Source of the DNA: Thainema sp.
GTDB lineage: Bacteria > Cyanobacteriota > Cyanobacteriia > Phormidesmidales > Phormidesmidaceae
Assembly: GCA_052168235.1 (NCBI GenBank)
Contig: JBQLZK010000002.1
Coordinates: forward strand, 265,456-329,455
Reading direction: 5' to 3'
Length of the DNA: 64,000 bases
Part shown: piece by piece, positions 1-64,000 of the stretch
How positions within the stretch are numbered: the first letter of the stretch is position 1
How the letters are laid out: each line of letters starts with the position of its first letter
Made by a program: the position numbers and the translations under genes
The notes under the pieces: generated by a model
Told to the model about the DNA's origin: nothing
The model's database searches: none
What the model saw: the letters and a program-made list of their open reading frames with translations, nothing else

Positions 1-1358
1 CTATGAGTAACTGGTTTTGAGAAAGAAGTATATAATACGTTTCCCTCACTATTAGGAACCATAGAGGCTCTAACATAGCGATTTGTATATCTCTCTAAAA
101 CAGACTGGACAAGTGATTCGTCTAGATTTGTTTCTGATGCTATCCCTTTTACAGTTCTAAAATCCCAATCCGGATTATTTACCGCGGCCAAAATTTTACT
201 CTCCACAGCGGTTATATTCTCTACAATCTTACCTTGCCACTCAAATATCGGGAATTTTGCATCAGAGGCTCGCTTGATACCAACAATGTATGCAGCTAAT
301 AAATACGAAATATTTTCGAGAAATTCAAGATCATTTTCTGTGAACTTATGAATATAGCCTGTAAATAAAGATATAGTTCCTACCGATTCACCTTGGATAG
401 CTAAAGGAAAGCATATAAAAGACTTTAACTTTTGTGCATGTATCCAATCTAGACTATGAAAACGCTTAATCTCTTTATCTATATCATTAATAATGATTGG
501 TTCTTTTTTCTGATACGCCTCTCCAACCAAGTAGCCCTCTATCGACCTTGGCTCAAGACCTTTTCCATTAAAAGATATATCCGAAGTGCATGAACGCTCA
601 ATGACAAAAAGTTTGTCCCCATGCCCCTCTCTTAAAATGCAGGCTTTATAGGGTGTTAGTGAACCAACAAATTGATCGGTTATCGATTTATATACTTCGC
701 TCTGAGGAAATTTTCTATTATCAGGATCAGCTAATTTGCGGCTTATATTTGCGTATATTCTGCTTTCTTGCTTTTTTCGAATTCGAGAAATTGCTGCTGA
801 GACGTGTGCTCCTAAGACTGTTAACCAGCAGACTTCAGATTCTCTATAAATTCCGTTGTTGTTGACGCTGGTACTGTTATAGCTGTATCTCTTGTTCAAA
901 GTTTCTAAGGTTCCAAAAGTTCTATGAGTACCGTTTAGTGGAACTGAAACACCGCTTTTAAGAACTCCTAATTTTTCTAAATATGCAGAGCCGTATAAAA
1001 AATTTTCAATTTCATCTTCGAAGTTATTGATGTAATAAGTCTCTCCATAAGGAGAGCTAGAGTTAGAACTCCTTGGACGAGCAGCTTTACCCGAAAAGCT
1101 TTCTCCTGGCTTATATTCTTCACCCGAAAGCCAGTCGTTATCTATAACTTGACCCTCAAAATCATAACCTTTTATTCGAATTCGCTTAAGAGTGTCATCT
1201 TTGGAGAACAAGAAAATAGAAATAACCTGAGGGTATAAATCTTTTTCTATTTTTTCGAATGTTATATCAATAACTTCTTCTAAGGAATCACATCTCAGGA
1301 GCCTATTCCCAAATTCTCGAAGCTCATAAACTTCTTCTAACCTTATTTCAGCGTGCAT
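1..1358 (-). CDS. Tandem GAF-domain protein with possible C-terminal winged-helix-like region (3' end runs off the window)
   Basis: Manual translation from ATG at 1358 (MHAEIRLEEVYELREFGNRLL...) stays open to the window edge. It has two GAF-like ends (SGVSVPLNGTHRTFGTLETLNK; SFICFPLAIQGESVGTISLF...FTENDLEFLENISYLLA), then WDFRTVKGIASETNLDESLVQSVLERY. AT-rich, and absent from the ORF track. Confidence 0.7.
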   Translation of the reverse strand, partial: MHAEIRLEEVYELREFGNRLLRCDSLEEVIDITFEKIEKDLYPQVISIFLFSKDDTLKRIRIKGYDFEGQVIDNDWLSGEEYKPGESFSGKAARPRSSNSSSPYGETYYINNFEDEIENFLYGSAYLEKLGVLKSGVSVPLNGTHRTFGTLETLNKRYSYNSTSVNNNGIYRESEVCWLTVLGAHVSAAISRIRKKQESRIYANISRKLADPDNRKFPQSEVYKSITDQFVGSLTPYKACILREGHGDKLFVIERSCTSDISFNGKGLEPRSIEGYLVGEAYQKKEPIIINDIDKEIKRFHSLDWIHAQKLKSFICFPLAIQGESVGTISLFTGYIHKFTENDLEFLENISYLLAAYIVGIKRASDAKFPIFEWQGKIVENITAVESKILAAVNNPDWDFRTVKGIASETNLDESLVQSVLERYTNRYVRASMVPNSEGNVLYTSFSKPVTH

Positions 1359-1780
1359 AGTTCAAGTTGCTTTATTGCCTAAAGTTTTCTATTACTCTCG
1401 ATCAAGCCGCTACTTATGCTTGCCCTTACATGCTGCTCAATTATTTAGAACCAAAATACAACTATAGCATTGAGCAAATATTTGAATTTTGGCTTCGTTC
1501 GCATTAAATCATATGGAGGCTTTTGTTTTAAATTTTGTTTTGAATTCTTCATGTTTTCTTCTATGCAAAGATTATTGATTGTAGTTGAAAAGGTGTTTGT
1601 CACTTCGAAGGCTTTTGCTCCCACAGGTTAAGATGAAATTTTGCTTTGCCCAAATATTTAGGTTTAGATTACCAATGATCGCATAAAAAGTTTAAGCCCC
1701 TCTGGGAAGATCAGAGAGGCTTAGTCGGTGCATTCGAAGTTGTTTTGAAATGCGTGGGTGAAAGGTTGTAAACGAGAGAG

Positions 1781-2374
1781 TTAAGCGCCTGCGGGAGCAG
1801 TAGGAGCGTCGAGTTGGGCCAGAGCATAACGTGCGATCGCAAGGCTGAGTTGAGCCTTTTCCACGCCAGAGAGTTCTGTCCAAGCCGCGAACCGAACGGA
1901 GCGCAGCGCCACTTCCATCTTGGCTTCAGACTCTTGACTCCGCATGGCAAATGCCATCGGACGAGCCATAATCTGTAGGTCATCCAGATCCCACTGAGGC
2001 AGAATTGACTGTACGCAATGCGCCAGTTGTTCTTCCAGTGGACGAGCCGATTCAACCAGATCGTGAACCCGCTGGGCAATAGTTTGCAGAAGCGTCTGCG
2101 GCATCCGCTCAGCAAATTGTTTTTGGAGCGCTTCTTCCAGCCATGATGCCTCGATTTTGGCTGAGAGAGCATGCCACTGCTGAGACAATTCTGTTGCAGA
2201 TAATTCTTCGCAGAGATAATCTAACTCTGCATCTAAATCTGCAAAATAATTATCAGCTTCTGGTGCATTCGGCAACCAAGGATAAGAGCGATCGGCTGTA
2301 AATAGACGTTCAATTAGCGCCTTTTCAGCTTCAGTTTGGACGTTGTTGGAATCAGAGGTGTAGTTGTAAGTCAT
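1781..2374 (-). CDS. Cyanobacterial hypothetical protein (possibly PatU-like)
   Basis: 197-aa ORF with an AGGAG RBS. Motifs YPWxP, CVQSILPQWDLDDLQIMARPMAFAMRS and LSLAIARYAL. Confidence 0.75.
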   Translation of the reverse strand: MTYNYTSDSNNVQTEAEKALIERLFTADRSYPWLPNAPEADNYFADLDAELDYLCEELSATELSQQWHALSAKIEASWLEEALQKQFAERMPQTLLQTIAQRVHDLVESARPLEEQLAHCVQSILPQWDLDDLQIMARPMAFAMRSQESEAKMEVALRSVRFAAWTELSGVEKAQLSLAIARYALAQLDAPTAPAGA

Positions 2375-2686
2375 GTTGCTTCTCCTGAATGCACCGACTA
2401 GATCTAACTGTTAATTAATGACCAAGTGACAAAAATAAAAAGAGCGAGATCTGATCAGAAACCCAATACGTATTTGTTAGTGAAAGGTTCCGGTTGGAAC
2501 TTAACCGTGTGTTGTATGTCTGTAACTACATCTAGGTTAAGCAGCGTTCCGTAAATAATCAGCTAAGAAACCCCGATTTTTGTTTATGGCCTAATTTGAG
2601 CCATAGCATAGCGTGTCCGAGCCAGTTGGTAAATCGTCTACTCAGACGAGTCTATGTTGATCCTGAAGAGGATATTGTTCCCAACC

Positions 2687-4339
2687 TTACTCTTCCTCAA
2701 CGACGAATTCCCAGACTTTGCCTTGGGAACTACCGAATTTGAGCTGAGAGCCGGAGGGCAACACCACTTCCTGCCGATGGATACGCTGCCATCCTTTGGC
2801 GCTACGGATATAGGTACCGTAGTTGGAAAAGTCGCGGATGAAGTAGGTGGCCTGACCCTGCGCATTGGTGTTGTTATGGCGGTAAAAGATTTCAGCATGC
2901 TGGCGTGACACCCACTGCTCATCGTCAATCACCAGATCGTTTTCCGGACGCCGCCCGATTTGCATTTGGCCACCGTGAACCGTCCAGACTTTATTGCGAT
3001 TACCCACCAAGCGCACCCAGGCGCGGCTTGGGCGATGGTTAATCGAGGTCGGCGAATCGATCGGAATACGGGTGGGCTCGTCCGCTCGTGTAGCTGGCAC
3101 AACGAGCTGCCCATCAAATTCTGGATGCATGTAAAGAACGGGCAGCGTCCAGGCAGGGTGATTAAAGCGGTATAAGGTTAACAAATGCTGACGGGCAATC
3201 GCCATTGCCTGATCGACGGTGTGTCGTTTGGCCAGCGATTGGGCAAACACCTGAATAAAGCTGAGTGCTTCTTGATCTGCGATCGCATCTCGCATGCCAA
3301 CAACCGCTGGCACGCCCTGATGGATTAGCACCTCGGCCAAGCTACTGCGCGGAATAGCCTGCTGATTCTCATGACTGCGATCGGGAATCGCTCCCCAGCA
3401 GGCGTTAAACACTGCCAGCTTTACCTGACAGCGGGTGAGTACCTGCGCCAGTTCTGTGCCGTTCAGCGTGGAATTAGCCTGGAGAAACAGCAAGCCGCCA
3501 TCCGCAGCGGGCATGCCGTGTCCAGCGTAGAAAAAGATGTTGTATCGGCCCCGCTCCAGGTATTCCGTTAGCTTAGCCGCTGAGGGTTCAACCAGCGTAT
3601 CGACCTGGCAGGGCACGGCATTGGTGAAGAACGACTCGCCGGGAATTTGGGTGTGATGTTCCAGCAGTTGCTTCAGCATGGAAGCCTCTTGATCCAGGCT
3701 GAGCACTGCCGACTGCTGCGCCGTTACGTCTTGATCATGCCCTAGCACGAGCAGAATCCGCAGTTCTCGGTCAAGCGGACGCGTTTGCAGCGGATCAACG
3801 GCACTGGTCAAGCGGCTAAACAGGGTGTTCTGGCTGAGAGAAACGGCTTGCACACCCGCTTGCGCCTGCATAATCTCCCAGGGCAGAGCGGTCAAATGCG
3901 GATCGCGAATATCCAGCCGCAGCCGCATGGGCATTGACTGGCCAAAAGCAATACCCTGGCTCTTGGCTAAACTATTTTGAATTTCGCCGCTGAAAATCCA
4001 CTTCCACAGATGAATGCCCAGATTTTGCATCAGCCGCCCTGTGTAGTTGAGCTGCGGCCCTTCTGCGGCCTCGCTATTGGGCGTTGTTGCCATCACCACC
4101 TGCGGCACAAAGGAGGATGGAATGTGAGGCACCTTGGGCAACTCACGGGTCGTGAAGATTTCTTGCCATGCTTGTACGGCCTGCATGAGCTCATCGGTCA
4201 GGGTGCAGTCGCGCAGCGCATAGCAGTCGCTAAAAGGTGCTTGAGTGACCCAAATGGCGTAGCGATTTGGCTCACCATCGGTTTGGTGGGAGAGGCAGTC
4301 AATGGCTAATTCCAACGTAGGAAAGTCAGTTGGAGACAT
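2687..4339 (-). CDS. CHAT (caspase/HetF-like) peptidase with C-terminal FHA domain
   Basis: CHAT motifs LPWE, FFYAGHG (His) and VFNACWGA (Cys). FHA motifs IGRRPENDLVI, VSRQHAEI and DFSNYGT. Confidence 0.9.
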   Translation of the reverse strand: MSPTDFPTLELAIDCLSHQTDGEPNRYAIWVTQAPFSDCYALRDCTLTDELMQAVQAWQEIFTTRELPKVPHIPSSFVPQVVMATTPNSEAAEGPQLNYTGRLMQNLGIHLWKWIFSGEIQNSLAKSQGIAFGQSMPMRLRLDIRDPHLTALPWEIMQAQAGVQAVSLSQNTLFSRLTSAVDPLQTRPLDRELRILLVLGHDQDVTAQQSAVLSLDQEASMLKQLLEHHTQIPGESFFTNAVPCQVDTLVEPSAAKLTEYLERGRYNIFFYAGHGMPAADGGLLFLQANSTLNGTELAQVLTRCQVKLAVFNACWGAIPDRSHENQQAIPRSSLAEVLIHQGVPAVVGMRDAIADQEALSFIQVFAQSLAKRHTVDQAMAIARQHLLTLYRFNHPAWTLPVLYMHPEFDGQLVVPATRADEPTRIPIDSPTSINHRPSRAWVRLVGNRNKVWTVHGGQMQIGRRPENDLVIDDEQWVSRQHAEIFYRHNNTNAQGQATYFIRDFSNYGTYIRSAKGWQRIHRQEVVLPSGSQLKFGSSQGKVWEFVVEEE

Positions 4340-4527
4340 TTGGGCGAATAGCTAATATGAGAATACTGGGCTGATGAGATGGTAGATGATAGTGCTCTAT
4401 GACAATGCTTTATCAGTGTATCGGGTTCAGTTGTGGGTTGAACGCGCGATCGCAGAATTACACTGCTCAGATTGCCCAAATTCCCAAATTTATCTACATC
4501 TATGCTGTGTGTCAAACAGGAGTTGAA

Positions 4528-5253
4528 TCACGCTTCAGACACAGTCGCAACTTGGCCAATATCCTCCGGATGTAAATCTGCATGAACCACTTGCCCGTCG
4601 CGGAACCAGACAATGCGCTGGGTAAGCCGTGCCACTTCTGGTTCGTGGGTCACCATCACCACCGTCATGCCGCTGTGGTTGAGTTCGGCAAAGATATCCA
4701 TCACTTCCTGGGTGGTCTGGGTATCCAGCGCACCCGTCGGTTCATCGGCCAATAAGAGAACGGGGCGGTTGACAATGGCACGTGCGATCGCAACTCGCTG
4801 CTGCTGTCCACCGGAAAGCTGGCTCGGTTTGTTATCGAGGCGATTGCCGAGGCCAACTCGGGTGAGCGCTTCAGCGGCGCGTTCTTGCCGTTCGGAGCGA
4901 GGCACCCCGGCATAAACCATTGGCAGCATCACGTTTTCGATGGCCGTGAGCTGGGGCAGCAGGTGAAACTGCTGGAAGACGAAGCCAATTTTTTGATTGC
5001 GAATATGCGCCAGTTCCTGGTCGTCCAACTGCGCCACGTCAACGCCGTCCAGGAAGTAGCGTCCCGCACTGGGTCGATCCAGGCAACCGATTACGTTCAT
5101 GGCCGTGGACTTACCGGAACCGGACGGCCCCATGATTGAGCAGTATTCGCCCGCCGAAACCACTAAGTTGACGTGGAAGAGGGCGCGCACTTCGGTGTTG
5201 CCAGAGCCGTAGATCTTTGAGATATCTTCGAGAGAGATGATGGTTTGAGGCAT
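4528..5253 (-). CDS. ABC transporter ATP-binding protein (MacB/LolD-like)
   Basis: Walker A GPSGSGKS, signature [27 protein letters not shown]. Confidence 0.95.
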   Translation of the reverse strand: MPQTIISLEDISKIYGSGNTEVRALFHVNLVVSAGEYCSIMGPSGSGKSTAMNVIGCLDRPSAGRYFLDGVDVAQLDDQELAHIRNQKIGFVFQQFHLLPQLTAIENVMLPMVYAGVPRSERQERAAEALTRVGLGNRLDNKPSQLSGGQQQRVAIARAIVNRPVLLLADEPTGALDTQTTQEVMDIFAELNHSGMTVVMVTHEPEVARLTQRIVWFRDGQVVHADLHPEDIGQVATVSEA

Positions 5254-5259
5254 GGGAAC

Positions 5260-5586
5260 GTGAAACGCTATATTTTGCAGGTGGTGTTGCTGTTGGCAAC
5301 GATTATTCCAGGCACGGTCGGTGTGGTTATCTTTGGCTACTATGCCCTGGTGGATTGGGATGCGTTGCAGGCAGCTTATGTCAACTTCAGAGCTGCGGTG
5401 CAGAGTTCCTCACCGTTTGAGACGATTTTTGCAGCCGAGGCTCAGCAAAATATTCATCGCATTAATCTATTTGCCGATGGCGTATGGACGCTGCTGAGTG
5501 CCATTCTAGCCGCCATTGGCTGGCTGGGGCTTTACCTGGGTAGTTTCGTTGCGGTGCGAAAACGCGATCGCAGATCAATCCATTAA
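5260..5586 (+). CDS. Small membrane protein with two hydrophobic segments, hypothetical
   Basis: GTG start at 5260 chosen to avoid overlap with the divergent ABC gene. Two hydrophobic segments flank EAQQNIHRINLFADGVW. Confidence 0.65.
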   Translation: MKRYILQVVLLLATIIPGTVGVVIFGYYALVDWDALQAAYVNFRAAVQSSSPFETIFAAEAQQNIHRINLFADGVWTLLSAILAAIGWLGLYLGSFVAVRKRDRRSIH

Positions 5587-5604
5587 TCGATGGGTGCGAG
5601 ATCT

Positions 5605-5671
5605 GTAGGGGCGGGTTTAGCCGTCAAGTGATGGGTCTCAATCGAAATGGATCAACAAAACCCGCCCTTAC
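5605..5671. repeat. REP-like element (GTAG-headed inverted repeat), copy 1
   Basis: GTAGGGGCGGGTTT...AAACCCGCCCTTAC, 67 bp. A related 67-bp copy is at 12716-12782. Confidence 0.75.
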
Positions 5672-5722
5672 GGGGTGTGAATCACAGAATCGGGATGTGA
5701 ATCACGGGATATCGACCACCAA

Positions 5723-6943
5723 TTATGCACTTCTCAGCGCCACAATCGGGTCGAGCTTAGCGGCCTGTTGCGCTGGGACAACACCAAAGAAGAGGCCGAT
5801 GCCGCCAGAGACAACAACCGCAACCACGATCGCATTGGTGGAAACTCCGGGATTGAACGGTGTCGCCACGCCAATTGCCAAACTGCCGCCCACGCCGATG
5901 AAGGTACCCATCAGGCCACCCACGGCAGAGAGAATCACTGCCTCGATCAGAAACTGCACCAAAATATCCTGGCTGGATGCCCCAATTGCTTTGCGGAGGC
6001 CAATTTCCTGAGTCCGTTCCCGCACGGAAACTAGCATAATGTTCATGATGCCGATGCCGCCGACCAGCAGCGAGATACCTGCGATCGCAGCTAGCATAGC
6101 GGTCAATGCACCCGTAATCGTCCCCGTAAACTCCAGGAGGTCTTTCTGGCTGCGGACAGAAAAATCATCTTCATCGGTGATGTTGTGGCGCAGGCGCAGC
6201 AGGTTCGTAATCTGAAATTCAGCAGCGCCCATCTTGCTTTCTTCGGCGACGGAAACGGCCAGATAGGTCAGCTCAACACCATAGGGCGACGTGCGGCCCA
6301 CAATCCGCTCCGAGAGCGTGGTCAGCGGCACCAACACGGTATCGTCATAGTTGACGCCGCCCAGAGATGAGCCTTTTTCTTCTAGAACGCCGATTACTTC
6401 AAAGCTGACGTTTTTCACGCGAATTCGCTGGCCAACAGCTTCCTGTTCCTGGAATAGGCGTTCTGCGAGGGAGGAACCCAGAACGGCAACGGGCGCACTG
6501 CGGCGCATATCGTCTTCGGTGATAAACTGGCCTCGCTCAACGACAGTGTTGCGGACGACCGGAAAGCCAGGGGTGGTGCCGACAATCGTTTCGGTGGCGC
6601 TGCGGTTACGGTAGGTGATTAGCCCCCGGTCGTTATACTCGGGCGCAACGCCGCGTATGGAAGCGACCTGGTCTTTAATTGCGATCGCATCTGCTAGCAC
6701 CAGGGTTTTCGGCACGTTGAACGTGGCCCGCTGGGTTTCCTGATTACCGGGCACGACAAAGAGTACATTCGGGCCAAGGCTTTCAATTTCCTGTGCAACG
6801 AAATCCTGCGCCCCTTTACCAATGCCGACCATCGCAATCACGGATGCGTTGCCGATGATGATACCCAGCATGGTCAGGGTGCTGCGGAGCTTATTGGCGG
6901 TGAGGGTCTTAACCGCCATGTTGAGACTTTCGCGGAGATCCAT
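5723..6943 (-). CDS. MacB-family ABC permease
   Basis: NKLRSTLTMLGIIIG, GGIGIMNIMLVSVRERTQEIGLRKAIGA, AAKLDPIVALR. Start placed at MDLRES (6943). Confidence 0.93.
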   Translation of the reverse strand: MDLRESLNMAVKTLTANKLRSTLTMLGIIIGNASVIAMVGIGKGAQDFVAQEIESLGPNVLFVVPGNQETQRATFNVPKTLVLADAIAIKDQVASIRGVAPEYNDRGLITYRNRSATETIVGTTPGFPVVRNTVVERGQFITEDDMRRSAPVAVLGSSLAERLFQEQEAVGQRIRVKNVSFEVIGVLEEKGSSLGGVNYDDTVLVPLTTLSERIVGRTSPYGVELTYLAVSVAEESKMGAAEFQITNLLRLRHNITDEDDFSVRSQKDLLEFTGTITGALTAMLAAIAGISLLVGGIGIMNIMLVSVRERTQEIGLRKAIGASSQDILVQFLIEAVILSAVGGLMGTFIGVGGSLAIGVATPFNPGVSTNAIVVAVVVSGGIGLFFGVVPAQQAAKLDPIVALRSA

Positions 6944-7029
6944 AGTTGGGGGAGAGTGAGTGACTTGAACAGTTGGTGAGAGATATGGGTAGAATACTGT
7001 AGCGTTAGCGTCATGCACCGCCGCCCAGC

Positions 7030-8394
7030 TTATTCCTCTGCTGCATCGTCAGCCGGACGGGTACCAAATTTAAGGTTTTCCAAATCCTGGCCGGGGGGCA
7101 AATCGATTAAAACGCGATCGCCTGCTGACACACCTTCAAGAATCTGGGTTTGCCCATCTACTGTTTGTCCGGTCACAATCGGCTGGAAGCGAATATCTGT
7201 CTCATCTTCATTTGGCACCAGTACGCCTTTCTCTCCGTCAATCGTGACGATGGCAACCGAGGGCACCAGCAGCGCTTCATCCACCGGATCGCCTAAGAAA
7301 GTCACGTCCACGTTCATGCCGGAGCGGAGCTGATCTTGGCCTGTTAGTAAGTCCACCCGCACCTGAAACAGCGTCACGGTTTGCCGCACAATCGCTTCCG
7401 GAGCCACGAGGTGAACTTCACCCGTGAACACTGCATCGGGAAAGGCATCGGCAATAATTTCTACTTTCTGCCCCGGCTGAATCTGGCCGATATCTTCTTC
7501 GGGCACTTCGGCAATAATTTCTAGGCCTTGCGCGATCGCAACTACAGCGGTCGAAGTGGCAGAACTTGCCTCCGATGCAGAGGTGGTGGGCGTTACAAAT
7601 GCCCCTTCAGTGGCGTATTTCTGAGTGATAATGCCGTCAAAGGGAGCGCGAATGTAGGAATCTTCAAGCTGTACTTCTACGGCCTGCTGGCGGGCTTGGG
7701 CCTCGGCCAGTTGAGCTTCATTACGGCGAATCGTTTCTTCCCGACTGCCGCTTTGGACTAAATTCAGCCGCTCTTGGGCATCTTGCAGCGTCGCCTGTGC
7801 CTGAGCGAGACTGGCGCGGGCGCTGTCCGCTTCGTTACGAGCCGCGTCCAGATCATCTTGTGCGATCGCACCTTCATTCACCAGATACTGACTGCGATTC
7901 AGCCGCGATTCAGCTAATTGCACACGGGATTGGGCCGATTCTACCTGCCCTTGCGCCTGACGCACCCCTGCTTCGGCCTGCGCTACTTCTTGAGGACGGC
8001 TACCGGATCGGGCTTCGTCTAACTGGGCCTGGGCTTGGGCCACAGATGCTTCCGCTTGTCGCAACTGGGCTTGAATATCCTCGCTTTCCATGCGGGCAAC
8101 CACTTGGCCTTGGCTGACGCGATCGCCCTGTTCAACGTAGAGTTCAGCCACTCGACCAGCGGTTTTGGGGCTAATATTGACACTCTGCACGGGCTGCACT
8201 GTGCCGCTGGCGGTAATTCTCAGCGTAATCGATTCCGCTTCAACAGGCACCGTGAGTTCAGTCACATCTAGCGGCTGAGCCTGATTGCGCATGATGGCAA
8301 TGGTGCCAGCAGTCGTCCCAATTAGGCCAACGGCGACGAGGCCGATTATCCAGGGAAGCGGGCGTTTAACTTTGCCAATAAGGGGGAGCTGCAT
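7030..8394 (-). CDS. Efflux periplasmic adaptor (MacA/HlyD-family membrane fusion protein)
   Basis: N-terminal TM segment, lipoyl halves (GRVAELYVEQGDRV; IRAPFDGII), coiled coil, LRSGM. Confidence 0.92.
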   Translation of the reverse strand: MQLPLIGKVKRPLPWIIGLVAVGLIGTTAGTIAIMRNQAQPLDVTELTVPVEAESITLRITASGTVQPVQSVNISPKTAGRVAELYVEQGDRVSQGQVVARMESEDIQAQLRQAEASVAQAQAQLDEARSGSRPQEVAQAEAGVRQAQGQVESAQSRVQLAESRLNRSQYLVNEGAIAQDDLDAARNEADSARASLAQAQATLQDAQERLNLVQSGSREETIRRNEAQLAEAQARQQAVEVQLEDSYIRAPFDGIITQKYATEGAFVTPTTSASEASSATSTAVVAIAQGLEIIAEVPEEDIGQIQPGQKVEIIADAFPDAVFTGEVHLVAPEAIVRQTVTLFQVRVDLLTGQDQLRSGMNVDVTFLGDPVDEALLVPSVAIVTIDGEKGVLVPNEDETDIRFQPIVTGQTVDGQTQILEGVSAGDRVLIDLPPGQDLENLKFGTRPADDAAEE

Positions 8395-8622
8395 AGTGGA
8401 GGACATAAATTGCAATGGGAAAGATGCACGATCTCGATACGTTTATACGGTAACGAGATTTCGCGGTGAAATGGAGCTGAGCAGTACAAATTCCAAACTG
8501 ACTGGTATGTTAATTATAAAATTTGCGCCCGCTGAAAATCCTGAATTGCAGGTAGGGGTTTCATCCCACTGCTAGAAAATTTGAGAGGTTAGGAGTGATG
8601 AGGAATGATGGCGCTTTGAGAC

Positions 8623-9255
8623 TTAGAAATCTAAGCCGGAGCGCACCTGTTTAACTCGCAACCAGAGGCCAATGGTAATCTGCTTAGCAATCCAGTAGGC
8701 CACCGTGATGATCACAAACGTGATAAAGATGACCAGAATGGGTCGTTTGCTGGTCAGAGTATCCAGTGTGCCCAGTAGGACAGTATCGGGACTGGTCACT
8801 AAATCCCAGCTATTGAACCGCAGAAAGCGACCCAGATAAATCCCCACAGCGACCAGCGCATGAATCAACAGTTCTGAAACGGTGACGTACTGCTTGGCTC
8901 CTTCCTTCACTAAGTAGTGGCTTTGATTCATCACCGATACGACATAGGCCTCAAAGCCCGCCAGCATGGCAAAGGCATGTAGCGGCACAAAGATAATTGT
9001 CAGCACCCACACCGAATAGCCATCGCGGATCGCGTCCATCAGGTGAATAATGTCCGTCAGCATGTAGGGCGCGTTGGGCAGAAAGGCGACAAATACGACG
9101 TAAGCAATCCACCATAACAGCGATCTCACAATTCGCTTGCGGCGAAACAGCCAAAAACTGAGTACAAAGGGAATGTAGGCCAAGAACAGATTCCAAAGAA
9201 TCCAGCCGCTGTGACGATCAAAAATTTCGAGTGAATCCTTCAGAATATAATCCAT
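8623..9255 (-). CDS. DUF1361-family membrane protein
   Basis: WNLFLAYIP, FLPNAPYMLTDIIHL and GIYLGRFLRFNSWD motifs. Confidence 0.85.
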   Translation of the reverse strand: MDYILKDSLEIFDRHSGWILWNLFLAYIPFVLSFWLFRRKRIVRSLLWWIAYVVFVAFLPNAPYMLTDIIHLMDAIRDGYSVWVLTIIFVPLHAFAMLAGFEAYVVSVMNQSHYLVKEGAKQYVTVSELLIHALVAVGIYLGRFLRFNSWDLVTSPDTVLLGTLDTLTSKRPILVIFITFVIITVAYWIAKQITIGLWLRVKQVRSGLDF

Positions 9256-9341
9256 GCTGTCCTAACCTTTTGTTAAAGTCCTCCTGATCTGTTATGGCAC
9301 ATGGATCTCGTTGACTGCGAGATTTAGTGATTGAAGAATTC

Positions 9342-9420
9342 AATAATTTTTAGAGTCAGGACTGGTAGTGCGGTGGCGTCGCACCATCAGTCCTGACTCC
9401 ACCTGACTCTAAAAATTGTT
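9342..9420. repeat. Miniature inverted-repeat element in a divergent intergenic region
   Basis: AATAATTTTTAGAGTCAGG...CCTGACTCTAAAAATTGTT termini enclose an internal hairpin (GAGTCAGGACTG...CAGTCCTGACTC). Confidence 0.6.
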
Positions 9421-9497
9421 CCCGTTTGAGAACTACACAACCTGTTTTGGGCATGTTGAAGATAGTTCAGCGATAATTCAGCGGAAGGAAAAGTACC

Positions 9498-10304
9498 ATG
9501 CTTGTGATTAGCTGTGGAATGATGCGGTCGGGATCGACGCTGCAATATCAGCTGGCGGTGGAGCTGTTGCAGCGGGCCGGACGAGGCGAAGGAATTGGTG
9601 AGGTACGCAACACGACCTGCCAGGATCTAGAGGCGCAAACCCACGGTCATGTGCATGTGGTCAAGGTTCACAAGCGACAGTTGCTGGCTGGGGTGTCAGA
9701 TGCGATCGCAGATGGCTATGCCACGGGTCTTTACATTTCGCGGGATATTCGCGATGTGGCGGTGTCGCTGATGAATATGCGCCAGATTAGCTTTGAGCGG
9801 TTAATGTTTCGCAGTGGTGAAGTGGAGCAGGCGCTGCGGGACTATGAGGCATGGACAGCACTACCTGGAATTTTGATTTCCCAGTACGAGGTGATGATGG
9901 CCGATCTCGATCAGGAAGTGCAGCGGATTGCGCGTCATCTCAATATCGACATTTCACCGGAAACGGCGGCGGAAATCGCTGACAAGTACGACCTGAAGCG
10001 GCAGCAAAAGCGGATTCAAGCCTGGAAAGCTGACCCCAACTACGACGCCAGTCAGCACGACCCCAATACGCTGCTGCATCACAATCACATTCGCTCTGGT
10101 GAAACCCAGCAGTGGCGGACGGTGCTGACGCCGATCCAGATTGCCTATTTGGAATACATGGCCGGAGACTGGTTGCGATCGCAGGGCTATGAACTCAGCC
10201 AACCCCAGTGGCGTCAACAGCTTAGCCGCGCTGTCTTCCTAAAAGAAAAGGTGCGGCGCAAGTGGAATGCTCTATCCCGTCGCTGGTCTGCTCGAACAGC
10301 TTGA
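9498..10304 (+). CDS. Sulfotransferase-domain protein
   Basis: PAPS-binding-like motifs GMMRSGST and RDIRDVAVS; YEVM..D; HIRSG...W. Confidence 0.8.
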   Translation: MLVISCGMMRSGSTLQYQLAVELLQRAGRGEGIGEVRNTTCQDLEAQTHGHVHVVKVHKRQLLAGVSDAIADGYATGLYISRDIRDVAVSLMNMRQISFERLMFRSGEVEQALRDYEAWTALPGILISQYEVMMADLDQEVQRIARHLNIDISPETAAEIADKYDLKRQQKRIQAWKADPNYDASQHDPNTLLHHNHIRSGETQQWRTVLTPIQIAYLEYMAGDWLRSQGYELSQPQWRQQLSRAVFLKEKVRRKWNALSRRWSARTA

Positions 10305-10318
10305 GGTGGCGATGGCTG

Positions 10319-11095
10319 CTATAAAATCTGAGACAGGAATTTTTGCGATCGCTCTTCTTTGGGATTGTTGAAAAACTCTTCTGGCGTGGCTTCTTCAACC
10401 AGAACGCCGCTATCCATCAGCACCACCCGGTCGGCCACTTCTCGGGCAAAGCCGACTTCGTGGGTGACGCACACCATTGTCATGCCGGAGGAGGCTAGTG
10501 TCCGCATTACGTCTAATACTTCTCGCACCATCTCGGGGTCAAGCGCCGAGGTCGGTTCGTCGAACAGCATGATTTTCGGTTCCATCGCTAGAGCCCGTGC
10601 GATCGCAACCCGCTGCTGCTGACCACCGGATAGCTGGCCCGGATATTTCTGCGCCTGTTCCAGGATGCCAACCCTTTCCAGGAGCTGCATGGCTTTTTCT
10701 TCGGCCCGCTTTTTCGGCCAGCGGCGCACCCAAATGGGTGCCAGAGTGACATTTTTCAGCACGGTCAGGTGGGGAAACAGATTAAATTGCTGAAACACCA
10801 TGCCCACTTCGCGCCTTACCGTGTCGATGTTTTTCAAATCACGGGATAGATGAATTCCGTCGATCACGATGCTGCCTTTTTGATAAGTTTCCAAGGCATT
10901 GAATGTGCGAATGAAGGTGGATTTTCCAGAACCGGATGGTCCCATAACGACGACGACTTCGCCTTTGGTGACGGTTAGGCTAACTCCTCGCAGCACGTGA
11001 AAATTATTGTCGTACCACTTCTCCACGTCCGTCGCAACGATGATTGGTTCGCCCATACCTCCAGTCGTTTCAGATTGAGCTTGAACTTGTGTCAT
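10319..11095 (-). CDS. bgtA: Polar amino-acid ABC transporter ATP-binding subunit (AapP/BgtA-like)
   Basis: [39 protein letters not shown]. Lies downstream of the permeases. Confidence 0.85.
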
Positions 11096-11441
11096 GGTGT
11101 TTTTCCTACCCGTATGAATACGTTGAATCAAAATGATGCAGTTTTAAATAGCTGCGAGATCGCTGGATTGGTTATATCAACTCATGTTGACCGCATTTTA
11201 GCCTGATGACTGTCGGCCAAAGCGCAAGTGTGAAGTTATATGCAGTCCGGTTACGCGGACTTGATATTACGTTTGCCTCCAGTTCTGCTGACACCTTAGA
11301 GCAGGTTAGCCGAGGCCATTGTTATATAGATGACAAACCCTTGGCCGAACAAGGTTTCAGCTAACTTTAGCCGCTCTAGTTGAGTTGCAGCTTATAGCCA
11401 TTAGGTCGAGTGCTAACTTTTTTGATTTGCCGCCTATTTCC

Positions 11442-12671
11442 CTAGCGCTGTCCGGTATTCAACTGCTTCTCGATTTGACGACTGCCGAGCGCCATTGCAT
11501 AGCAGCAGACCCAGTAAATCAGCGCCACGAAGGTATACACCTCGGCGTAGCGACCCAAAAATTGCGGGTTAGCCAGGATCGACTGCGAGATGCCTAAGAG
11601 TTCGACCAGACCGACAATCGCTAGCAGCGATGTGTCTTTGAACAAGCTGATAAACTGGCCCACAATTGTGGGAATTACGGCTTTCAGTGCCTGCGGCAGG
11701 ACGATCAGCAGCGTGACCAGTGCGCCATTGAGACCCAAGGCACGAGCCGCTTCTGACTGTCCGCGTGGAATGGCCTGTAAACCACCGCGCACGTTTTCCG
11801 CCAGATAAACTGCCGCAAAGATGGTCAAACCTGCGATCGCACGTAGCACCCGATCGGGTGGTTGCGATCCGGGAGCCAGCACCAGCGGCAGCATCACCTG
11901 GGCCATAAACAAAATCGTGATCAGCGGCAGTCCGCGAATGATTTCAATAAACGCAATACAGACCCAGCGCACGATCACGAGATCACTTTGCCGCCCCAGC
12001 GCCAGCAAGACCCCGAACGGAAAGCACAGCACGATACTGGTGACGGCGGTCAGAAGGGTCAGCACAAAGCCGCTTAGATCCTGCAATCGCACCGTCCTCA
12101 TACCGGGCAGCAGACCCTGGAGCAGAATCAGGCCAACGATATATGCAACCAGCCACACCAGCGTCAGCCAGCCGCCAATCCCTTCAACTCGCTGTGCGAT
12201 CGCATATCCGCCATAGGCCGTTGCGGCTAGCAGGACTACCATGCCCAGCAGGATCAGGCCACCGGGTACGCTGAAGCCTAGAATTACGCCAATGCTAAGG
12301 GCGGCCAAGACGACCAGCACGGCTAAGCTGGTGGTGTTAAACAAGCGAATATTGCGGCTCAGTACGCCCCAGGTCAGCCCACCCGCTACGGTAAATGCGC
12401 CGACGGTAGCCCACAGCCGCCAGGTCAAATCGGCAGGATAGCGTCCGGCCAGCATCAGTCGAATATTGCGCTGAATCACTTCCCACTGCGCCACGCCAAA
12501 CACCCACTGCACAATGCCGATGGCTAGCCAAGCCAGCACCACCACCGAAACGATGGTCAGGACGGTGTTGAATGGCGAGTTAAATAGGTTGCGTCGCGCC
12601 CACTTCACCGGAGCAACCTGACTTTTGGGTGGTGCGGCGACTGTTCCCGGTTCTGGCTGAGAAAAGGTCAT
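11442..12671 (-). CDS. natH: Amino-acid ABC permease (AapM/NatH-like)
   Basis: EAA loop AENVRGGLQAIPRGQSEAARALG; FISLFKDTSL. Confidence 0.85.
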   Translation of the reverse strand: MTFSQPEPGTVAAPPKSQVAPVKWARRNLFNSPFNTVLTIVSVVVLAWLAIGIVQWVFGVAQWEVIQRNIRLMLAGRYPADLTWRLWATVGAFTVAGGLTWGVLSRNIRLFNTTSLAVLVVLAALSIGVILGFSVPGGLILLGMVVLLAATAYGGYAIAQRVEGIGGWLTLVWLVAYIVGLILLQGLLPGMRTVRLQDLSGFVLTLLTAVTSIVLCFPFGVLLALGRQSDLVIVRWVCIAFIEIIRGLPLITILFMAQVMLPLVLAPGSQPPDRVLRAIAGLTIFAAVYLAENVRGGLQAIPRGQSEAARALGLNGALVTLLIVLPQALKAVIPTIVGQFISLFKDTSLLAIVGLVELLGISQSILANPQFLGRYAEVYTFVALIYWVCCYAMALGSRQIEKQLNTGQR

Positions 12672-12715
12672 GATCTATAACGAGTTCAAAATCAATCAAT
12701 TTATCGGAGCGGATT

Positions 12716-12782
12716 GTAGGGGCGGGTTTAGCCATCAAATTGTGGCTTTAAATCAAAATTGGACAGCAAAAACCGCCCCTAC
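12716..12782. repeat. REP-like element, copy 2
   Basis: GTAGGGGCGGGTTT...AAAACCGCCCCTAC between the two permease genes; homologous to 5605-5671. Confidence 0.75.
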
Positions 12783-12817
12783 GCAATGTTGGTTTGAATT
12801 TAGAGACCTGTATTCAG

Positions 12818-13987
12818 CTAGCGCTCTTTGAGCTGTACTGACTGATTAAATACATTCATCAGTAGCGCAATGATCAGGTTGATGATCAGATAGGTGGACA
12901 TCACAATCAGGATCATTTCTACCGAGCGCCCGGTTTGGTTCGCGGTGGTATTGGATACCGAAAAGATGTCGTTGTAGCCAATTGCGATCGCAAGACTGGA
13001 GTTCTTAGCCAGGTTTAAATACTCACTGGTCAGCGGTGGGATCATCACCCGCAGCGCCTGAGGAAAAATCACCAACTGCATGACGCGATTGGACTGTAAG
13101 CCCAGTGCCCGTGCGGCTTCCCACTGTCCTTTTGAAACCGACTGAATGCCAGCTCGCACCACCTCTGCGATAAAGGCAGCGGTGTAAAGTACCAGTCCGG
13201 TCAGCAAAGCCGCAAATTCTGGTGATAGATTGAGTCCTCCGGTCAGGGATGTTCCTTCCAGCACCGGAACTTCCCACTGTAGGCCAAAGATCAGGCAGAC
13301 CACTAAAACCGCCAGCGCAATATACTGGGCGATGTTCAACGACTGCGGTGACGTGCCCGTTTGCTCCATCAGCTTCATCCGTCGTCGCCAAATGACGACC
13401 AGTGCGATCGCACTAGCAACCAGCAGCAGTAGCGCTAAGCCTGTTCGCAGCGTATAGAGCGGCCACAGTAGATCGACCCCACGCTGGGTCAGGTAGAAAC
13501 CTGGCACGCTAATGGGGGTTTCAATTGCTGGCAGATTCAGAAAAACGGCAAAGTACCAAAAGAAAAGCTGAAGCAGCAGCGGCGTATTGCGAAAAATTTG
13601 CACGTAGATGCTCGAAATTTGCTGCACAAGCCAGTTATCGGACAGTCGCGCAATCCCGGAAACAACGCCAACCACGGTGGCTAAGATGATGCCCAAAATC
13701 ATCACGCGCAGTGAGTTGAGCAAACCCACCAGCAGCGCTCTGCGATAAGGATCGGTGGGCGAATAGGGGATGGCCGTATCGCCAATGCCAAAGGATGCGG
13801 CTCGGTCTAGAAACTCGAAGCCAAAGGGAATATTGAGCCGCTGATAGTTAATGGCGAAATTGGTCGCCAAAATCGCAAAAATGACGGCAATGATGGCCAA
13901 GATAATCACTTGAATGGCAATCTTGACGATCCGTTCGTCTCGCCAAAGGGGAATTTTTTCCTCGGTAATCATCGGATCATGGGTCAT
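12818..13987 (-). CDS. natG: Amino-acid ABC permease (AapQ/NatG-like)
   Basis: FRNTPLLLQL, AEVVRAGIQSVSKGQWEAA, YLNLAKNSSLA. Confidence 0.85.
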   Translation of the reverse strand: MTHDPMITEEKIPLWRDERIVKIAIQVIILAIIAVIFAILATNFAINYQRLNIPFGFEFLDRAASFGIGDTAIPYSPTDPYRRALLVGLLNSLRVMILGIILATVVGVVSGIARLSDNWLVQQISSIYVQIFRNTPLLLQLFFWYFAVFLNLPAIETPISVPGFYLTQRGVDLLWPLYTLRTGLALLLLVASAIALVVIWRRRMKLMEQTGTSPQSLNIAQYIALAVLVVCLIFGLQWEVPVLEGTSLTGGLNLSPEFAALLTGLVLYTAAFIAEVVRAGIQSVSKGQWEAARALGLQSNRVMQLVIFPQALRVMIPPLTSEYLNLAKNSSLAIAIGYNDIFSVSNTTANQTGRSVEMILIVMSTYLIINLIIALLMNVFNQSVQLKER

Positions 13988-14011
13988 GGGTCATCGTTGG
14001 TGCACAAAAGC

Positions 14012-14042
14012 AAACAGGGCAGACCGAGTGGTCTACCCTGTT
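14012..14042 (-). terminator. Stem-loop after the binding-protein gene (partial terminator or mRNA stabiliser)
   Basis: AACAGGGCAGACC-GAGT-GGTCTACCCTGTT; on the minus strand it is followed by a T-rich run. Confidence 0.55.
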
Positions 14043-14049
14043 AGAAGTT

Positions 14050-15105
14050 TTAGCGGAACGGTGGAGAATACATCAGTCCTCCCTCGGTCCATAGCTCATT
14101 GGGGCCACGCTCTAAATCGAACGGTTCACCAATGTTGCGCTCGTAAATTTCGCCATAGTTGCCTACGGCCCGAATTGCCCGCGCCGCAAAGTCGTTGGGC
14201 AGACCCATGTCTTCACCCAAGTTCCCTTCCAGACCCAGGAAGCGCTGAATATTGGGATCTTCGGTGTTCTGGAACGTATCAATATTTTCTGAGGTAATGC
14301 CAAATTCTTCAGCCTGAATCAAAGAATAGACAACCCACTTGACGGCGTCAGACCAGTTGGTATCACCGTTGACCACCGCAGGGGCCAGCGGTTCCTTAGA
14401 CAGGACGACATCCATCACCACATGGTCATCAGGATTGGGCAGCGTGGTGCGGCGAGCCGTAAGTTGGGAACGGTCAGAGGTGGCTCCCTGGCAGCGACCG
14501 CTGGCATAGGCCGCATAGAGGGCATCCTCATCGTCAAAGACAACGGGCGTATATTCAACGCCGCGCTTGCGCATTTGGTCGGCCAAGTTCAGCTCGGTGG
14601 TAGTGCCAGCCTGCACGCAGATCGAAGCGCCTTCTAAATCTTCTAAAGTCGTGAAGCCAGAGGCTCTGGATACCAACATGCCCTGACCGTCATAGAAGAC
14701 TGTGGGCGCAAACTCTAAACCAACGGACGTATCGCGGCTAATGGTGTCGGTGGTGTTGCGGCTAAGGATATCGACTTCACCCGTTTGCACCGCTGTGAAA
14801 CGTTCTTGAGCACTCAGGTTGCGATATTCAACCGCATTGGGATCGTCAAACAGGGCTGCCGCGATCGCACGGCAAACGTCAACATCTAGACCCGAATATT
14901 CACCGCTTTCGTTCACGAAGCTAAATCCGGGTAGCTGTCCATTAACGCCGCAGACGAGAGTGCCACGAGATTGAACCGAGTTGAGGAGGCTGCTACCACT
15001 ACCTCCTTCTTCACCTTCGGTTGAGGTTGTACCACCACCGCCACAAGCGGTCAGGGCAGCCATCAAGCCAAGGGTGAATAAAAAACGTAAGCTCCGGTTT
15101 TGCAT
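14050..15105 (-). CDS. natF: Amino-acid ABC substrate-binding lipoprotein (AapJ/NatF-like)
   Basis: Lipobox LTAC; GLDVDVCRAIAAA, LSKEPLAP, GNYGEIYERN, GGLMYSPPFR. Confidence 0.88.
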   Translation of the reverse strand: MQNRSLRFLFTLGLMAALTACGGGGTTSTEGEEGGSGSSLLNSVQSRGTLVCGVNGQLPGFSFVNESGEYSGLDVDVCRAIAAALFDDPNAVEYRNLSAQERFTAVQTGEVDILSRNTTDTISRDTSVGLEFAPTVFYDGQGMLVSRASGFTTLEDLEGASICVQAGTTTELNLADQMRKRGVEYTPVVFDDEDALYAAYASGRCQGATSDRSQLTARRTTLPNPDDHVVMDVVLSKEPLAPAVVNGDTNWSDAVKWVVYSLIQAEEFGITSENIDTFQNTEDPNIQRFLGLEGNLGEDMGLPNDFAARAIRAVGNYGEIYERNIGEPFDLERGPNELWTEGGLMYSPPFR

Positions 15106-15342
15106 AGGTATTTAGTAAGCTTTTAAGACAAGAACAAATGTAGTACAGCTAGTGTAGTACACCTGAGTTAGTGCTATTCACAATACGAAACACTATAAGG
15201 CTGCGATCGCACGGCCACAGCACAACTTATAGAAAATTCGCTCTTATCTTAGTCGCAACACGTGGTTTGAAGTGTAGTCTCACGAGCAGACAAAACCGAT
15301 GTGAATCGAGTAGACAGTTCGAGTAAACAGTGCCAGTGAGGG

Positions 15343-15561
15343 CTAAGCCGCCAGCCGCTGGTCGGCGATGTCCCGAATCAGTGAGAGCTTGGAGTAGAGA
15401 TAAGCTGCTAAAGTCCCTTTTTCGTCTGCACTTAGGGGATAGCTGACTTGGGTCTCTTGGATAAGCCACTGTACTAAGCCTGTGTCATCCAAATTCAACA
15501 GTGTATGAGTATGAGCTGATTCAATCTGCATCCACAGCTTTCTCAAGATTAAAGGATCCAT
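15343..15561 (-). CDS. Small cyanobacterial hypothetical protein (72 aa)
   Basis: MDPLILRKLW...LVQWL...YLYSKLSLIRDIA, with a GAGG RBS before ATG 15561. Confidence 0.7.
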   Translation of the reverse strand: MDPLILRKLWMQIESAHTHTLLNLDDTGLVQWLIQETQVSYPLSADEKGTLAAYLYSKLSLIRDIADQRLAA

Positions 15562-16112
15562 TGTTTTACCTCTTCTGCGTTCTTCTACGTATTGAGCAAG
15601 CAGGTCAGTAGTATTGAGCGAGCAGTTCCTATTTCTCACCATACACACTGAAGAAGAGAATGGTCTGAAATGTCAAATAGTATGAAACAAGAGTTACTAA
15701 AACCTCAAATTATTGACGTACAACTTGATTAAGAATTGCTCTACTTTTCTGAAACTTCAAATGTCAGTGTTATTAAGATATCTTCAAGAAATATTAAAGC
15801 TGCTAGGCAGCAGCAGTTTATAACAAGTAGCAGCCTTATCCTGTTGATACTGTATCGATGCTCCCATGACAGGAGGTACTGAAATCTCCTGTTCGCGATG
15901 GTTTCGGCGCTTTCTTGATCTCAGCGACACTATGAAAGCCGCCAATGTAAAGAACGAGTTTGGAAGATAGCGAGACGAGAGAAATTAGCGTTGCAACGTT
16001 TTATTGATCAGGCTATTTACAAAGGCCTCTGCTGAAAGATAGATTTATGGCAATTACTTGCTGCCAGGTAAATTAATTCCTGTTGAAGAGTATCTGATCA
16101 AGCGCGGAAAAC

Positions 16113-16156
16113 TGTATCTATTGCTACAAATAGTTTTCTATAGTTCTATATAGATT
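16113..16156 (+). promoter_or_regulatory. Candidate NtcA-activated promoter
   Basis: TGTA-TCTATTGC-TACA at 16113-16128. TAGATT (TAN3T) lies 23 nt downstream on +; TACTCT lies 21 nt downstream on -. Confidence 0.5.
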
Positions 16157-16415
16157 CCTGATCGGTTTTGAAGCCGATTTCTGCATTAATGTGTGAAGTC
16201 ATTGGATTGCTGCTAAATGCGCGATCGCACGTTATCTGCTCCAGCTTTCTTGTCGCAAAATAAACTTTTTGATCATTGGTTTACAATCCGTTTTGATTAG
16301 TTATGCCGATTATGATTTCAGGTCAAGTTGCGATCGCAGCCACCAATCCATCCATCAGCTCCCTTGCTCTACTCCCACTCTCCTCCCGCTCCCCTACTCA
16401 ACACCTCACAGCTTT

Positions 16416-16456
16416 AAAAGAGAACAGGCACGGCTCAGCCGTGCCTGTTCTCTTTT
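16416..16456. terminator. Bidirectional intrinsic terminator downstream of kaiC
   Basis: AAAAGAGAACAGGCACGGCT-C-AGCCGTGCCTGTTCTCTTTT, a perfect hairpin. Confidence 0.75.
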
Positions 16457-16477
16457 AGCTATGTGTAACCGGGCGAT

Positions 16478-18025
16478 CTACTCCACGTTATCCTTCACAC
16501 CTTTGACAATCCGGGACAACTCTGACTTCTCATCAACGCTGACCCGGCTCGGTGAACCGCTGATAATCCGCTCAAAGTTGCGGAACGAGTCTTTGATTTC
16601 TGGCCCCTGCTCGGTAATCGTATACTCGCGAATGCCCTTGTCGTGCCACGATCCCCGCATCTTGAACACATTGATCGCCCGTGACATCTCACCCCGGATC
16701 TCAACGTACTGCAACATCAAAATCGTGTCGGTAATCGTTGAGATATGGGAATCTGTGATTGAGTGGGCACCCATGAACTGGTCAGTGGTATTGGTGAAGA
16801 AGCCCGTAATTTCTTCCTGCTTGGCAAAGCCCGTCACGCCGATGATGAACTGCCGAAAGGCGTTGTTGCTGACCCCTCGTGCCAGCGCTGATAAGGAATC
16901 AATGGCAATGCAATTGGGTTTAAAGTGATCAATCTCTGACTTGATCATCTGTAAGTGATCTTCTAGTCCTGCCGACTCCGGATAGGCGCAGAGAATTTTC
17001 AGCAAGCCCTTGCGCTCCAGCTCCTCAAATTCGATCCCCCAGGAATAGGCGTTGCGAGAAAGCTGTGCCCGCGACTCTTCGTAGGCGAACAGAATGGCCC
17101 GCTCACCTCGATTGCAGGCATCTTGAATGAACTTACTAACCAGCAGGGTTTTGCCCGTACCCGTTGCGCCCGTGGCCAGAATGATGGAGTCCTTGAAGAA
17201 GCCACCGCCACACATTTGATCCAGCGTTTTGACGCCAGAAGAGACGCGCACATTGGACGATCGCTGCGTAAGCCGCATGGCACCCAATGGAAAAATACTG
17301 ATCCCTTGATTCGTAATCGTGAACGGGTATTCCCCTTTCATGTGGGTTGTGCCCCGCAGCTTGAGAATCTCAGCCGTCCGTCGCCGCCGCTCTCCTTCAA
17401 GGACGTTGCGCAAGATCACGACATTGTCGGAGACAAATTCTTCAACCCCAAAGCGGGCAATTGGGCCATATTCCTCGACCCGCTCTGTGGTCATGATTGT
17501 GGTGGCACCCACCTGCTTCATGCGGGCAACTAGGCGAAAAATCTCGCGCCGAACGACCGATGCCGCATCGTACTGCTGAAAGACTGCTGTGACTGAATCG
17601 ATAGACACTCGCCGCGCCTTGTACTTCCGAATGGCGTAGTGAATCCGCTCAATCAGCGCCGACAGGTCAAAACTGCCGACCACATCCTGTCCTTCTGGAT
17701 CGGGTGATGCATCCAGAATAAACAGCTTGCCGTCATCGATCAGTTTTTGCAGATCCCAGCCAAAACTGTAGGCGTTCTTGATAATATCGGCTGGAGACTC
17801 CTCAAAAGTGACAAATATGCCGGGTTCATCGAATTGGGAAATGCCATTGTAGAGAAACTGAACGGCAATCAGTGTTTTGCCCGTGCCCGAGGTGCCGCTA
17901 ACTAGGGTTGTACGACCCGTTGGGAGTCCACCATGACTAATGTCATCGAACCCCTCGATCATCGTGCGGATCTTCTGCACTCCTTTTGCTTCTAGCTGGC
18001 TACCATTCGAATTAGGCTGACTCAT
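16478..18025 (-). CDS. kaiC: Circadian clock protein KaiC
   Basis: Two RecA-like domains (GTSGTGKT, GATGTGKT); phosphosite segment DSHISTITDT; ERIISGSP. Confidence 0.98.
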   Translation of the reverse strand: MSQPNSNGSQLEAKGVQKIRTMIEGFDDISHGGLPTGRTTLVSGTSGTGKTLIAVQFLYNGISQFDEPGIFVTFEESPADIIKNAYSFGWDLQKLIDDGKLFILDASPDPEGQDVVGSFDLSALIERIHYAIRKYKARRVSIDSVTAVFQQYDAASVVRREIFRLVARMKQVGATTIMTTERVEEYGPIARFGVEEFVSDNVVILRNVLEGERRRRTAEILKLRGTTHMKGEYPFTITNQGISIFPLGAMRLTQRSSNVRVSSGVKTLDQMCGGGFFKDSIILATGATGTGKTLLVSKFIQDACNRGERAILFAYEESRAQLSRNAYSWGIEFEELERKGLLKILCAYPESAGLEDHLQMIKSEIDHFKPNCIAIDSLSALARGVSNNAFRQFIIGVTGFAKQEEITGFFTNTTDQFMGAHSITDSHISTITDTILMLQYVEIRGEMSRAINVFKMRGSWHDKGIREYTITEQGPEIKDSFRNFERIISGSPSRVSVDEKSELSRIVKGVKDNVE

Positions 18026-18385
18026 GGCTGGATGGACTCAATACAATCAATCAAATCTAGAGCGAACGAGCAATCAGAGGCTCTAATGATCCTGTTTATG
18101 GACATGCTTGTGGACATCGACCAACCATTTGAAAACCTTTTGTACAAGTAATCAAGGCAAATCATGCCCATGTTTTGGATGTCTCGTCAACAAATGTTAA
18201 GTGAGCGCAAACACTGGTGCAACAATCTATTGATCTAGCAAATAGTTAAGCAGATTGGCAGAATTCATCTTGGCCGAATCTCATGATAGGTCAAAGGCCA
18301 TGCCAATACCCATTGGAACACGATTTGGTGCGAATCTGGATCGATAACCGAGTTTTTAGCAACTGAATAATTTTCATCTAGACTG

Positions 18386-18703
18386 CTATAGCTCGTTTGC
18401 TTCATCGTCACGCAGTTCTTCATAGAGCAGGTCGAGGCCGATGAGGACTCGTTCGCGGTCAGACAGGTCGCCAATAATTTTGCGGACGGGTGGCGGCAGA
18501 ATTTTGGATAGGGTCGGTGTCGCGAGGATTTTGTCTTCTTCTGCAAGCTGGGGATTTTTCAACACATCAATTACTTTCAACGCATAGACACCCTGAAACT
18601 CCTGTTCCAGAATGTTGTTGAGTGTTTTGAGTGCCCGAATCGAGTTGGGCGTATTGCCTGCCACATAGAGCTTCAGCACGTAGGTTTTTTTCAGAGTATT
18701 CAT
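18386..18703 (-). CDS. kaiB: Circadian clock protein KaiB
   Basis: [16 protein letters not shown]...KILATPTL...RKIIGDLS. Start at MNTLKK (18703). Confidence 0.97.
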
Positions 18704-18995
18704 AGTTTGGCAGCACGGATAATCGATGTGACTAGTTAGAAATCGTGACAGAATATCATTCACTCAATTTATTCACTCAATGTAGACGCTTTCCACGAGT
18801 AATCTCGCGAAGCGTTAGGGTCTTTTACGGATTGCTCTAAAAACTTGATTGATGAGCTTGACTTCCGATGATGATGAGTGATGACGAAAGGTTGCGATCG
18901 CAGATTATCCTAATCCGCAGATCATCCTAATCCATCAGGCTTGCATGCGGGTTCATTGTTACCGCCGTTATCGCCAGGTTATCACCAGCTCGTGA

Positions 18996-19943
18996 TCAGG
19001 ACTCGCGCGGAATTGACCGTCGGTACATCTCACAGAGGTGGGCAATCACATCAATCAGCGTTAGCCGATAATCCATCAAAATTTCCTCGCTGCGGCCCTC
19101 TAGCTGGAGCTGTTTCGAGAATTCGTCCATCAGCTCCATATGAATTTCGACGATCTGAGAAACTGACACATCTGCAAAGAAGGCCGTGTTGATATACTCA
19201 TCGATGTGCTGATTCGTCTTTTCGCTGTCAGAAAAATAGGTCAACACGATCTCACGATAACGCCGACTGAGATCTGACAAGAACTCTTGGCGTTCATCGG
19301 GACTCATATGTCGCAGGAAATACTGGGGATTTCGTTTGTAGTACACACCAAGATAACCAAGCCGCTCCTTCAATTTAGAAGCTAGACGTCGTTGTTGTAG
19401 AACCAGGGACGTTTGCTGTGTTGCGCCTAAGCTAGCGCTGAGATGAGGCAACAGTTGGCTAGAGGGCAAATCTAGAAACTGGTCGATTGCCCGATGGATG
19501 CCCGCCTCCAGTGATTGCGGTTCTAATTGCTGAATCAGCAGCAAACCATCGTGATAGTGGGTGCGTAATGTCTCAACGGTCGGATTTGTGGTCTGCGAAC
19601 TGGGGCGAGCGTGGGTACTGACATCGGTGCTGGAGCTTTGATTGGATCGGGCATTTTCATAGTCAGATGTTTGAGCTATTCGGGCATCTGCTTGAACGTT
19701 CAACACCACGATCGGCAAGAGTACGTGACGTGCCTTGAGGTCGCTCAACAACGCCAACAAATCAGGAGAGTTCTCTAGTACTAAGCAGTCAATATGATGT
19801 AAGTTGTCCTCCGTTAGACCCATCAGTTCCGACTGAGACCCTATGAAGTCCAACGTATGTCGCTGATGGTCAAGATGCTCAATTAACAACTGAGAGAGCG
19901 CATCAGAGTAAATAAAAATGCATAGTGAGAGCTTAGATGACAA
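18996..19943 (-). CDS. kaiA: Circadian clock protein KaiA (full length, with N-terminal pseudo-receiver)
   Basis: KLKERLGYLGVYYKRNP...DYRLTLIDVIAHLCEMYRRSIPRE; TTG start. Confidence 0.95.
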   Translation of the reverse strand: MSSKLSLCIFIYSDALSQLLIEHLDHQRHTLDFIGSQSELMGLTEDNLHHIDCLVLENSPDLLALLSDLKARHVLLPIVVLNVQADARIAQTSDYENARSNQSSSTDVSTHARPSSQTTNPTVETLRTHYHDGLLLIQQLEPQSLEAGIHRAIDQFLDLPSSQLLPHLSASLGATQQTSLVLQQRRLASKLKERLGYLGVYYKRNPQYFLRHMSPDERQEFLSDLSRRYREIVLTYFSDSEKTNQHIDEYINTAFFADVSVSQIVEIHMELMDEFSKQLQLEGRSEEILMDYRLTLIDVIAHLCEMYRRSIPRES

Positions 19944-20803
19944 AATCTTACAAAACCTAACGTAGACAGATTCCGCGATCGCGGCACATCTAGTCTAGAT
20001 GAAACGATCTTGGAGTAAATACAGAATTATTTAATATTCATTGTAGTCGGAAAACTCTGCCAATCTGGCTCGCGAGTCAGATTGAATCCTGATTTAAAGG
20101 TGGAGAGGTGCCCACATGCTACGCTGCACCCGAGATGCGCCGTTGTGTCTGCTGCGGCAACGGCAAAATCGATGGGAGTCCTCACGGGAGGCTGGATTCT
20201 TAAATGTTCTAATGTTTCTGGGCGATTTAGTTATCTAGGTGTTTCCATAGGGTAGGTAGCAAAGCTCAAGCCAGTTTTCTAACGCTCCGCTGGGAATATG
20301 TTATCTACGGATGCTTAAACAACCTATCGGGATTTGAATAAGGTTTAAGTCTATCTGGCAAATATCTGACAAGGATGACAAGCAGGATTAGGATAAACGG
20401 GTAGTAATAGTTTTCATGGGCTTGTCTGTGAGCAGCGGAAGTATATATCGGCTAGAGCTAGGCTAGATCTGCTTAATCTAACTTAATCTGCTTAATCTGA
20501 TCGATATTTAACTGCGCTTAATCAGATGAATCGATAGTGTTAGATGACGAGTCTTAGATAACAAGTCGGGTCTAGATCGCGCTGCTCGAAGTGGTTCTCT
20601 AGGTCGTGAAATCTCTAGGTGGTGAGCTGAAGTAAACTGACAAGTCGCAGTGAGGGGATCCTGCGATCGCAACTCTATCTGATGCGCTGCCTAATGCACG
20701 TCAATGATTCGCCTAATCTAAGCTGCTTATCTAAATCTAATTTCTAATTCACTGGCGGAATTAATAACCGTCTGGATGTTCTGGGGCTAGATTGACAACT
20801 GCT

Positions 20804-23800
20804 ATGACATTGCCCAACCTACGGCAATTTATTGAACCCGTTCCAAGCTGCTATCGGCATGACTGTTTGGAGCAGGTTTTTCAATGGCTGCAATCCGACG
20901 GAGTGCAAAACTCCGCCTTTAATACGGTTGTCATTCTAGATGCTGATCATTACCCGATTGGCACCATCCGCCCCCTGTCCTTGGTCACATGGCTGATCAA
21001 TCACCTGCCGTCGTTCAGCGATTGGCATATTACTCTTGAGCAGTTTATCGCCACTCAGGCTCAACCAAACTTGATTCAGCCAGTTACGGTGGTTTCGGTG
21101 GCCTTACCGATTAGCCAACTGCCGATTCACGACCTGCCGCCTGATACGGCCCATTTGGCCGTGGTGGATCAGAATGATCACTATTTGGGGCTGGTAAATC
21201 TCACGCGGTTGATCCAATCAACCCGCGCTGAACTCAATCAGCCGTCCTGGTTGCCGCCCAAGCGTTCGTCTGGACAAGTCAAAGCACGGCAGGCTTCGCA
21301 GCCGCTACCGATTGGCTATGAGTCAATCTCGTTACAAACTGAGGCGCTCGAAGCCCTCAGCGACCACGAGCCGTGGGTACAGATCTTTGACCGTGTCCCC
21401 ATTCCGCTCATGCTGCAAACTGAGCATGGGCAGGTACTCAAGCGGAATCGAGTTTGGCGATCGCAAGTTGGCGATGTCACCTATGCGGCAGCAATTCATC
21501 CAGAGGCCATTCCGTCGCCCCAGTTTTCTAACTCACCCGAGCATCGTCCCTCAACGCGATCTGATCAGCGAGCGGACGATTCATCCGGCATCCACTTATC
21601 CCAACCTGTCCAGCCGTCATCGACCGCTAAACCAACTCGTTCTACATCGATGCCGGAGCCGGAGCGGACATTTCTGACCACTAGCAGTACCACTAGCAGC
21701 ACGACTAGCATGACCGCAGGGTCTGCTACTGCCCGCCAGATCCCTGACGGCTTGCCCGTGGGCTATTGCCAGTTGGAAGCCGAAACTAATACTCACCTGT
21801 GCGCCTGCCTTAATCAAGATGGCGAGGTGCATGTTTGGCGATTCGTGCGGATCGATTTGGGCTTTTCGGCGCAGCAGCTCCTGACAGTAGCGGATCAGAT
21901 GCCGCTGATATCAGCTGCTTTGGCGTCCTCTACTGTGTTGCCTCCCCCCTTAGCTACTCAAATCGGCGATTCCCAGGTGCAACAGCACCATCAGATCGTA
22001 AATGAGACAGAATTGCTGCCGCTTTCGAACGCACTTCTATCGGAGCGGGTCTGGCTCGTGGTGGCGCAGGATACGACGACTCAGCGGCAGTTGAGCCAAG
22101 AACTTGCGGCCAAGAATGCTGATTTGGTACAGCTCAATCGGTTTAAGGACGAGTTTTTGGCCTGCATTAGCCATGAGCTGAAAACGCCGTTGACGGCTGT
22201 GCTGGGTCTGTCGCATCTGTTGAAGAATCAGGCTTTGGGGCAGTTGAACCAGCGACAGGCTCGCTATACCCATTTGATTCATGAAAGCAGTCGTCATCTG
22301 ATGGCGATTGTGAATGACATTCTCGATTTGACGCGGATTGAGACAGGACAGCTTGACTTAAATTTTGTGCCGATTACGCTGCGAACGGTTTGTGACAAGG
22401 CAATTCGGCAAGCTTACAGTATGGTGCAGCTTGTCGCTCCCCAAAGTTCAACATCGGCATCCTCCGCGCCTCCTGTGGGCCAATCTGATCCAGCGGCTGC
22501 TACGTCCTTAGAGGCAGAAACCGGCAGTGCGCGATCGCAACAGATCATCCTCGACATTGATCCCAAAATTCACACCATGTATGCTGATGAGCTGCGGCTC
22601 CAGCAGATGTTGACTCACCTATTGAGCAACGCGCTGAAGTTTACGGAACTCGGCGATCAGACTGGACTGAGAGTTCGGCTATGGGACGGCTGGATTGCTT
22701 TTACGGTTTGGGATACGGGAATTGGCATTCCTCAGAAAAAGCAGCATCTGATTTTTCAGAAATTTCAGCAGCTTGAGAATCCTCTGACTCGTCAGGTCGG
22801 TGGCACCGGATTGGGATTGGTTTTAACCCAGCGGCTGGCGCGGCTGCATGGGGGAGATGTGACGTTTACGTCTACCGAGGGCGAGGGCAGCGAGTTTACG
22901 CTGCTGCTGCCGCCTGCACCACCTCAGGAGCAGCTCAATCTCAACCTGGACTTGGCGATGGCGATTCATCAACCGTCGCCTAATCGGCTAGTGCTGATTG
23001 TGGAAGCCGTGCCGCGATTTTTAGAAGACCTGCATGAGAAAGTGGCCCAGTTGGGCTATCGAGTTGCGATCGCACGATCTGGCCCAGAAGCTCTGGAAAA
23101 AATTCGTCGCTTACAGCCGTGCGCCATTTTTGTGAATCCACTGTTGCCGATGCTGTCCGGTTGGGATTTGCTGACGCTGCTTAAAACAGATGAAGATACC
23201 TGTCGGTTACCCGTAATCATGACCGGGACACCTGTGGAAGAGGAACAGGCGATCGCTTGCGGAGCGGATAGCTTCCTCACGCTGCCTGTGCAAACGACTC
23301 TGTTGCAAACTGTGCTCGATCGGCTGGAGGAACCGGAGGAGCCGAACGAGAGCCTGAACAATCTACAGGGAATTACCGCGCTGTATCTGGGGGCAGACTT
23401 GACGCTGACCAATCCGGCGGCCTATCCAACGTCGCTCAGCGGTCAGCTCAATCAGTTGCTTCATACCCACCACTGCCACGTGCTGGAGGCGGATGATCTA
23501 GATCAAGCTGAAATGCTAGCGCGGGTCTGGAAACCCAATGTGCTGCTGATTGGTACGCTGTCGGTTGATCCGCTGGTCTACCTACAGCAGCTCAGCGACC
23601 ACGAATTTCTGTCTACGCTGCCAATTGTGCCGCTGACGCCAGAGTTTGCCACGGTAATCGATCAGGTGCCCCAACTGCGGCTGTTCCCCTATCAGCCCAA
23701 TGCGATCGCAACTTCCATTTCGGTTCATTTGGACGGCAAAGCCCTATTGCGAATGATTCAAACCGCTGTCGGACTGACCCATCAGCCCCATATTTGTCTG

Positions 23801-24337
23801 CTTGATCCCGCAATGCTCAGCGCTAGCCAACCAGATTCTGTTAAGGATGTGACTGAACATTCAGGTCGCGATCGCACCGTTCATCCCAGTACCGCTAGCC
23901 CAACTCATGCGGCAAAAATCGATGCGGCTAAAGGTTTGGTCACCCTGGCCCATTATTTGCAAGCCTCAGGCATTCAGGCTCAAATTGGTCAAACTTGGCA
24001 GTCCGTGGAGCAGCAGGTTTATCATCACACTACCGATCTGCTGCTAATTTCACTTCAGCCCAACTGGAGCCAATCCAATCTGCTGCATAAACTGAGCCAA
24101 TTCCGACAGAGCAAAAACTGTCCGCTGATTTTGGCCATCATGAGTTCTGCGATCGCATCTGACCAAGAAGGACAGGAAAGCTTGACCGAGCTGCGTCGTC
24201 TTTGTCAGATGATCGTACCGGCTTCCATCCCGGTGCGAGAGTTGCTCAATCAAATTCATCAGCTCTTGAGTCACGGTTACGGAACTCAATCAGTTCCAAA
24301 TGATGCCGAAACAATTCATAATAAAACCCCAGAATAG
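20804..24337 (+). CDS. Hybrid sensor histidine kinase (CBS-like/PAS-like N-terminus, HisKA, HATPase, degenerate receivers)
   Basis: FLACISHELKTPL, LLSNALKFT, DTGIGI, GTGLGL. The receiver reads AIFVNPLLP, with Asn at the phospho-Asp position. Confidence 0.9.
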   Translation: MTLPNLRQFIEPVPSCYRHDCLEQVFQWLQSDGVQNSAFNTVVILDADHYPIGTIRPLSLVTWLINHLPSFSDWHITLEQFIATQAQPNLIQPVTVVSVALPISQLPIHDLPPDTAHLAVVDQNDHYLGLVNLTRLIQSTRAELNQPSWLPPKRSSGQVKARQASQPLPIGYESISLQTEALEALSDHEPWVQIFDRVPIPLMLQTEHGQVLKRNRVWRSQVGDVTYAAAIHPEAIPSPQFSNSPEHRPSTRSDQRADDSSGIHLSQPVQPSSTAKPTRSTSMPEPERTFLTTSSTTSSTTSMTAGSATARQIPDGLPVGYCQLEAETNTHLCACLNQDGEVHVWRFVRIDLGFSAQQLLTVADQMPLISAALASSTVLPPPLATQIGDSQVQQHHQIVNETELLPLSNALLSERVWLVVAQDTTTQRQLSQELAAKNADLVQLNRFKDEFLACISHELKTPLTAVLGLSHLLKNQALGQLNQRQARYTHLIHESSRHLMAIVNDILDLTRIETGQLDLNFVPITLRTVCDKAIRQAYSMVQLVAPQSSTSASSAPPVGQSDPAAATSLEAETGSARSQQIILDIDPKIHTMYADELRLQQMLTHLLSNALKFTELGDQTGLRVRLWDGWIAFTVWDTGIGIPQKKQHLIFQKFQQLENPLTRQVGGTGLGLVLTQRLARLHGGDVTFTSTEGEGSEFTLLLPPAPPQEQLNLNLDLAMAIHQPSPNRLVLIVEAVPRFLEDLHEKVAQLGYRVAIARSGPEALEKIRRLQPCAIFVNPLLPMLSGWDLLTLLKTDEDTCRLPVIMTGTPVEEEQAIACGADSFLTLPVQTTLLQTVLDRLEEPEEPNESLNNLQGITALYLGADLTLTNPAAYPTSLSGQLNQLLHTHHCHVLEADDLDQAEMLARVWKPNVLLIGTLSVDPLVYLQQLSDHEFLSTLPIVPLTPEFATVIDQVPQLRLFPYQPNAIATSISVHLDGKALLRMIQTAVGLTHQPHICLLDPAMLSASQPDSVKDVTEHSGRDRTVHPSTASPTHAAKIDAAKGLVTLAHYLQASGIQAQIGQTWQSVEQQVYHHTTDLLLISLQPNWSQSNLLHKLSQFRQSKNCPLILAIMSSAIASDQEGQESLTELRRLCQMIVPASIPVRELLNQIHQLLSHGYGTQSVPNDAETIHNKTPE

Positions 24338-24384
24338 GATTAGCCGGTACGCAATGCGTACCGGCTAATCCTATTCTGGGGTTT
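24324..24384. repeat. Perfect 30-bp inverted repeat between convergent genes
   Basis: AAACCCCAGAATAGGATTAGCCGGTACGCA-A-TGCGTACCGGCTAATCCTATTCTGGGGTTT; overlaps the kinase stop codon. Confidence 0.8.
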
Positions 24385-24396
24385 AGAATGCTGCTA

Positions 24397-24798
24397 CTAT
24401 TCTGCTTTGGCATCAAAGTCGAGGGATGCCGAGTTGATGCAGTAGCGTAAGCCCGTTGGCTGAGGGCCATCCGGGAAAACGTGCCCTAAATGCGCATCAC
24501 ATTTGGCACATAGCACCTCGGTGCGGCGCATGAAAAAGCTGTTGTCAGTCTCTTCCGCCACGTTTTCGCCTTCAATCGGAGCCCAGAAGCTCGGCCAGCC
24601 CGTGCCAGAATCAAACTTTGTCTCTGAGCTAAACAAAGGAGTACCGCAGCAGACGCACTTGTAAGTACCCGATTTCTTATTATCGTGATACTTGCCGGTG
24701 AAAGCCCGCTCGGTTCCTTTTTTGCGTGTTACCTTGTACTGCTCAGGCGTGAGCTGCTCTTTCCATTCAGAGTCTGATTTTTGAAGCTTGGTTTCCAT
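24397..24798 (-). CDS. msrB: Peptide-methionine (R)-S-oxide reductase
   Basis: GTERAFTG, CxxC pairs, [30 protein letters not shown]. Confidence 0.97.
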
Positions 24799-24946
24799 AA
24801 TGTTTGGTTAGTATCTCCGTCTGTAGTGTTTATCGTAACGAAATGTTATGGCGAAATCAGGTGCGGGTTTCCACCAGCAATCTACCGAATGCTCTACATG
24901 TTGCCGCTGATAGCTTAAAATTCCGTCGCTGATAGCTTAGATTTTT

Positions 24947-25768
24947 ATGAGTCCTTTGCCCACGTTCCGCTTCTCAACCGATTTGCTTGGTCATTACCGC
25001 TGGCTGAGTCAGCAGGACTTAACCGTTATCGATGTCGAAACTACGGGTTCGCGTCCGCCCCACCACCGCGTGATTGAGATCTCAGTTCTGCGCACCAATT
25101 TGCGAGACGGCATTCTGGATCAGCAAACCCACCTGCTTCAACCCGGTGTAGCCATCCCAGAACGAATTGTCCAGTTTACGGGCATTACCCCTGCCATGTT
25201 GACCAATGCCGCTACGCCGGAGCAGATTTGGCCTAGCTTATTGCCCTTGCTCTCCAATGGCATTCTTACGGCTCACAATATTCAGTTTGACTACAGCTTT
25301 TTGCAGGCCGAATATAGTCGGCTTCAACTGGCTTATCACCGTGATGACGCTGATCTTTTTTGTACTGTACGCCTTGCTCGGCTGATGTTGGCTGATTTGC
25401 CTTCCCGCAGCTTGCCCGATCTCGTTCAACATTTCCAGTTCCCAATTGCCAAATCCCATCGCGCTGCTGCTGACACGCTAGCCTGCTGGTACCTTGCACA
25501 GCACCTGCTCACCCGTATTCAGAACGACGATGAGCAGACCCTCTTGGACTGTATTGGGCAAGAATGGCTGCCGATTCAAATGGTTACGCCTCTGTTTGGC
25601 TGCTCTCGCCGTAGGGCAAAGGCCATGCTTGAAGCGGCTGGTGTGCCGACTCGATCTTCTCGTCGCCGCAAAGCGCCGATGTATCGGCGGCAGGATATTG
25701 AGCAGTTTTATTGGCAGCGGCAGGAGGGGCTGGCTGCGTCTGGGGAGGAGCAGTTGGTGGGAGGGTAG
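24947..25768 (+). CDS. DEDDh 3'-5' exonuclease (DnaQ-like) with C-terminal HTH-like extension
   Basis: DVETTG, AHNIQFD, HRAAADT. Confidence 0.88.
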   Translation: MSPLPTFRFSTDLLGHYRWLSQQDLTVIDVETTGSRPPHHRVIEISVLRTNLRDGILDQQTHLLQPGVAIPERIVQFTGITPAMLTNAATPEQIWPSLLPLLSNGILTAHNIQFDYSFLQAEYSRLQLAYHRDDADLFCTVRLARLMLADLPSRSLPDLVQHFQFPIAKSHRAAADTLACWYLAQHLLTRIQNDDEQTLLDCIGQEWLPIQMVTPLFGCSRRRAKAMLEAAGVPTRSSRRRKAPMYRRQDIEQFYWQRQEGLAASGEEQLVGG

Positions 25769-26071
25769 GAGAGTGGGAGGAGGACAGGTTGGGAATGGGG
25801 TTGGAGGTGGATTAGGACGTTAAACGTTCACTTTTTATTTCTTGATTGTCTAAAAATATTTAAAGAGGCGCTATAAGGTGGATGGGACTTAGGTTGTAAG
25901 TCCTTGTATGTGGTGCTTAATTTTTATAGGTTTTGTCTGTTCTCATCTGAGGTTCGGTTAAAACCCGATGGTTTCTTTTCTGTGAAAGCTGGGCTGAACC
26001 AAGCTTTCACAGAAAAGAAATTGGGTTCTTATACACGGACTTGGATATTTGCAGCAATGTTGAGGACGTTC

Positions 26072-26118
26072 TTGACATTGTGTATATTTAACACTTACAC
26101 TTGGTGTATATTGAACAC
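26072..26118 (+). promoter_or_regulatory. Sigma70-type promoter overlapped by two tandem GTGT-N7-ACAC palindromes (NrtR-box-like)
   Basis: TTGACA (26072)-N18-TACACT (26096). Boxes GTGTATATTTAACAC (26080-26094) and GTGTATATTGAACAC (26104-26118). Confidence 0.6.
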
Positions 26119-26125
26119 GAAGGCT

Positions 26126-26950
26126 ATGGATAACCAGTTTGAAATTATTGGCGGTTCTGTTCTCGGATGGGAGCATCGGCGGATAGGCCGCAATAATCAA
26201 GATGCCTATCACTGGCTGGTGACTAAAGAGGTAATCGTGGCGCTGGTTTGTGATGGTTGCGGCAGTGGTGCCCATAGCGAAGTGGGAGCGAAGGTTGGGG
26301 CTCAGCTGGTAGCCCAGGCTTTTCTCTCGGTGTTGAAGCGGCTGAATCCTGCTACCGAGGCGGAGTTTTGGATGCAGGTGCGGCAGATGGTGTTACTGCA
26401 GATTCATGATTGGATTTCGGCAATGGGCAGTGAATATCTGCACACGTTGCGAGATTACTTTCTGTTCACGACTGTTGGGGCACTGATCACACCCGCGCAA
26501 ACCTGGATCTTTTCCATTGGTGATGGTGCGATCGCACTGAATGGTGAACTCACTCCGCTTGGCCCTTTCCCAGACAATGCTCCGCCCTATTTGGCCTATG
26601 GTCTGATTCAAGACTATGTTGAAGGACTGACGCCGGAGGATTTGCGGTTTCAGGTGCATCATCAGGTTGCAACTGCCGAGGTGCAGTCAATTTTGCTCGG
26701 TACCGATGGCGTCTTGGACTTGGCGGCACTGGAAGATTCACGGCTGCCGGGGAAGGAGGAACGGGTTGGCCCGATTGCCCAGTTTTGGCAAGAAGACCGC
26801 TATTTCAAAAATCCACTCCGCGTCAGCCGCCAGCTAGCCATGATGAATTACGAGGCGGTGCAGGTGGACTGGGAGTCGCTCACGCTCAATCGGCGCGGCG
26901 GTTTGCTCCCGGACGATACGACGCTGATTGTGATTCGGCGTAAAGCTTAG
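26126..26950 (+). CDS. PP2C-like phosphatase (TerY-P/YegK type)
   Basis: GSVLGWEH...NNQDA, VCDGCGSG, SIGDG, LGTDGV, DDTTLI. Start at MDNQFE (26126). Confidence 0.88.
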   Translation: MDNQFEIIGGSVLGWEHRRIGRNNQDAYHWLVTKEVIVALVCDGCGSGAHSEVGAKVGAQLVAQAFLSVLKRLNPATEAEFWMQVRQMVLLQIHDWISAMGSEYLHTLRDYFLFTTVGALITPAQTWIFSIGDGAIALNGELTPLGPFPDNAPPYLAYGLIQDYVEGLTPEDLRFQVHHQVATAEVQSILLGTDGVLDLAALEDSRLPGKEERVGPIAQFWQEDRYFKNPLRVSRQLAMMNYEAVQVDWESLTLNRRGGLLPDDTTLIVIRRKA

Positions 26951-26993
26951 AGATTATCCACCTCTCACCCATCCACCCCAAAAGGAGGTACCT

Positions 26994-27770
26994 ATGCTTG
27001 GTGCGATCGCAGGTGACTTAATTGGTTCTGTTTATGAATTTAATCCGATTAAAACGAAGGATTTTGAACTGTTTTCCCCTGGCTGTGGCATTACTGACGA
27101 TTCCATTTTGACAATTGCGATCGCAGATGCCATTCTGCACGATGACGATTATCAGGACAAGATTCAGTCTTATGCTCGCCGCTATCCGAATCCGACGGGT
27201 AGCTATGGAGCGCGGTTTTCGAAATGGATTTGGTTGGATGATCCGCAACCCTACAACAGTTGGGGCAATGGCTCGGCGATGCGGGTGAGTGCGGTTGGCT
27301 ATGCGTTTGATGATTTGGATACGGTGCTGCATGAAGCGAAGCGAACTGCGGTTGTGACGCACGATCATCCAGAGGGTATCAAGGGGGCGCAAGCGACGGC
27401 GGCGGCGGTGTTTCTGGGTCGCATGGGTCAGTCGAAGGCTGAGATTAAAGCTTACATCGAGCAGACGTTTGGCTATGATTTGAGCCGTTCGCTGGATGAG
27501 ATTCGCCCGACTTATGAGTTTAATGAGTCGTGTCAGAGGACGGTGCCGGAGGCGATGACGGCGTTTTTGGCATCAACGGATTTTGAGGATGCGATTCGGA
27601 ATGCGGTGTCGCTGGGGGGGGATTGCGATACGTTGACCTGTATTACGGGCGGTGTGGCGCAGGCGTTTTATGGTGGTGTGCCGGATGCGATCGCAACTCA
27701 GGTTTTAGGTTATCTGGATGATGATTTGAAGGAAGTTACCGTTAGGTTTATGGGGCGATTTTGCTCATAA
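26994..27770 (+). CDS. ADP-ribosylglycohydrolase (DraG/ARH family)
   Basis: MLGAIAGDLIGS, ITDDS, GNGSAMR, THDHPEG, GGDCDT; strong RBS AAGGAGG. Confidence 0.92.
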   Translation: MLGAIAGDLIGSVYEFNPIKTKDFELFSPGCGITDDSILTIAIADAILHDDDYQDKIQSYARRYPNPTGSYGARFSKWIWLDDPQPYNSWGNGSAMRVSAVGYAFDDLDTVLHEAKRTAVVTHDHPEGIKGAQATAAAVFLGRMGQSKAEIKAYIEQTFGYDLSRSLDEIRPTYEFNESCQRTVPEAMTAFLASTDFEDAIRNAVSLGGDCDTLTCITGGVAQAFYGGVPDAIATQVLGYLDDDLKEVTVRFMGRFCS

Positions 27771-28005
27771 GTTGCTCATAAAAACAACGTTGCTTCTGAG
27801 GGGACTAGCCCCCTCAGGCTCCCCCACTGGGGCATTCCGCTGCCCCAGACCCCGGCGGACGAGGTGATCGGTGGGTGGTGTGATGTCGCTTCGCATCGGT
27901 GGTGTCGTAAGGACGTTATTTGTTGTGTCTGGGCTTGGCGTGGAACGCCAAGTAAGTGCAACACCTATAAGCTTGTCCCCCATTCTTCCTTTCTATCTCT
28001 ACTGT

Positions 28006-28053
28006 CTCACTCTTCACTCCTCACGCCTCTCGCCTCACGCCTCACGCCTCACT
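28006..28053. repeat. Short tandem heptamer repeats (STRR-like, CCTCACG)
   Basis: ctcactcttcactcctcacgcctctcgcctcacgcctcacgcctcact. Confidence 0.6.
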
Positions 28054-28068
28054 TCATCCCTAACTCCT

Positions 28069-30006
28069 ATGCTTTTCCTCAATCACAAAAAACTCACTCT
28101 CAAACCTCAGCAGCTTCTCGGCAAGGGTGGCGAGGCGGAGGTGTATCGGCTGAATCGTCAGGTGGCGGTGAAGCTGTTTAAGCGGCCTGATCATGCGGAT
28201 TTTCGGGGGCAGGTGCAGGAGCAGCAGGCGGCGCGGAATCGGATTGCGGTGCATCAGCAGAAGCTGCCGCTGTTTCCGGGGAATTTGCCGGAGCGGGTGG
28301 TGGTGCCGATGGATTGGGTGCGGGATGATCGGCAGCAGATTGTGGGCTACACGATGCGGTTGCTGACGGGGGTGGAGCCGCTGCTGCGATTTTGCGATCG
28401 CAATTTCCGGCAATCGATTCCGCATCAGCGGGTGGTGCAGATTTTTCAGGATTTGCACGATACGGTGTCGAAGCTGCATTTTGCGAGTGTGGTGATTGGC
28501 GATTTCAATGACCTGAATGTGCTGGTGCGGGGGACGGAGGCGTTTCTGATTGATGCGGATTCGTTTCAGTTTGAGCCGTTTACCTGCGGTATGTTTACGG
28601 CTCGGTTTGTCGATCCGCTGCTCTGCGATCCGCAGGCGAATCAGCCGCTCTTGCAGCGTCCTCACACGGAGCAGTCGGACTGGTATGCGTTTACGGTGAT
28701 GCTGATGCAGTCGCTGCTGTTTGTTGATCCGTTTGGCGGTGTTTACAAGCCCCAGGATGCGAGTCGGCGGGTGCCCCAGGCGGCGCGATCGCTGCATCGC
28801 ATTACGGTGTTCCACCCGGAGGTGAAGTATCCCAAGCCTGCGCTGCCCTATGACCGTCTGCCGGATGAGCTGCTGCACTATTTTCAGTCAGTGTTTGAGC
28901 GCGATCAGCGGGGCGAGTTTCCCCGTCTGTTGCTCAATAGCCTGCACTGGATAACTTGTTCTACCTGCGGCGCGGAACATGCGCGATCGCACTGTCCGGT
29001 CTGTGCCCAATCCCAACCGGGTGCGGTGGTTTCGGTCACTGTCGTGCGAGGTCAGGTAACGGCGACGCGCCTGCTGCAAACTGAGGGACTAATCCAGTTC
29101 GCCACTGTAGCCGCAGGCCAGTTGCAGTGGGTGCTGTGGCGGCAGGGACAGTTCCAGCGGGAGGACGGTTCCGTAATCATCACGGGTGATCTACAGCCCA
29201 ATCTGCGCTGGCGAATTCAGGGCGATAAAACCCTGGTCGGTCAGGCGGGACAGGTGATGGTGTTGCAGTCCGGCCAAGTCGTACAGCGGTTGGCGGTAGA
29301 TATTTACGGTGCGATCGCACAATTTGAAACCTTACCTGCTCACACCCGCAGCACTCAGCCTTTATCTAGCGGTACATCCGAAGTCGCTGCCGTCTGGCTC
29401 CAGCAGGGGCAACTGTTACGCACTGACCGCTTAGGCGCAACCGTCATGGGAACCGTCTTGCCCGAACGAACTCAAATCTGGTGCGGCTCCACCTTTGGCT
29501 TTGGCTTCTACCAGGCAGGCGATTTAACTGTCGCATTCGTCTTTGATCTTGACCGTTCCGGCCTCAACGATCGCGTTCAACTGCCCACCTGGCGCGGTCA
29601 GCTCATCGCTGCTAACTGTGCCTTCGGTTCCGACTACTGCTGGCTGTTTTTGATCACACAGACACAAGGCCAACTCCAGCGCCACTGTACAATTATCCGC
29701 CGCGATGGTCAGGTTATAGGAAGTGCGATCGCAATTGACTCCACCCAGCCGAATCACTGGTTAATGCAGATCGGACAATCTGCCATTGCCCAAGACCCCT
29801 GCCCCTTCTGCCCGGTCTCTCGCTTCCTCCTAATCGCCACCGACGACGGCATCATCCGCATCGAAGTCCACAACGGCCAGCTCACCCAAACCCGCACCTT
29901 CCCCGACACCGAACCCTTCGTCGATGCCAGCACCCAACTCCTCCCCGCTCCCGATGGTCTTTACGCGGTTCGGATGCATGATGTTCAGCATTTGAAGATG
30001 AATTAG
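28069..30006 (+). CDS. YegI-like protein kinase with CxxC-CxxC zinc ribbon and beta-rich C-terminal region
   Basis: LGKGGEAEVY, VAVKLF, VIGDFNDLNVLV, LIDADSFQ, DWYAF; CSTC...CPVC. Start at MLFLNH (28069). Confidence 0.85.
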   Translation: MLFLNHKKLTLKPQQLLGKGGEAEVYRLNRQVAVKLFKRPDHADFRGQVQEQQAARNRIAVHQQKLPLFPGNLPERVVVPMDWVRDDRQQIVGYTMRLLTGVEPLLRFCDRNFRQSIPHQRVVQIFQDLHDTVSKLHFASVVIGDFNDLNVLVRGTEAFLIDADSFQFEPFTCGMFTARFVDPLLCDPQANQPLLQRPHTEQSDWYAFTVMLMQSLLFVDPFGGVYKPQDASRRVPQAARSLHRITVFHPEVKYPKPALPYDRLPDELLHYFQSVFERDQRGEFPRLLLNSLHWITCSTCGAEHARSHCPVCAQSQPGAVVSVTVVRGQVTATRLLQTEGLIQFATVAAGQLQWVLWRQGQFQREDGSVIITGDLQPNLRWRIQGDKTLVGQAGQVMVLQSGQVVQRLAVDIYGAIAQFETLPAHTRSTQPLSSGTSEVAAVWLQQGQLLRTDRLGATVMGTVLPERTQIWCGSTFGFGFYQAGDLTVAFVFDLDRSGLNDRVQLPTWRGQLIAANCAFGSDYCWLFLITQTQGQLQRHCTIIRRDGQVIGSAIAIDSTQPNHWLMQIGQSAIAQDPCPFCPVSRFLLIATDDGIIRIEVHNGQLTQTRTFPDTEPFVDASTQLLPAPDGLYAVRMHDVQHLKMN

Positions 30007-30185
30007 AAGGGGCTGTAAAGGCTGTAGAGGGCTGTAAAGGAGAGAAAGCCCGCAGCACGATGCTGGCAGGAAGGCAGATCCTCCTACTCCCTTGACTCCC
30101 TCTATACCTAGCAAACAAAAGCCATTCATCCCGATACGATTACCCCTGACTCCCTTTACAGCCTCTACAGCCTTTACAGCCCTTT
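30007..30185. repeat. Intergenic element bounded by inverted arrays of a 9-mer (GGCTGTAAA x3 / TTTACAGCC x3)
   Basis: GGGCTGTAAAGGCTGTAGAGGGCTGTAAAGG...CCTTTACAGCCTCTACAGCCTTTACAGCCC. Confidence 0.65.
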
Positions 30186-30227
30186 TTCAAAATCTTACCC
30201 ACCTTACCTACACGGAAACTTAACACC

Positions 30228-31268
30228 ATGACCACCCTCACCCAACTTCCTATCCCCACCTTCTTTAACCTTCAAACCGTTGGCGAGGTCTGGCGCGTGC
30301 CTTACCAAGAGCGTGCCGCTCAGGCTAAAGACTGGAGCAAACAGCACGGTCTCACCCCTGCGGCCAAGGACAAAACCCGCATCTGCCTGATGGCGATTGA
30401 TGTGCAAAACACGTTCTGCATTCCCAACTTTGAACTGTTCGTCGGTGGCCGTTCCGGTATGGGCGCTGTGGAAGACAACATTCGGCTCTGCCAGTTCATC
30501 TACCGCAACCTGGGCATCCTCACCGAAATTGCACCCACGATGGACACCCATACGGCCATGCAGATCTTCCATGCCGAATTCTGGGTGAACGACGCAGGCG
30601 AGAATCCCGCCCCGATGACGATGATTCATGCCGATGATGTCAAACAGGGCAAATGGAACGTCAATCCTGCGATCGCACATAGTCTCGCCCAAGGTAACTA
30701 CATGGCGCTGCAAAACTATGCTTTGCACTACGTTGAGCAGCTAGACACCGACGGCAAGTATCCCTTGACCATCTGGCCCTATCACTCGATGCTGGGCGGC
30801 ATCGGTCACGCTCTGGTTTCCGCTGTGGAAGAAGCCTGCTTTTTTCACAACATCGCTCGCAGCAGCCAAACCAATTTTGAAATCAAAGGCGGCAATCCCC
30901 TGACTGAAAACTACTCCGTCCTCCGTCCTGAAGTGCTCGAAGATGCCAGCGGTCGCCCCATTGCCCAGAAAAACTCTCGCTTTATCCAAAAGCTGCTCGA
31001 CTTTGATGCAGTTGCGATCGCAGGTCAAGCCAAAAGCCACTGTGTCGCCTGGACGATTCAAGATTTACTGGACGAAATCAACGCCAAAGACCCCACTCTC
31101 GCCAAAAAGGTTTACCTACTGGAAGACTGCTCATCCCCGGTCGTCGTCCCCGGCGTCGTAGATTTTACCGACCAAGCCGACCAAGCCTTCCAACGCTTCG
31201 CCAATGCCGGAATGCACCTCGTCAAATCCACCGACGACATCACCTCCTGGCCCAACCTGGATTTATAA
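30228..31268 (+). CDS. Isochorismatase-superfamily cysteine hydrolase, nicotinamidase-like
   Basis: [12 protein letters not shown]...[20 protein letters not shown]: the D-K-C triad and PncA-type metal ligands. Confidence 0.85.
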
Positions 31269-31271
31269 ACA

Positions 31272-31296
31272 AAAAGGTGGGCTATACCCACCTTTT
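31272..31296. terminator. Bidirectional terminator
   Basis: AAAAGGTGGG-CTATA-CCCACCTTTT between convergent genes. Confidence 0.65.
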
Positions 31297-31317
31297 CAAA
31301 ACTCTCAAAATTTCGGT

Positions 31318-31554
31318 CTATTCCGCTTGTTGGTCACTGTTTTCCCAGTTTTTCCATGCATGATACCCAAAACACAAACCCGCACCAAGGATTACAGGAG
31401 CAGCAAGTGGTACAGCAATAGTTGTTGTCGTAGTTAAACCAACCCACCCCGCAACACCAGCCGCTGGTGATGTGATAGTTGCCACTGTTAGAGAACCTGG
31501 AATTGCACTAGCTGCAAGGGTTGCAAATTTACCAAACGAAGCAAAGTCTCCCAT
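31318..31554 (-). CDS. Small hydrophobic Gly/Ala/Thr-rich protein
   Basis: 78 aa, GAGG RBS, 12 nt downstream of the next ORF. Confidence 0.6.
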   Translation of the reverse strand: MGDFASFGKFATLAASAIPGSLTVATITSPAAGVAGWVGLTTTTTIAVPLAAPVILGAGLCFGYHAWKNWENSDQQAE

Positions 31555-31566
31555 GTTCTTTACCTC

Positions 31567-31785
31567 TTAATTACCACTTGCTTTCTTAAGGCCAAATGCA
31601 GCTAAGCCAACTACAGCACCAGCCGCAGCGACAGGAGCCATACCAACGCCTACTGCCGTACCTAAAGCAGCTATTCCTATGCCACCAGCCCAAGCTGAAA
31701 ATCCAGCTCCTGCTGCTGCTCCAGCCGCTGCAAAAACAGCAGCTTCACGACCGTTTGAACCACCACTCTTGTCTCTATTTGCCAT
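31567..31785 (-). CDS. Small glycine-zipper membrane protein
   Basis: AAAGAAAGAG...GGIGIAALGTAVGVGMAPVAAAGAVVGLAAFG. Confidence 0.7.
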   Translation of the reverse strand: MANRDKSGGSNGREAAVFAAAGAAAGAGFSAWAGGIGIAALGTAVGVGMAPVAAAGAVVGLAAFGLKKASGN

Positions 31786-31948
31786 GAGTTATCCCTTAGG
31801 TGAAAACATCACAAGTCTGCATCCTGAGAGGCTATGTAAAGAAAAGTGACAAGCTCTTTTTCGAAGCTAACACAGCTATTCTCTTGCCGTCATCGGTATC
31901 AGAACAAAGCAATGATTTTTTAGAATTTTTGTTGAGATCTTGGCAACT

Positions 31949-31979
31949 GTAGGGTGCCGTTAGCGAAGCGTAACGCACC
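31949..31979 (+). repeat. REP-like hairpin
   Basis: GTAGGGTGCCGTTAGCGAAGCGTAACGCACC: a GTAG head followed by a palindrome. Confidence 0.55.
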
Positions 31980-32042
31980 GTTCCATCGAGCTTAACAGTG
32001 CACGTACATCTCACGACATGGATGTGTTGAATTATTTGAACG

Positions 32043-32549
32043 CTAACCTTTACGGCGCTTATGCCCTCTAACAAATGTTCCATCCTTGCGACGGTACGAA
32101 GACACATCGGTGTACTGATCACCTAGCAATTTATTCTTTATGGCTTCTCCTCCAAGAGCCATACCTATGCCCCCCACAAATTTGGCCACTGTGAAAACTC
32201 CACCAGCTACCCCAGCCACTCCATCAGCAACACCTTTAGCTGCATCAGCAGTACCACCAGCGACACCTTTTACAACGTTGGATGTGCTTTTGGCTATCGC
32301 ATTGACCTTGCCAGATGGAGATCGTTTGTATTCTTCCAGTCGCCGCTGTTCTTCTTCAATTGCTCGCAGTCTTGCTTCTTCTGCTAATCGAATTTTTTCT
32401 AACTCTTGCTGGCGAAGCATTTCTGCTCTCCGTTTTCGAGCTTCAGCTTTCCTAATAAAACTTTTCAGTATCGAGTAGACAATGAAAAATATGCATGCAC
32501 CCACAATCAGCGTTAAACCAACCAGTAAGACCAAAGAGGTAGTTTCCAT
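32043..32549 (-). CDS. Membrane-anchored coiled-coil/glycine-zipper protein with basic C-terminal motif
   Basis: N-terminal TM segment, charged coil, GVAGG repeats, terminal VSSYRRKDGTFVRGHKRR. Confidence 0.65.
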   Translation of the reverse strand: METTSLVLLVGLTLIVGACIFFIVYSILKSFIRKAEARKRRAEMLRQQELEKIRLAEEARLRAIEEEQRRLEEYKRSPSGKVNAIAKSTSNVVKGVAGGTADAAKGVADGVAGVAGGVFTVAKFVGGIGMALGGEAIKNKLLGDQYTDVSSYRRKDGTFVRGHKRRKG

Positions 32550-32708
32550 ACGATTGAGGAGAGATGAAGATTATATAAAACAGACTACCCAGAAAATTAC
32601 GTAGCTGAACGGACTTTACGAGTATCTTTACAGATATATAACATGCCCTGTGGCAACGCTTATCCACAATGCGTCAATGAAAATCCGTTTTCACTTTGTA
32701 CAAGCTCT

Positions 32709-33131
32709 ATGTCCACTCAAAAAATCACAATTGAGTTACCAGATTTACTGCTACAGCAGTTAAGGCGAGTAGCTGAAGTCACTCATCAATCTTTAGATGT
32801 TGTAATTACTCAAAGTTTATCGGGTAATCTTCCACCTTCTGTTGATCATGTTGAAGTTGAGCAACAGGCTGAATTACTGACTATGCAAACATTTACGGTT
32901 GATCAACTACAAGCAATAGCTCATGCCACTATTCCAATTGATCAACAGCATCGCCATGAGTTTTTACTCGAAAAGAATCAGCAATCAGCTCTTGCTGAAG
33001 ATGAACGCCAAGAATTAACACAACTGAGGGCAAAAGTTGATCAGCTAATGCTCAAAAAAGCTTACGCCTGGGCAGTTTTAAAGTGGCGCGGAGAGCGAAT
33101 TCCACCGTTAGAAGAAGTTGTCCCAGGATAA
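32709..33131 (+). CDS. Antitoxin-like partner of the HNH nuclease
   Basis: MSTQKITIELPD...LLEKNQ...ERQELTQL...LKKAYAWAVLKWRG; its stop directly abuts the HNH start. Confidence 0.7.
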   Translation: MSTQKITIELPDLLLQQLRRVAEVTHQSLDVVITQSLSGNLPPSVDHVEVEQQAELLTMQTFTVDQLQAIAHATIPIDQQHRHEFLLEKNQQSALAEDERQELTQLRAKVDQLMLKKAYAWAVLKWRGERIPPLEEVVPG

Positions 33132-33548
33132 ATGAGTATTTCCGCAACTCTTCGTGCTCAAATGCAAGCTCAAGCAGATTATCGCTGTGAATACTGCAAA
33201 ACTTCTTCTCGCTTAGTTGGTATGCCGTTAGTAATTGATCACATTCAACCTCAAGCGGAGGGAGGCAGCGATAATCCTGATAATTTGGCGGCTGCTTGTT
33301 ATCGCTGTAATGAATTTAAAGGTGCCAAAACCTTTAGCGTTGATCCAGCTACTAATCAGCTAGCGAAATTATTCAATCCTCGCACTCAGCAATGGTCAGA
33401 CCATTTTGCTTGGATTAACGGTGGTACGCACATTGCTGGGAACACCCAAAGTGGCCGAGCGACGGTAATTGCACTACGGCTCAATAATGATCAAATTGTC
33501 TCAGCCCGCACTCTGTGGATTACAGTTGGCTGGCATCCACCTAGCTAA
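33132..33548 (+). CDS. HNH endonuclease
   Basis: CEYC, IDHIQP..GG, NLAAACYRCNEFK, LFNPR...W.DHF. Confidence 0.9.
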   Translation: MSISATLRAQMQAQADYRCEYCKTSSRLVGMPLVIDHIQPQAEGGSDNPDNLAAACYRCNEFKGAKTFSVDPATNQLAKLFNPRTQQWSDHFAWINGGTHIAGNTQSGRATVIALRLNNDQIVSARTLWITVGWHPPS

Positions 33549-33705
33549 AGCTTTCTAACCACAATACTTCAACTAATACAAAGTTTGTCGAGGCGATCGC
33601 AACTTTACTCGCCGTTACAAAAATGCGATCGCACTCACAGAATCCGTGTGTCTACTTTCACCATCAACCATCAACTATTAACCCTATTCCCAAAAGGTAA
33701 CTACT

Positions 33706-34497
33706 ATGTCCCAATCCGCTAATCTCAATCAACTCTTCCAATCCGCCCACCAAGAAGGCTTACTCTCACCCGCCTCCATGCAGGCGCTCAACGTATTCGA
33801 TATTGGTGCTCAGATTCAAGCTGGGCTGGGTGTTCACGTGGACGATGTAATGTCTAGCGAAGTTGTCCTTGTCACCATCATGCCGGATGACTCTGGTTCA
33901 ATTCGCTTTGGGGGCAATGCGGCCACGGTGCGGGCGGGGCACAATACGGTTTTGGATGCGCTGCAAAGTTCGCCTCAGAAAGACAGCATTCTGATTCACA
34001 ATCGCTATTTGAACGGTACAGTCCTGTATCCGTACTGCGCGGTTGACCAAGCGGTGCGAATGGATACTCAAAATTACGATCCAAATCAGGGAACTCCCTT
34101 ATACGAACAAACCGTCGTGTTGCTGGGTACGGTGATTGCCAAAGCGCAGGAATTTGCCGACAATGGTGTGCCAGTCCGCACAGTAACGCTCATTATTACT
34201 GATGGGGCGGACGAGCATTCCGGTCGCACAACGGCGAAGCAGGTCAAATCTCTGGTGCAGGACATGCTGCGTTCTGAAAATCACATCATTGCGGCGATGG
34301 GCATTGATGATGGCCATACTGATTTTCGGCAGGTGTTTCAGTCGATGGGGCTGCGGGATGAGTGGATTTTGACACCAGGGAATAGTCAGAAAGATATTCG
34401 GCAGGCATTCCAGATTTTTTCACAATCGGCAGTGCGCGCCAGCCAAAGTGCGGGTAGCTTCAGCCAAACTTCACTGGGTGGATTCGGTAATCCGTAA
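33706..34497 (+). CDS. vWA-domain protein (TerY-like)
   Basis: MIDAS motif DDSGS, GTPLY, IITDGAD, AAMGI. Confidence 0.82.
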   Translation: MSQSANLNQLFQSAHQEGLLSPASMQALNVFDIGAQIQAGLGVHVDDVMSSEVVLVTIMPDDSGSIRFGGNAATVRAGHNTVLDALQSSPQKDSILIHNRYLNGTVLYPYCAVDQAVRMDTQNYDPNQGTPLYEQTVVLLGTVIAKAQEFADNGVPVRTVTLIITDGADEHSGRTTAKQVKSLVQDMLRSENHIIAAMGIDDGHTDFRQVFQSMGLRDEWILTPGNSQKDIRQAFQIFSQSAVRASQSAGSFSQTSLGGFGNP

Positions 34498-34748
34498 CAA
34501 CCATTCTCGCAACTGGCACAGGGCGAGATTACCCGTAGGGGGTAGTTCTGTGGAACCGTAATTTTGCCGTAGGATCGACACTGTTTCCAGGATATACATG
34601 AAGTTTCGGCATTTTGTAGTCCGTAATCCAGCGTGACCACCTCAAAAATTGCCACAATATTACCGAGATGCTGAGTTCAGACTGCGTAGTTTTATCTATG
34701 ACATTCACTCGAACTCATTTAGCATCTACCTGAAATCGGAGTTCCCTC

Positions 34749-35300
34749 ATGCTGCCCCCCGTTCCTGTGCAATCACCGTCATCATCCTCGTTATCTGTTT
34801 CCACTTGTATCAAAGCTAAGCCATATCCCAAAACCATCCAACCGACCTCCCAGCCTGTTCCGGCAGTGGAGTTTGTTCAAATTAGTTTTGAGGCACTATC
34901 GGCATTTGATCGAGTAACCACTCAGTTTGAGTCTTTAGGTGTGCGGTTTCACAATGCGATCGCACTTAAACCCTCTAATCCCGTTTTTCCTCAAGATGAG
35001 GAAGCGTGTGTGTTGCTGCCAACGGGCAATAACACCTCGCTCACGCTGGAATTTCTTCAGCCGATGGAGTGGGTAGAGGTTCACGTATCCAGCGTTCAGT
35101 CTGTGCGAATGCGCGGCATGGATGCCTCTGATACCTCCATTTCTGAGGCTGGTGATGCCTATGACTACTGCAATCTAGGTGCCCATCCTTGCCATGAGCT
35201 GCCACACCAGTGCCTGCGAGTTGCAGCTGCCGGATTATCGAAAGTGGTGATTGAATCGAATACGCCACTGACGCTTAACAATATTGCCTTTGGCCGCTAA
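34749..35300 (+). CDS. Hypothetical protein (beta-rich)
   Basis: 183-aa ORF containing a HIP1 site; no family recognised. Confidence 0.6.
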   Translation: MLPPVPVQSPSSSSLSVSTCIKAKPYPKTIQPTSQPVPAVEFVQISFEALSAFDRVTTQFESLGVRFHNAIALKPSNPVFPQDEEACVLLPTGNNTSLTLEFLQPMEWVEVHVSSVQSVRMRGMDASDTSISEAGDAYDYCNLGAHPCHELPHQCLRVAAAGLSKVVIESNTPLTLNNIAFGR

Positions 35301-35424
35301 ATATTAAAGCTTTAATGTTGCCCAACCTCATATCTTTATACGAAGTTCGGTGAAAATCCGGTGATTCATTTGTTATGGAAGGCTGGCTTGACTATCCTTT
35401 CATAACAAATGAATTGAATTCTTA

Positions 35425-35528
35425 TATAGCCTTTCCTAGGCTACTGAGGTACAAGTTATTGTTTGAAAGCCACGCTTCGCGTGGCTTTCAAACAATAACC
35501 TCCCTTTACTAGCGCAAGAAGCGCTATA
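35425..35528. mobile_element. TA-flanked miniature element, family A, copy 1
   Basis: TATAGC...GCTATA ends and a central palindrome GTTATTGTTTGAAAGCCACGC-TTC-GCGTGGCTTTCAAACAATAAC. An inverted copy is at 55472-55667. Confidence 0.7.
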
Positions 35529-35571
35529 TGCAGACTTGGATATTCGGTCTAAGTGCAAGATGTGAGCAACT

Positions 35572-37734
35572 CTACATCGGGTGAGTGTCTGACATATCGG
35601 TGGTGTCTGACCTCATAAATGTCGTGGCGATCATTTCTTCCTTACGCTGTGATTGATAGACCCGATAAACAACCACTGCGACTCCTGCTACGATGCTGGT
35701 TGCCAAGGGTGCAGCGAGCGGTATCCAGCCGTTTTGGGTAAACAGAATGGCGCTCGTGCCCACGATGACGATCAGTAAGCTAGTGCCACCCAGGGCTAAA
35801 ACGATCGGTCGGCGTAAACTCCACGCTAAGCTGCCACCTGCGATCGCACATAGAGCCATCCAGCCAATTTCAGTCCAATCCGGCCAGAACCAATACAATG
35901 CTGCTTGTTCAGACTCCAGGGCGGCGGACAGGATTTGGCTCACCATTTGGGCATGAACCGTCACGCCGGGCATTTGCAACTCGGTGTCGCGGCGTCCGGC
36001 AGTATAGGGCGTATAGAACACATCTTTACTGCTAGGAGCGGTGGTACCAATCAGCACCGCTTTACCTCGCACCCAGTCAGGCGGCACATTGCCAGCTAGG
36101 ACTTCGCTGAGGGAAATGATGCGGGTCGCCTGATTGGCAGAGCGGTAGTGCAGCAAGAGCTGATAGCCCATAGAGTCTACGTGCTGATAGCCGCCGGAGG
36201 AGGAACGGAGCTGATCAAAAACGGTTTCCTGGAGCTGAAGCAAATCGGGATTCTCAGCGTGGTTTTGCGGCAGGATATTGTCGGCTTCTAGATACTCCAG
36301 CGCCACCCGCAGCGAAAAGGAAAAAAGAACCTGATTCTGATGGGTGGCAAACATCAGGTTGCGCCGCACCACGTTGTCGGTGTCGATAGGAATATCGTTA
36401 AAGCCGACTCGTGAAGGAGGAACGACCTCGGGCGGTGGAATTTCGAGCTGATCGCCCTGATTGCCAATGTTCGCGATCGCAATTACATTATCATCGGCAA
36501 ACTGCTCCATTAGGGCTTCGTGACCGGGTTCCTGGGGCAGTTCCCGATACAGATCCACGCCAATCACGCGCGGATCGTACTGCTGTAAGGTTGCGATCGC
36601 ATCGGCAATGCTCTGGTCAGACGGCGTGGCTCGCTGGAGTTCCCGCAAGTCGGCTTCGGTAATCTCGACTACCAGCAGTCGATCATCAATGCCTAGATCC
36701 GGCTGTAGTCGCACCATCTGGTCATAGGCCCGCAGTTCCAGCGGCTCAAACCAGCCGAGCTGTCGCGCTCCGGCACAGAGGCCCAGTGCTGCCGCACTTG
36801 CGATCGCAACGACGCGTACACCTTTTACCAAGCGCTGACGCGGTGTTTCGAATGCGGAGATCTGGGTCCAGTCCAGTTCCACTGGCTCTCGAAATGACGG
36901 GTCGTCCGGCAATTCATCCAAACGCTTCAGATCGTTCAGCACCTCTTTGGCAGACTGATAGCGTCGCGAGATCTGAGATCGCGTCATCTTTTTCAGCAGC
37001 AGCTTTAATCCTTCGCTGATTTGAGCATGCTGTTCCCACAGGAGTTCGGAGGTGCGTGGATCTTCCGATAGCTCTTGCGGCTGATAGCCGGTCAAGGCTT
37101 GAATCACCGTGATGCCCAGCGCATAAATGTCGCTACAGTAGCGCGGGCGACCTGCCAGCTGCTCGTGGGGCGTGTAGCCTTGGGTGCCAATGCCGACAGT
37201 GTAATCGGTTTGGCTATCGGTGCGGGTCGTTAGCTGGGTTTGAATTTCCTTGACTGCCCCAAAGTCAATCAAAACCAACTTGCCGTCGCGCCGCCGAATG
37301 ATGTTGCCGGGCTTGATGTCGCGGTGAATCACATGATTGTCATGTACAAAGCTCAAAACAGGCAGTACGTTTTCCAGCAGCCGGATAGCCTGTTCCTCAC
37401 CTAGTTGAAATCCGCCCGCCAGTTCCTCGCTGAAGGGATAGCCGTCAATAAATTCCTGAACGAAATAAAATTCGCCATCTTCTTCGAAAGAATCGACTAA
37501 CGCCGGAATCTGGTCATGCTGTCCCAGCTTGCGGAGTGCTTCCACTTCCGCATCAAACAATCGGCGGGCAACCTGCAAGAATTCGGGATCTTGGCTGCTG
37601 GGGCGCAGATGCTTGACGACGCAAATCGATCGCTCAGGGTGCTGCGTGTCTTCGGCCACATAGGTTTGACCAAATCCACCAGTCCCTAATATTCGCAGTA
37701 TTTTATAGCGTCCGGAGAGCAAGGCTTCCAGCAT
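35572..37734 (-). CDS. Ser/Thr protein kinase with CHASE2 sensor domain and C-terminal TM helices
   Basis: LGTGGFG, HRDIKPGN, IDFGAVK. CHASE2 motifs ELRAYD, IGVDLYR, DNVVRR, VLIGTTA, MPGVTVHAQ. Start at MLEALL (37734). Confidence 0.92.
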   Translation of the reverse strand: MLEALLSGRYKILRILGTGGFGQTYVAEDTQHPERSICVVKHLRPSSQDPEFLQVARRLFDAEVEALRKLGQHDQIPALVDSFEEDGEFYFVQEFIDGYPFSEELAGGFQLGEEQAIRLLENVLPVLSFVHDNHVIHRDIKPGNIIRRRDGKLVLIDFGAVKEIQTQLTTRTDSQTDYTVGIGTQGYTPHEQLAGRPRYCSDIYALGITVIQALTGYQPQELSEDPRTSELLWEQHAQISEGLKLLLKKMTRSQISRRYQSAKEVLNDLKRLDELPDDPSFREPVELDWTQISAFETPRQRLVKGVRVVAIASAAALGLCAGARQLGWFEPLELRAYDQMVRLQPDLGIDDRLLVVEITEADLRELQRATPSDQSIADAIATLQQYDPRVIGVDLYRELPQEPGHEALMEQFADDNVIAIANIGNQGDQLEIPPPEVVPPSRVGFNDIPIDTDNVVRRNLMFATHQNQVLFSFSLRVALEYLEADNILPQNHAENPDLLQLQETVFDQLRSSSGGYQHVDSMGYQLLLHYRSANQATRIISLSEVLAGNVPPDWVRGKAVLIGTTAPSSKDVFYTPYTAGRRDTELQMPGVTVHAQMVSQILSAALESEQAALYWFWPDWTEIGWMALCAIAGGSLAWSLRRPIVLALGGTSLLIVIVGTSAILFTQNGWIPLAAPLATSIVAGVAVVVYRVYQSQRKEEMIATTFMRSDTTDMSDTHPM

Positions 37735-38005
37735 AAGCAACGGGCACTTAACGTTCTTAGATCTTGGCACGACTCGCCCATTGGCTGGGAGAGTTTTGTC
37801 ATTTTGATGAAAATTAAAGCTCCGCTTAAGAGAATCAATGATTTGCAGGCAAAAATTGAGCCGATTGACCTGAACCATGATGGAGCCTCACCAAGAACTT
37901 TAACCAGGAACTTCATGGCGAGAATATGTCTGAGCGAGCGGAGTTATGCAGTGGGAAGGGGATAGATATACACTAAAGCGTTGATAGCTTGGCAAAGTTG
38001 AGAAG

Positions 38006-38881
38006 GTGAAACAACCGTTGATTTCCGGAAAAACAAAGCTCCTTGGCATTATTGGCAGTCCCGTTACCCATTCGATGTCGCCAGCGATGCAAAATGCCGC
38101 GATCGCACATTTAGAGCTTGACTATATTTACGTGCCGTTTCCAGTTTTACCGGATCAGCTTGAGGATGCGATCGTAGGTTTCACGGCAATTGGTGTTCAA
38201 GGCTTTAATATTACAATTCCCCACAAGCAGGCAATTATCCCTTATCTCACTGAGATCTCAGATGAGGCGAAAGCGGTCGGCGCTGTCAATACCGCTTGGC
38301 GGACGGAACAGGGCTGGAGCGGCACCAACACTGACGTAATTGGCTTTCTGGCTCCACTGCGATCGCTGGATTGGGATTGGCGCACCGTCACTCCCATTGT
38401 CCTGGGTAATGGGGGGGCGGCTAGAGCAGTCGTTGCCGGATTTGCGAAGCTGGGCTGTTCGAAATTACACCTGGTGGGTCGCAGTGCGGAAAAACTCGAT
38501 CAGTTTGTAGCAAGCTGGCAATCCTCACCGCTACAAATTGAGTTGGTGACCCATACCTGGGATGCGCTGGACGAACTTGTTGCGATCGCATCTCTGATTG
38601 TTAATACCACGCCCATTGGCATGCATCCCAACACTCAAGCCTCGCCGCTATCTGATGAGCAAATGCAGCGTGTGCCTAGCAGCGCCATTGCCTACGATTT
38701 AATTTATACCCCTAGCCCGACCCAGTTTTTGCGACAGGCTGCAGCTCAGGGTTCACAGGTGATTGATGGGACGGAGATGCTAATTCATCAAGGTGCAGCG
38801 GCGCTTGAGCAGTGGGTCGGCCAGCCCGCACCGATTGACGTGATGCGGCAAGCTCTCCATCAGCAACTGCACGCCCATTAA
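38006..38881 (+). CDS. aroE: Shikimate dehydrogenase
   Basis: HSMSPAMQN, NITIPHK, GAVNT, NTDVIGF, GNGGAARA, DGTEMLIHQG. Confidence 0.96.
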   Translation: MKQPLISGKTKLLGIIGSPVTHSMSPAMQNAAIAHLELDYIYVPFPVLPDQLEDAIVGFTAIGVQGFNITIPHKQAIIPYLTEISDEAKAVGAVNTAWRTEQGWSGTNTDVIGFLAPLRSLDWDWRTVTPIVLGNGGAARAVVAGFAKLGCSKLHLVGRSAEKLDQFVASWQSSPLQIELVTHTWDALDELVAIASLIVNTTPIGMHPNTQASPLSDEQMQRVPSSAIAYDLIYTPSPTQFLRQAAAQGSQVIDGTEMLIHQGAAALEQWVGQPAPIDVMRQALHQQLHAH

Positions 38882-39612
38882 GGAAACCTTAAACAAGACC
38901 TGCAATATGCTCTGAGAAAACTTAAATGGCGGTTGCATCTCTTAATATTTTGCAACTTTTAATTTTACTTTTACGTAAAAGTACAAGATACTCAGTGATT
39001 AAGTTCCTGATTGATCACAAACCTTCCATGAATATACGCAGGCAGTAGTATTAATCATTACTGCTGGTTTCGTGGTTTAGGCAATAGGTTGATGTCGCCC
39101 TGCAAAGCTGCGTTCTGACTGTTCAGTTCTAGCTTTGAAATTAAGGGAATCAGCTCAATCTTGTGATTTAGTCTCGCTATTTAAGAACACCATGTAGTTT
39201 TTTGCTATACAGTCCGACAATCAATTTGGTCGCTCACGCGCTCAATTGGTTATCAGATTTGGCGATGCTGATCTGCTGATACAGATCCACGTTATATAAA
39301 CCCCCACCCTTTAAAAATTCGCGCCGTTAAAATTCGCGATTGTGTTGCGGTGAGTTCACCCTGCTGGCCGCAGTGAGTGATTCCAACGAGTGATTGAGCA
39401 ACAAGGTGCTGCTCTGACTTGCGAGTCCTTTGATTGGCCCTCTTAATCGGCTCTCAGCAACTGCATCCGTTGCAACTGAGGCTAGAGATGTATCGTCTCT
39501 ACCTCGTGCTTTGCGTGTTTACGTTTAGCTAGTTTGGCTTGGCTAGTTTTGGTTAGCTGTTGTTCCTGCCAATTCGTCCCTGTTTTTCTGTTTGGATGAG
39601 GATTTTAATGTT

Positions 39613-40629
39613 ATGACCCCAGCGATCGCATCTACGGTATTTCGCAAGTCTGCCGTAACGAAACAACGCTCCTTTGCCCGACTCTGGGCCCGCAAATACG
39701 TCATTGCCGTGTCGAAGGGTGACAATGCTGCTAACATCGCTTCAACTAAAACCTTGGCCGAGGCGACGTCGCGCCTTGGTCGGGCTGAAACAGCAGCACA
39801 CTTGAAAAAGCATTTGCGGTTAGCTAGCGCTCAAGCCTGGACGGCAACGGAAAATCTGCTGTCTCACGAGGTTTTGCGCCATCGGATTAATCCGGATCTG
39901 ATTAATCCCGTAGAAATTGCGGCAGATTCACGGGAGCTGTTTGAGCAAGCGCTGGACGCCTACGAAAATCGGATTACGCCTCATCGGATGTCGGTGGGCA
40001 TGAGCAATGCCTGCGGCAAGATGCGCGCCAAGTATACGGCTGATGATCCACGGGCCATTGGTTTTGTCAGTATGCAGTTTCACTACACGGGCATGAAGCT
40101 GCTGGAATATCTTACCCCAGTGGAGAAGTCGCTGTTTGAGCCTTATCTCAAGGTGATGGACGATCATATGTATATGCCGCTGCGGGCGGCCTATGAAGCC
40201 GCTGCCGATTATGAGATGGATGCGCCAGAACTAAAAGCGGTGCAAAATCTGCTGCCCCTGATTACGCCAGTCGCCAAGACGATCTGCGATCGCGTTCGTC
40301 GCCTCTATCCAGGTTATGAAACCTATAGCGGCGCATTGGATTCCCGCGTCGTTAATATTTCCAGCATTCGCGATGCTGAGATGTTCCAGGTATACCTCTG
40401 CCTCTGTGTCTTGCAAAACAGCTTTGTCTCGGTTCAGCAAGAGCTGTTCCCCCTCTGCGTCATGCTCTATCCGTCGCTGAAGGTGAAGTGGTCGCTGGTG
40501 CAGGAAATGCTGCGTCTACTGGGTCAGGAAATGCTGGTGCAGCTCGATCCAGAGGACATGGCGGTCTTTTTGCCTCACCTGCGGACGCTGACGGAAATGT
40601 TTGCCGATGACGTGTTCGATATCGCTTAA
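39613..40629 (+). CDS. Cyanobacterial hypothetical protein (mostly helical)
   Basis: Long ORF with HIP1 sites. Start placed at MTPAIA (39613); a terminator follows. Confidence 0.75.
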   Translation: MTPAIASTVFRKSAVTKQRSFARLWARKYVIAVSKGDNAANIASTKTLAEATSRLGRAETAAHLKKHLRLASAQAWTATENLLSHEVLRHRINPDLINPVEIAADSRELFEQALDAYENRITPHRMSVGMSNACGKMRAKYTADDPRAIGFVSMQFHYTGMKLLEYLTPVEKSLFEPYLKVMDDHMYMPLRAAYEAAADYEMDAPELKAVQNLLPLITPVAKTICDRVRRLYPGYETYSGALDSRVVNISSIRDAEMFQVYLCLCVLQNSFVSVQQELFPLCVMLYPSLKVKWSLVQEMLRLLGQEMLVQLDPEDMAVFLPHLRTLTEMFADDVFDIA

Positions 40630-40668
40630 CGTTTTCCTTGTCTATATGCGTTCAAGTACAGTCTCCAC

Positions 40669-40691
40669 GCACGGCCATGCCGTGCTTTTTT
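40669..40691 (+). terminator. Intrinsic terminator
   Basis: GCACGGC-CAT-GCCGTGC-TTTTTT. Confidence 0.7.
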
Positions 40692-40729
40692 GTTTTAGGC
40701 TAAGGAATGAGATGATTTATCCCTAATTC

Positions 40730-40870
40730 ATGGAAATTACTACCGACACCACCAACACCCTTGACCTGATTACGGTCGGCCTTGCGATCGCAATCATCAT
40801 CGGCGGTTTTCTGATGATGTTTACCAACATTTGGACAACCAAGCGCAACACATCCAATAAAAATCGATAA
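40730..40870 (+). CDS. Small single-TM protein (46 aa), not in the ORF track
   Basis: MEITTDTTNTLDLITVGLAIAIIIGGFLMMFTNIWTTKRNTSNKNR*; ends 14 nt before the Ycf66-family gene. Confidence 0.6.
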   Translation: MEITTDTTNTLDLITVGLAIAIIIGGFLMMFTNIWTTKRNTSNKNR

Positions 40871-40884
40871 TTTCTGAATTTGAT

Positions 40885-43230
40885 ATGGCACACCTCCTGG
40901 CATTCGCTCTGGCACGCGGATTAGCAATTGCAGTCGGCTTGGGCAGCTTTGCCCTCTACATGGCCGCTTTCTTCTTCCCAGAAGTGCATCGTAAGCCTGA
41001 CCTGGTTTGGAGCGGTGTTGGCTTGCTATATGCCGTGGTGCTGTGGTTTTGTGCGGGGCAAATTGAAGGCGCGCTACTGCTGGGCCAAATCGCTGGTGTG
41101 GCGCTGCTGGTCTGGCTCGGTTGGCAGGTGCTAACGCTGCGCCGGATTAAAACGCCCATTCAGCAGCAAACGTTGCCAGGAGCCTCTTCTCAAGATTTGA
41201 CGCAGGTGGCACTCGGTCAAGCCAAAGCCGCCGCCGATAACTTTTCGATTGCTGAAACAGCAACTGCGATCGCAGGTATCACCTCTAGCGCCATTGCCGC
41301 TGCCAGAGGCCAATCCCAGCCCTCTCAATCTACGCCTCAAGCCTGCCCGATCGATACCTCGGTGACCCAAGCGCGATCGCAATCTTCCCCACGTCCCGCC
41401 AGCGCTCAGCTTGCTCAGCCTATCAAGCAGCCTCAGCCTGAGCCGCAGTCACCAATTGCGCCGCCGAGTGTTTCTGTACAGTCTAAAGTGCGATCGCAAC
41501 CGTCTGAGCGCCAAGCTACTCCGGTTGAAACGACGGGTAAATCTGAACAACCTGAGCAGGTCACATCTGGACAAGCCGCTCAAACCGCTCAAACCGCTCA
41601 AACCGCAGCGACAGATGTGACAGGTAAAGACATCACGAATAAAGACGCTACAGACGAAGAGATTCTCCAGCCAATTGTCTCGCCGCCTGTCGAGTCCACG
41701 ACTGCCGCTACACCAGCAGCAGCTTCCACCACAGCCGCCGCCGCCGCAGATGAAGAGTGGGGCAACTGGATGGAAGACGAGGATTTCGGCGAGTCAACCG
41801 CCGAAACCGTCACGGTTGCGTCAGTTCAAGCTGATACTGTCACCCAGTCGTCCCCGACCGTGGATCGTTCAGCATTTGATCCCGCTCCAGCATCCACACC
41901 CGTAAACCAACCTGCTGCTCCGTCCCAAAACCAGAGCAAGAGCAAGTTAGGACTATTAACTGATTGGATTGGCGGACTGCTGCCCTTTGGCAAAAAGAAA
42001 AAATCGCAGCCGATGGTGACGCTGCCGCCCCGCGAGTCATCCTTACCTCGTTCGCCAAATGCGGCTCAACCGAAGTCATCCCAGCCGATGCTGACCATTC
42101 CACGCCGCGAGTCATCGCTCCGCCGACCTAGCCCGCCTACACCGGATGCCGCTACAGCAGCACCATCGACTGCCGGAGAGACTCAGGAATCTGAGATCGC
42201 ACCTGCTTCGTCCCAAACTCCACCTCTCAGCGATGACGCAAATGGCGTAACAGTCAATCCTGAAGCAGTAACAGATACCAGCGCAACTCAAACGCCTCCT
42301 CAGCCTAGCCCAGAGGAAATCTTGATTCCCGAAACCCTGCCGTCCGATGAGGAAGCCTGGGGCCGATTGTCTGCGATCGCAAATCAAGAGGACGATGCCC
42401 TAGCAGAAGCCGTCTTAATTGAAGATGCGACTTCGACCGAGGCACCAGTATCCGAAATCTTAGAAGTAGCTGAAGACATAGCTGAAGAAATAAAGGAATC
42501 TGCGGAATCGAGTACGGATGCGAATCTTAAGACCGATATCGATGAAGCGATAGATGCGGCAGATACGGTAGATGCGACAGATGCGACAGATGCGACAGAT
42601 GCGATCGCAGATTCCCCTCCTGACTCAGTATCCTTGGCAGACACAAGTTTGACCGTTACGCCCGAATCGACTGACGATGAAGCGCCAGAAGCATTAGACG
42701 CTGATGACTCTGAGCTAACGGATAGCCATGCTATCGATCACCTGGAGGTGGATCAGGCTGATGAGTCTAACGACGAGCAGACTGCTGAGGTTGACTTATC
42801 TGAGGCTGCTCCCGATTTACAAAACGAGCAGCCCGACCAGTCACTAGCTACAGATGAACTGCAATCATCGCCAGCCGAGCCAGGAGCATCAGGAGCAACA
42901 GTTGATGTCGAGGCCGACGCAGGCGATCCGGAAAATGAGGCTCACTCAGACGAGCTAGTGACCGAGTCTGTTGAGGTCGTCGCTGCAGCCGATGGTGATC
43001 GCGGCGATGAGACTAATGATCAACCTGACAATCAGTCTGACGATTCTGCTGATGAGGATGACGCAGGTGATCAGGCAGCGGCGGCTGAAACTGACGCTAC
43101 AGAGGCGCAATCTACAGAGGATCACGATTCTAATACCGATCACCCAGCCTTGAAGCGACCGAATCCACCGTCCCAAGACCTACTGGACGATCTTCAGCGC
43201 CAGCACTATACCGACTACGGACGCGAGTAG
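40885..43230 (+). CDS. Ycf66-family protein with a long low-complexity acidic tail
   Basis: N-terminal YMAAFFFPEVHRKPDLVWSGVGLLYA...LLLGQ...GWQVL.LR (Ycf66_N-like). Confidence 0.82.
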   Translation: MAHLLAFALARGLAIAVGLGSFALYMAAFFFPEVHRKPDLVWSGVGLLYAVVLWFCAGQIEGALLLGQIAGVALLVWLGWQVLTLRRIKTPIQQQTLPGASSQDLTQVALGQAKAAADNFSIAETATAIAGITSSAIAAARGQSQPSQSTPQACPIDTSVTQARSQSSPRPASAQLAQPIKQPQPEPQSPIAPPSVSVQSKVRSQPSERQATPVETTGKSEQPEQVTSGQAAQTAQTAQTAATDVTGKDITNKDATDEEILQPIVSPPVESTTAATPAAASTTAAAAADEEWGNWMEDEDFGESTAETVTVASVQADTVTQSSPTVDRSAFDPAPASTPVNQPAAPSQNQSKSKLGLLTDWIGGLLPFGKKKKSQPMVTLPPRESSLPRSPNAAQPKSSQPMLTIPRRESSLRRPSPPTPDAATAAPSTAGETQESEIAPASSQTPPLSDDANGVTVNPEAVTDTSATQTPPQPSPEEILIPETLPSDEEAWGRLSAIANQEDDALAEAVLIEDATSTEAPVSEILEVAEDIAEEIKESAESSTDANLKTDIDEAIDAADTVDATDATDATDAIADSPPDSVSLADTSLTVTPESTDDEAPEALDADDSELTDSHAIDHLEVDQADESNDEQTAEVDLSEAAPDLQNEQPDQSLATDELQSSPAEPGASGATVDVEADAGDPENEAHSDELVTESVEVVAAADGDRGDETNDQPDNQSDDSADEDDAGDQAAAAETDATEAQSTEDHDSNTDHPALKRPNPPSQDLLDDLQRQHYTDYGRE

Positions 43231-43235
43231 TTCAG

Positions 43236-43325
43236 TAGACTTTATTGGAAATTGTTGTGTAGCGCGGCTTCGCCACGCTACACAACAATTTCCAACCCCA
43301 AAAACTTTATTTCCAATAAAGTCTA
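43236..43325. mobile_element. TA-flanked miniature element, family B, copy 1
   Basis: Perfect 17-bp TIR TAGACTTTATTGGAAAT/ATTTCCAATAAAGTCTA around an internal palindrome. A related copy is at about 44981-45060. Confidence 0.7.
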
Positions 43326-43362
43326 GTATCTAGTACCTAACCTAGTACCCAGTAATTGAAAG

Positions 43363-43528
43363 CTACTGTTTATACATAAGTCTCCTAGACTTCGTTTCGA
43401 CGTTGAGATCCCCCCTTGCCCCCCTTAAAAAAGGGGGAATTGGCTCAAAGTTCCCCCCTTTTTAAGGGGGATTTAGGGGGATCAGTCCGGGATTTAGAAG
43501 GACTATTCAGGATGTGTATAAGCAGTAG
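43363..43528. mobile_element. MITE (IS4-like ends) with an 11-bp target-site duplication
   Basis: TIR CTACTGTTTATACA/TGTATAAGCAGTAG. GTAATTGAAAG is duplicated at 43352-43362 and 43529-43539. Internal poly-C/A/G hairpins. Confidence 0.85.
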
Positions 43529-43636
43529 GTAATTGAAAGGGAGAAGTGAAGCGAGCGGAGTGAAAGGACTGTAAAGGGTTGTAGCGCTTAGAGAAGCAGG
43601 AGGGTCGCTGTCGTGTACCCTGTGGCTATGTGGCTA

Positions 43637-44353
43637 TTAAACTGATTTTGTGGCTACTGATTGGGACTGTAAAGCGGCGGCTAACCACTGGGGATAGCTT
43701 AAGGAATGTGCTGGTTCTAGGACTAGCTTTGTATCGATTCCTTCGAGTTTGTTATCAGCAAAAATTGAGGGACAGACCTGGTCAAAGACCGACGCCACGG
43801 TATCTACAGTGCCAAACGCTTCTATCCCTAAGCTAAACCAGCGTTGATCGAACGCAATGACCTCTGCAATTTCGACACTACAGCCCGCATGATGTTGCTG
43901 ATCAAAGCTATCGCCAGACGTGGAAAATGCGATCGCAGTTTCCATCCCGTTTTCAGTCGCCCCGTTATCAGCTAAATAATAGGTTTTCGACTGTCGCGTT
44001 TTCGCAACCGCAATCCACTGCTCTTTTTGGTCGAAGCGTTTTTGGATGGTCGTTGCCGCTTCTGCTAACGGAAAGCTCCACTTTATCCACTGCCCAACGT
44101 GGCCGTGAATCGATGGGGAAAGTAATTGGATACCGCGATCGCAAATTCGCTGCTTCACTTCAATTTGGCCTTCGCGCAGTTTGATGCTCAAGTCAATGTG
44201 CTGTGGTAAACGAAGGTACCAATCGGTGCGAGATTCAACGGTTGGCTGGAAATTATGAGTTGGATAGTGATGATTCCGCTCCACCCACCAATCTCTGACG
44301 GGGGCTGGAATCTGATGCGGCCAAAACCACCGCGCTTCCATACTGGGCTGCAT
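43637..44353 (-). CDS. Hypothetical protein, CYTH-like
   Basis: EARWF, RTDWY, SIKLREGQIEVK, SLGIEA, SYPQWL. Confidence 0.6.
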   Translation of the reverse strand: MQPSMEARWFWPHQIPAPVRDWWVERNHHYPTHNFQPTVESRTDWYLRLPQHIDLSIKLREGQIEVKQRICDRGIQLLSPSIHGHVGQWIKWSFPLAEAATTIQKRFDQKEQWIAVAKTRQSKTYYLADNGATENGMETAIAFSTSGDSFDQQHHAGCSVEIAEVIAFDQRWFSLGIEAFGTVDTVASVFDQVCPSIFADNKLEGIDTKLVLEPAHSLSYPQWLAAALQSQSVATKSV

Positions 44354-44448
44354 ACACTTTGAGGGGAAATCTGATTTTTCAATTTGTAATCAGTATAAAA
44401 ATCCCTCACTCAAACCTCATGGCTCATGAGGATGAGACTTAATCAGGA

Positions 44449-44805
44449 TTAATAGCGCGGAATCGACGCATCGACCTTAATGGCATAGGCATCAATTCCT
44501 CCCGTTAAATTGCGCACATTAGTGAATCCTTGATTGATTAACCAGTACGTCATCTGAGCCGACCGTATGCCGTGATGGCACATGACAATGGTTTCCTGCT
44601 CCGCATCCAGTAGGGAATGAATATGTTCCGACCAGTTTCCATATTCACTCAGCGGCAAATTGATAAACCCATCAATCGCGGCTAATTCAAGCTCCATCGG
44701 TTCTCGGACATCCACCAGTTGGGGCGGAGCTTGGGGTGGTTCAATAGCAGCCAGTCGCTGGGCGAAGTCTTCAACGCTGATTTGAGGGAGATCTTCGGCG
44801 TACAT
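44449..44805 (-). CDS. Rhodanese-domain protein
   Basis: LVDVREP, CHHGIRS, NLTGGIDAY. Confidence 0.92.
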   Translation of the reverse strand: MYAEDLPQISVEDFAQRLAAIEPPQAPPQLVDVREPMELELAAIDGFINLPLSEYGNWSEHIHSLLDAEQETIVMCHHGIRSAQMTYWLINQGFTNVRNLTGGIDAYAIKVDASIPRY

Positions 44806-44930
44806 AGTTGGACGAGTTGAACGAGTTGAACGAATAGTTGCGCAGGTGTGAAATAACCAGTTATTACCGAATGGTAGCTAAATTTTGCAGATGTTCCAGG
44901 ATACTTCTCGATCTGGTAGTCCGCAAAACG

Positions 44931-45060
44931 TTTTTTGAGTGTGTGGGCGGTGTCCACACACTCAAAAATCATTACTTGAATGGAAATAAAGTTTTTGGGG
45001 TTGGAAATTGTTGTGTAGCGCGGCTTCGCCGCGCTACACAACAATTTCCAATAAAGTCTA
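44931..45060. mobile_element. Palindrome plus a partial, inverted family B miniature element
   Basis: TTTTTGAGTGTGTGG...CCACACACTCAAAAA, then TGGAAATAAAGTTTTTGGGGTTGGAAATTGTTGTGTAGCGCGGCTTCGCCGCGCTACACAACAATTTCCAATAAAGTCTA. Confidence 0.65.
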
Positions 45061-45258
45061 TTATCCAAATGTAGTGACTTATCAACGGATTGATGAGACC
45101 GTCACCGCAGAGTATTACAGTATTCACTGGGCATACCGTTGCGTCATTTCCGATCGTTAACGACTCGCTATCGACTCGTTAACGGCTGGCTGGCCGCATA
45201 ACTGGCTAATGGCTGGGCGGTGTTGCTCCAACTGCCGCTCATGGTTCGACTTATCCCG

Positions 45259-47040
45259 ATGAAGGTTCGCTCATTTTTCTCCATCCTAATCGCGTTCGTC
45301 CTGATTCTGCTGCTCTCCGGTATTGGCGGAGCCATTTGGATTACCACACAGAGCCCACTGTCCCTGTTGAAAGGCGGCGGCGTCAGCACTACGCCCGCTG
45401 CAACAATGTTTGTCTCTCAGCAAGCGCCGCTGATGGTGTCGCTGTTGGTCAATCCTGAACGGCTGATTACCGCGCGCCAGGTGTTTACTCGCCCCGGCCA
45501 GCGACGACGCGCTGCTAAAGAAATTGAGCGCTTGCGTCAAGGTGTCTTATCTGGGTTTGACCTCAACTATCGCACCGATGTGCAGCCTTGGCTTGGCGAC
45601 GAGCTAACTTTAGCTGTGACGACACCGGATTTGGATCGAGATCGCGCCAATGGTACACAGCCGGGTTATCTACTGGCACTTTCAACCATTGATCCGGTGC
45701 GATCGCAAGAATTTTTGCGCCTCTTTTGGCAGCAGCAGGCCGAAGTGGGAACGGATCTGGTATTTGAACAATATGCAGGTGTGAAACTGATCTATCGGCA
45801 GGAAGCTGTAACCAATCCCAATCGGTCTCGTTCCGTTGCGGTTGAGGGGACAACGGAGGGCGCACCAGAGACGCAGCCGGGCCTTGCAAGTGCGGCGATT
45901 GGCGATCAGTTTGTCTTGTTTGCCAACCATCCCAAGATTTTGCGGGCTGCGATCGCAAATGTGCAGGCTCCCGATTTGAGCTTGGAGAAAAGTGAGGTTT
46001 ACCAAGCGCAGCTTCAGGATTTACCGGAGCAGCGAGTCGGGCTGCTCTACGGCAACTTGCCGGAACTGGCTGACTGGCTGGGCAAGTCGATTTTTCCGAC
46101 TGATGTAGCCACTGTGAGCACTGCAACCGAGCCGAAATCGACTCAATTTGACCGATTGATCGCCTCGATCGGTCTCAGTTCCAGCGGTTTACAGCTGAAC
46201 AATGCACTACTCACAGCACCCGGAGAGGAGCTTGAACGCGAGCGTCCGGCCCTGGCACAGCCCTCGGAGTTGCTGTGCTATATGCCGGCTGATAGTCTTT
46301 TGCTGACCAGTGGCCGCAATCTAGGCGAAGACTGGCACAAGGTCTCAGATAGCTTGCAGGGCTATACCAGAACGAAAGCGCTGTTGGAACAAGTCATTAC
46401 GACTCTCAAAACCCGCTGGAATTTAGATGCGGAAACTGAGCTATTCAACTGGACACAAGGCGAATTTGCCTTTGGTCTTCGTCCCCGGACTGACTCAGCC
46501 CAGTCGTTTGACTGGATACTCGTCACTGAACGCCAGTCTGATGCAGTCATTGAAGGCATTCAGCATTTGGACGAACTGGCGACTCAACAGGGCTACAGCG
46601 TTGGTCAGGTTGATCTCGCTGATCGCGCTGTCACTGCTTGGACACAGCTTTCCACCGTACCCTCCAGCCGCCGCCAGACCAGCTCACAGGTGCTGCAAGC
46701 ATCGGTCGCAGGGGCTCATGTCCAGGTGGGCAACTACGAGATTCTGGCCAGTTCTCTTGCGGCACTGGAAGCGGCACTACAGGCGAATGACCAATCCGTG
46801 CTGACCCAGGCCGATTTTGGCCGTGCGATCGCAAATCTAGACACTCCTAATGATGGCTATGTCTATCTCAATTGGCCCAGTCTCAAGCAGCGGTTAGCGA
46901 AACGTTCACCACTGTTCCAAGTCCTGGATTCTCTCGCACAGCCGCTGACTAATCATTTAGAATCGGTCACGCTGAGTACCTACGGTCGCGATCGCAACCG
47001 ACAGCCCAGCGGCATCTTCCTTCATCTCACCGACGAATAA
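45259..47040 (+). CDS. DUF3352-family protein
   Basis: N-terminal TM segment; DVQPWLGDELTLAV, FVLFANHPKIL, GEFAFGL, PNDGYVYLNW. Confidence 0.8.
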   Translation: MKVRSFFSILIAFVLILLLSGIGGAIWITTQSPLSLLKGGGVSTTPAATMFVSQQAPLMVSLLVNPERLITARQVFTRPGQRRRAAKEIERLRQGVLSGFDLNYRTDVQPWLGDELTLAVTTPDLDRDRANGTQPGYLLALSTIDPVRSQEFLRLFWQQQAEVGTDLVFEQYAGVKLIYRQEAVTNPNRSRSVAVEGTTEGAPETQPGLASAAIGDQFVLFANHPKILRAAIANVQAPDLSLEKSEVYQAQLQDLPEQRVGLLYGNLPELADWLGKSIFPTDVATVSTATEPKSTQFDRLIASIGLSSSGLQLNNALLTAPGEELERERPALAQPSELLCYMPADSLLLTSGRNLGEDWHKVSDSLQGYTRTKALLEQVITTLKTRWNLDAETELFNWTQGEFAFGLRPRTDSAQSFDWILVTERQSDAVIEGIQHLDELATQQGYSVGQVDLADRAVTAWTQLSTVPSSRRQTSSQVLQASVAGAHVQVGNYEILASSLAALEAALQANDQSVLTQADFGRAIANLDTPNDGYVYLNWPSLKQRLAKRSPLFQVLDSLAQPLTNHLESVTLSTYGRDRNRQPSGIFLHLTDE

Positions 47041-47088
47041 CGCGCAGGTTGGGCATCGTTCACCTTACTTGATTAAATCTGCGTCATG

Positions 47089-47220
47089 TCACTGCGACAT
47101 GAAGCCAGTTAACAACAACGGCAACAGCAACAGGACAGCGATAATGGCGACTAACGTTCCTGGCTCAATCTTCACGAGATTGGGATCGGGTTTATTGGGA
47201 TTTTGATTAGGATCAGACAT
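47089..47220 (-). CDS. Small single-TM protein (43 aa), not in the ORF track
   Basis: MSDPNQNPNKPDPNLVKIEPGTLVAIIAVLLLLPLLLTGFMSQ*. Confidence 0.6.
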   Translation of the reverse strand: MSDPNQNPNKPDPNLVKIEPGTLVAIIAVLLLLPLLLTGFMSQ

Positions 47221-47402
47221 GTTTAAAGAACGGCTTCATTCGCCGCTAGCGTCCTACAGTTTGATCCCAGCATAGTGCAAGCGTCGAAACATTCGCGATT
47301 AACGATTTTCCGTCTGAGCTTTACCATAGAACGTATATGTATCACCTAGCACAGGCGTTACTGACCGACCCAAAGCTTTAAACGTATATTTTTTATTCCG
47401 CT

Positions 47403-48047
47403 ATGCCTATCGATATTCAGCTTATTCGCACGGGTGAGCTACGACAGTTACCCGGTGCCAAATTAGACGACGAGGATTTATCTGGCCTTGATTTATCAGA
47501 TATTCATCTAGCGGGTGCCAGTCTAGTTGGTGTGAACTTTGACCGATCCGTTTTGCTGCGGGCTCATTTAGAAGGTGCCAATTTAGTCGGCTCGTCGTTT
47601 GTTGATGCCGACCTGCGTGCCAACCTCTGGGGGGCCAATCTCATGCAAAGTGATCTCAGTGGAGCCGATTTGCGGGGAGCCAACCTGCGGGGGGCCAATC
47701 TCATGGGCACTAACCTGACGCGCAGCACATTTTCCGGTGCGTTTCTCAGCGGCGTTAATCTGATGGGGGTTAGCCTCATCGGGGTTGATTTTCGGGGTGG
47801 TGATCTGCGGGGCGCTAACTTGAGTGGTGCCAATCTGCGGGGAGCCGATTTGAGTCGGGCCGATTTACAGGGCGCTTTGCTGAGTGAGGCCAACTTGGAA
47901 GAGGCCGATCTACGCGGTGCGAATCTAGCGGGTGCTTCGTTTGTCAATGCCAATCTGCTTTGTGCAGCGCTGGACGGAGCCAAGGTTAATGGTGTGGACT
48001 GGTCAGGTGCTTGTTTGACCGGAACAAACGTGTTGGTGGCCGACTAA
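47403..48047 (+). CDS. Pentapeptide repeat protein
   Basis: Continuous A(D/N)LxG repeats. Confidence 0.95.
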   Translation: MPIDIQLIRTGELRQLPGAKLDDEDLSGLDLSDIHLAGASLVGVNFDRSVLLRAHLEGANLVGSSFVDADLRANLWGANLMQSDLSGADLRGANLRGANLMGTNLTRSTFSGAFLSGVNLMGVSLIGVDFRGGDLRGANLSGANLRGADLSRADLQGALLSEANLEEADLRGANLAGASFVNANLLCAALDGAKVNGVDWSGACLTGTNVLVAD

Positions 48048-48160
48048 TGGTCGGGGGATCGGGGCGACTGGCTGTTGGCGGGCGGTGATTCCACTGGCCG
48101 TCATGTTGATATCTGCCGCAGGAAAGGCGGATGAAGCGCGATCGCACCTTGCACTATTCT

Positions 48161-48563
48161 CTACGGCAGGGAATTCGCAAAATCGGCAATGGCTTTTAAG
48201 TAGGATTCTTGTCCAGGCTGATAAATTCTGACGTGGTCAGCTCCAGAAATCAGAAACAGATGCTTCGGTTCTGGGGCAGCCGCATATAGAGCTTGGCTCA
48301 TCTCAAACGGCACAACCGAATCCTGTTCACCATGTAAAAACAGAACGGGAACTTGCAGTGAGCCAATTTTAGAGCGTGAATCGAATTGCTCTGTCAAAAT
48401 CAGATTGACTGGAATCATGGATGAAAAAGGCTTTTGTCGAACGGCTTCAGCCATTGAAGTGAATGAGCTTTGCATAATTAGGCCGCTGGCTTCGGGGTGC
48501 CGAATGGCTAAGTCAAGTGCGATCGCACCTCCCAACGACTCACCGTAGATCAGGATTTGCTCA
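48161..48563 (-). pseudogene. 5'-truncated alpha/beta hydrolase
   Basis: The frame reads EQILIYGESLGGAIA...HGEQDSVVP...GADH. There is an in-frame TAG just upstream and no room for the N-terminal half before purU. Confidence 0.7.
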
Positions 48564-48644
48564 ACGTGCTGATCATGCGGGTCTTTCTATTGATTTCTAT
48601 AAGTCATTCGGAGTTGACCCGATCAACAGGCTCAGCTCACAGGA

Positions 48645-49496
48645 TTACGCAAATACCACCGTGCGATTGCCGTAGACCAACACGCGATGCTGAAGATGGA
48701 GGCGCACAGCACGCGATAGCACCAGCCGCTCTAAGTCTTTACCTTTGCGAATGAGTTCCGCTACATCGTCGCGGTGACTGATGCGGGTGACATCCTGCTC
48801 AATGATGGGGCCAGCGTCTAGATCTGAGGTGACATAGTGCGCTGTTGCGCCGATGATCTTGACGCCACGCTGATGCGCTTGGTGATAGGGCTTAGCACCC
48901 ACGAAGGCGGGCAGAAACGAATGGTGAATGTTGATGACCGAGGGAAACTGCTCAACAAAGTCAGGGCTCAAAACCTGCATGTACTTGGCCAGTACGACTA
49001 AATCAATCTGATACTGACGCAGTAGATCGAGCTGTTTTGATTCTTGTTCGGCTTTGTTGTCAGCCGTGATAGGCAAACAGTAATAATCAATGCCAAACTG
49101 ATCGGCAATTGGCTTGAGATGGGGATGATTGCTGATAATTAATGGAATTTCGGCATTGAGTTCGCCTGATTTGTAACGCCAGAGCAGGTCATACAGGCAG
49201 TGATCTTGACGACTGACCCAAATCGATAGCCGCGGTTTAGTATCAGAAAAGTGCAGGTGCCAATTTGCTTGCAGTGGTTTTGCGATCGCATTAAACGCAG
49301 GCCCAACTAGCTCTCGGTCGAGATGGAAATCATCCAACTGCCATTCAATTCGGGTTAAGAACAAATCGGCGGCCAAATCGGTATGGTGATCGGCATGAAT
49401 AATGTTGCCGCCGTTAGAGTAAATAAAGCTGGAGATTTTAGCGACTAATCCTTGCTGGTCGGGGCAAGACACCAGGAGCGTGGCAGTTGCAGTCAT
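48645..49496 (-). CDS. purU: Formyltetrahydrofolate deformylase
   Basis: ACT domain CPDQQGLVA; LAKYMQVLS, INIHHSFLPAF, LDAGPIIEQ. Confidence 0.96.
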   Translation of the reverse strand: MTATATLLVSCPDQQGLVAKISSFIYSNGGNIIHADHHTDLAADLFLTRIEWQLDDFHLDRELVGPAFNAIAKPLQANWHLHFSDTKPRLSIWVSRQDHCLYDLLWRYKSGELNAEIPLIISNHPHLKPIADQFGIDYYCLPITADNKAEQESKQLDLLRQYQIDLVVLAKYMQVLSPDFVEQFPSVINIHHSFLPAFVGAKPYHQAHQRGVKIIGATAHYVTSDLDAGPIIEQDVTRISHRDDVAELIRKGKDLERLVLSRAVRLHLQHRVLVYGNRTVVFA

Positions 49497-49526
49497 CGGA
49501 TAAACCTTGGTTTGAGTGCGGATCTC

Positions 49527-49760
49527 CTACGGTACGCTGTCCCAAGCTTGGGCCATAATTTCGCTGAGGACTTGGCGAACCGACGGCTCAAGCAAACTGT
49601 CATCAGCCAGCACCTGCGCGGTGACATCCGCTAATGACTGACCTTGCGATCGCGCAATGGAAATCACACCTGCGATCGCAGTGGCGACAACATCATCATT
49701 AACGGGCTTACTTCTGAGTGCTTCTATTCCGTCGAGGCTATCTGGGATGGGATAATTCAT
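49527..49760 (-). CDS. Small cyanobacterial hypothetical protein
   Basis: AIAGVISIARSQGQSLADVTAQVLADD; co-oriented with purU. Confidence 0.7.
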   Translation of the reverse strand: MNYPIPDSLDGIEALRSKPVNDDVVATAIAGVISIARSQGQSLADVTAQVLADDSLLEPSVRQVLSEIMAQAWDSVP

Positions 49761-49913
49761 GGCTATTGGTCAAATCGGACACTTGCCGTTACAAAATATG
49801 AGAGAGCTGTAATCTTTTGTAAAACATGCTTGGTGATTAGCAAGAATACCGTACTTTTTACCGTTGTCAACTCCACTTGGCTCATTTCTTGAAGTTAATT
49901 TAATATCTTCCGC

Positions 49914-52124
49914 ATGAAAGAAATTTTGTATTTAGAGGTGCCGACTCCCGACACTGACACCGTCAAGGATTGGCTCTGGCATCAGTTCACTCCCAGCGTC
50001 GGAACAACCGTTGCTCGACCAGACGGCATCCGCTGGAGATTGGTTGCAACAGCGGAAGAGGCCAATAGCCAAGACTCACGGGAATCTACAGCAAACCCTC
50101 AAGCACTACCGCCAGAACTCTCGATTTTCGTCTGGTCTGTGCAGCGGACGACCTACCTTAAAGTATTTCGCTGGGCGAATCAACCACTGCCGCAGGAATC
50201 TGCTGTCATCCAGCAGTTGACTACACAAATTCGGCAGGCATTTCCTCATCAATATCCAGAACCACCAGCGGTTGACCTATCGCAGCAATCTATTTTTGAA
50301 GCCTTAGCGGAGCGCTACCCCAAAACGGTTCGTTACTTTCAGCGCATGCCGAATGGAGAAGCTGACTTGACGCGGGTTTACTGGTGGGAACAGCGCTGGC
50401 GCAAATCGGTGCGCCAACCCCAGCAGCCAACTCCAGTCGTTTTTGCTCAGTCGGAGCCAAATCCCCAGACCCCGGACTATGACCTAATTTATGTCGGTGG
50501 AGCACTGGGCGTCATTCATGCAGCAGTGATGGCACAGCTTGGGTATCGCGTGCTGCTGATTGAGCGATTGCCCTTTGGCCGAATGAACCGCGAGTGGAAT
50601 ATTTCCCGCAACGAGTTTCAAAGCCTGATTGACCTCGGTTTATTTACGGCAGCAGAATTTGAAACGCTAATTGCCGCCGAATATGTCGATGGCTTCCACA
50701 AGTTTTTCGATGCCAACAATCCGCCCCAGTGTAAAGCGCCTGTTTTACATACGCCAACGGTGCTCAACGTGGCGCTGGATGCGGAGAAGCTGCTGCGGCT
50801 CTGCGGTGACAAGCTGTTGGCTGCAGGCGGCACAATCTGGGATGAAACCGATTTTAATCGAGCCGATATCCATCCCAACTTGGTGCAGGTCGAGACGGAA
50901 CATAGCCCAACCGGGGAGGTTCGCACCGCTTACGGTCGGTTACTGGTAGACGCAATGGGAACGGCCTCACCAATTGCGTGGCAACTGAGCGGCAAGCGCA
51001 CGTTCGATAGCGTATGTCCCACAGTGGGAGCCTGCATTTCCGGCGGTTTTGAGCCTGGGGTTTGGGATACGCAGTATGGAGATGTGCTCAACAGTCACGG
51101 TGACATCTCGAAGGGACGGCAGTTAATTTGGGAACTGTTTCCTGCCAAGGGGGATGAGCTGACGATTTACCTGTTCCACTACCACCAGGTGCATCCTGAC
51201 AATCCCGGCTCGCTGCTAGAAATGTACGAAGACTTTTTCACCATCCTGCCGGAGTATCGCCGCTGTGATATGGAAAAGCTGACCTGGCGGAAAGCGACGT
51301 TTGGCTATATTCCGGGTCACTTTAGCTTGAGCGATCGCGATCGCAAAATTGCCTTTGACCGTTTAATTGCGATCGGCGACGCTGCTTCGCTGCAGTCTCC
51401 ACTAGTCTTCACAGGCTTTGGCTCGCTGGTGCGCAACCTGTCTCGCTTAACAACTTTACTGGACACAGCCCTGCGACACGATCTGACGCAAGCGAAGTAT
51501 CTCAACAAAATTCGCGCCTACCAAAGCAACATTGCCGTCACCTGGCTGTTCTCTAAAGGCATGATGGTGCCAACGCACCAATTCTTGCCGCCTGAGCGGA
51601 TCAACTCCATGTTGAATACGTTCTTTGGCATTTTGGGTTCAGAGCCGTGTAACGTCGCCGAAAGCTTTATTAAAGACCGGGCTGGCTGGCTCGACTTTAA
51701 CCGGATGGCGCTGAAAGCGGCTTGGCAAAATCCGGCTCTCCTGCAGTGGATTTGGGAACTGGCTGGCCCTTGGGTTATGCTGCGCTGGGTGTTTAGCTAC
51801 ATTGACTACACTCGCAATGCCCTCGTTAGTCGGCTGTTGCAGTGGTTGCCGATCTTTCTCCAAATTAATCAACCCTGGCTGGAAAGACTCTTTCCAGCCC
51901 TCTGGTTTAGCTGGCTGGCTCGCAGCTATGCCATCACCTACGGCATCGGTCGCCCACCCGTTGCTCCAGTCAGCGCGATCTCACAATCCACCACTGCCCA
52001 ATCACCACCCAAAGAAAAAGATCAAGATACGGCTAGGCCAAGCGAACCGTCGCCAAAAGTGCGATCGCAAACGATGAAGCCATCGTCTATGGCGAAATCA
52101 GCGCCTCAGGACAGCAGTCAGTAA
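49914..52124 (+). CDS. cruA: CruA-type lycopene cyclase (FAD-dependent)
   Basis: MKEILYLEVPTP N-terminus; YDLIYVGGALG, GRMNREWNIS, GDAASLQSPLVFTGFGSLVRN. Confidence 0.8.
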   Translation: MKEILYLEVPTPDTDTVKDWLWHQFTPSVGTTVARPDGIRWRLVATAEEANSQDSRESTANPQALPPELSIFVWSVQRTTYLKVFRWANQPLPQESAVIQQLTTQIRQAFPHQYPEPPAVDLSQQSIFEALAERYPKTVRYFQRMPNGEADLTRVYWWEQRWRKSVRQPQQPTPVVFAQSEPNPQTPDYDLIYVGGALGVIHAAVMAQLGYRVLLIERLPFGRMNREWNISRNEFQSLIDLGLFTAAEFETLIAAEYVDGFHKFFDANNPPQCKAPVLHTPTVLNVALDAEKLLRLCGDKLLAAGGTIWDETDFNRADIHPNLVQVETEHSPTGEVRTAYGRLLVDAMGTASPIAWQLSGKRTFDSVCPTVGACISGGFEPGVWDTQYGDVLNSHGDISKGRQLIWELFPAKGDELTIYLFHYHQVHPDNPGSLLEMYEDFFTILPEYRRCDMEKLTWRKATFGYIPGHFSLSDRDRKIAFDRLIAIGDAASLQSPLVFTGFGSLVRNLSRLTTLLDTALRHDLTQAKYLNKIRAYQSNIAVTWLFSKGMMVPTHQFLPPERINSMLNTFFGILGSEPCNVAESFIKDRAGWLDFNRMALKAAWQNPALLQWIWELAGPWVMLRWVFSYIDYTRNALVSRLLQWLPIFLQINQPWLERLFPALWFSWLARSYAITYGIGRPPVAPVSAISQSTTAQSPPKEKDQDTARPSEPSPKVRSQTMKPSSMAKSAPQDSSQ

Positions 52125-52337
52125 CTTGAGACTAAATGAGATTCTTAAGAAAATTGAGCAGTGTTCTCTGTAAATTTCCGGAATTGATAGGCTGAAAGCC
52201 TGGATCTCTGATTAGAGCAACATGCATTACCGAAAACTGCCAACACTTGCCAAAACTGTTGTTCTAAATGGTTGAGGAGAGTAGCTGCCCTCGCCTCTCA
52301 ACAACCATCTGCACACAGCGGGGTTTATGTCTCAATC

Positions 52338-52838
52338 ATGCAACGCTTCTACAACTGCGTCTCACTGCCTATTATTACTGGACTGCTTATTGCAGCATCT
52401 TTGACCCCTGCACAAGCCAAACCAGCTTCCGACCAGTATTTAGCCAGCATCCCGGAAGGAGCTTCACCTTCAACTACCACTCTCCCTGGTGCAACTCGTG
52501 CAACTCATGAAGAAGACTTGAATCCATCAACTGATTTACGGAGCCTGCCGACGGGCAGCGGTTCTCCTAGCTCTAGGCGTCATCCAGGAGCGACTCGTGG
52601 CGGTCACGCTACAACCACAGCGTCTCAACTTTGTGTGAATGATTTAGCAGAAGGCGCGATCGCACCAGAGTTTACGTCTCTTGACATGATGTCGAGCGCA
52701 AGTGCCGGGCCTATTTTGTCCACACTACCGACTGTGGCGACTCCTAGCGTTTTGAATAGCTTATCTGCGATCGCAGCATCAACGTGGCAACTCCACCCGA
52801 CTTACCAACTGAGTCAGAGTCTGGCTCCATGTGAGTGA
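52338..52838 (+). CDS. Secreted low-complexity protein with two PGATR motifs (resembles the DUF928 N-terminus)
   Basis: Signal peptide ending AQA; PGATRA and RRHPGATRGG...C. Start at MQRFYN (52338). Confidence 0.55.
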   Translation: MQRFYNCVSLPIITGLLIAASLTPAQAKPASDQYLASIPEGASPSTTTLPGATRATHEEDLNPSTDLRSLPTGSGSPSSRRHPGATRGGHATTTASQLCVNDLAEGAIAPEFTSLDMMSSASAGPILSTLPTVATPSVLNSLSAIAASTWQLHPTYQLSQSLAPCE

Positions 52839-53004
52839 TGCCAGTTCTGGTATTTGGCACTCCAGAAGGTTCAGTGCTGGGGTTGGGGACTGGGTGTTAG
52901 GGGTTGGGTATCAGGTACTAGGTGCTGAGAAACCTAAACACTCGCTTCACTCCTGACTCCTCTCGCCTCGCGTCGTTAAAACCCGATCTGTAGCCAGAGT
53001 TCAT

Positions 53005-53056
53005 AAAACGAGAGTGGGGATTTGCCACGTGCAGCAGATTCCCACTCTCGTTTTTG
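53005..53056. terminator. Hairpin, possible terminator
   Basis: AAAACGAGAGTGGG...CCCACTCTCGTTTTT. Confidence 0.55.
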
Positions 53057-53372
53057 TGATCAGAGCTGACAGTCAGTGATTATAAAGCGCTGTAAACATT
53101 ATTTATTTCCTGGGGGTTCTGTGTTACTAAGTTTAGGTACAATGATGCACCGATGCAGCGATAATCTTAAGTCAATCGGGCATCGTATCATCTGCAACAC
53201 TTTTTAGACTAACGTTTTCTAGTCTTAAGGTTGTTCAATCTCACTACTGATGGCTCTCGTCTTTTAAGTACAAATATACCATATTCCGGCAGGAAATTGG
53301 TTCGTCCTATTTGTCTTATTTGGCTTAGATAGATGGGCGCTTCGGGATGTCGTACCGTTCAGGTTATTCACA

Positions 53373-55394
53373 ATGAGTGACGCCCCTTTTTCTCCGAATC
53401 ATGCTGATCCTTCCCGCGATCCTCACACCGAGCAAGATGGCCTAGACCCAACATTGGGTTCTGCTGCTCCGGCGGATGATGCACAGGAGCAAGGATGGGC
53501 AGATTGGCAAACTGTTCAGTTTCCGGATGCTCTTAACGTTGAGGCGCTGGAGCAGGAGGAGGAAGTGGCGAAATCGACTGCACGGGCCAATCCCAAATCC
53601 GCCAAAGCCAAATCGGCTAAAAATCCGCCAACAGATCAACCCCAGGTAAAAGCAGAGCCACCTGCGATCGCACCTGAAGATGACGATACAGAGGCTGATG
53701 TCATCGAACCGGATTGGCGACCTCACGTGAAATCTCGGCAAACTATCGAGGTCTCGGCCCAAGCCATTGACGAGCAGGCGATTGAAGCGCCAGCGCCAGA
53801 GTCGGTTGTCGATGATCAAATTGAAGAATTATTAACGCTGATTCGTGAGCTGAATGAATGTAACGATGCGCTGTTGAGTCGGGTGCGGCATTTGGAAGAT
53901 GCGCTGACTCAGTGCCAGTCGGAACTGGATCGGGAAGTCATGCGATCGCAACACTCAATTCAGCAGCAGCAGGAGCAAGAGCTTGCCCTAGTTGCCGCCC
54001 AGCAAAGAGCCGCTCAAAGTGCAGATGAACTAGAGTTTGTCCAGCAAACGGTACAGCGTCAGCAGATTCAAATTGAAACGCTGGAAGCGCAGCTTGAAAC
54101 CAGCCAGCAGCGGGTGGCGGAACTAGAGCGGGAATGTGCCCTGGTGCAGCAAAAGCAGCAGGAGCAGTATCACCAGCTTCAGGAATCCAAACAAGCTTGC
54201 CAAGATCTGCGATCGCGGCTGCAGCGGCAGCAGCGTTATACCTTGCAGTACAAAGTGGCGCTGAAAAAGTGTCTCGACGTACCGCCGCCACGCTATCAAA
54301 GTGCTGGAGAAACCTTTACTACGGCTGATGCTCCCACAGGCTTTATGCCCAAGGTGTCTGAAATTCAGCCTTGGTCATCCACACAGCCATCTGACACGCA
54401 GCCATCGGATGCCGACTATGCTCAGCAACCTCCAGCAGAGAATACCTCTGACTTGTTGGCCTGGATGCAGTCCAACCCTGCGTTAACTCATCTGTTTAGG
54501 GATGAAGACGAAACGCTAAACTCCCCTGCGAATTGGGAAAATGATCCGATCGCTCAAACCATCGATCTAACGGCTATTCAGGCCGACGACCTGTTTGACC
54601 AACCCATTACACCCGATCCGGTCGTTGAAGCAGACATGACCAATACTGTGGAGACTGACGCTATCCATTCTGAAGCGGAATCGGTTGCGGATATGTTCAG
54701 ACCTCAGCCAACTTCCATTAGCTATGATGTAAAGCATTTGACCCGCAGACAAAGCAGCTCAAGCTCTGCCGATGAGGACAGACCTGCGGCGACTCAGGCT
54801 CCAGAATCGCCATCTGATGGTGTTGCCGCCGATGCCCAGCTAAACAATGTACAGCCAAACAATGTACAGCCAAACGCGGTGCCGCGTCCTCCCGTGGAAG
54901 CAGAAGATGCGCTATGGGAAGATCTAGCGCGCTTAATCGATGCCTCAACTGAAGAAGAAATTGCGATCGCAGATGAAATTGTCTTTGAAGATGGCGAGTT
55001 TACCGACGCATCGCTGAACAGTGATGAGGAGGAATCAGCACTCTTTGAGCCAAATGTAGAGCTGAGTTCTTCACCACCGACTCAGGCTGAAGCAGTAGCC
55101 CAGTACCTCGACAGTCAAGCACCTCAGGATTTTCATACTGCTCCATCTGCCGACCATGAGCAACCAGACCTGAGTGAATCAGCCCCAGCAGCTAGCCAGG
55201 AACAGGAGCCAACCAATTTCTTAGAAGAGCAGCATCACAACCCATCTCAAATGGCTGACTCAACTTGGACAAAATCTTTTGCACCCCAAGCTAATTGGCC
55301 GTCTCCAGTGGTTTATCCGCTACGGGCTCAAAAGCCGCGCCGCAAATCCCTAGCCTCGGTTGAGCTACCTTCTTTTCCTAAAGCCGCTCATTAA
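53373..55394 (+). CDS. Coiled-coil hypothetical protein with disordered acidic termini
   Basis: Q/E-rich coil ending LQRQQRYTLQYKVALKKCL; C-terminal NWPSPVVYP...RKSLASVELPSF. Confidence 0.8.
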   Translation: MSDAPFSPNHADPSRDPHTEQDGLDPTLGSAAPADDAQEQGWADWQTVQFPDALNVEALEQEEEVAKSTARANPKSAKAKSAKNPPTDQPQVKAEPPAIAPEDDDTEADVIEPDWRPHVKSRQTIEVSAQAIDEQAIEAPAPESVVDDQIEELLTLIRELNECNDALLSRVRHLEDALTQCQSELDREVMRSQHSIQQQQEQELALVAAQQRAAQSADELEFVQQTVQRQQIQIETLEAQLETSQQRVAELERECALVQQKQQEQYHQLQESKQACQDLRSRLQRQQRYTLQYKVALKKCLDVPPPRYQSAGETFTTADAPTGFMPKVSEIQPWSSTQPSDTQPSDADYAQQPPAENTSDLLAWMQSNPALTHLFRDEDETLNSPANWENDPIAQTIDLTAIQADDLFDQPITPDPVVEADMTNTVETDAIHSEAESVADMFRPQPTSISYDVKHLTRRQSSSSSADEDRPAATQAPESPSDGVAADAQLNNVQPNNVQPNAVPRPPVEAEDALWEDLARLIDASTEEEIAIADEIVFEDGEFTDASLNSDEEESALFEPNVELSSSPPTQAEAVAQYLDSQAPQDFHTAPSADHEQPDLSESAPAASQEQEPTNFLEEQHHNPSQMADSTWTKSFAPQANWPSPVVYPLRAQKPRRKSLASVELPSFPKAAH

Positions 55395-55415
55395 CCGTAA
55401 ATCAACCTAGATCCA

Positions 55416-55461
55416 AAAAAAGGATGTTGGTCGCCGTCTCGCAGTGACCAACATCCTTTTT
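55416..55461 (+). terminator. Intrinsic terminator
   Basis: AAAAAGGATGTTGGTC...GACCAACATCCTTTTT. Confidence 0.7.
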
Positions 55462-55471
55462 CGGGTTTTTC

Positions 55472-55667
55472 TATAGCGCTTTTTGCGCTAATAAAGGGGG
55501 AGTTATAGCGGTTCTAGATAAGAACGAGAGAGGAGAGTGCCTCATTCTGAGGCACTCTCCTCTCTCGCTTTCTCACTCTTAACTGAAATCGCTATATTTT
55601 TTGGAAGCCGCGCGGAGCGCGGCTTCCAAAAAATAACTTGTACCTCAGTAGCCCAGGAAAGGCGATA
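55472..55667. mobile_element. Family A miniature element (inverted) containing a nested family C element at 55504-55596
   Basis: The flanks match the reverse complement of 35425-35528, and the insert matches 58563-58655. Confidence 0.8.
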
Positions 55668-56042
55668 TAGAAATCCGAACACAAGTCCAATTGATAGCCA
55701 GAATCATGTTGGTTGTGGCGTTGTTGTGGCGCGGTGAAGCTACGTCACAACGTCTGTCCTAACAGGGCTGACTACAGCGATACGGGCCAAAACCTTAGGG
55801 TTTGCATAGGTGGCTGCTCGTTAGAGATAAGTTCTAAGATGCATCTTGTTGAAAATTAGTAAAACCATTGCTAAATAAGGATTTCAGCTCTCTGGAATCA
55901 GATTTAGGAACCGTGAAGATGGAGATATGCTAGTGATGGTAAATTAGGATTTCCGCATCAATTCTCATCAAATTTCCTATGATGCTAATGATGCTATCAA
56001 TCACTGGTATGTACCCTGTTGGTTGGATGGCATAGCCAGATT

Positions 56043-58280
56043 ATGAATACTCGGGAACAGAACGTAACGTTGCTGACATCCGGTACCCTATTGTGCGATC
56101 GCTATCGAGTCCTGCGTCCGTTGGGGCAGGGTGGATTTAGCCAAACCTATGAAGTTGAAGATTGTGCAACTTGCGATCGCGGCAGCATCAAAGTCCTGAA
56201 AGTGCTGCTGGAAAGCTATCCCAAGGCGGTTGACCTGTTTCAGCGGGAAGCCAAAGTTTTGAGTCAGCTTTCCCATCCTGGTATTCCGAACGTTGAACCC
56301 GATGCCTATTTCACATTTGAGGCTACCCATGCGGCGGATTTGATGAATATCCCGCAGCTCTTGCATGGCCTGGTGATGGAAAAAATTCCCGGCCTGGATT
56401 TGCAGCAGTGGATGATGAGTCGCAACATGTCGCCCATTTCGCAGTCTCAGGCGATTAACTGGCTGCGGCAACTGGCGGAAATTCTGGGTTTGATTCACAA
56501 CCAGCAGTATTTTCACCGCGACATCAAGCCCTCCAATATCATGCTGAAGCCCGACGGGCAACTGGTGCTGATTGACTTTGGCGGAGTGCGGGAAATCACC
56601 GAAACGTTTCTCCGCCAGCAGGAAGACGACTTTACGGGTACCCGATTGGCCTCACGCGGCTATGCGCCACTGGAACAGATTGATGGTCGCGCTGTTCCCC
56701 AGTCCGACTTTTTTGCCCTCGGTCGCACCTTTGTCTATTTGCTCACGGGAAAATCGCCCACGGCCATGCCGTCTAATCCAGCTACGGGCCAACTGGTTTG
56801 GCAGGAGAATGCGCCGCTACTGTCGCGATCGCTAATTGATCTGATCGACTGGCTGATGGCTCCCTTCCCAGGCCAGCGTCCCCAAAGCGCCGACGAAATA
56901 CTGGATGCGCTAGATACCATTGCCCAGCTAGATGCCACCAGCGAACTACCTCAGCGTCCTAAAGCACCCCCATATGAGTCAGTTGATGCCACACAGCCAC
57001 CTTGGTCAGAGGTTGATGAGTTTGACGCGGCACCCGATACGCGCTTTCCAGTGCCGCCTCTACCGCTTTGGCTGAAACTGTTGATGATGGCAGGCTGGAG
57101 CAGTGTTGCGGCAGGTCTGCTGATTGTGGCGCGACTGATGGGGCTGCTTCAACCACTGGAGTTTGCGGCCTTTGACCAGTTTTTGCGCTGGCGTCCGACT
57201 GAATCTAATGCTGAACAAACCGTTGTGGTGGAAGTGACCCAAGCTGATATTCGTCAGTTGGGTGGCGAGTATCCTCTGCATGACGACACTATGCTGGAAA
57301 CCTTACAGACACTAGAGCGCTACGACCCCAGCATGATCGGCATTGATATCTATCGCGATCGCCCAGAAGGAGAGGGGCAGGCTGAGCTAATTCAATACAT
57401 TCAGCAGCACGATCAGGTTGTACCGATTTGTGCCCATCCAACGGGTGAAGATGATGCAGGCACAGCTTTTTTAGAGGGAATTTTGCCGGAGCAAGTTGGA
57501 TTTGCGGATATTGCCCTCGACTCTGATGAAAGAGTGCGTCGGCATTTGCTGGCAATGCCGCCCCAGGCGGATTTTCTCTGTCAGGCATCCTACGCAATCA
57601 GCACACTCTTGGCATTCACCCACCTGGAACAGCAGGGCTATGAGCTGTTTCCAGGGCTGAATACCTGGCAGGTGGAGCGCCCCGCTGATCAGACTCAAAC
57701 AAGCGAGGCGATGACAATTCACCTGTTGCGATCGCGACCTGGTTTCTATGCCAATCGGCAATCCGTGGAAGGACATCAAATTCTGCTGAACTATCGGGCC
57801 GTCGAGAATCTCAGTGCTGCAATTCCCCGCGTGCCGCTGACCGATTTGCTAGCTGGCACAGTTGCACCCGATTTAATTCGTGACAAAGTCGTGATCATTG
57901 GCGTCACGGATCCGACGGTTAATGATGACTTTCGCACCCCTTATGGAGAGAATCTGCGCGGCGTTTTGCTCCAGGCCGAACTGACCAACCAGCTCATTGC
58001 AGCCGTAGAGGATGGCCGTTCACTCCTGCAGTTTTGGCCGCGCTGGGCCGATTGGCTGTGGATCTTGGCTTGGGCGGGTGTTGGTGGCGGACTTTGGCTG
58101 TGCAAAACGCGATCGCAGTTGGCCCTTTCTGCAAGTGGCACAGTGGTTCTTTTATCCGGATTAAGCTGGTTTAGCTTGATAAGTATAGGGGTGGTTGTGC
58201 CAGTTGTCCCCGCAACTTTGGCTCTCGGCTTGGCCCTCAGCGGCAGGTTCTTATTAAAGGCCATACACTCCTATCGTTAA
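56043..58280 (+). CDS. Ser/Thr protein kinase with CHASE2 domain and C-terminal TM helices
   Basis: LGQGGFS, HRDIKPSN, IDFGGV, GYAPLEQ. CHASE2 motifs EFAAFD, IGIDIYR, DERVRR, VIIGVT. Confidence 0.92.
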   Translation: MNTREQNVTLLTSGTLLCDRYRVLRPLGQGGFSQTYEVEDCATCDRGSIKVLKVLLESYPKAVDLFQREAKVLSQLSHPGIPNVEPDAYFTFEATHAADLMNIPQLLHGLVMEKIPGLDLQQWMMSRNMSPISQSQAINWLRQLAEILGLIHNQQYFHRDIKPSNIMLKPDGQLVLIDFGGVREITETFLRQQEDDFTGTRLASRGYAPLEQIDGRAVPQSDFFALGRTFVYLLTGKSPTAMPSNPATGQLVWQENAPLLSRSLIDLIDWLMAPFPGQRPQSADEILDALDTIAQLDATSELPQRPKAPPYESVDATQPPWSEVDEFDAAPDTRFPVPPLPLWLKLLMMAGWSSVAAGLLIVARLMGLLQPLEFAAFDQFLRWRPTESNAEQTVVVEVTQADIRQLGGEYPLHDDTMLETLQTLERYDPSMIGIDIYRDRPEGEGQAELIQYIQQHDQVVPICAHPTGEDDAGTAFLEGILPEQVGFADIALDSDERVRRHLLAMPPQADFLCQASYAISTLLAFTHLEQQGYELFPGLNTWQVERPADQTQTSEAMTIHLLRSRPGFYANRQSVEGHQILLNYRAVENLSAAIPRVPLTDLLAGTVAPDLIRDKVVIIGVTDPTVNDDFRTPYGENLRGVLLQAELTNQLIAAVEDGRSLLQFWPRWADWLWILAWAGVGGGLWLCKTRSQLALSASGTVVLLSGLSWFSLISIGVVVPVVPATLALGLALSGRFLLKAIHSYR

Positions 58281-58330
58281 TTTTTTGAGCATTTCAGTTT
58301 GTTTAACGTTTAAAGCCCCCGGAGATTACC

Positions 58331-58555
58331 ATGTCTTTTTGCACCCAATTAACTCGTGTATTTGCCAAATTTTTCTCTTCATCTAAAAATGGTGCCGCTT
58401 ATCCTCAAAACTCAAACGGTAATGCAGATTCTGAGCAGCCAAACTCTCATGTAGACGATGAGTCGGCTCCTGAAATTATGACGATGGGATTGCGCCCTAT
58501 CCCACGGAATTCTCGACGCCCACAGGGCAGACGCGGACGGGCTGGTTCTTGGTAA
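58331..58555 (+). CDS. Small hypothetical protein ending RRPQGRRGRAGSW
   Basis: 74 aa with a GGAG RBS, 50 nt after the CHASE2 kinase. Confidence 0.5.
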   Translation: MSFCTQLTRVFAKFFSSSKNGAAYPQNSNGNADSEQPNSHVDDESAPEIMTMGLRPIPRNSRRPQGRRGRAGSW

Positions 58556-58562
58556 CTTGATT

Positions 58563-58655
58563 TATAGCGGTTTTAGATAAGAACGAGAGAGGAGAGTGCC
58601 TCAGGATGAGGCACTCTCCTCTCTCGTTTTCTCACTCTTAACTGGAATCACTATA
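58563..58655. mobile_element. TA-flanked miniature element, family C (stand-alone copy)
   Basis: TATAGCGG...CACTATA, 93 bp, with central palindrome CGAGAGAGGAGAGTGCCTCA...TGAGGCACTCTCCTCTCTCG. Confidence 0.75.
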
Positions 58656-58692
58656 CAAATAAAAATATATAGGTCAATAACTTTGATTCAAC

Positions 58693-58749
58693 ACTTTTAT
58701 CTAAAACGGAGAGATGTTCACAAGACATCTCCCCGTTTTAGATAAAAGT
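58693..58749. repeat. Long hairpin between convergent genes
   Basis: ACTTTTATCTAAAACGG.GAGATGT...ACATCTC.CCGTTTTAGATAAAAGT. Confidence 0.6.
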
Positions 58750-58777
58750 ATATTCAGATTCCCTAACTTAAACAGGC

Positions 58778-59236
58778 TTAATCACCTATTGCTGCACCGA
58801 ATGTGAGTGGGCCTACTACACCTTCTGTATTAGTACTTGGAGTTCCATAACGTTGAAGTTTGACGACTGCTTCATGAGTCAAGGGGCCAAAGATACCGTC
58901 AACTGCGCCACGGTAAAATCCCTTGGATTTTAATCCTGATTGCAGCTCTTCTGCTCCAGTGTCGCCTTTACGTAAAAACCTGCCGGTAAAATGTGTTGGC
59001 CATTCCCGCGCATCAGCTAAGGCGCTCCATGTCATCTCTCCGACAACTCCGTCTTGTTCTAGCCTTTTGTTTTTTTGAAATTGTTGAACAGCGGCCTGGG
59101 TTTTCGGCCCAAAAACACCATCTACTGCACCCAAGCTACTGGAGGTTGCACCTCCTCGAAAAAGGAGCAAATATTGTAAATCAACAACTTCAGCTCCACG
59201 AGAACCTGTTCTTAATACAGTGGTTGTGGCTGTCAT
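58778..59236 (-). CDS. Peptidoglycan-binding domain protein (two PG_binding_1 repeats)
   Basis: LRTGSRGAEVVDLQ...DGVFGPKTQAAVQQFQ...DGVVG, plus a second repeat DGIFGPLT. AGGA RBS before 59236. Confidence 0.85.
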   Translation of the reverse strand: MTATTTVLRTGSRGAEVVDLQYLLLFRGGATSSSLGAVDGVFGPKTQAAVQQFQKNKRLEQDGVVGEMTWSALADAREWPTHFTGRFLRKGDTGAEELQSGLKSKGFYRGAVDGIFGPLTHEAVVKLQRYGTPSTNTEGVVGPLTFGAAIGD

Positions 59237-59269
59237 GTTTCCTGTTCCTTGTATAGGGGGCATATATAC

Positions 59270-59361
59270 TAGGACTTACGCAATTGAATGATTTTTGGGG
59301 CACTTATCACCCCAAAAATCATTCAAGATCCAAGCTTTTCGTTCGCTGTGTGTAAGTCCTA
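59270..59361. mobile_element. TA-flanked miniature element (TAGGACTTACGCA ends)
   Basis: TAGGACTTACGCA...TGTGTAAGTCCTA with internal hairpin TTGAATGATTTTTGGGG...CCCCAAAAATCATTCAA. Confidence 0.75.
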
Positions 59362-59731
59362 TATACGTTTGTGGTCTGCTCTTGACGTTCGCCAAGATAA
59401 CCGACCTACTAGTAGTAAACAGGCTGATCTGTAATGAAGCAATAGAGGTTTAGGAACTTAAGATCAGGAGTTTAAGGAGGACTGAAATTGACCTATGCTT
59501 GTGGCGCTAACTACTATGCGTAACTAAGACTCTAGCCACAATTTCTACTCTAAAAAGTAAGAATTGCCAAAATCCTAAACTTCCTTATCTTTGTATACTT
59601 ACCTATACTGATTTTGGATTAATTTTGGACAAGACCGAATATTTTAATGTTGTTGATGCTGGCACTGTGCGATCGCACATTATCTATACGCCGCTACAAT
59701 TTTTGTTTCATCGCTAGATACAGAAAGAAAA

Positions 59732-61426
59732 TTAATCTGTTGGCGGCGGCAGTTCGTCCAGAATGGTGAAGCGGACGTGATTGATTGCTAGCTCGCCGAT
59801 TTTGATGCCCAGCTCCTCAATTCCGGGCACTCGGATTTTCTCAAAGGGCACGTCCCGACTCATTTCGATGTGGTACCAAGGCAGCGCCATGAAGAATCGC
59901 GTCGGGTAGGGGCCGCCCTCCTGAATATCATCGACGTTTGATTCCATTGGCACCCAACCATAGCCAGGGATAAAAAACTCAATCCACACGTGGTTGAAAT
60001 CGGGCTGGAGCGGCACGCCGCGTCGATCGGGAGGTGGAGGGCACTTATAGCGGCCAACGGTGCGGCAGGCAATGCCGTTCAGCCGCATCAGCGCTAGTAA
60101 AAGACCGACGTACTCGCCACAGGAACCTGTGCCTCGGCGCAGCACCACGTCAGGTGTGTCAATGTGGGGCTTGATACCGTAGGAAAGCTTGTCGTAGACA
60201 TAGTCGCGAATGCTGAGCACCTGGCGCAGCAGGTTGGTTTCCGAGCCAATTGCATCACGGGCGGCATCGCGAATAATTGCCTCATCCATTGACAGCTCGT
60301 CGTCATCGACCAAGTAATTGGCCTGATACTCACTGGATAGCGGGGGATGCCGCTCGACATCGCTGGGCAATAGCTGGTAGCGAATGCCGCGCACCTCTAG
60401 CAGTGCCCGCCAGCCAAATAGTCCGGCCCGAGGCGTATGAAGCTGGTCGAATTTGAACAGGGCAACGCGCTGTCCATCCACCGTTTCTTCGGTGTAGGGC
60501 ATCCCCACAGGTTCAACCCACCGCACCCGCTGCCGATCAGAGTTCATCGGCATGGCGATTCGCCACTCTAAGTTGTCCAGTTTTACCTCATCCAAAGCGG
60601 ACAGCTCCTCCACATAGGTCATCTCAATCAGATAGCCGTTGGAGAGGGTGTGGTTTTTGGCGGGGTCGTAGTTGAAATGCAGCGGATAGATAAAAGTGCG
60701 ATCGCGGAAGGCCAGTTCTAATGTTTGTCCTCGCAGATTGGGATTGTCGCGAATATAGGGTTCTTCTCCGGCATGGGCAATGTAGAACGTACCCTGATTG
60801 CCCGTAAACCCGGCTGGAATGGCGATACCCGTGGGATTGTCGTAGGGCGTCATGATCGTGAAGCGAATATCTCCGGTTGCCCGATCCAAACAGTAAACCG
60901 TTTGCTCGGTGCGATCGCAGACCCAGAGATCTTCGTTGGAGATCGCCAGATTTTCTTCACCGATGCCGGGAGCGGGAATTTGGGTGATCCGCTGACCATT
61001 CTCGCGGTTGAAAATAATGATGTAGCCGATGCGCTGACAGGCGACGTATACCGTTGCATCCCAGACTGCCACGCCTTCGAGGGGATAGGGCATGGTGACA
61101 AAGGGTTCCGGCTTTAGATCGGGAAAGGTGCAGCGATAAATAGTGCGATCGCTGGTAAACCAAACTTCGTTTTCCCAGACCGATAACCCAGTCGCGCCAA
61201 CCCATTCATGGGCCGTATGTTCGTTGAGAATTTTTGTATTGTCCGTTGCGCGATCAATTTCAAACAAATAACCGTGAACCGAATCAACGGCGATCAGCTT
61301 GTCCCCGACCCAGGCAATACCGTGCAGTGCATAAGCACCAATCGGTCGAATGGTGCGACAGGTAATATCATCCTCAACAGTTGACTGGGGGGACGATGTC
61401 AAAGATGGATCGGAATTGGTCAACAT
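59732..61426 (-). CDS. Transglutaminase-like domain protein with N-terminal beta-propeller-like region
   Basis: RGTGSCGEY (Cys), FNHVWIEF (His), GWVPME. Confidence 0.85.
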   Translation of the reverse strand: MLTNSDPSLTSSPQSTVEDDITCRTIRPIGAYALHGIAWVGDKLIAVDSVHGYLFEIDRATDNTKILNEHTAHEWVGATGLSVWENEVWFTSDRTIYRCTFPDLKPEPFVTMPYPLEGVAVWDATVYVACQRIGYIIIFNRENGQRITQIPAPGIGEENLAISNEDLWVCDRTEQTVYCLDRATGDIRFTIMTPYDNPTGIAIPAGFTGNQGTFYIAHAGEEPYIRDNPNLRGQTLELAFRDRTFIYPLHFNYDPAKNHTLSNGYLIEMTYVEELSALDEVKLDNLEWRIAMPMNSDRQRVRWVEPVGMPYTEETVDGQRVALFKFDQLHTPRAGLFGWRALLEVRGIRYQLLPSDVERHPPLSSEYQANYLVDDDELSMDEAIIRDAARDAIGSETNLLRQVLSIRDYVYDKLSYGIKPHIDTPDVVLRRGTGSCGEYVGLLLALMRLNGIACRTVGRYKCPPPPDRRGVPLQPDFNHVWIEFFIPGYGWVPMESNVDDIQEGGPYPTRFFMALPWYHIEMSRDVPFEKIRVPGIEELGIKIGELAINHVRFTILDELPPPTD

Positions 61427-61539
61427 AAAGCCAGCAGCGCGTCAAAAGCATCATCTCATCATAATCAAAAGTGCTTTCTTGCCAATGTGCAAGAGCAACA
61501 TTCTCTGAGCATGACACGCTTGGGCTGAAATACGCATCT

Positions 61540-62448
61540 CTACGGAATTGGAGTTGTCTCTAGCAAGCGGCTGACAATTGCCGACGATCGCTGCCCTCCT
61601 GTAGGTATCATGCGGTGACTGAGTACCGGATGAGCCAATCGTTTGACATCATCGGGCAGGGCGTAGTCTCGATTTTCCAGAAAAGCCAATGCTTGAGCGG
61701 TTCGGTAGAGGGCAACGCTACCGCGTGGACTGACACCTAGCGTCACCGCTTCATCGACGCGGCTGGCGCGAATCAGATCCAAAATGTACTGCTGAAGCGA
61801 TGTTTCGACTTTGACCTGAGCGCACTGCTGACGGAGTGCCGTAATTTCTTCTAGTGAAATACAGGGCTTTAGTTCCATCGGCGTAATATTGCCCTGAAGC
61901 TGCTGAAGCATCTGCAATTCTTCCGCTTCACTGGGATAGCCCAGGGAGAGCGAGAGGGCAAAGCGATCCATCTGCGCTTCGGGTAATGGGAAGGTGCCCT
62001 GATATTCCACGGGATTTTGCGTGGCAATCACGAAAAAGGGAGCGGGTACACGGCGGGATTGACCGTCTGTTGTCACCTGTTGCTCTTCCATCACTTCGAG
62101 CAGGGCTGACTGAGTACGAGGCGTGGCCCGGTTAATTTCATCCGCCAGCAGCACATTGGCAAACACTGGCCCTGGCATAAACTGAAATTCACCTGATTGG
62201 GGATTCCAGATGTTAGTCCCTGTAATATCGCTGGGTAGCAGGTCAGGCGTACACTGCACCCGCTGAAACTTACCGTCAATAGAGCGCGCTAGAGATTTAG
62301 CCAGTAGCGTTTTGCCAACGCCAGGGACATCTTCTAGCAGCACATGGCCGCCCGCTAAAATCGCCACGAGGACGAGCCGAATCGCTTCCTCTTTTCCCAC
62401 AACGGTTTGGTGCAAGTTCGCGATTAGCTGCTCAACTCGATCTCTCAT
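61540..62448 (-). CDS. MoxR-family AAA+ ATPase
   Basis: EDVPGVGKT, QCTPDLLPSD, LADEINRA, ATQNPVEYQGTFPLPEAQMDRF. Confidence 0.95.
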   Translation of the reverse strand: MRDRVEQLIANLHQTVVGKEEAIRLVLVAILAGGHVLLEDVPGVGKTLLAKSLARSIDGKFQRVQCTPDLLPSDITGTNIWNPQSGEFQFMPGPVFANVLLADEINRATPRTQSALLEVMEEQQVTTDGQSRRVPAPFFVIATQNPVEYQGTFPLPEAQMDRFALSLSLGYPSEAEELQMLQQLQGNITPMELKPCISLEEITALRQQCAQVKVETSLQQYILDLIRASRVDEAVTLGVSPRGSVALYRTAQALAFLENRDYALPDDVKRLAHPVLSHRMIPTGGQRSSAIVSRLLETTPIP

Positions 62449-62501
62449 GACGCACGTTCCAATCAGTTTCAAAGGGGCTTTGCAAATGGGACTGCCTTAG
62501 T

Positions 62502-63677
62502 CTACCCATCTAATTTGCGATCGCGCACAGGCAGCCCATCTCTGGCCCGCTGGCAATCCTGCTGAATTTGCTGCTTGAGAGCATCCAGAGAAGCAAATTT
62601 CTGCTCAGACCGCAGGAATTGCTCTAGGCTCACCGTCAGTGTCTGATCGTACAAATTGCCTGACCAGTCCAGCAGGTGCACCTCAATCGTGCGCTGAATG
62701 CCCTGGACAGTGGGCCGATGGCCGATATTCATCACCCCTGGAATGGGACTAATTTGGTGGTGATCCAGTTCCAGATACACTTGAGTGCTGTAAACCCCAT
62801 CGCGGGGCAGGAATTTCTCGGATGGTAATTTTAAATTAGCGGTCGGAAAACCAATCGTACGACCAAGCTGCTGGCCTTTGACGACGCGACCTGTCAGGGT
62901 ATAAGGACGGCCCAGTAAACGGTTGGCTCGCTCAAGCTGTCCCGCCTGTAAAGCCTGGCGGATGGCAGAACTGCTAATCCGCTCATGCTCTTCTAATTGC
63001 AGCGGCACGGTATGAACGTCCACGCCCAGCGCAGTAGCAAACTCAACCAAATCAGCCACCTGTCCAGCACGGCGATGGCCAAATCGAAAATCCATGCCTA
63101 CGCTAATTCGCTGCGCCCGTAGTCGTCGCACCAGAATCTCTTCCACAAACGCACGCGGGCTGAGATTAGCCAGTTCCTGATTAAACGGCAGCAGCACAAG
63201 CTGCTCAATCCCCATTGACTGGAGCTGTAGTGCTTTTTCCCGCAGGGGCGTCAGTAACGCACGGGACTTGCCTGTAAAAAATTCTTGCGGATGGGGAAAA
63301 AACGTCACCACAGTTGCGATCGCATTTCCCGGATTTACCGCATTCGCCACCTCAGAGTGAGTCGGAGAGTGAACCGGATTTTGATCAAGCGTTGAGGCGC
63401 AAGTCCGCGTTGACGAAGGCTGATCGGTGCCATTTGCCACCCACTCTAATTCTTCACTCCATTCCATACCGTCCGAAAAGCTGTAGCGTGGTCGTTCCCA
63501 GCTCGACAGGCACTGGAGCGGCTGCCGATGGGAGTCAGGCACGACAATGGGTGGTTTTGCTGGGACTAGCAAAACCGGCTCGATCACTCGTCGATGACCG
63601 CAGTGAACGCCGTCAAAGTTGCCGAGTGCGATCGCAGTTGGAGTTTTAACCGTTTGGAGAGAAGATGTTACCCACAC
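62502..63677 (-). CDS. ribF: Bifunctional riboflavin kinase/FAD synthetase
   Basis: ALGNFDGVH, ISSSAIR, GRTIGFPTAN, NIGHRPTV, EVHLLD. Confidence 0.95.
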   Translation of the reverse strand: MWVTSSLQTVKTPTAIALGNFDGVHCGHRRVIEPVLLVPAKPPIVVPDSHRQPLQCLSSWERPRYSFSDGMEWSEELEWVANGTDQPSSTRTCASTLDQNPVHSPTHSEVANAVNPGNAIATVVTFFPHPQEFFTGKSRALLTPLREKALQLQSMGIEQLVLLPFNQELANLSPRAFVEEILVRRLRAQRISVGMDFRFGHRRAGQVADLVEFATALGVDVHTVPLQLEEHERISSSAIRQALQAGQLERANRLLGRPYTLTGRVVKGQQLGRTIGFPTANLKLPSEKFLPRDGVYSTQVYLELDHHQISPIPGVMNIGHRPTVQGIQRTIEVHLLDWSGNLYDQTLTVSLEQFLRSEQKFASLDALKQQIQQDCQRARDGLPVRDRKLDG

Positions 63678-63791
63678 GCTTTACATTTTGACACAATTCG
63701 CCGCGATCGCGTCTTTCGCTTTCGCATCAACTCGGCCTGGCTAGTTCTTGTAGGTAGCCTCATCGGCCCCGCTTTACCGTTTCTGCGACCG

Positions 63792-63863
63792 CTACTGTTT
63801 ATACATAAGTCTCCTAGGCTTCGTTTCGGCGTTGAGATCCCCCCTAGCCCCCCTTAAAAAGGG
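63792..63863. mobile_element. Second, interrupted copy of the 43363 MITE
   Basis: CTACTGTTTATACATAAGTCTCCTAGGCTTCGTTTCGGCGTTGAGATCCCCCC...TTAAAAAGGG; homology ends abruptly at CAGGGCTG (63864). Confidence 0.75.
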
Positions 63864-64000
63864 CAGGGCTGATTTATTGATGAGAGAAAAAAGATAATGA
63901 GATAGGTAACCATTCTTGCACAACAACTAAACCATGAGCCTCATCACTGGAGTTTAGACTAAAGAGCGAAAGAAAATCGCGGTCGTGCTAGGCACGAACC

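Follow-up and report, generated by a model that had tools for sequence, protein, structure and literature searches.

Do five co-oriented genes beside kaiABC in Thainema sp. form one system, and does it serve defence or NAD metabolism? In the window, by which we mean the whole 64 kb stretch of DNA analysed, ORF calls recovered genes for a PP2C-type phosphatase, an ADP-ribosylglycohydrolase (ARH), a YegI-like kinase, a long nicotinamidase-like hydrolase (ISO) and a vWA protein, all on the plus strand and so co-oriented, as the preliminary description had stated (Table 1). The five genes are not contiguous. An insertion of ~2.4 kb (31269-33705) lies between ISO and vWA, a gap with a median of 166 bp in the evaluable loci elsewhere, and it parts vWA from the promoter; no operator was found near the vWA gene in this window. 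The insertion is common only to this window and the near-identical locus L002, and contains three minus-strand ORFs and a plus-strand pair ending in an HNH endonuclease (Pfam HNH, E 7.5e-13; PtuB-like HNH matches in PADLOC, E 7e-11). L002 is the only other locus with this gene pair at the same position and the only other one with the ORF for a 168-aa product that has a hydrophobic N-terminus. Repeat D2 connects 31632-31650 with 32153-32171, inside the insertion.

Table 1. Features of the locus, in window coordinates.
Feature	Position	Strand	Basis or remark
Sigma-70-like promoter, TTGACA-18-TACACT	26072..26101	+	Joint best promoter-like score within 25700-34800, 10/12 matches
Distal putative NrtR-type operator, GTGTATATTTAACAC	26080..26094	.	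Exact GTGT-N7-ACAC, inside promoter spacer
Proximal putative NrtR-type operator, GTGTATATTGAACAC	26104..26118	.	Exact GTGT-N7-ACAC, ends 8 bp before PP2C start codon
PP2C-type Ser/Thr phosphatase, 274 aa	26126..26950	+	Pfam PP2C_2 (PF13672), E 3.5e-22
ADP-ribosylglycohydrolase (ARH), 258 aa	26994..27770	+	Accessory gene; Pfam ADP_ribosyl_GH (PF03747), E 4.1e-32
YegI-like atypical Ser/Thr kinase, 645 aa	28069..30006	+	E 2e-11 to E. coli YegI
Kinase zinc ribbon, CxxC-x8-CxxC, Cys 297, 300, 309, 312	28957..29004	+	Follows kinase domain
Long nicotinamidase-like cysteine hydrolase (ISO), 346 aa	30228..31268	+	Predicted fold; hhalign to PncA
Insertion, three ORFs for small Gly/Ala-rich proteins (31318-31554, 31567-31785, 32043-32549)	31318..32549	-	Outside the system
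Insertion, 162-aa protein without known family and abutting HNH endonuclease (33132-33548)	32643..33548	+	Outside the system
vWA protein with intact MIDAS motif, 263 aa	33706..34497	+	Predicted fold, invariant residues

We found that three of the genes encode a TerY-P-like triad, as first proposed. Over 286 aa the kinase is 23% identical to E. coli YegI, with which it shares an atypical xGD catalytic loop and a D-x-D in place of DFG; the motifs picked out earlier read VVIGDFNDLNVLV and FLIDADSFQF. Its start at 28069 is likelier than the GTG at 27871. The kinase domain spans residues 1 to about 290 and is followed by the zinc ribbon and by a conserved C-terminal domain of ~330 aa that matched no known family in Pfam or Atlas. 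This full-length architecture is kept in 29 diverse homologues, in which G20, K35, H137, D145, N150 and D162 are invariant, and homologues fall into 572 clusters at 50% identity (E <= 1e-30). In 75 of 80 loci a PP2C homologue immediately precedes the kinase, and the PP2C start at 26126 agrees with homologues and with the promoter and operator positions. The vWA protein gave no Pfam vWA match. Its predicted fold matched vWA/MIDAS domains (Foldseek probability 1.00, E 7e-5), and 24 homologues all keep DDSGS (D61, D62, S63, S65), T130 and D166, which confirmed the intact MIDAS motif noted at first sight.

The same three domain types occur in TerY-P triads, including E. coli yegL-pphC-yegI, where the kinase likewise has a zinc ribbon. 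The likeness to E. coli YegK and YegL that had been suggested was absent or weak; BLASTP found no similarity between PP2C and E. coli PphC, and the vWA protein aligned with E. coli YegL at an hhalign probability of 30%. The order also differs, with the hydrolase sitting within the triad (PP2C, kinase, ISO, vWA). The available text of bioRxiv 10.1101/819920 describes YegI as an active kinase in vitro, with two membrane helices where the present kinase has its C-terminal domain. The three-component vWA, PP2C and kinase module further resembles the anti-phage TerY-P system of Gao et al. 2020. There, according to the available text of PMC11090510, the kinase carries a fused OB fold, whereas the kinase here carries the zinc ribbon and C-terminal domain, and we found no defence context or phenotype for the locus. 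NrtR-type operators and an NAD-gene neighbourhood are absent from the TerY-P descriptions in the available text of the papers searched, a set drawn from outside the 2012 paper that defined the triad. We found no description of this gene combination in the searchable literature.

The identity of ISO came from structure prediction and profile alignment, and both bore out the earlier view of it as nicotinamidase-like. A Pfam search was empty even at E 10, with Isochorismatase (PF00857) included. The best PDB matches to its predicted fold were nicotinamidases and other cysteine hydrolases, with an A. baumannii nicotinamidase at a Foldseek probability of 0.99 (moderate model, pLDDT 72.6; Foldseek E 3e-3 at best), and global hhalign to E. 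coli PncA gave a probability of 93.9% (E 2.7e-8). Residues D58, H186, K220 and C272 are invariant in homologues and align with the DLQNDF, WPDH, KGENP and TDYC positions of PncA. We read D106-x-H108 as the metal motif, whereas global hhalign placed the PncA DWH at I113-F114-H115. ISO is therefore nicotinamidase-like at the level of predicted fold, and would probably have nicotinamidase activity.

Alternatively, ISO might be no nicotinamidase, and the cassette might act on some other amide-bearing pyridine or nucleoside-like compound (such as NMN, nicotinamide riboside, NAD or an ADP-ribose derivative), whether by making, degrading or sensing it; ISO could even be the ligand-binding sensor of the triad. 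It is ~130 residues longer than the 213-aa E. coli PncA, with large insertions, and a vWA protein always accompanies it, the two forming the most conserved pair. A second ISO paralogue lies 3' of vWA in L031 and L070, and a canonical PF00857 PncA-type gene shares the cluster with ISO in L033 and L050, so the substrate of ISO may differ there. We nevertheless consider this reading rather unlikely. The residues aligned with the catalytic Asp, Lys and Cys and the metal-binding His of PncA are invariant; a 327-residue Drosophila nicotinamidase among the fold matches (TMq 0.40) indicates that long nicotinamidases exist; and pncB, which encodes the enzyme next after nicotinamidase, neighbours the cassette in 10 loci.

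The preliminary description had considered that the hydrolase might be no conserved neighbour of the triad. We observed the opposite, with the order PP2C, kinase, ISO, vWA kept in 55 of 62 evaluable kinase-anchored loci, which places ISO in the core of the cassette. The median kinase-to-ISO gap is 112 bp, and the kinase-ISO-vWA arrangement is far beyond chance. The core cassette thus comprises PP2C, the YegI-like kinase with its zinc ribbon and C-terminal domain, ISO and the MIDAS vWA. Among the cassette loci are a complete Sorangium chromosome (L078), a Desulfococcaceae locus (L063) and Entotheonella (L080), in which two gene pairs are permuted and ISO and vWA have moved together. It is highly improbable that ISO merely serves ordinary salvage and adjoins the signalling triad by chance and common descent, with no functional tie between them. 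Cyanobacterial loci make up many of the 80, so synteny could be inherited, and seven of the 62 loci have PP2C and kinase without ISO and vWA. However, flanking genes vary between genera while the four core genes stay together at gaps of roughly 100-170 bp, the kinase tree has a non-cyanobacterial clade (20 rows, SH-aLRT 100) in which the order is also kept, and the paired operators precede PP2C, the first gene, rather than ISO.

The fifth gene behaves differently. The nearest solved relatives of ARH are ARH3 enzymes (E 9.5e-15), with the TDD and GGDxDT motifs kept in the alignment. In 14 of 75 loci, each cyanobacterial by title or tree position, an ARH gene sits between those for PP2C and the kinase; the other 61 lack it, and one locus (L075) has three tandem copies. 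On the kinase tree ARH was gained or lost at least eight times. ARH is an accessory gene rather than a fixed member of the cassette, so the five-gene system first described does not hold up. That ARH and ISO deal with both products of ADP-ribosyl transfer, as first put forward, is still a reasonable supposition.

The upstream region linked the cassette to NAD more firmly than the first reading had. Exact GTGT-N7-ACAC palindromes number just two in the 64 kb window, against a chance expectation of ~0.72, and both lie 8-46 bp 5' of the PP2C start, on the TTGACA promoter. Within 300 bp upstream of PP2C, at least two such sites were present in 46 of 73 loci, one in 13 and none in 14, and the 80 loci combined (1.19 Mb) contain 121. 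Across related loci the sites share the consensus TaGTGTa..ACACTA, and in 45 of the 46 loci with paired sites the distal operator is immediately preceded by a TTGAC box. The NrtR motif described in the available text of Rodionov et al. 2008 (PMC2330246) is a 21-bp palindrome with the core GT-N7-AC, and ADP-ribose frees NrtR from the DNA. By sequence the paired sites fit this core, overlap a promoter as NrtR operators do, and are putative NrtR operators themselves, which NrtR may bind in this organism.

The neighbourhood of related cassettes points the same way. An nrtR gene (NUDIX plus NrtR_WHD; NCBIfam NF050029, E 1.5e-55, 188 bits, under the 400-bit cutoff of the model) lies divergent from or upstream of the cassette operon in 35 of the 80 loci; among the 68 that extend 1 kb or more upstream, the figure is 34. 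Besides pncB, neighbours across the 80 loci include nadK or a nadD-nadK fusion (8 loci), a Nudix diphosphatase (3), nadE (2), prs (2), NADAR (2) and a second, longer ARH (2). The available text of the same paper likewise places pncB, nadD, nadE and prs in NrtR regulons and a draG-type ARH adjoining nrtR in Streptomyces. It differs in that the published cyanobacterial set (PMC2330246, Table 1) comprises pncB-nadD-nrtR-nadE, nadA and nadM-nadV, with no pncA, kinase, phosphatase or vWA. In this window, too, nrtR is not close to the cassette: no nrtR, pncB, nadK/nadD or Nudix homologue was found in the 64 kb, and the regulator must therefore be encoded elsewhere.

A defence role, anti-phage or anti-toxin, had been proposed, in which the triad detects an ADP-ribosylating or NAD-depleting attack while ARH and ISO undo the modification and restore NAD, giving immunity or recovery from abortive infection. 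TerY-P-like modules do include stand-alone anti-phage systems, and TerY-P triads occur within CoCoNuT restriction operons in the available text of PMC11090510. Induction by ADP-ribose would suit a response to NADase activity, three kinds of ADP-ribosyl hydrolase gene (short ARH, long ARH and NADAR) have been recruited beside the cassette, and its presence in distant phyla, with vWA and nrtR 63-68% identical between cyanobacteria and Sorangium, suggests horizontal spread. Yet the rapid change typical of immunity genes is not what ISO and vWA show, at 74-82% identity between cyanobacterial families; the genes that accompany the cassette (pncB, nadD, nadK, nadE, prs) serve biosynthesis, and most loci lack ARH, which of all the genes would best suit a counter-attack. 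The locus lies in ordinary chromosome, beside kaiABC and with msrB, aroE and ribF-like genes in the window, and not in a defence island. PADLOC gave no match for PP2C, ARH, ISO or vWA and weak generic PD-T4-6 matches for the kinase, a weak negative because E. coli YegI, PphC and YegL likewise match no TerY-type model. The proposal was not borne out, and we regard it as distinctly doubtful.

We favour, at a probability of about 0.55, a conserved, ADP-ribose-inducible operon of the NAD-recycling regulon over a five-gene defence island; within this NAD-salvage operon a TerY-P-like phospho-switch would control nicotinamide deamidation or report on it. Transcription would start from the TTGACA promoter, overlapped by the two putative operators. 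NrtR, a Nudix-related repressor, would leave the DNA upon binding ADP-ribose, a by-product of NAD cleavage, and the operon would therefore be expected to be on while NAD is being consumed. ISO would deamidate nicotinamide or a close derivative, feeding the PncB, NadD and NadE route. ARH, inserted between phosphatase and kinase in some cyanobacteria including this one, would remove ADP-ribose from modified targets, reversing the modification and releasing more inducer. The vWA protein, kinase and phosphatase would form a reversible phospho-switch gating ISO or its flux; ISO and vWA are hypothetical targets of the kinase, and each phosphorylation and vWA-binding step is a conjecture. In conclusion, the cassette, which is conserved in several bacterial groups, points to a possible further level of control on NAD recycling, one not yet described.

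We observed that the genes for the PP2C phosphatase, the kinase, the nicotinamidase-like hydrolase (ISO) and the MIDAS protein (vWA) form a cassette that is conserved from cyanobacteria to myxobacteria. Loci were fetched via a diverse alignment of kinase homologues, with one genome per species. Of the 493 pattern matches obtained in this way, 432 encode a relative; the top 80 of these 432 were searched by tblastn with the window proteins. In 75 of the 80 loci, the gene immediately before the kinase is PP2C. Sixty-two loci were judged on their downstream sequence, 18 being too short and set aside, and in 55 of the 62 ISO and then vWA follow in like orientation, at median distances of 112 and 166 bp. 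The preliminary description would have been refuted if the hydrolase were no conserved neighbour of the triad; its recurrence with kinase and vWA in these 55 loci shows that it is one. A complete Sorangium chromosome, a genome from Desulfococcaceae and Entotheonella are among the 55, as are many metagenome bins labelled in their records as other phyla; in Entotheonella the ISO-vWA pair precedes the PP2C-kinase pair. In a kinase tree of 69 rows, built from kinase ORFs of at least 550 aa with 11 loci omitted, the rows with a non-cyanobacterial label group in a single clade of 20 rows (SH-aLRT 100). The flanking genes differ between genera, and since they are not conserved, the four-gene cassette is kept by selection and not by general synteny.

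ISO and vWA are both missing within 4-10 kb of the kinase in 7 of the 62 loci. Spirulina-like and a few other cyanobacteria carry PP2C and kinase downstream of the same operator pair but have neither ISO nor vWA within 4-10 kb downstream; the loci without them are L051, L053, L032, L061 and L045, which fall in one kinase clade, L073 and L081, and L023. Going by database names, relatives of these taxa encode both ISO and vWA, which suggests that in these taxa the cassette is split.

The window is a piece of cyanobacterial chromosome with kaiA, kaiB, kaiC, msrB, aroE and Ycf66-like and ribF-like genes. All five of the co-oriented genes reported earlier, PP2C, ARH, kinase, ISO and vWA, are present on the plus strand, but they do not form an uninterrupted run, and the insertion between ISO and vWA cuts vWA off from the operator-bearing promoter. 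Its minus-strand ORFs encode small Gly/Ala-rich proteins of 78, 72 and 168 aa, the largest being hydrophobic at its N-terminus and containing a charged stretch rich in Glu and Arg. On the plus strand, a 162-aa protein of no recognised family abuts an HNH endonuclease with PtuB-like PADLOC matches. Among the 80 loci the insertion is common only to the window and L002, a 94-100% identical locus that lacks the ~650 bp found in the window between ISO and the 168-aa ORF. A repeat search of 31200-33760 found no terminal repeats marking a mobile element. Further upstream, the gap between ARH and kinase is unusually long compared with the ~30-170 bp of related ARH-bearing loci; its translation in the kinase frame is rich in Ser, Leu and Pro and resembles repeats. 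A small repeat element or an internal promoter may lie in this gap. Elsewhere in the window, a CHAT-FHA gene adjoins a left end of low GC, the complete circadian clock operon is followed by a hybrid histidine kinase gene, and two Ser/Thr kinases with CHASE2 domains are paralogues of each other. In loci L017 and L018, the first one has a homologue that adjoins the cassette directly upstream of PP2C. The MoxR-type AAA+ ATPase gene is unrelated to the cassette.

Coordinates of the cassette, its predicted operators and other features of the window and of related loci
Feature	Sequence	Coordinates	Strand	Details
Low-GC left end	window	1-2000		GC 0.387, against ~0.51 in the rest
CHAT-FHA protein gene	window	2687-4339		
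kaiA-kaiB-kaiC	window	16478-19943	minus	complete operon
Hybrid histidine kinase	window	20792-24337		1181 aa
Distal operator	window	26080-26094		exact GTGT-N7-ACAC
Proximal operator	window	26104-26118		exact GTGT-N7-ACAC
Five-gene group	window	26126-34497	plus	starts with PP2C
ARH-kinase gap	window	27771-28068		298 bp
Kinase	window	from 28069	plus	most likely start, giving 645 aa
ISO	window	30228-31268	plus	346 aa
Insertion	window	31269-33705		~2.4 kb; three minus-strand ORFs and HNH endonuclease pair
vWA	window	33706-34497	plus	263 aa
CHASE2 kinase, first	window	35572-37878		
CHASE2 kinase, second	window	56019-58280		
MoxR-type AAA+ ATPase	window	61540-62472		also matches bpMoxR model of MoxR-vWA-beta-propeller ternary systems, E 3e-11
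Second ISO paralogue	L031	14138-15211		follows vWA
Second ISO paralogue	L070	7874-8878		follows vWA
ARH, three tandem copies	L075 (Pseudanabaena)	7279-9562		
ARH, two copies	L017	4230-5794		one partial

Clustering of the 1,032 ORFs from the 80 loci returned a fifth recurrent family, NrtR, with NUDIX and NrtR_WHD domains; it matches the NCBIfam model of the ADPR-responsive repressor at E 1.5e-55 and 188 bits, below the 400-bit cutoff. The nrtR gene occurs in 35 of the 80 loci; among the 68 loci that extend 1 kb or more upstream of PP2C, the figure is 34. In cyanobacteria it diverges from PP2C, and in the other clade the two genes point the same way. Short nrtR-PP2C intergenic regions carry a TTGACA box directly followed by two copies of GTGT-N7-ACAC, and the window has the same architecture, even though its 64 kb hold no homologue of nrtR, pncB, nadK/nadD or Nudix genes. 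The exact palindrome occurs nowhere else in the window than at these two positions (0.72 occurrences expected by chance), the proximal copy ends 8 bp ahead of the start codon of PP2C, and the pair overlaps TTGACA-18-TACACT, which shares the top score among promoter-like sites of the region. The operator pair is conserved: of 73 loci, 46 have at least two exact sites in the 300 bp preceding PP2C, 13 have one and 14 have none (121 exact sites in total over all loci, 1.19 Mb). The consensus reads TaGTGTa..ACACTA, and in 45 of the 46 the distal site directly adjoins a TTGAC box. A search with one mismatch found no operator near vWA or ISO, the pattern being uninformative at that level (10 matches against 16.9 expected). 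Published NrtR motifs are mostly 21-bp palindromes with the core GT-N7-AC, NrtR-DNA binding is suppressed by ADP-ribose, and in Streptomyces a draG-type ARH adjoins nrtR; the cyanobacterial NrtR regulon, as given in the accessible part of that source, consists of pncB-nadD-nrtR-nadE and nadA and has no pncA, kinase, phosphatase or vWA gene (Rodionov et al. 2008, PMC2330246). The operon thus fits the sequence criteria of NrtR regulation, with the paired palindromes as predicted operators.

The neighbourhood of the cassette is rich in NAD and ADP-ribose genes. Among the 80 loci we found pncB in 10, nadK or a nadD-nadK fusion in 8, a Nudix diphosphatase in 3, and nadE, prs, NADAR, a longer ARH and a canonical PF00857 PncA-type gene in 2 each; 41 loci have at least one such gene. 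ARH itself belongs to PF03747 (E 4.1e-32). Among solved structures, ARH3 enzymes are nearest to it, and its metal-binding motifs TDD and GGDCDT (GGDxDT) align with those of ARH3. Only 14 of 75 loci, all cyanobacterial by title or kinase-tree position, have ARH between PP2C and kinase, and the gene was gained or lost at least 8 times over 12 ARH-bearing tree rows, 6 of these changes being forced by well-supported branches. Multiple copies occur in the Pseudanabaena locus and in L017. By the refuting condition of the preliminary description, ARH is thus an accessory gene. The proposed link of the cluster to NAD and ADP-ribose gains from the predicted NrtR-type operators and the NAD-gene neighbours in relatives, but a fixed partnership with ARH is not part of it.

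We assigned the cassette proteins at the level of family or fold. For ISO and vWA, Pfam, NCBIfam, and single-sequence and profile searches of the PDB returned nothing meaningful, and ISO had no match to Pfam Isochorismatase PF00857 at E ≤ 10. One match in the PDB sequence search, 8pjz, was discarded as a repeat artefact. Because identification from sequence failed, structure prediction and Foldseek were required. Database names for ISO relatives are isochorismatase or nicotinamidase-related amidase. Modelled with AlphaFold on alignments of 24 sequences, both proteins gave structures of moderate quality, with a pLDDT of 72.6 for ISO and 72.5 for vWA. At that pLDDT, the top Foldseek matches of the ISO model are 2wta and 2wt9 (probability 0.98-0.99, TMt 0.50, E 3e-3), and its best PDB matches comprise an Acinetobacter nicotinamidase (probability 0.99), other cysteine hydrolases and a 327-residue Drosophila nicotinamidase. 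The model points with moderate confidence to an isochorismatase-like fold. In a global profile alignment with E. coli PncA (probability 93.9%, E 2.7e-8), the invariant residues D58, H186, K220 and C272 of ISO align with DLQNDF, WPDH, KGENP and TDYC. Of these, D58, K220 and C272 match the positions that we take to be the catalytic Asp, Lys and Cys of PncA. For the metal site, Asp-x-His plus a further His in PncA enzymes, H186 pairs with the His of WPDH, and ISO has an invariant D106-T-H108 after a predicted strand. We read D106-x-H108 as the putative metal motif, although the global alignment puts PncA DWH elsewhere. Fold and catalytic residues fit the PncA nicotinamidases but the Pfam model does not; the failed Pfam match, the large insertions in ISO and the canonical PncA-type gene beside it in L033 and L050 suggest that ISO may not be a plain nicotinamidase. 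The non-cyanobacterial loci L031 and L070 have a second, divergent ISO paralogue (33-42% identity).

The predicted vWA model matches vWA/MIDAS domains with a Foldseek probability of 1.00, the MIDAS residues DDSGS, T130 and D166 are invariant, and some relatives are named VWFA-domain protein. The best Pfam match, VWA_CoxE (E 0.073), does not mark it as specifically TerY-like. No other pair in the cassette is as conserved as ISO and vWA, which show 74-82% identity across named cyanobacteria and lower values in some unnamed bins, compared to 45-57% for kinase and PP2C, and which travel together in locus L080. On the strength of this conservation and joint movement we suspect that ISO and vWA interact; a complex prediction scored 0.00 with controls not run, and is silent on binding either way.

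The phosphatase belongs to PP2C_2 (PF13672, E 3.5e-22). The kinase has a YegI-like domain (E 2e-11 to E. coli YegI), a zinc ribbon CxxC-x8-CxxC (Cys 297, 300, 309 and 312) that is kept in most of 29 homologues, and then a conserved domain of ~330 aa; its C-terminal 328 residues gave no Pfam match and no usable match in an Atlas search. The glycine loop, Lys35, the xGD catalytic loop, Asn150 and the D-x-D motif are invariant in the 29 homologues, at identities down to 33%. In YegI the loops are unusual in the same way, VGD and, where DFG would stand, DSD, and the enzyme is reported to be able to phosphorylate in vitro (bioRxiv 10.1101/819920). Given these invariant motifs and the activity of YegI with its like loops, the kinase is probably active.

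The zinc-ribbon kinase, PP2C and MIDAS vWA of the TerY-P triad are all present here. In that triad, however, the three genes are contiguous, whereas ISO stands between kinase and vWA in the 55 loci, and in the window the insertion parts them further. Compared with the E. coli yeg triad, the kinase is related to YegI, PP2C shows no similarity to PphC (E 26), and vWA matches YegL only weakly (hhalign probability 30%). Because of the broken contiguity, the unlike PP2C and the weakly similar vWA, we regard the locus as working like a TerY-P triad, TerY-P-like but not a member of the family. The preliminary description had also proposed defence, and anti-phage systems are reported among TerY-P-like modules (PMC11090510). 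A search of PADLOC-DB 2.0 gave no match for PP2C, ARH, ISO or vWA and weak PD-T4-6 matches for the kinase (best E 9e-6), hence no specific defence match. The E. coli yeg triad, run as a control, was equally negative, so this result cannot test TerY-P membership and weighs little; the library may lack TerY-P models. The recruitment of ADP-ribosyl hydrolases of three kinds to the cassette would also suit an anti-phage role, but the ordinary chromosomal context, the high conservation of the proteins, the metabolic regulator NrtR and the biosynthetic companion genes make such a role improbable.

In the mechanism that we consider most likely, NAD cleavage would raise ADP-ribose, NrtR would leave the operators and the operon would be transcribed. 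ISO would deamidate nicotinamide or a close derivative and so feed the PncB route, and ARH, where present, would take ADP-ribose off modified targets. The vWA, kinase and PP2C proteins would act as a reversible phospho-switch on ISO or on salvage flux. A bolder reading, at a probability of about 0.3, is a dedicated post-translational tier of bacterial NAD homeostasis, in which an NrtR-controlled vWA/kinase/PP2C switch would sense NAD consumption, via the kinase C-terminal domain or the vWA MIDAS site, and gate a specialised nicotinamidase by phosphorylation. Points against the proposed operon are that nrtR does not occur in the window, that 14 of 73 loci have no exact operator, that 7 of 62 have PP2C and kinase but neither ISO nor vWA, and that in the window vWA is cut off from the promoter by the insertion and has no operator near it. 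The parts are of known kinds in a new combination, a kinase, PP2C, vWA and nicotinamidase-like enzyme under predicted NrtR operators; in the full text that could be searched, we found neither this combination described nor an NrtR regulon with genes of these kinds.

Bacterial NAD salvage is usually described as transcriptionally controlled, by NadR, NiaR and NrtR. Here a signalling triad lies inside an NrtR-type operon, beside the putative first enzyme of nicotinamide salvage, and it yields concrete hypotheses: ADP-ribose as inducer, ISO as enzyme, and the kinase and phosphatase pair as switch. Sirtuins and ADP-ribosyltransferases are subject to product inhibition by nicotinamide, and a gated nicotinamidase would set both nicotinamide levels and the rate of NAD resynthesis. 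ISO is also a candidate for the missing pncA-type step in cyanobacteria whose published NrtR regulon lists pncB and no pncA, and the cassette would be relevant to recovery from NAD depletion without implying a defence role. TerY-P/YegI-type triads are widespread, and in the accessible literature we found neither a physiological input nor an output defined for them; if the bolder reading is correct, this would be the first physiological job for this class of signalling triads.
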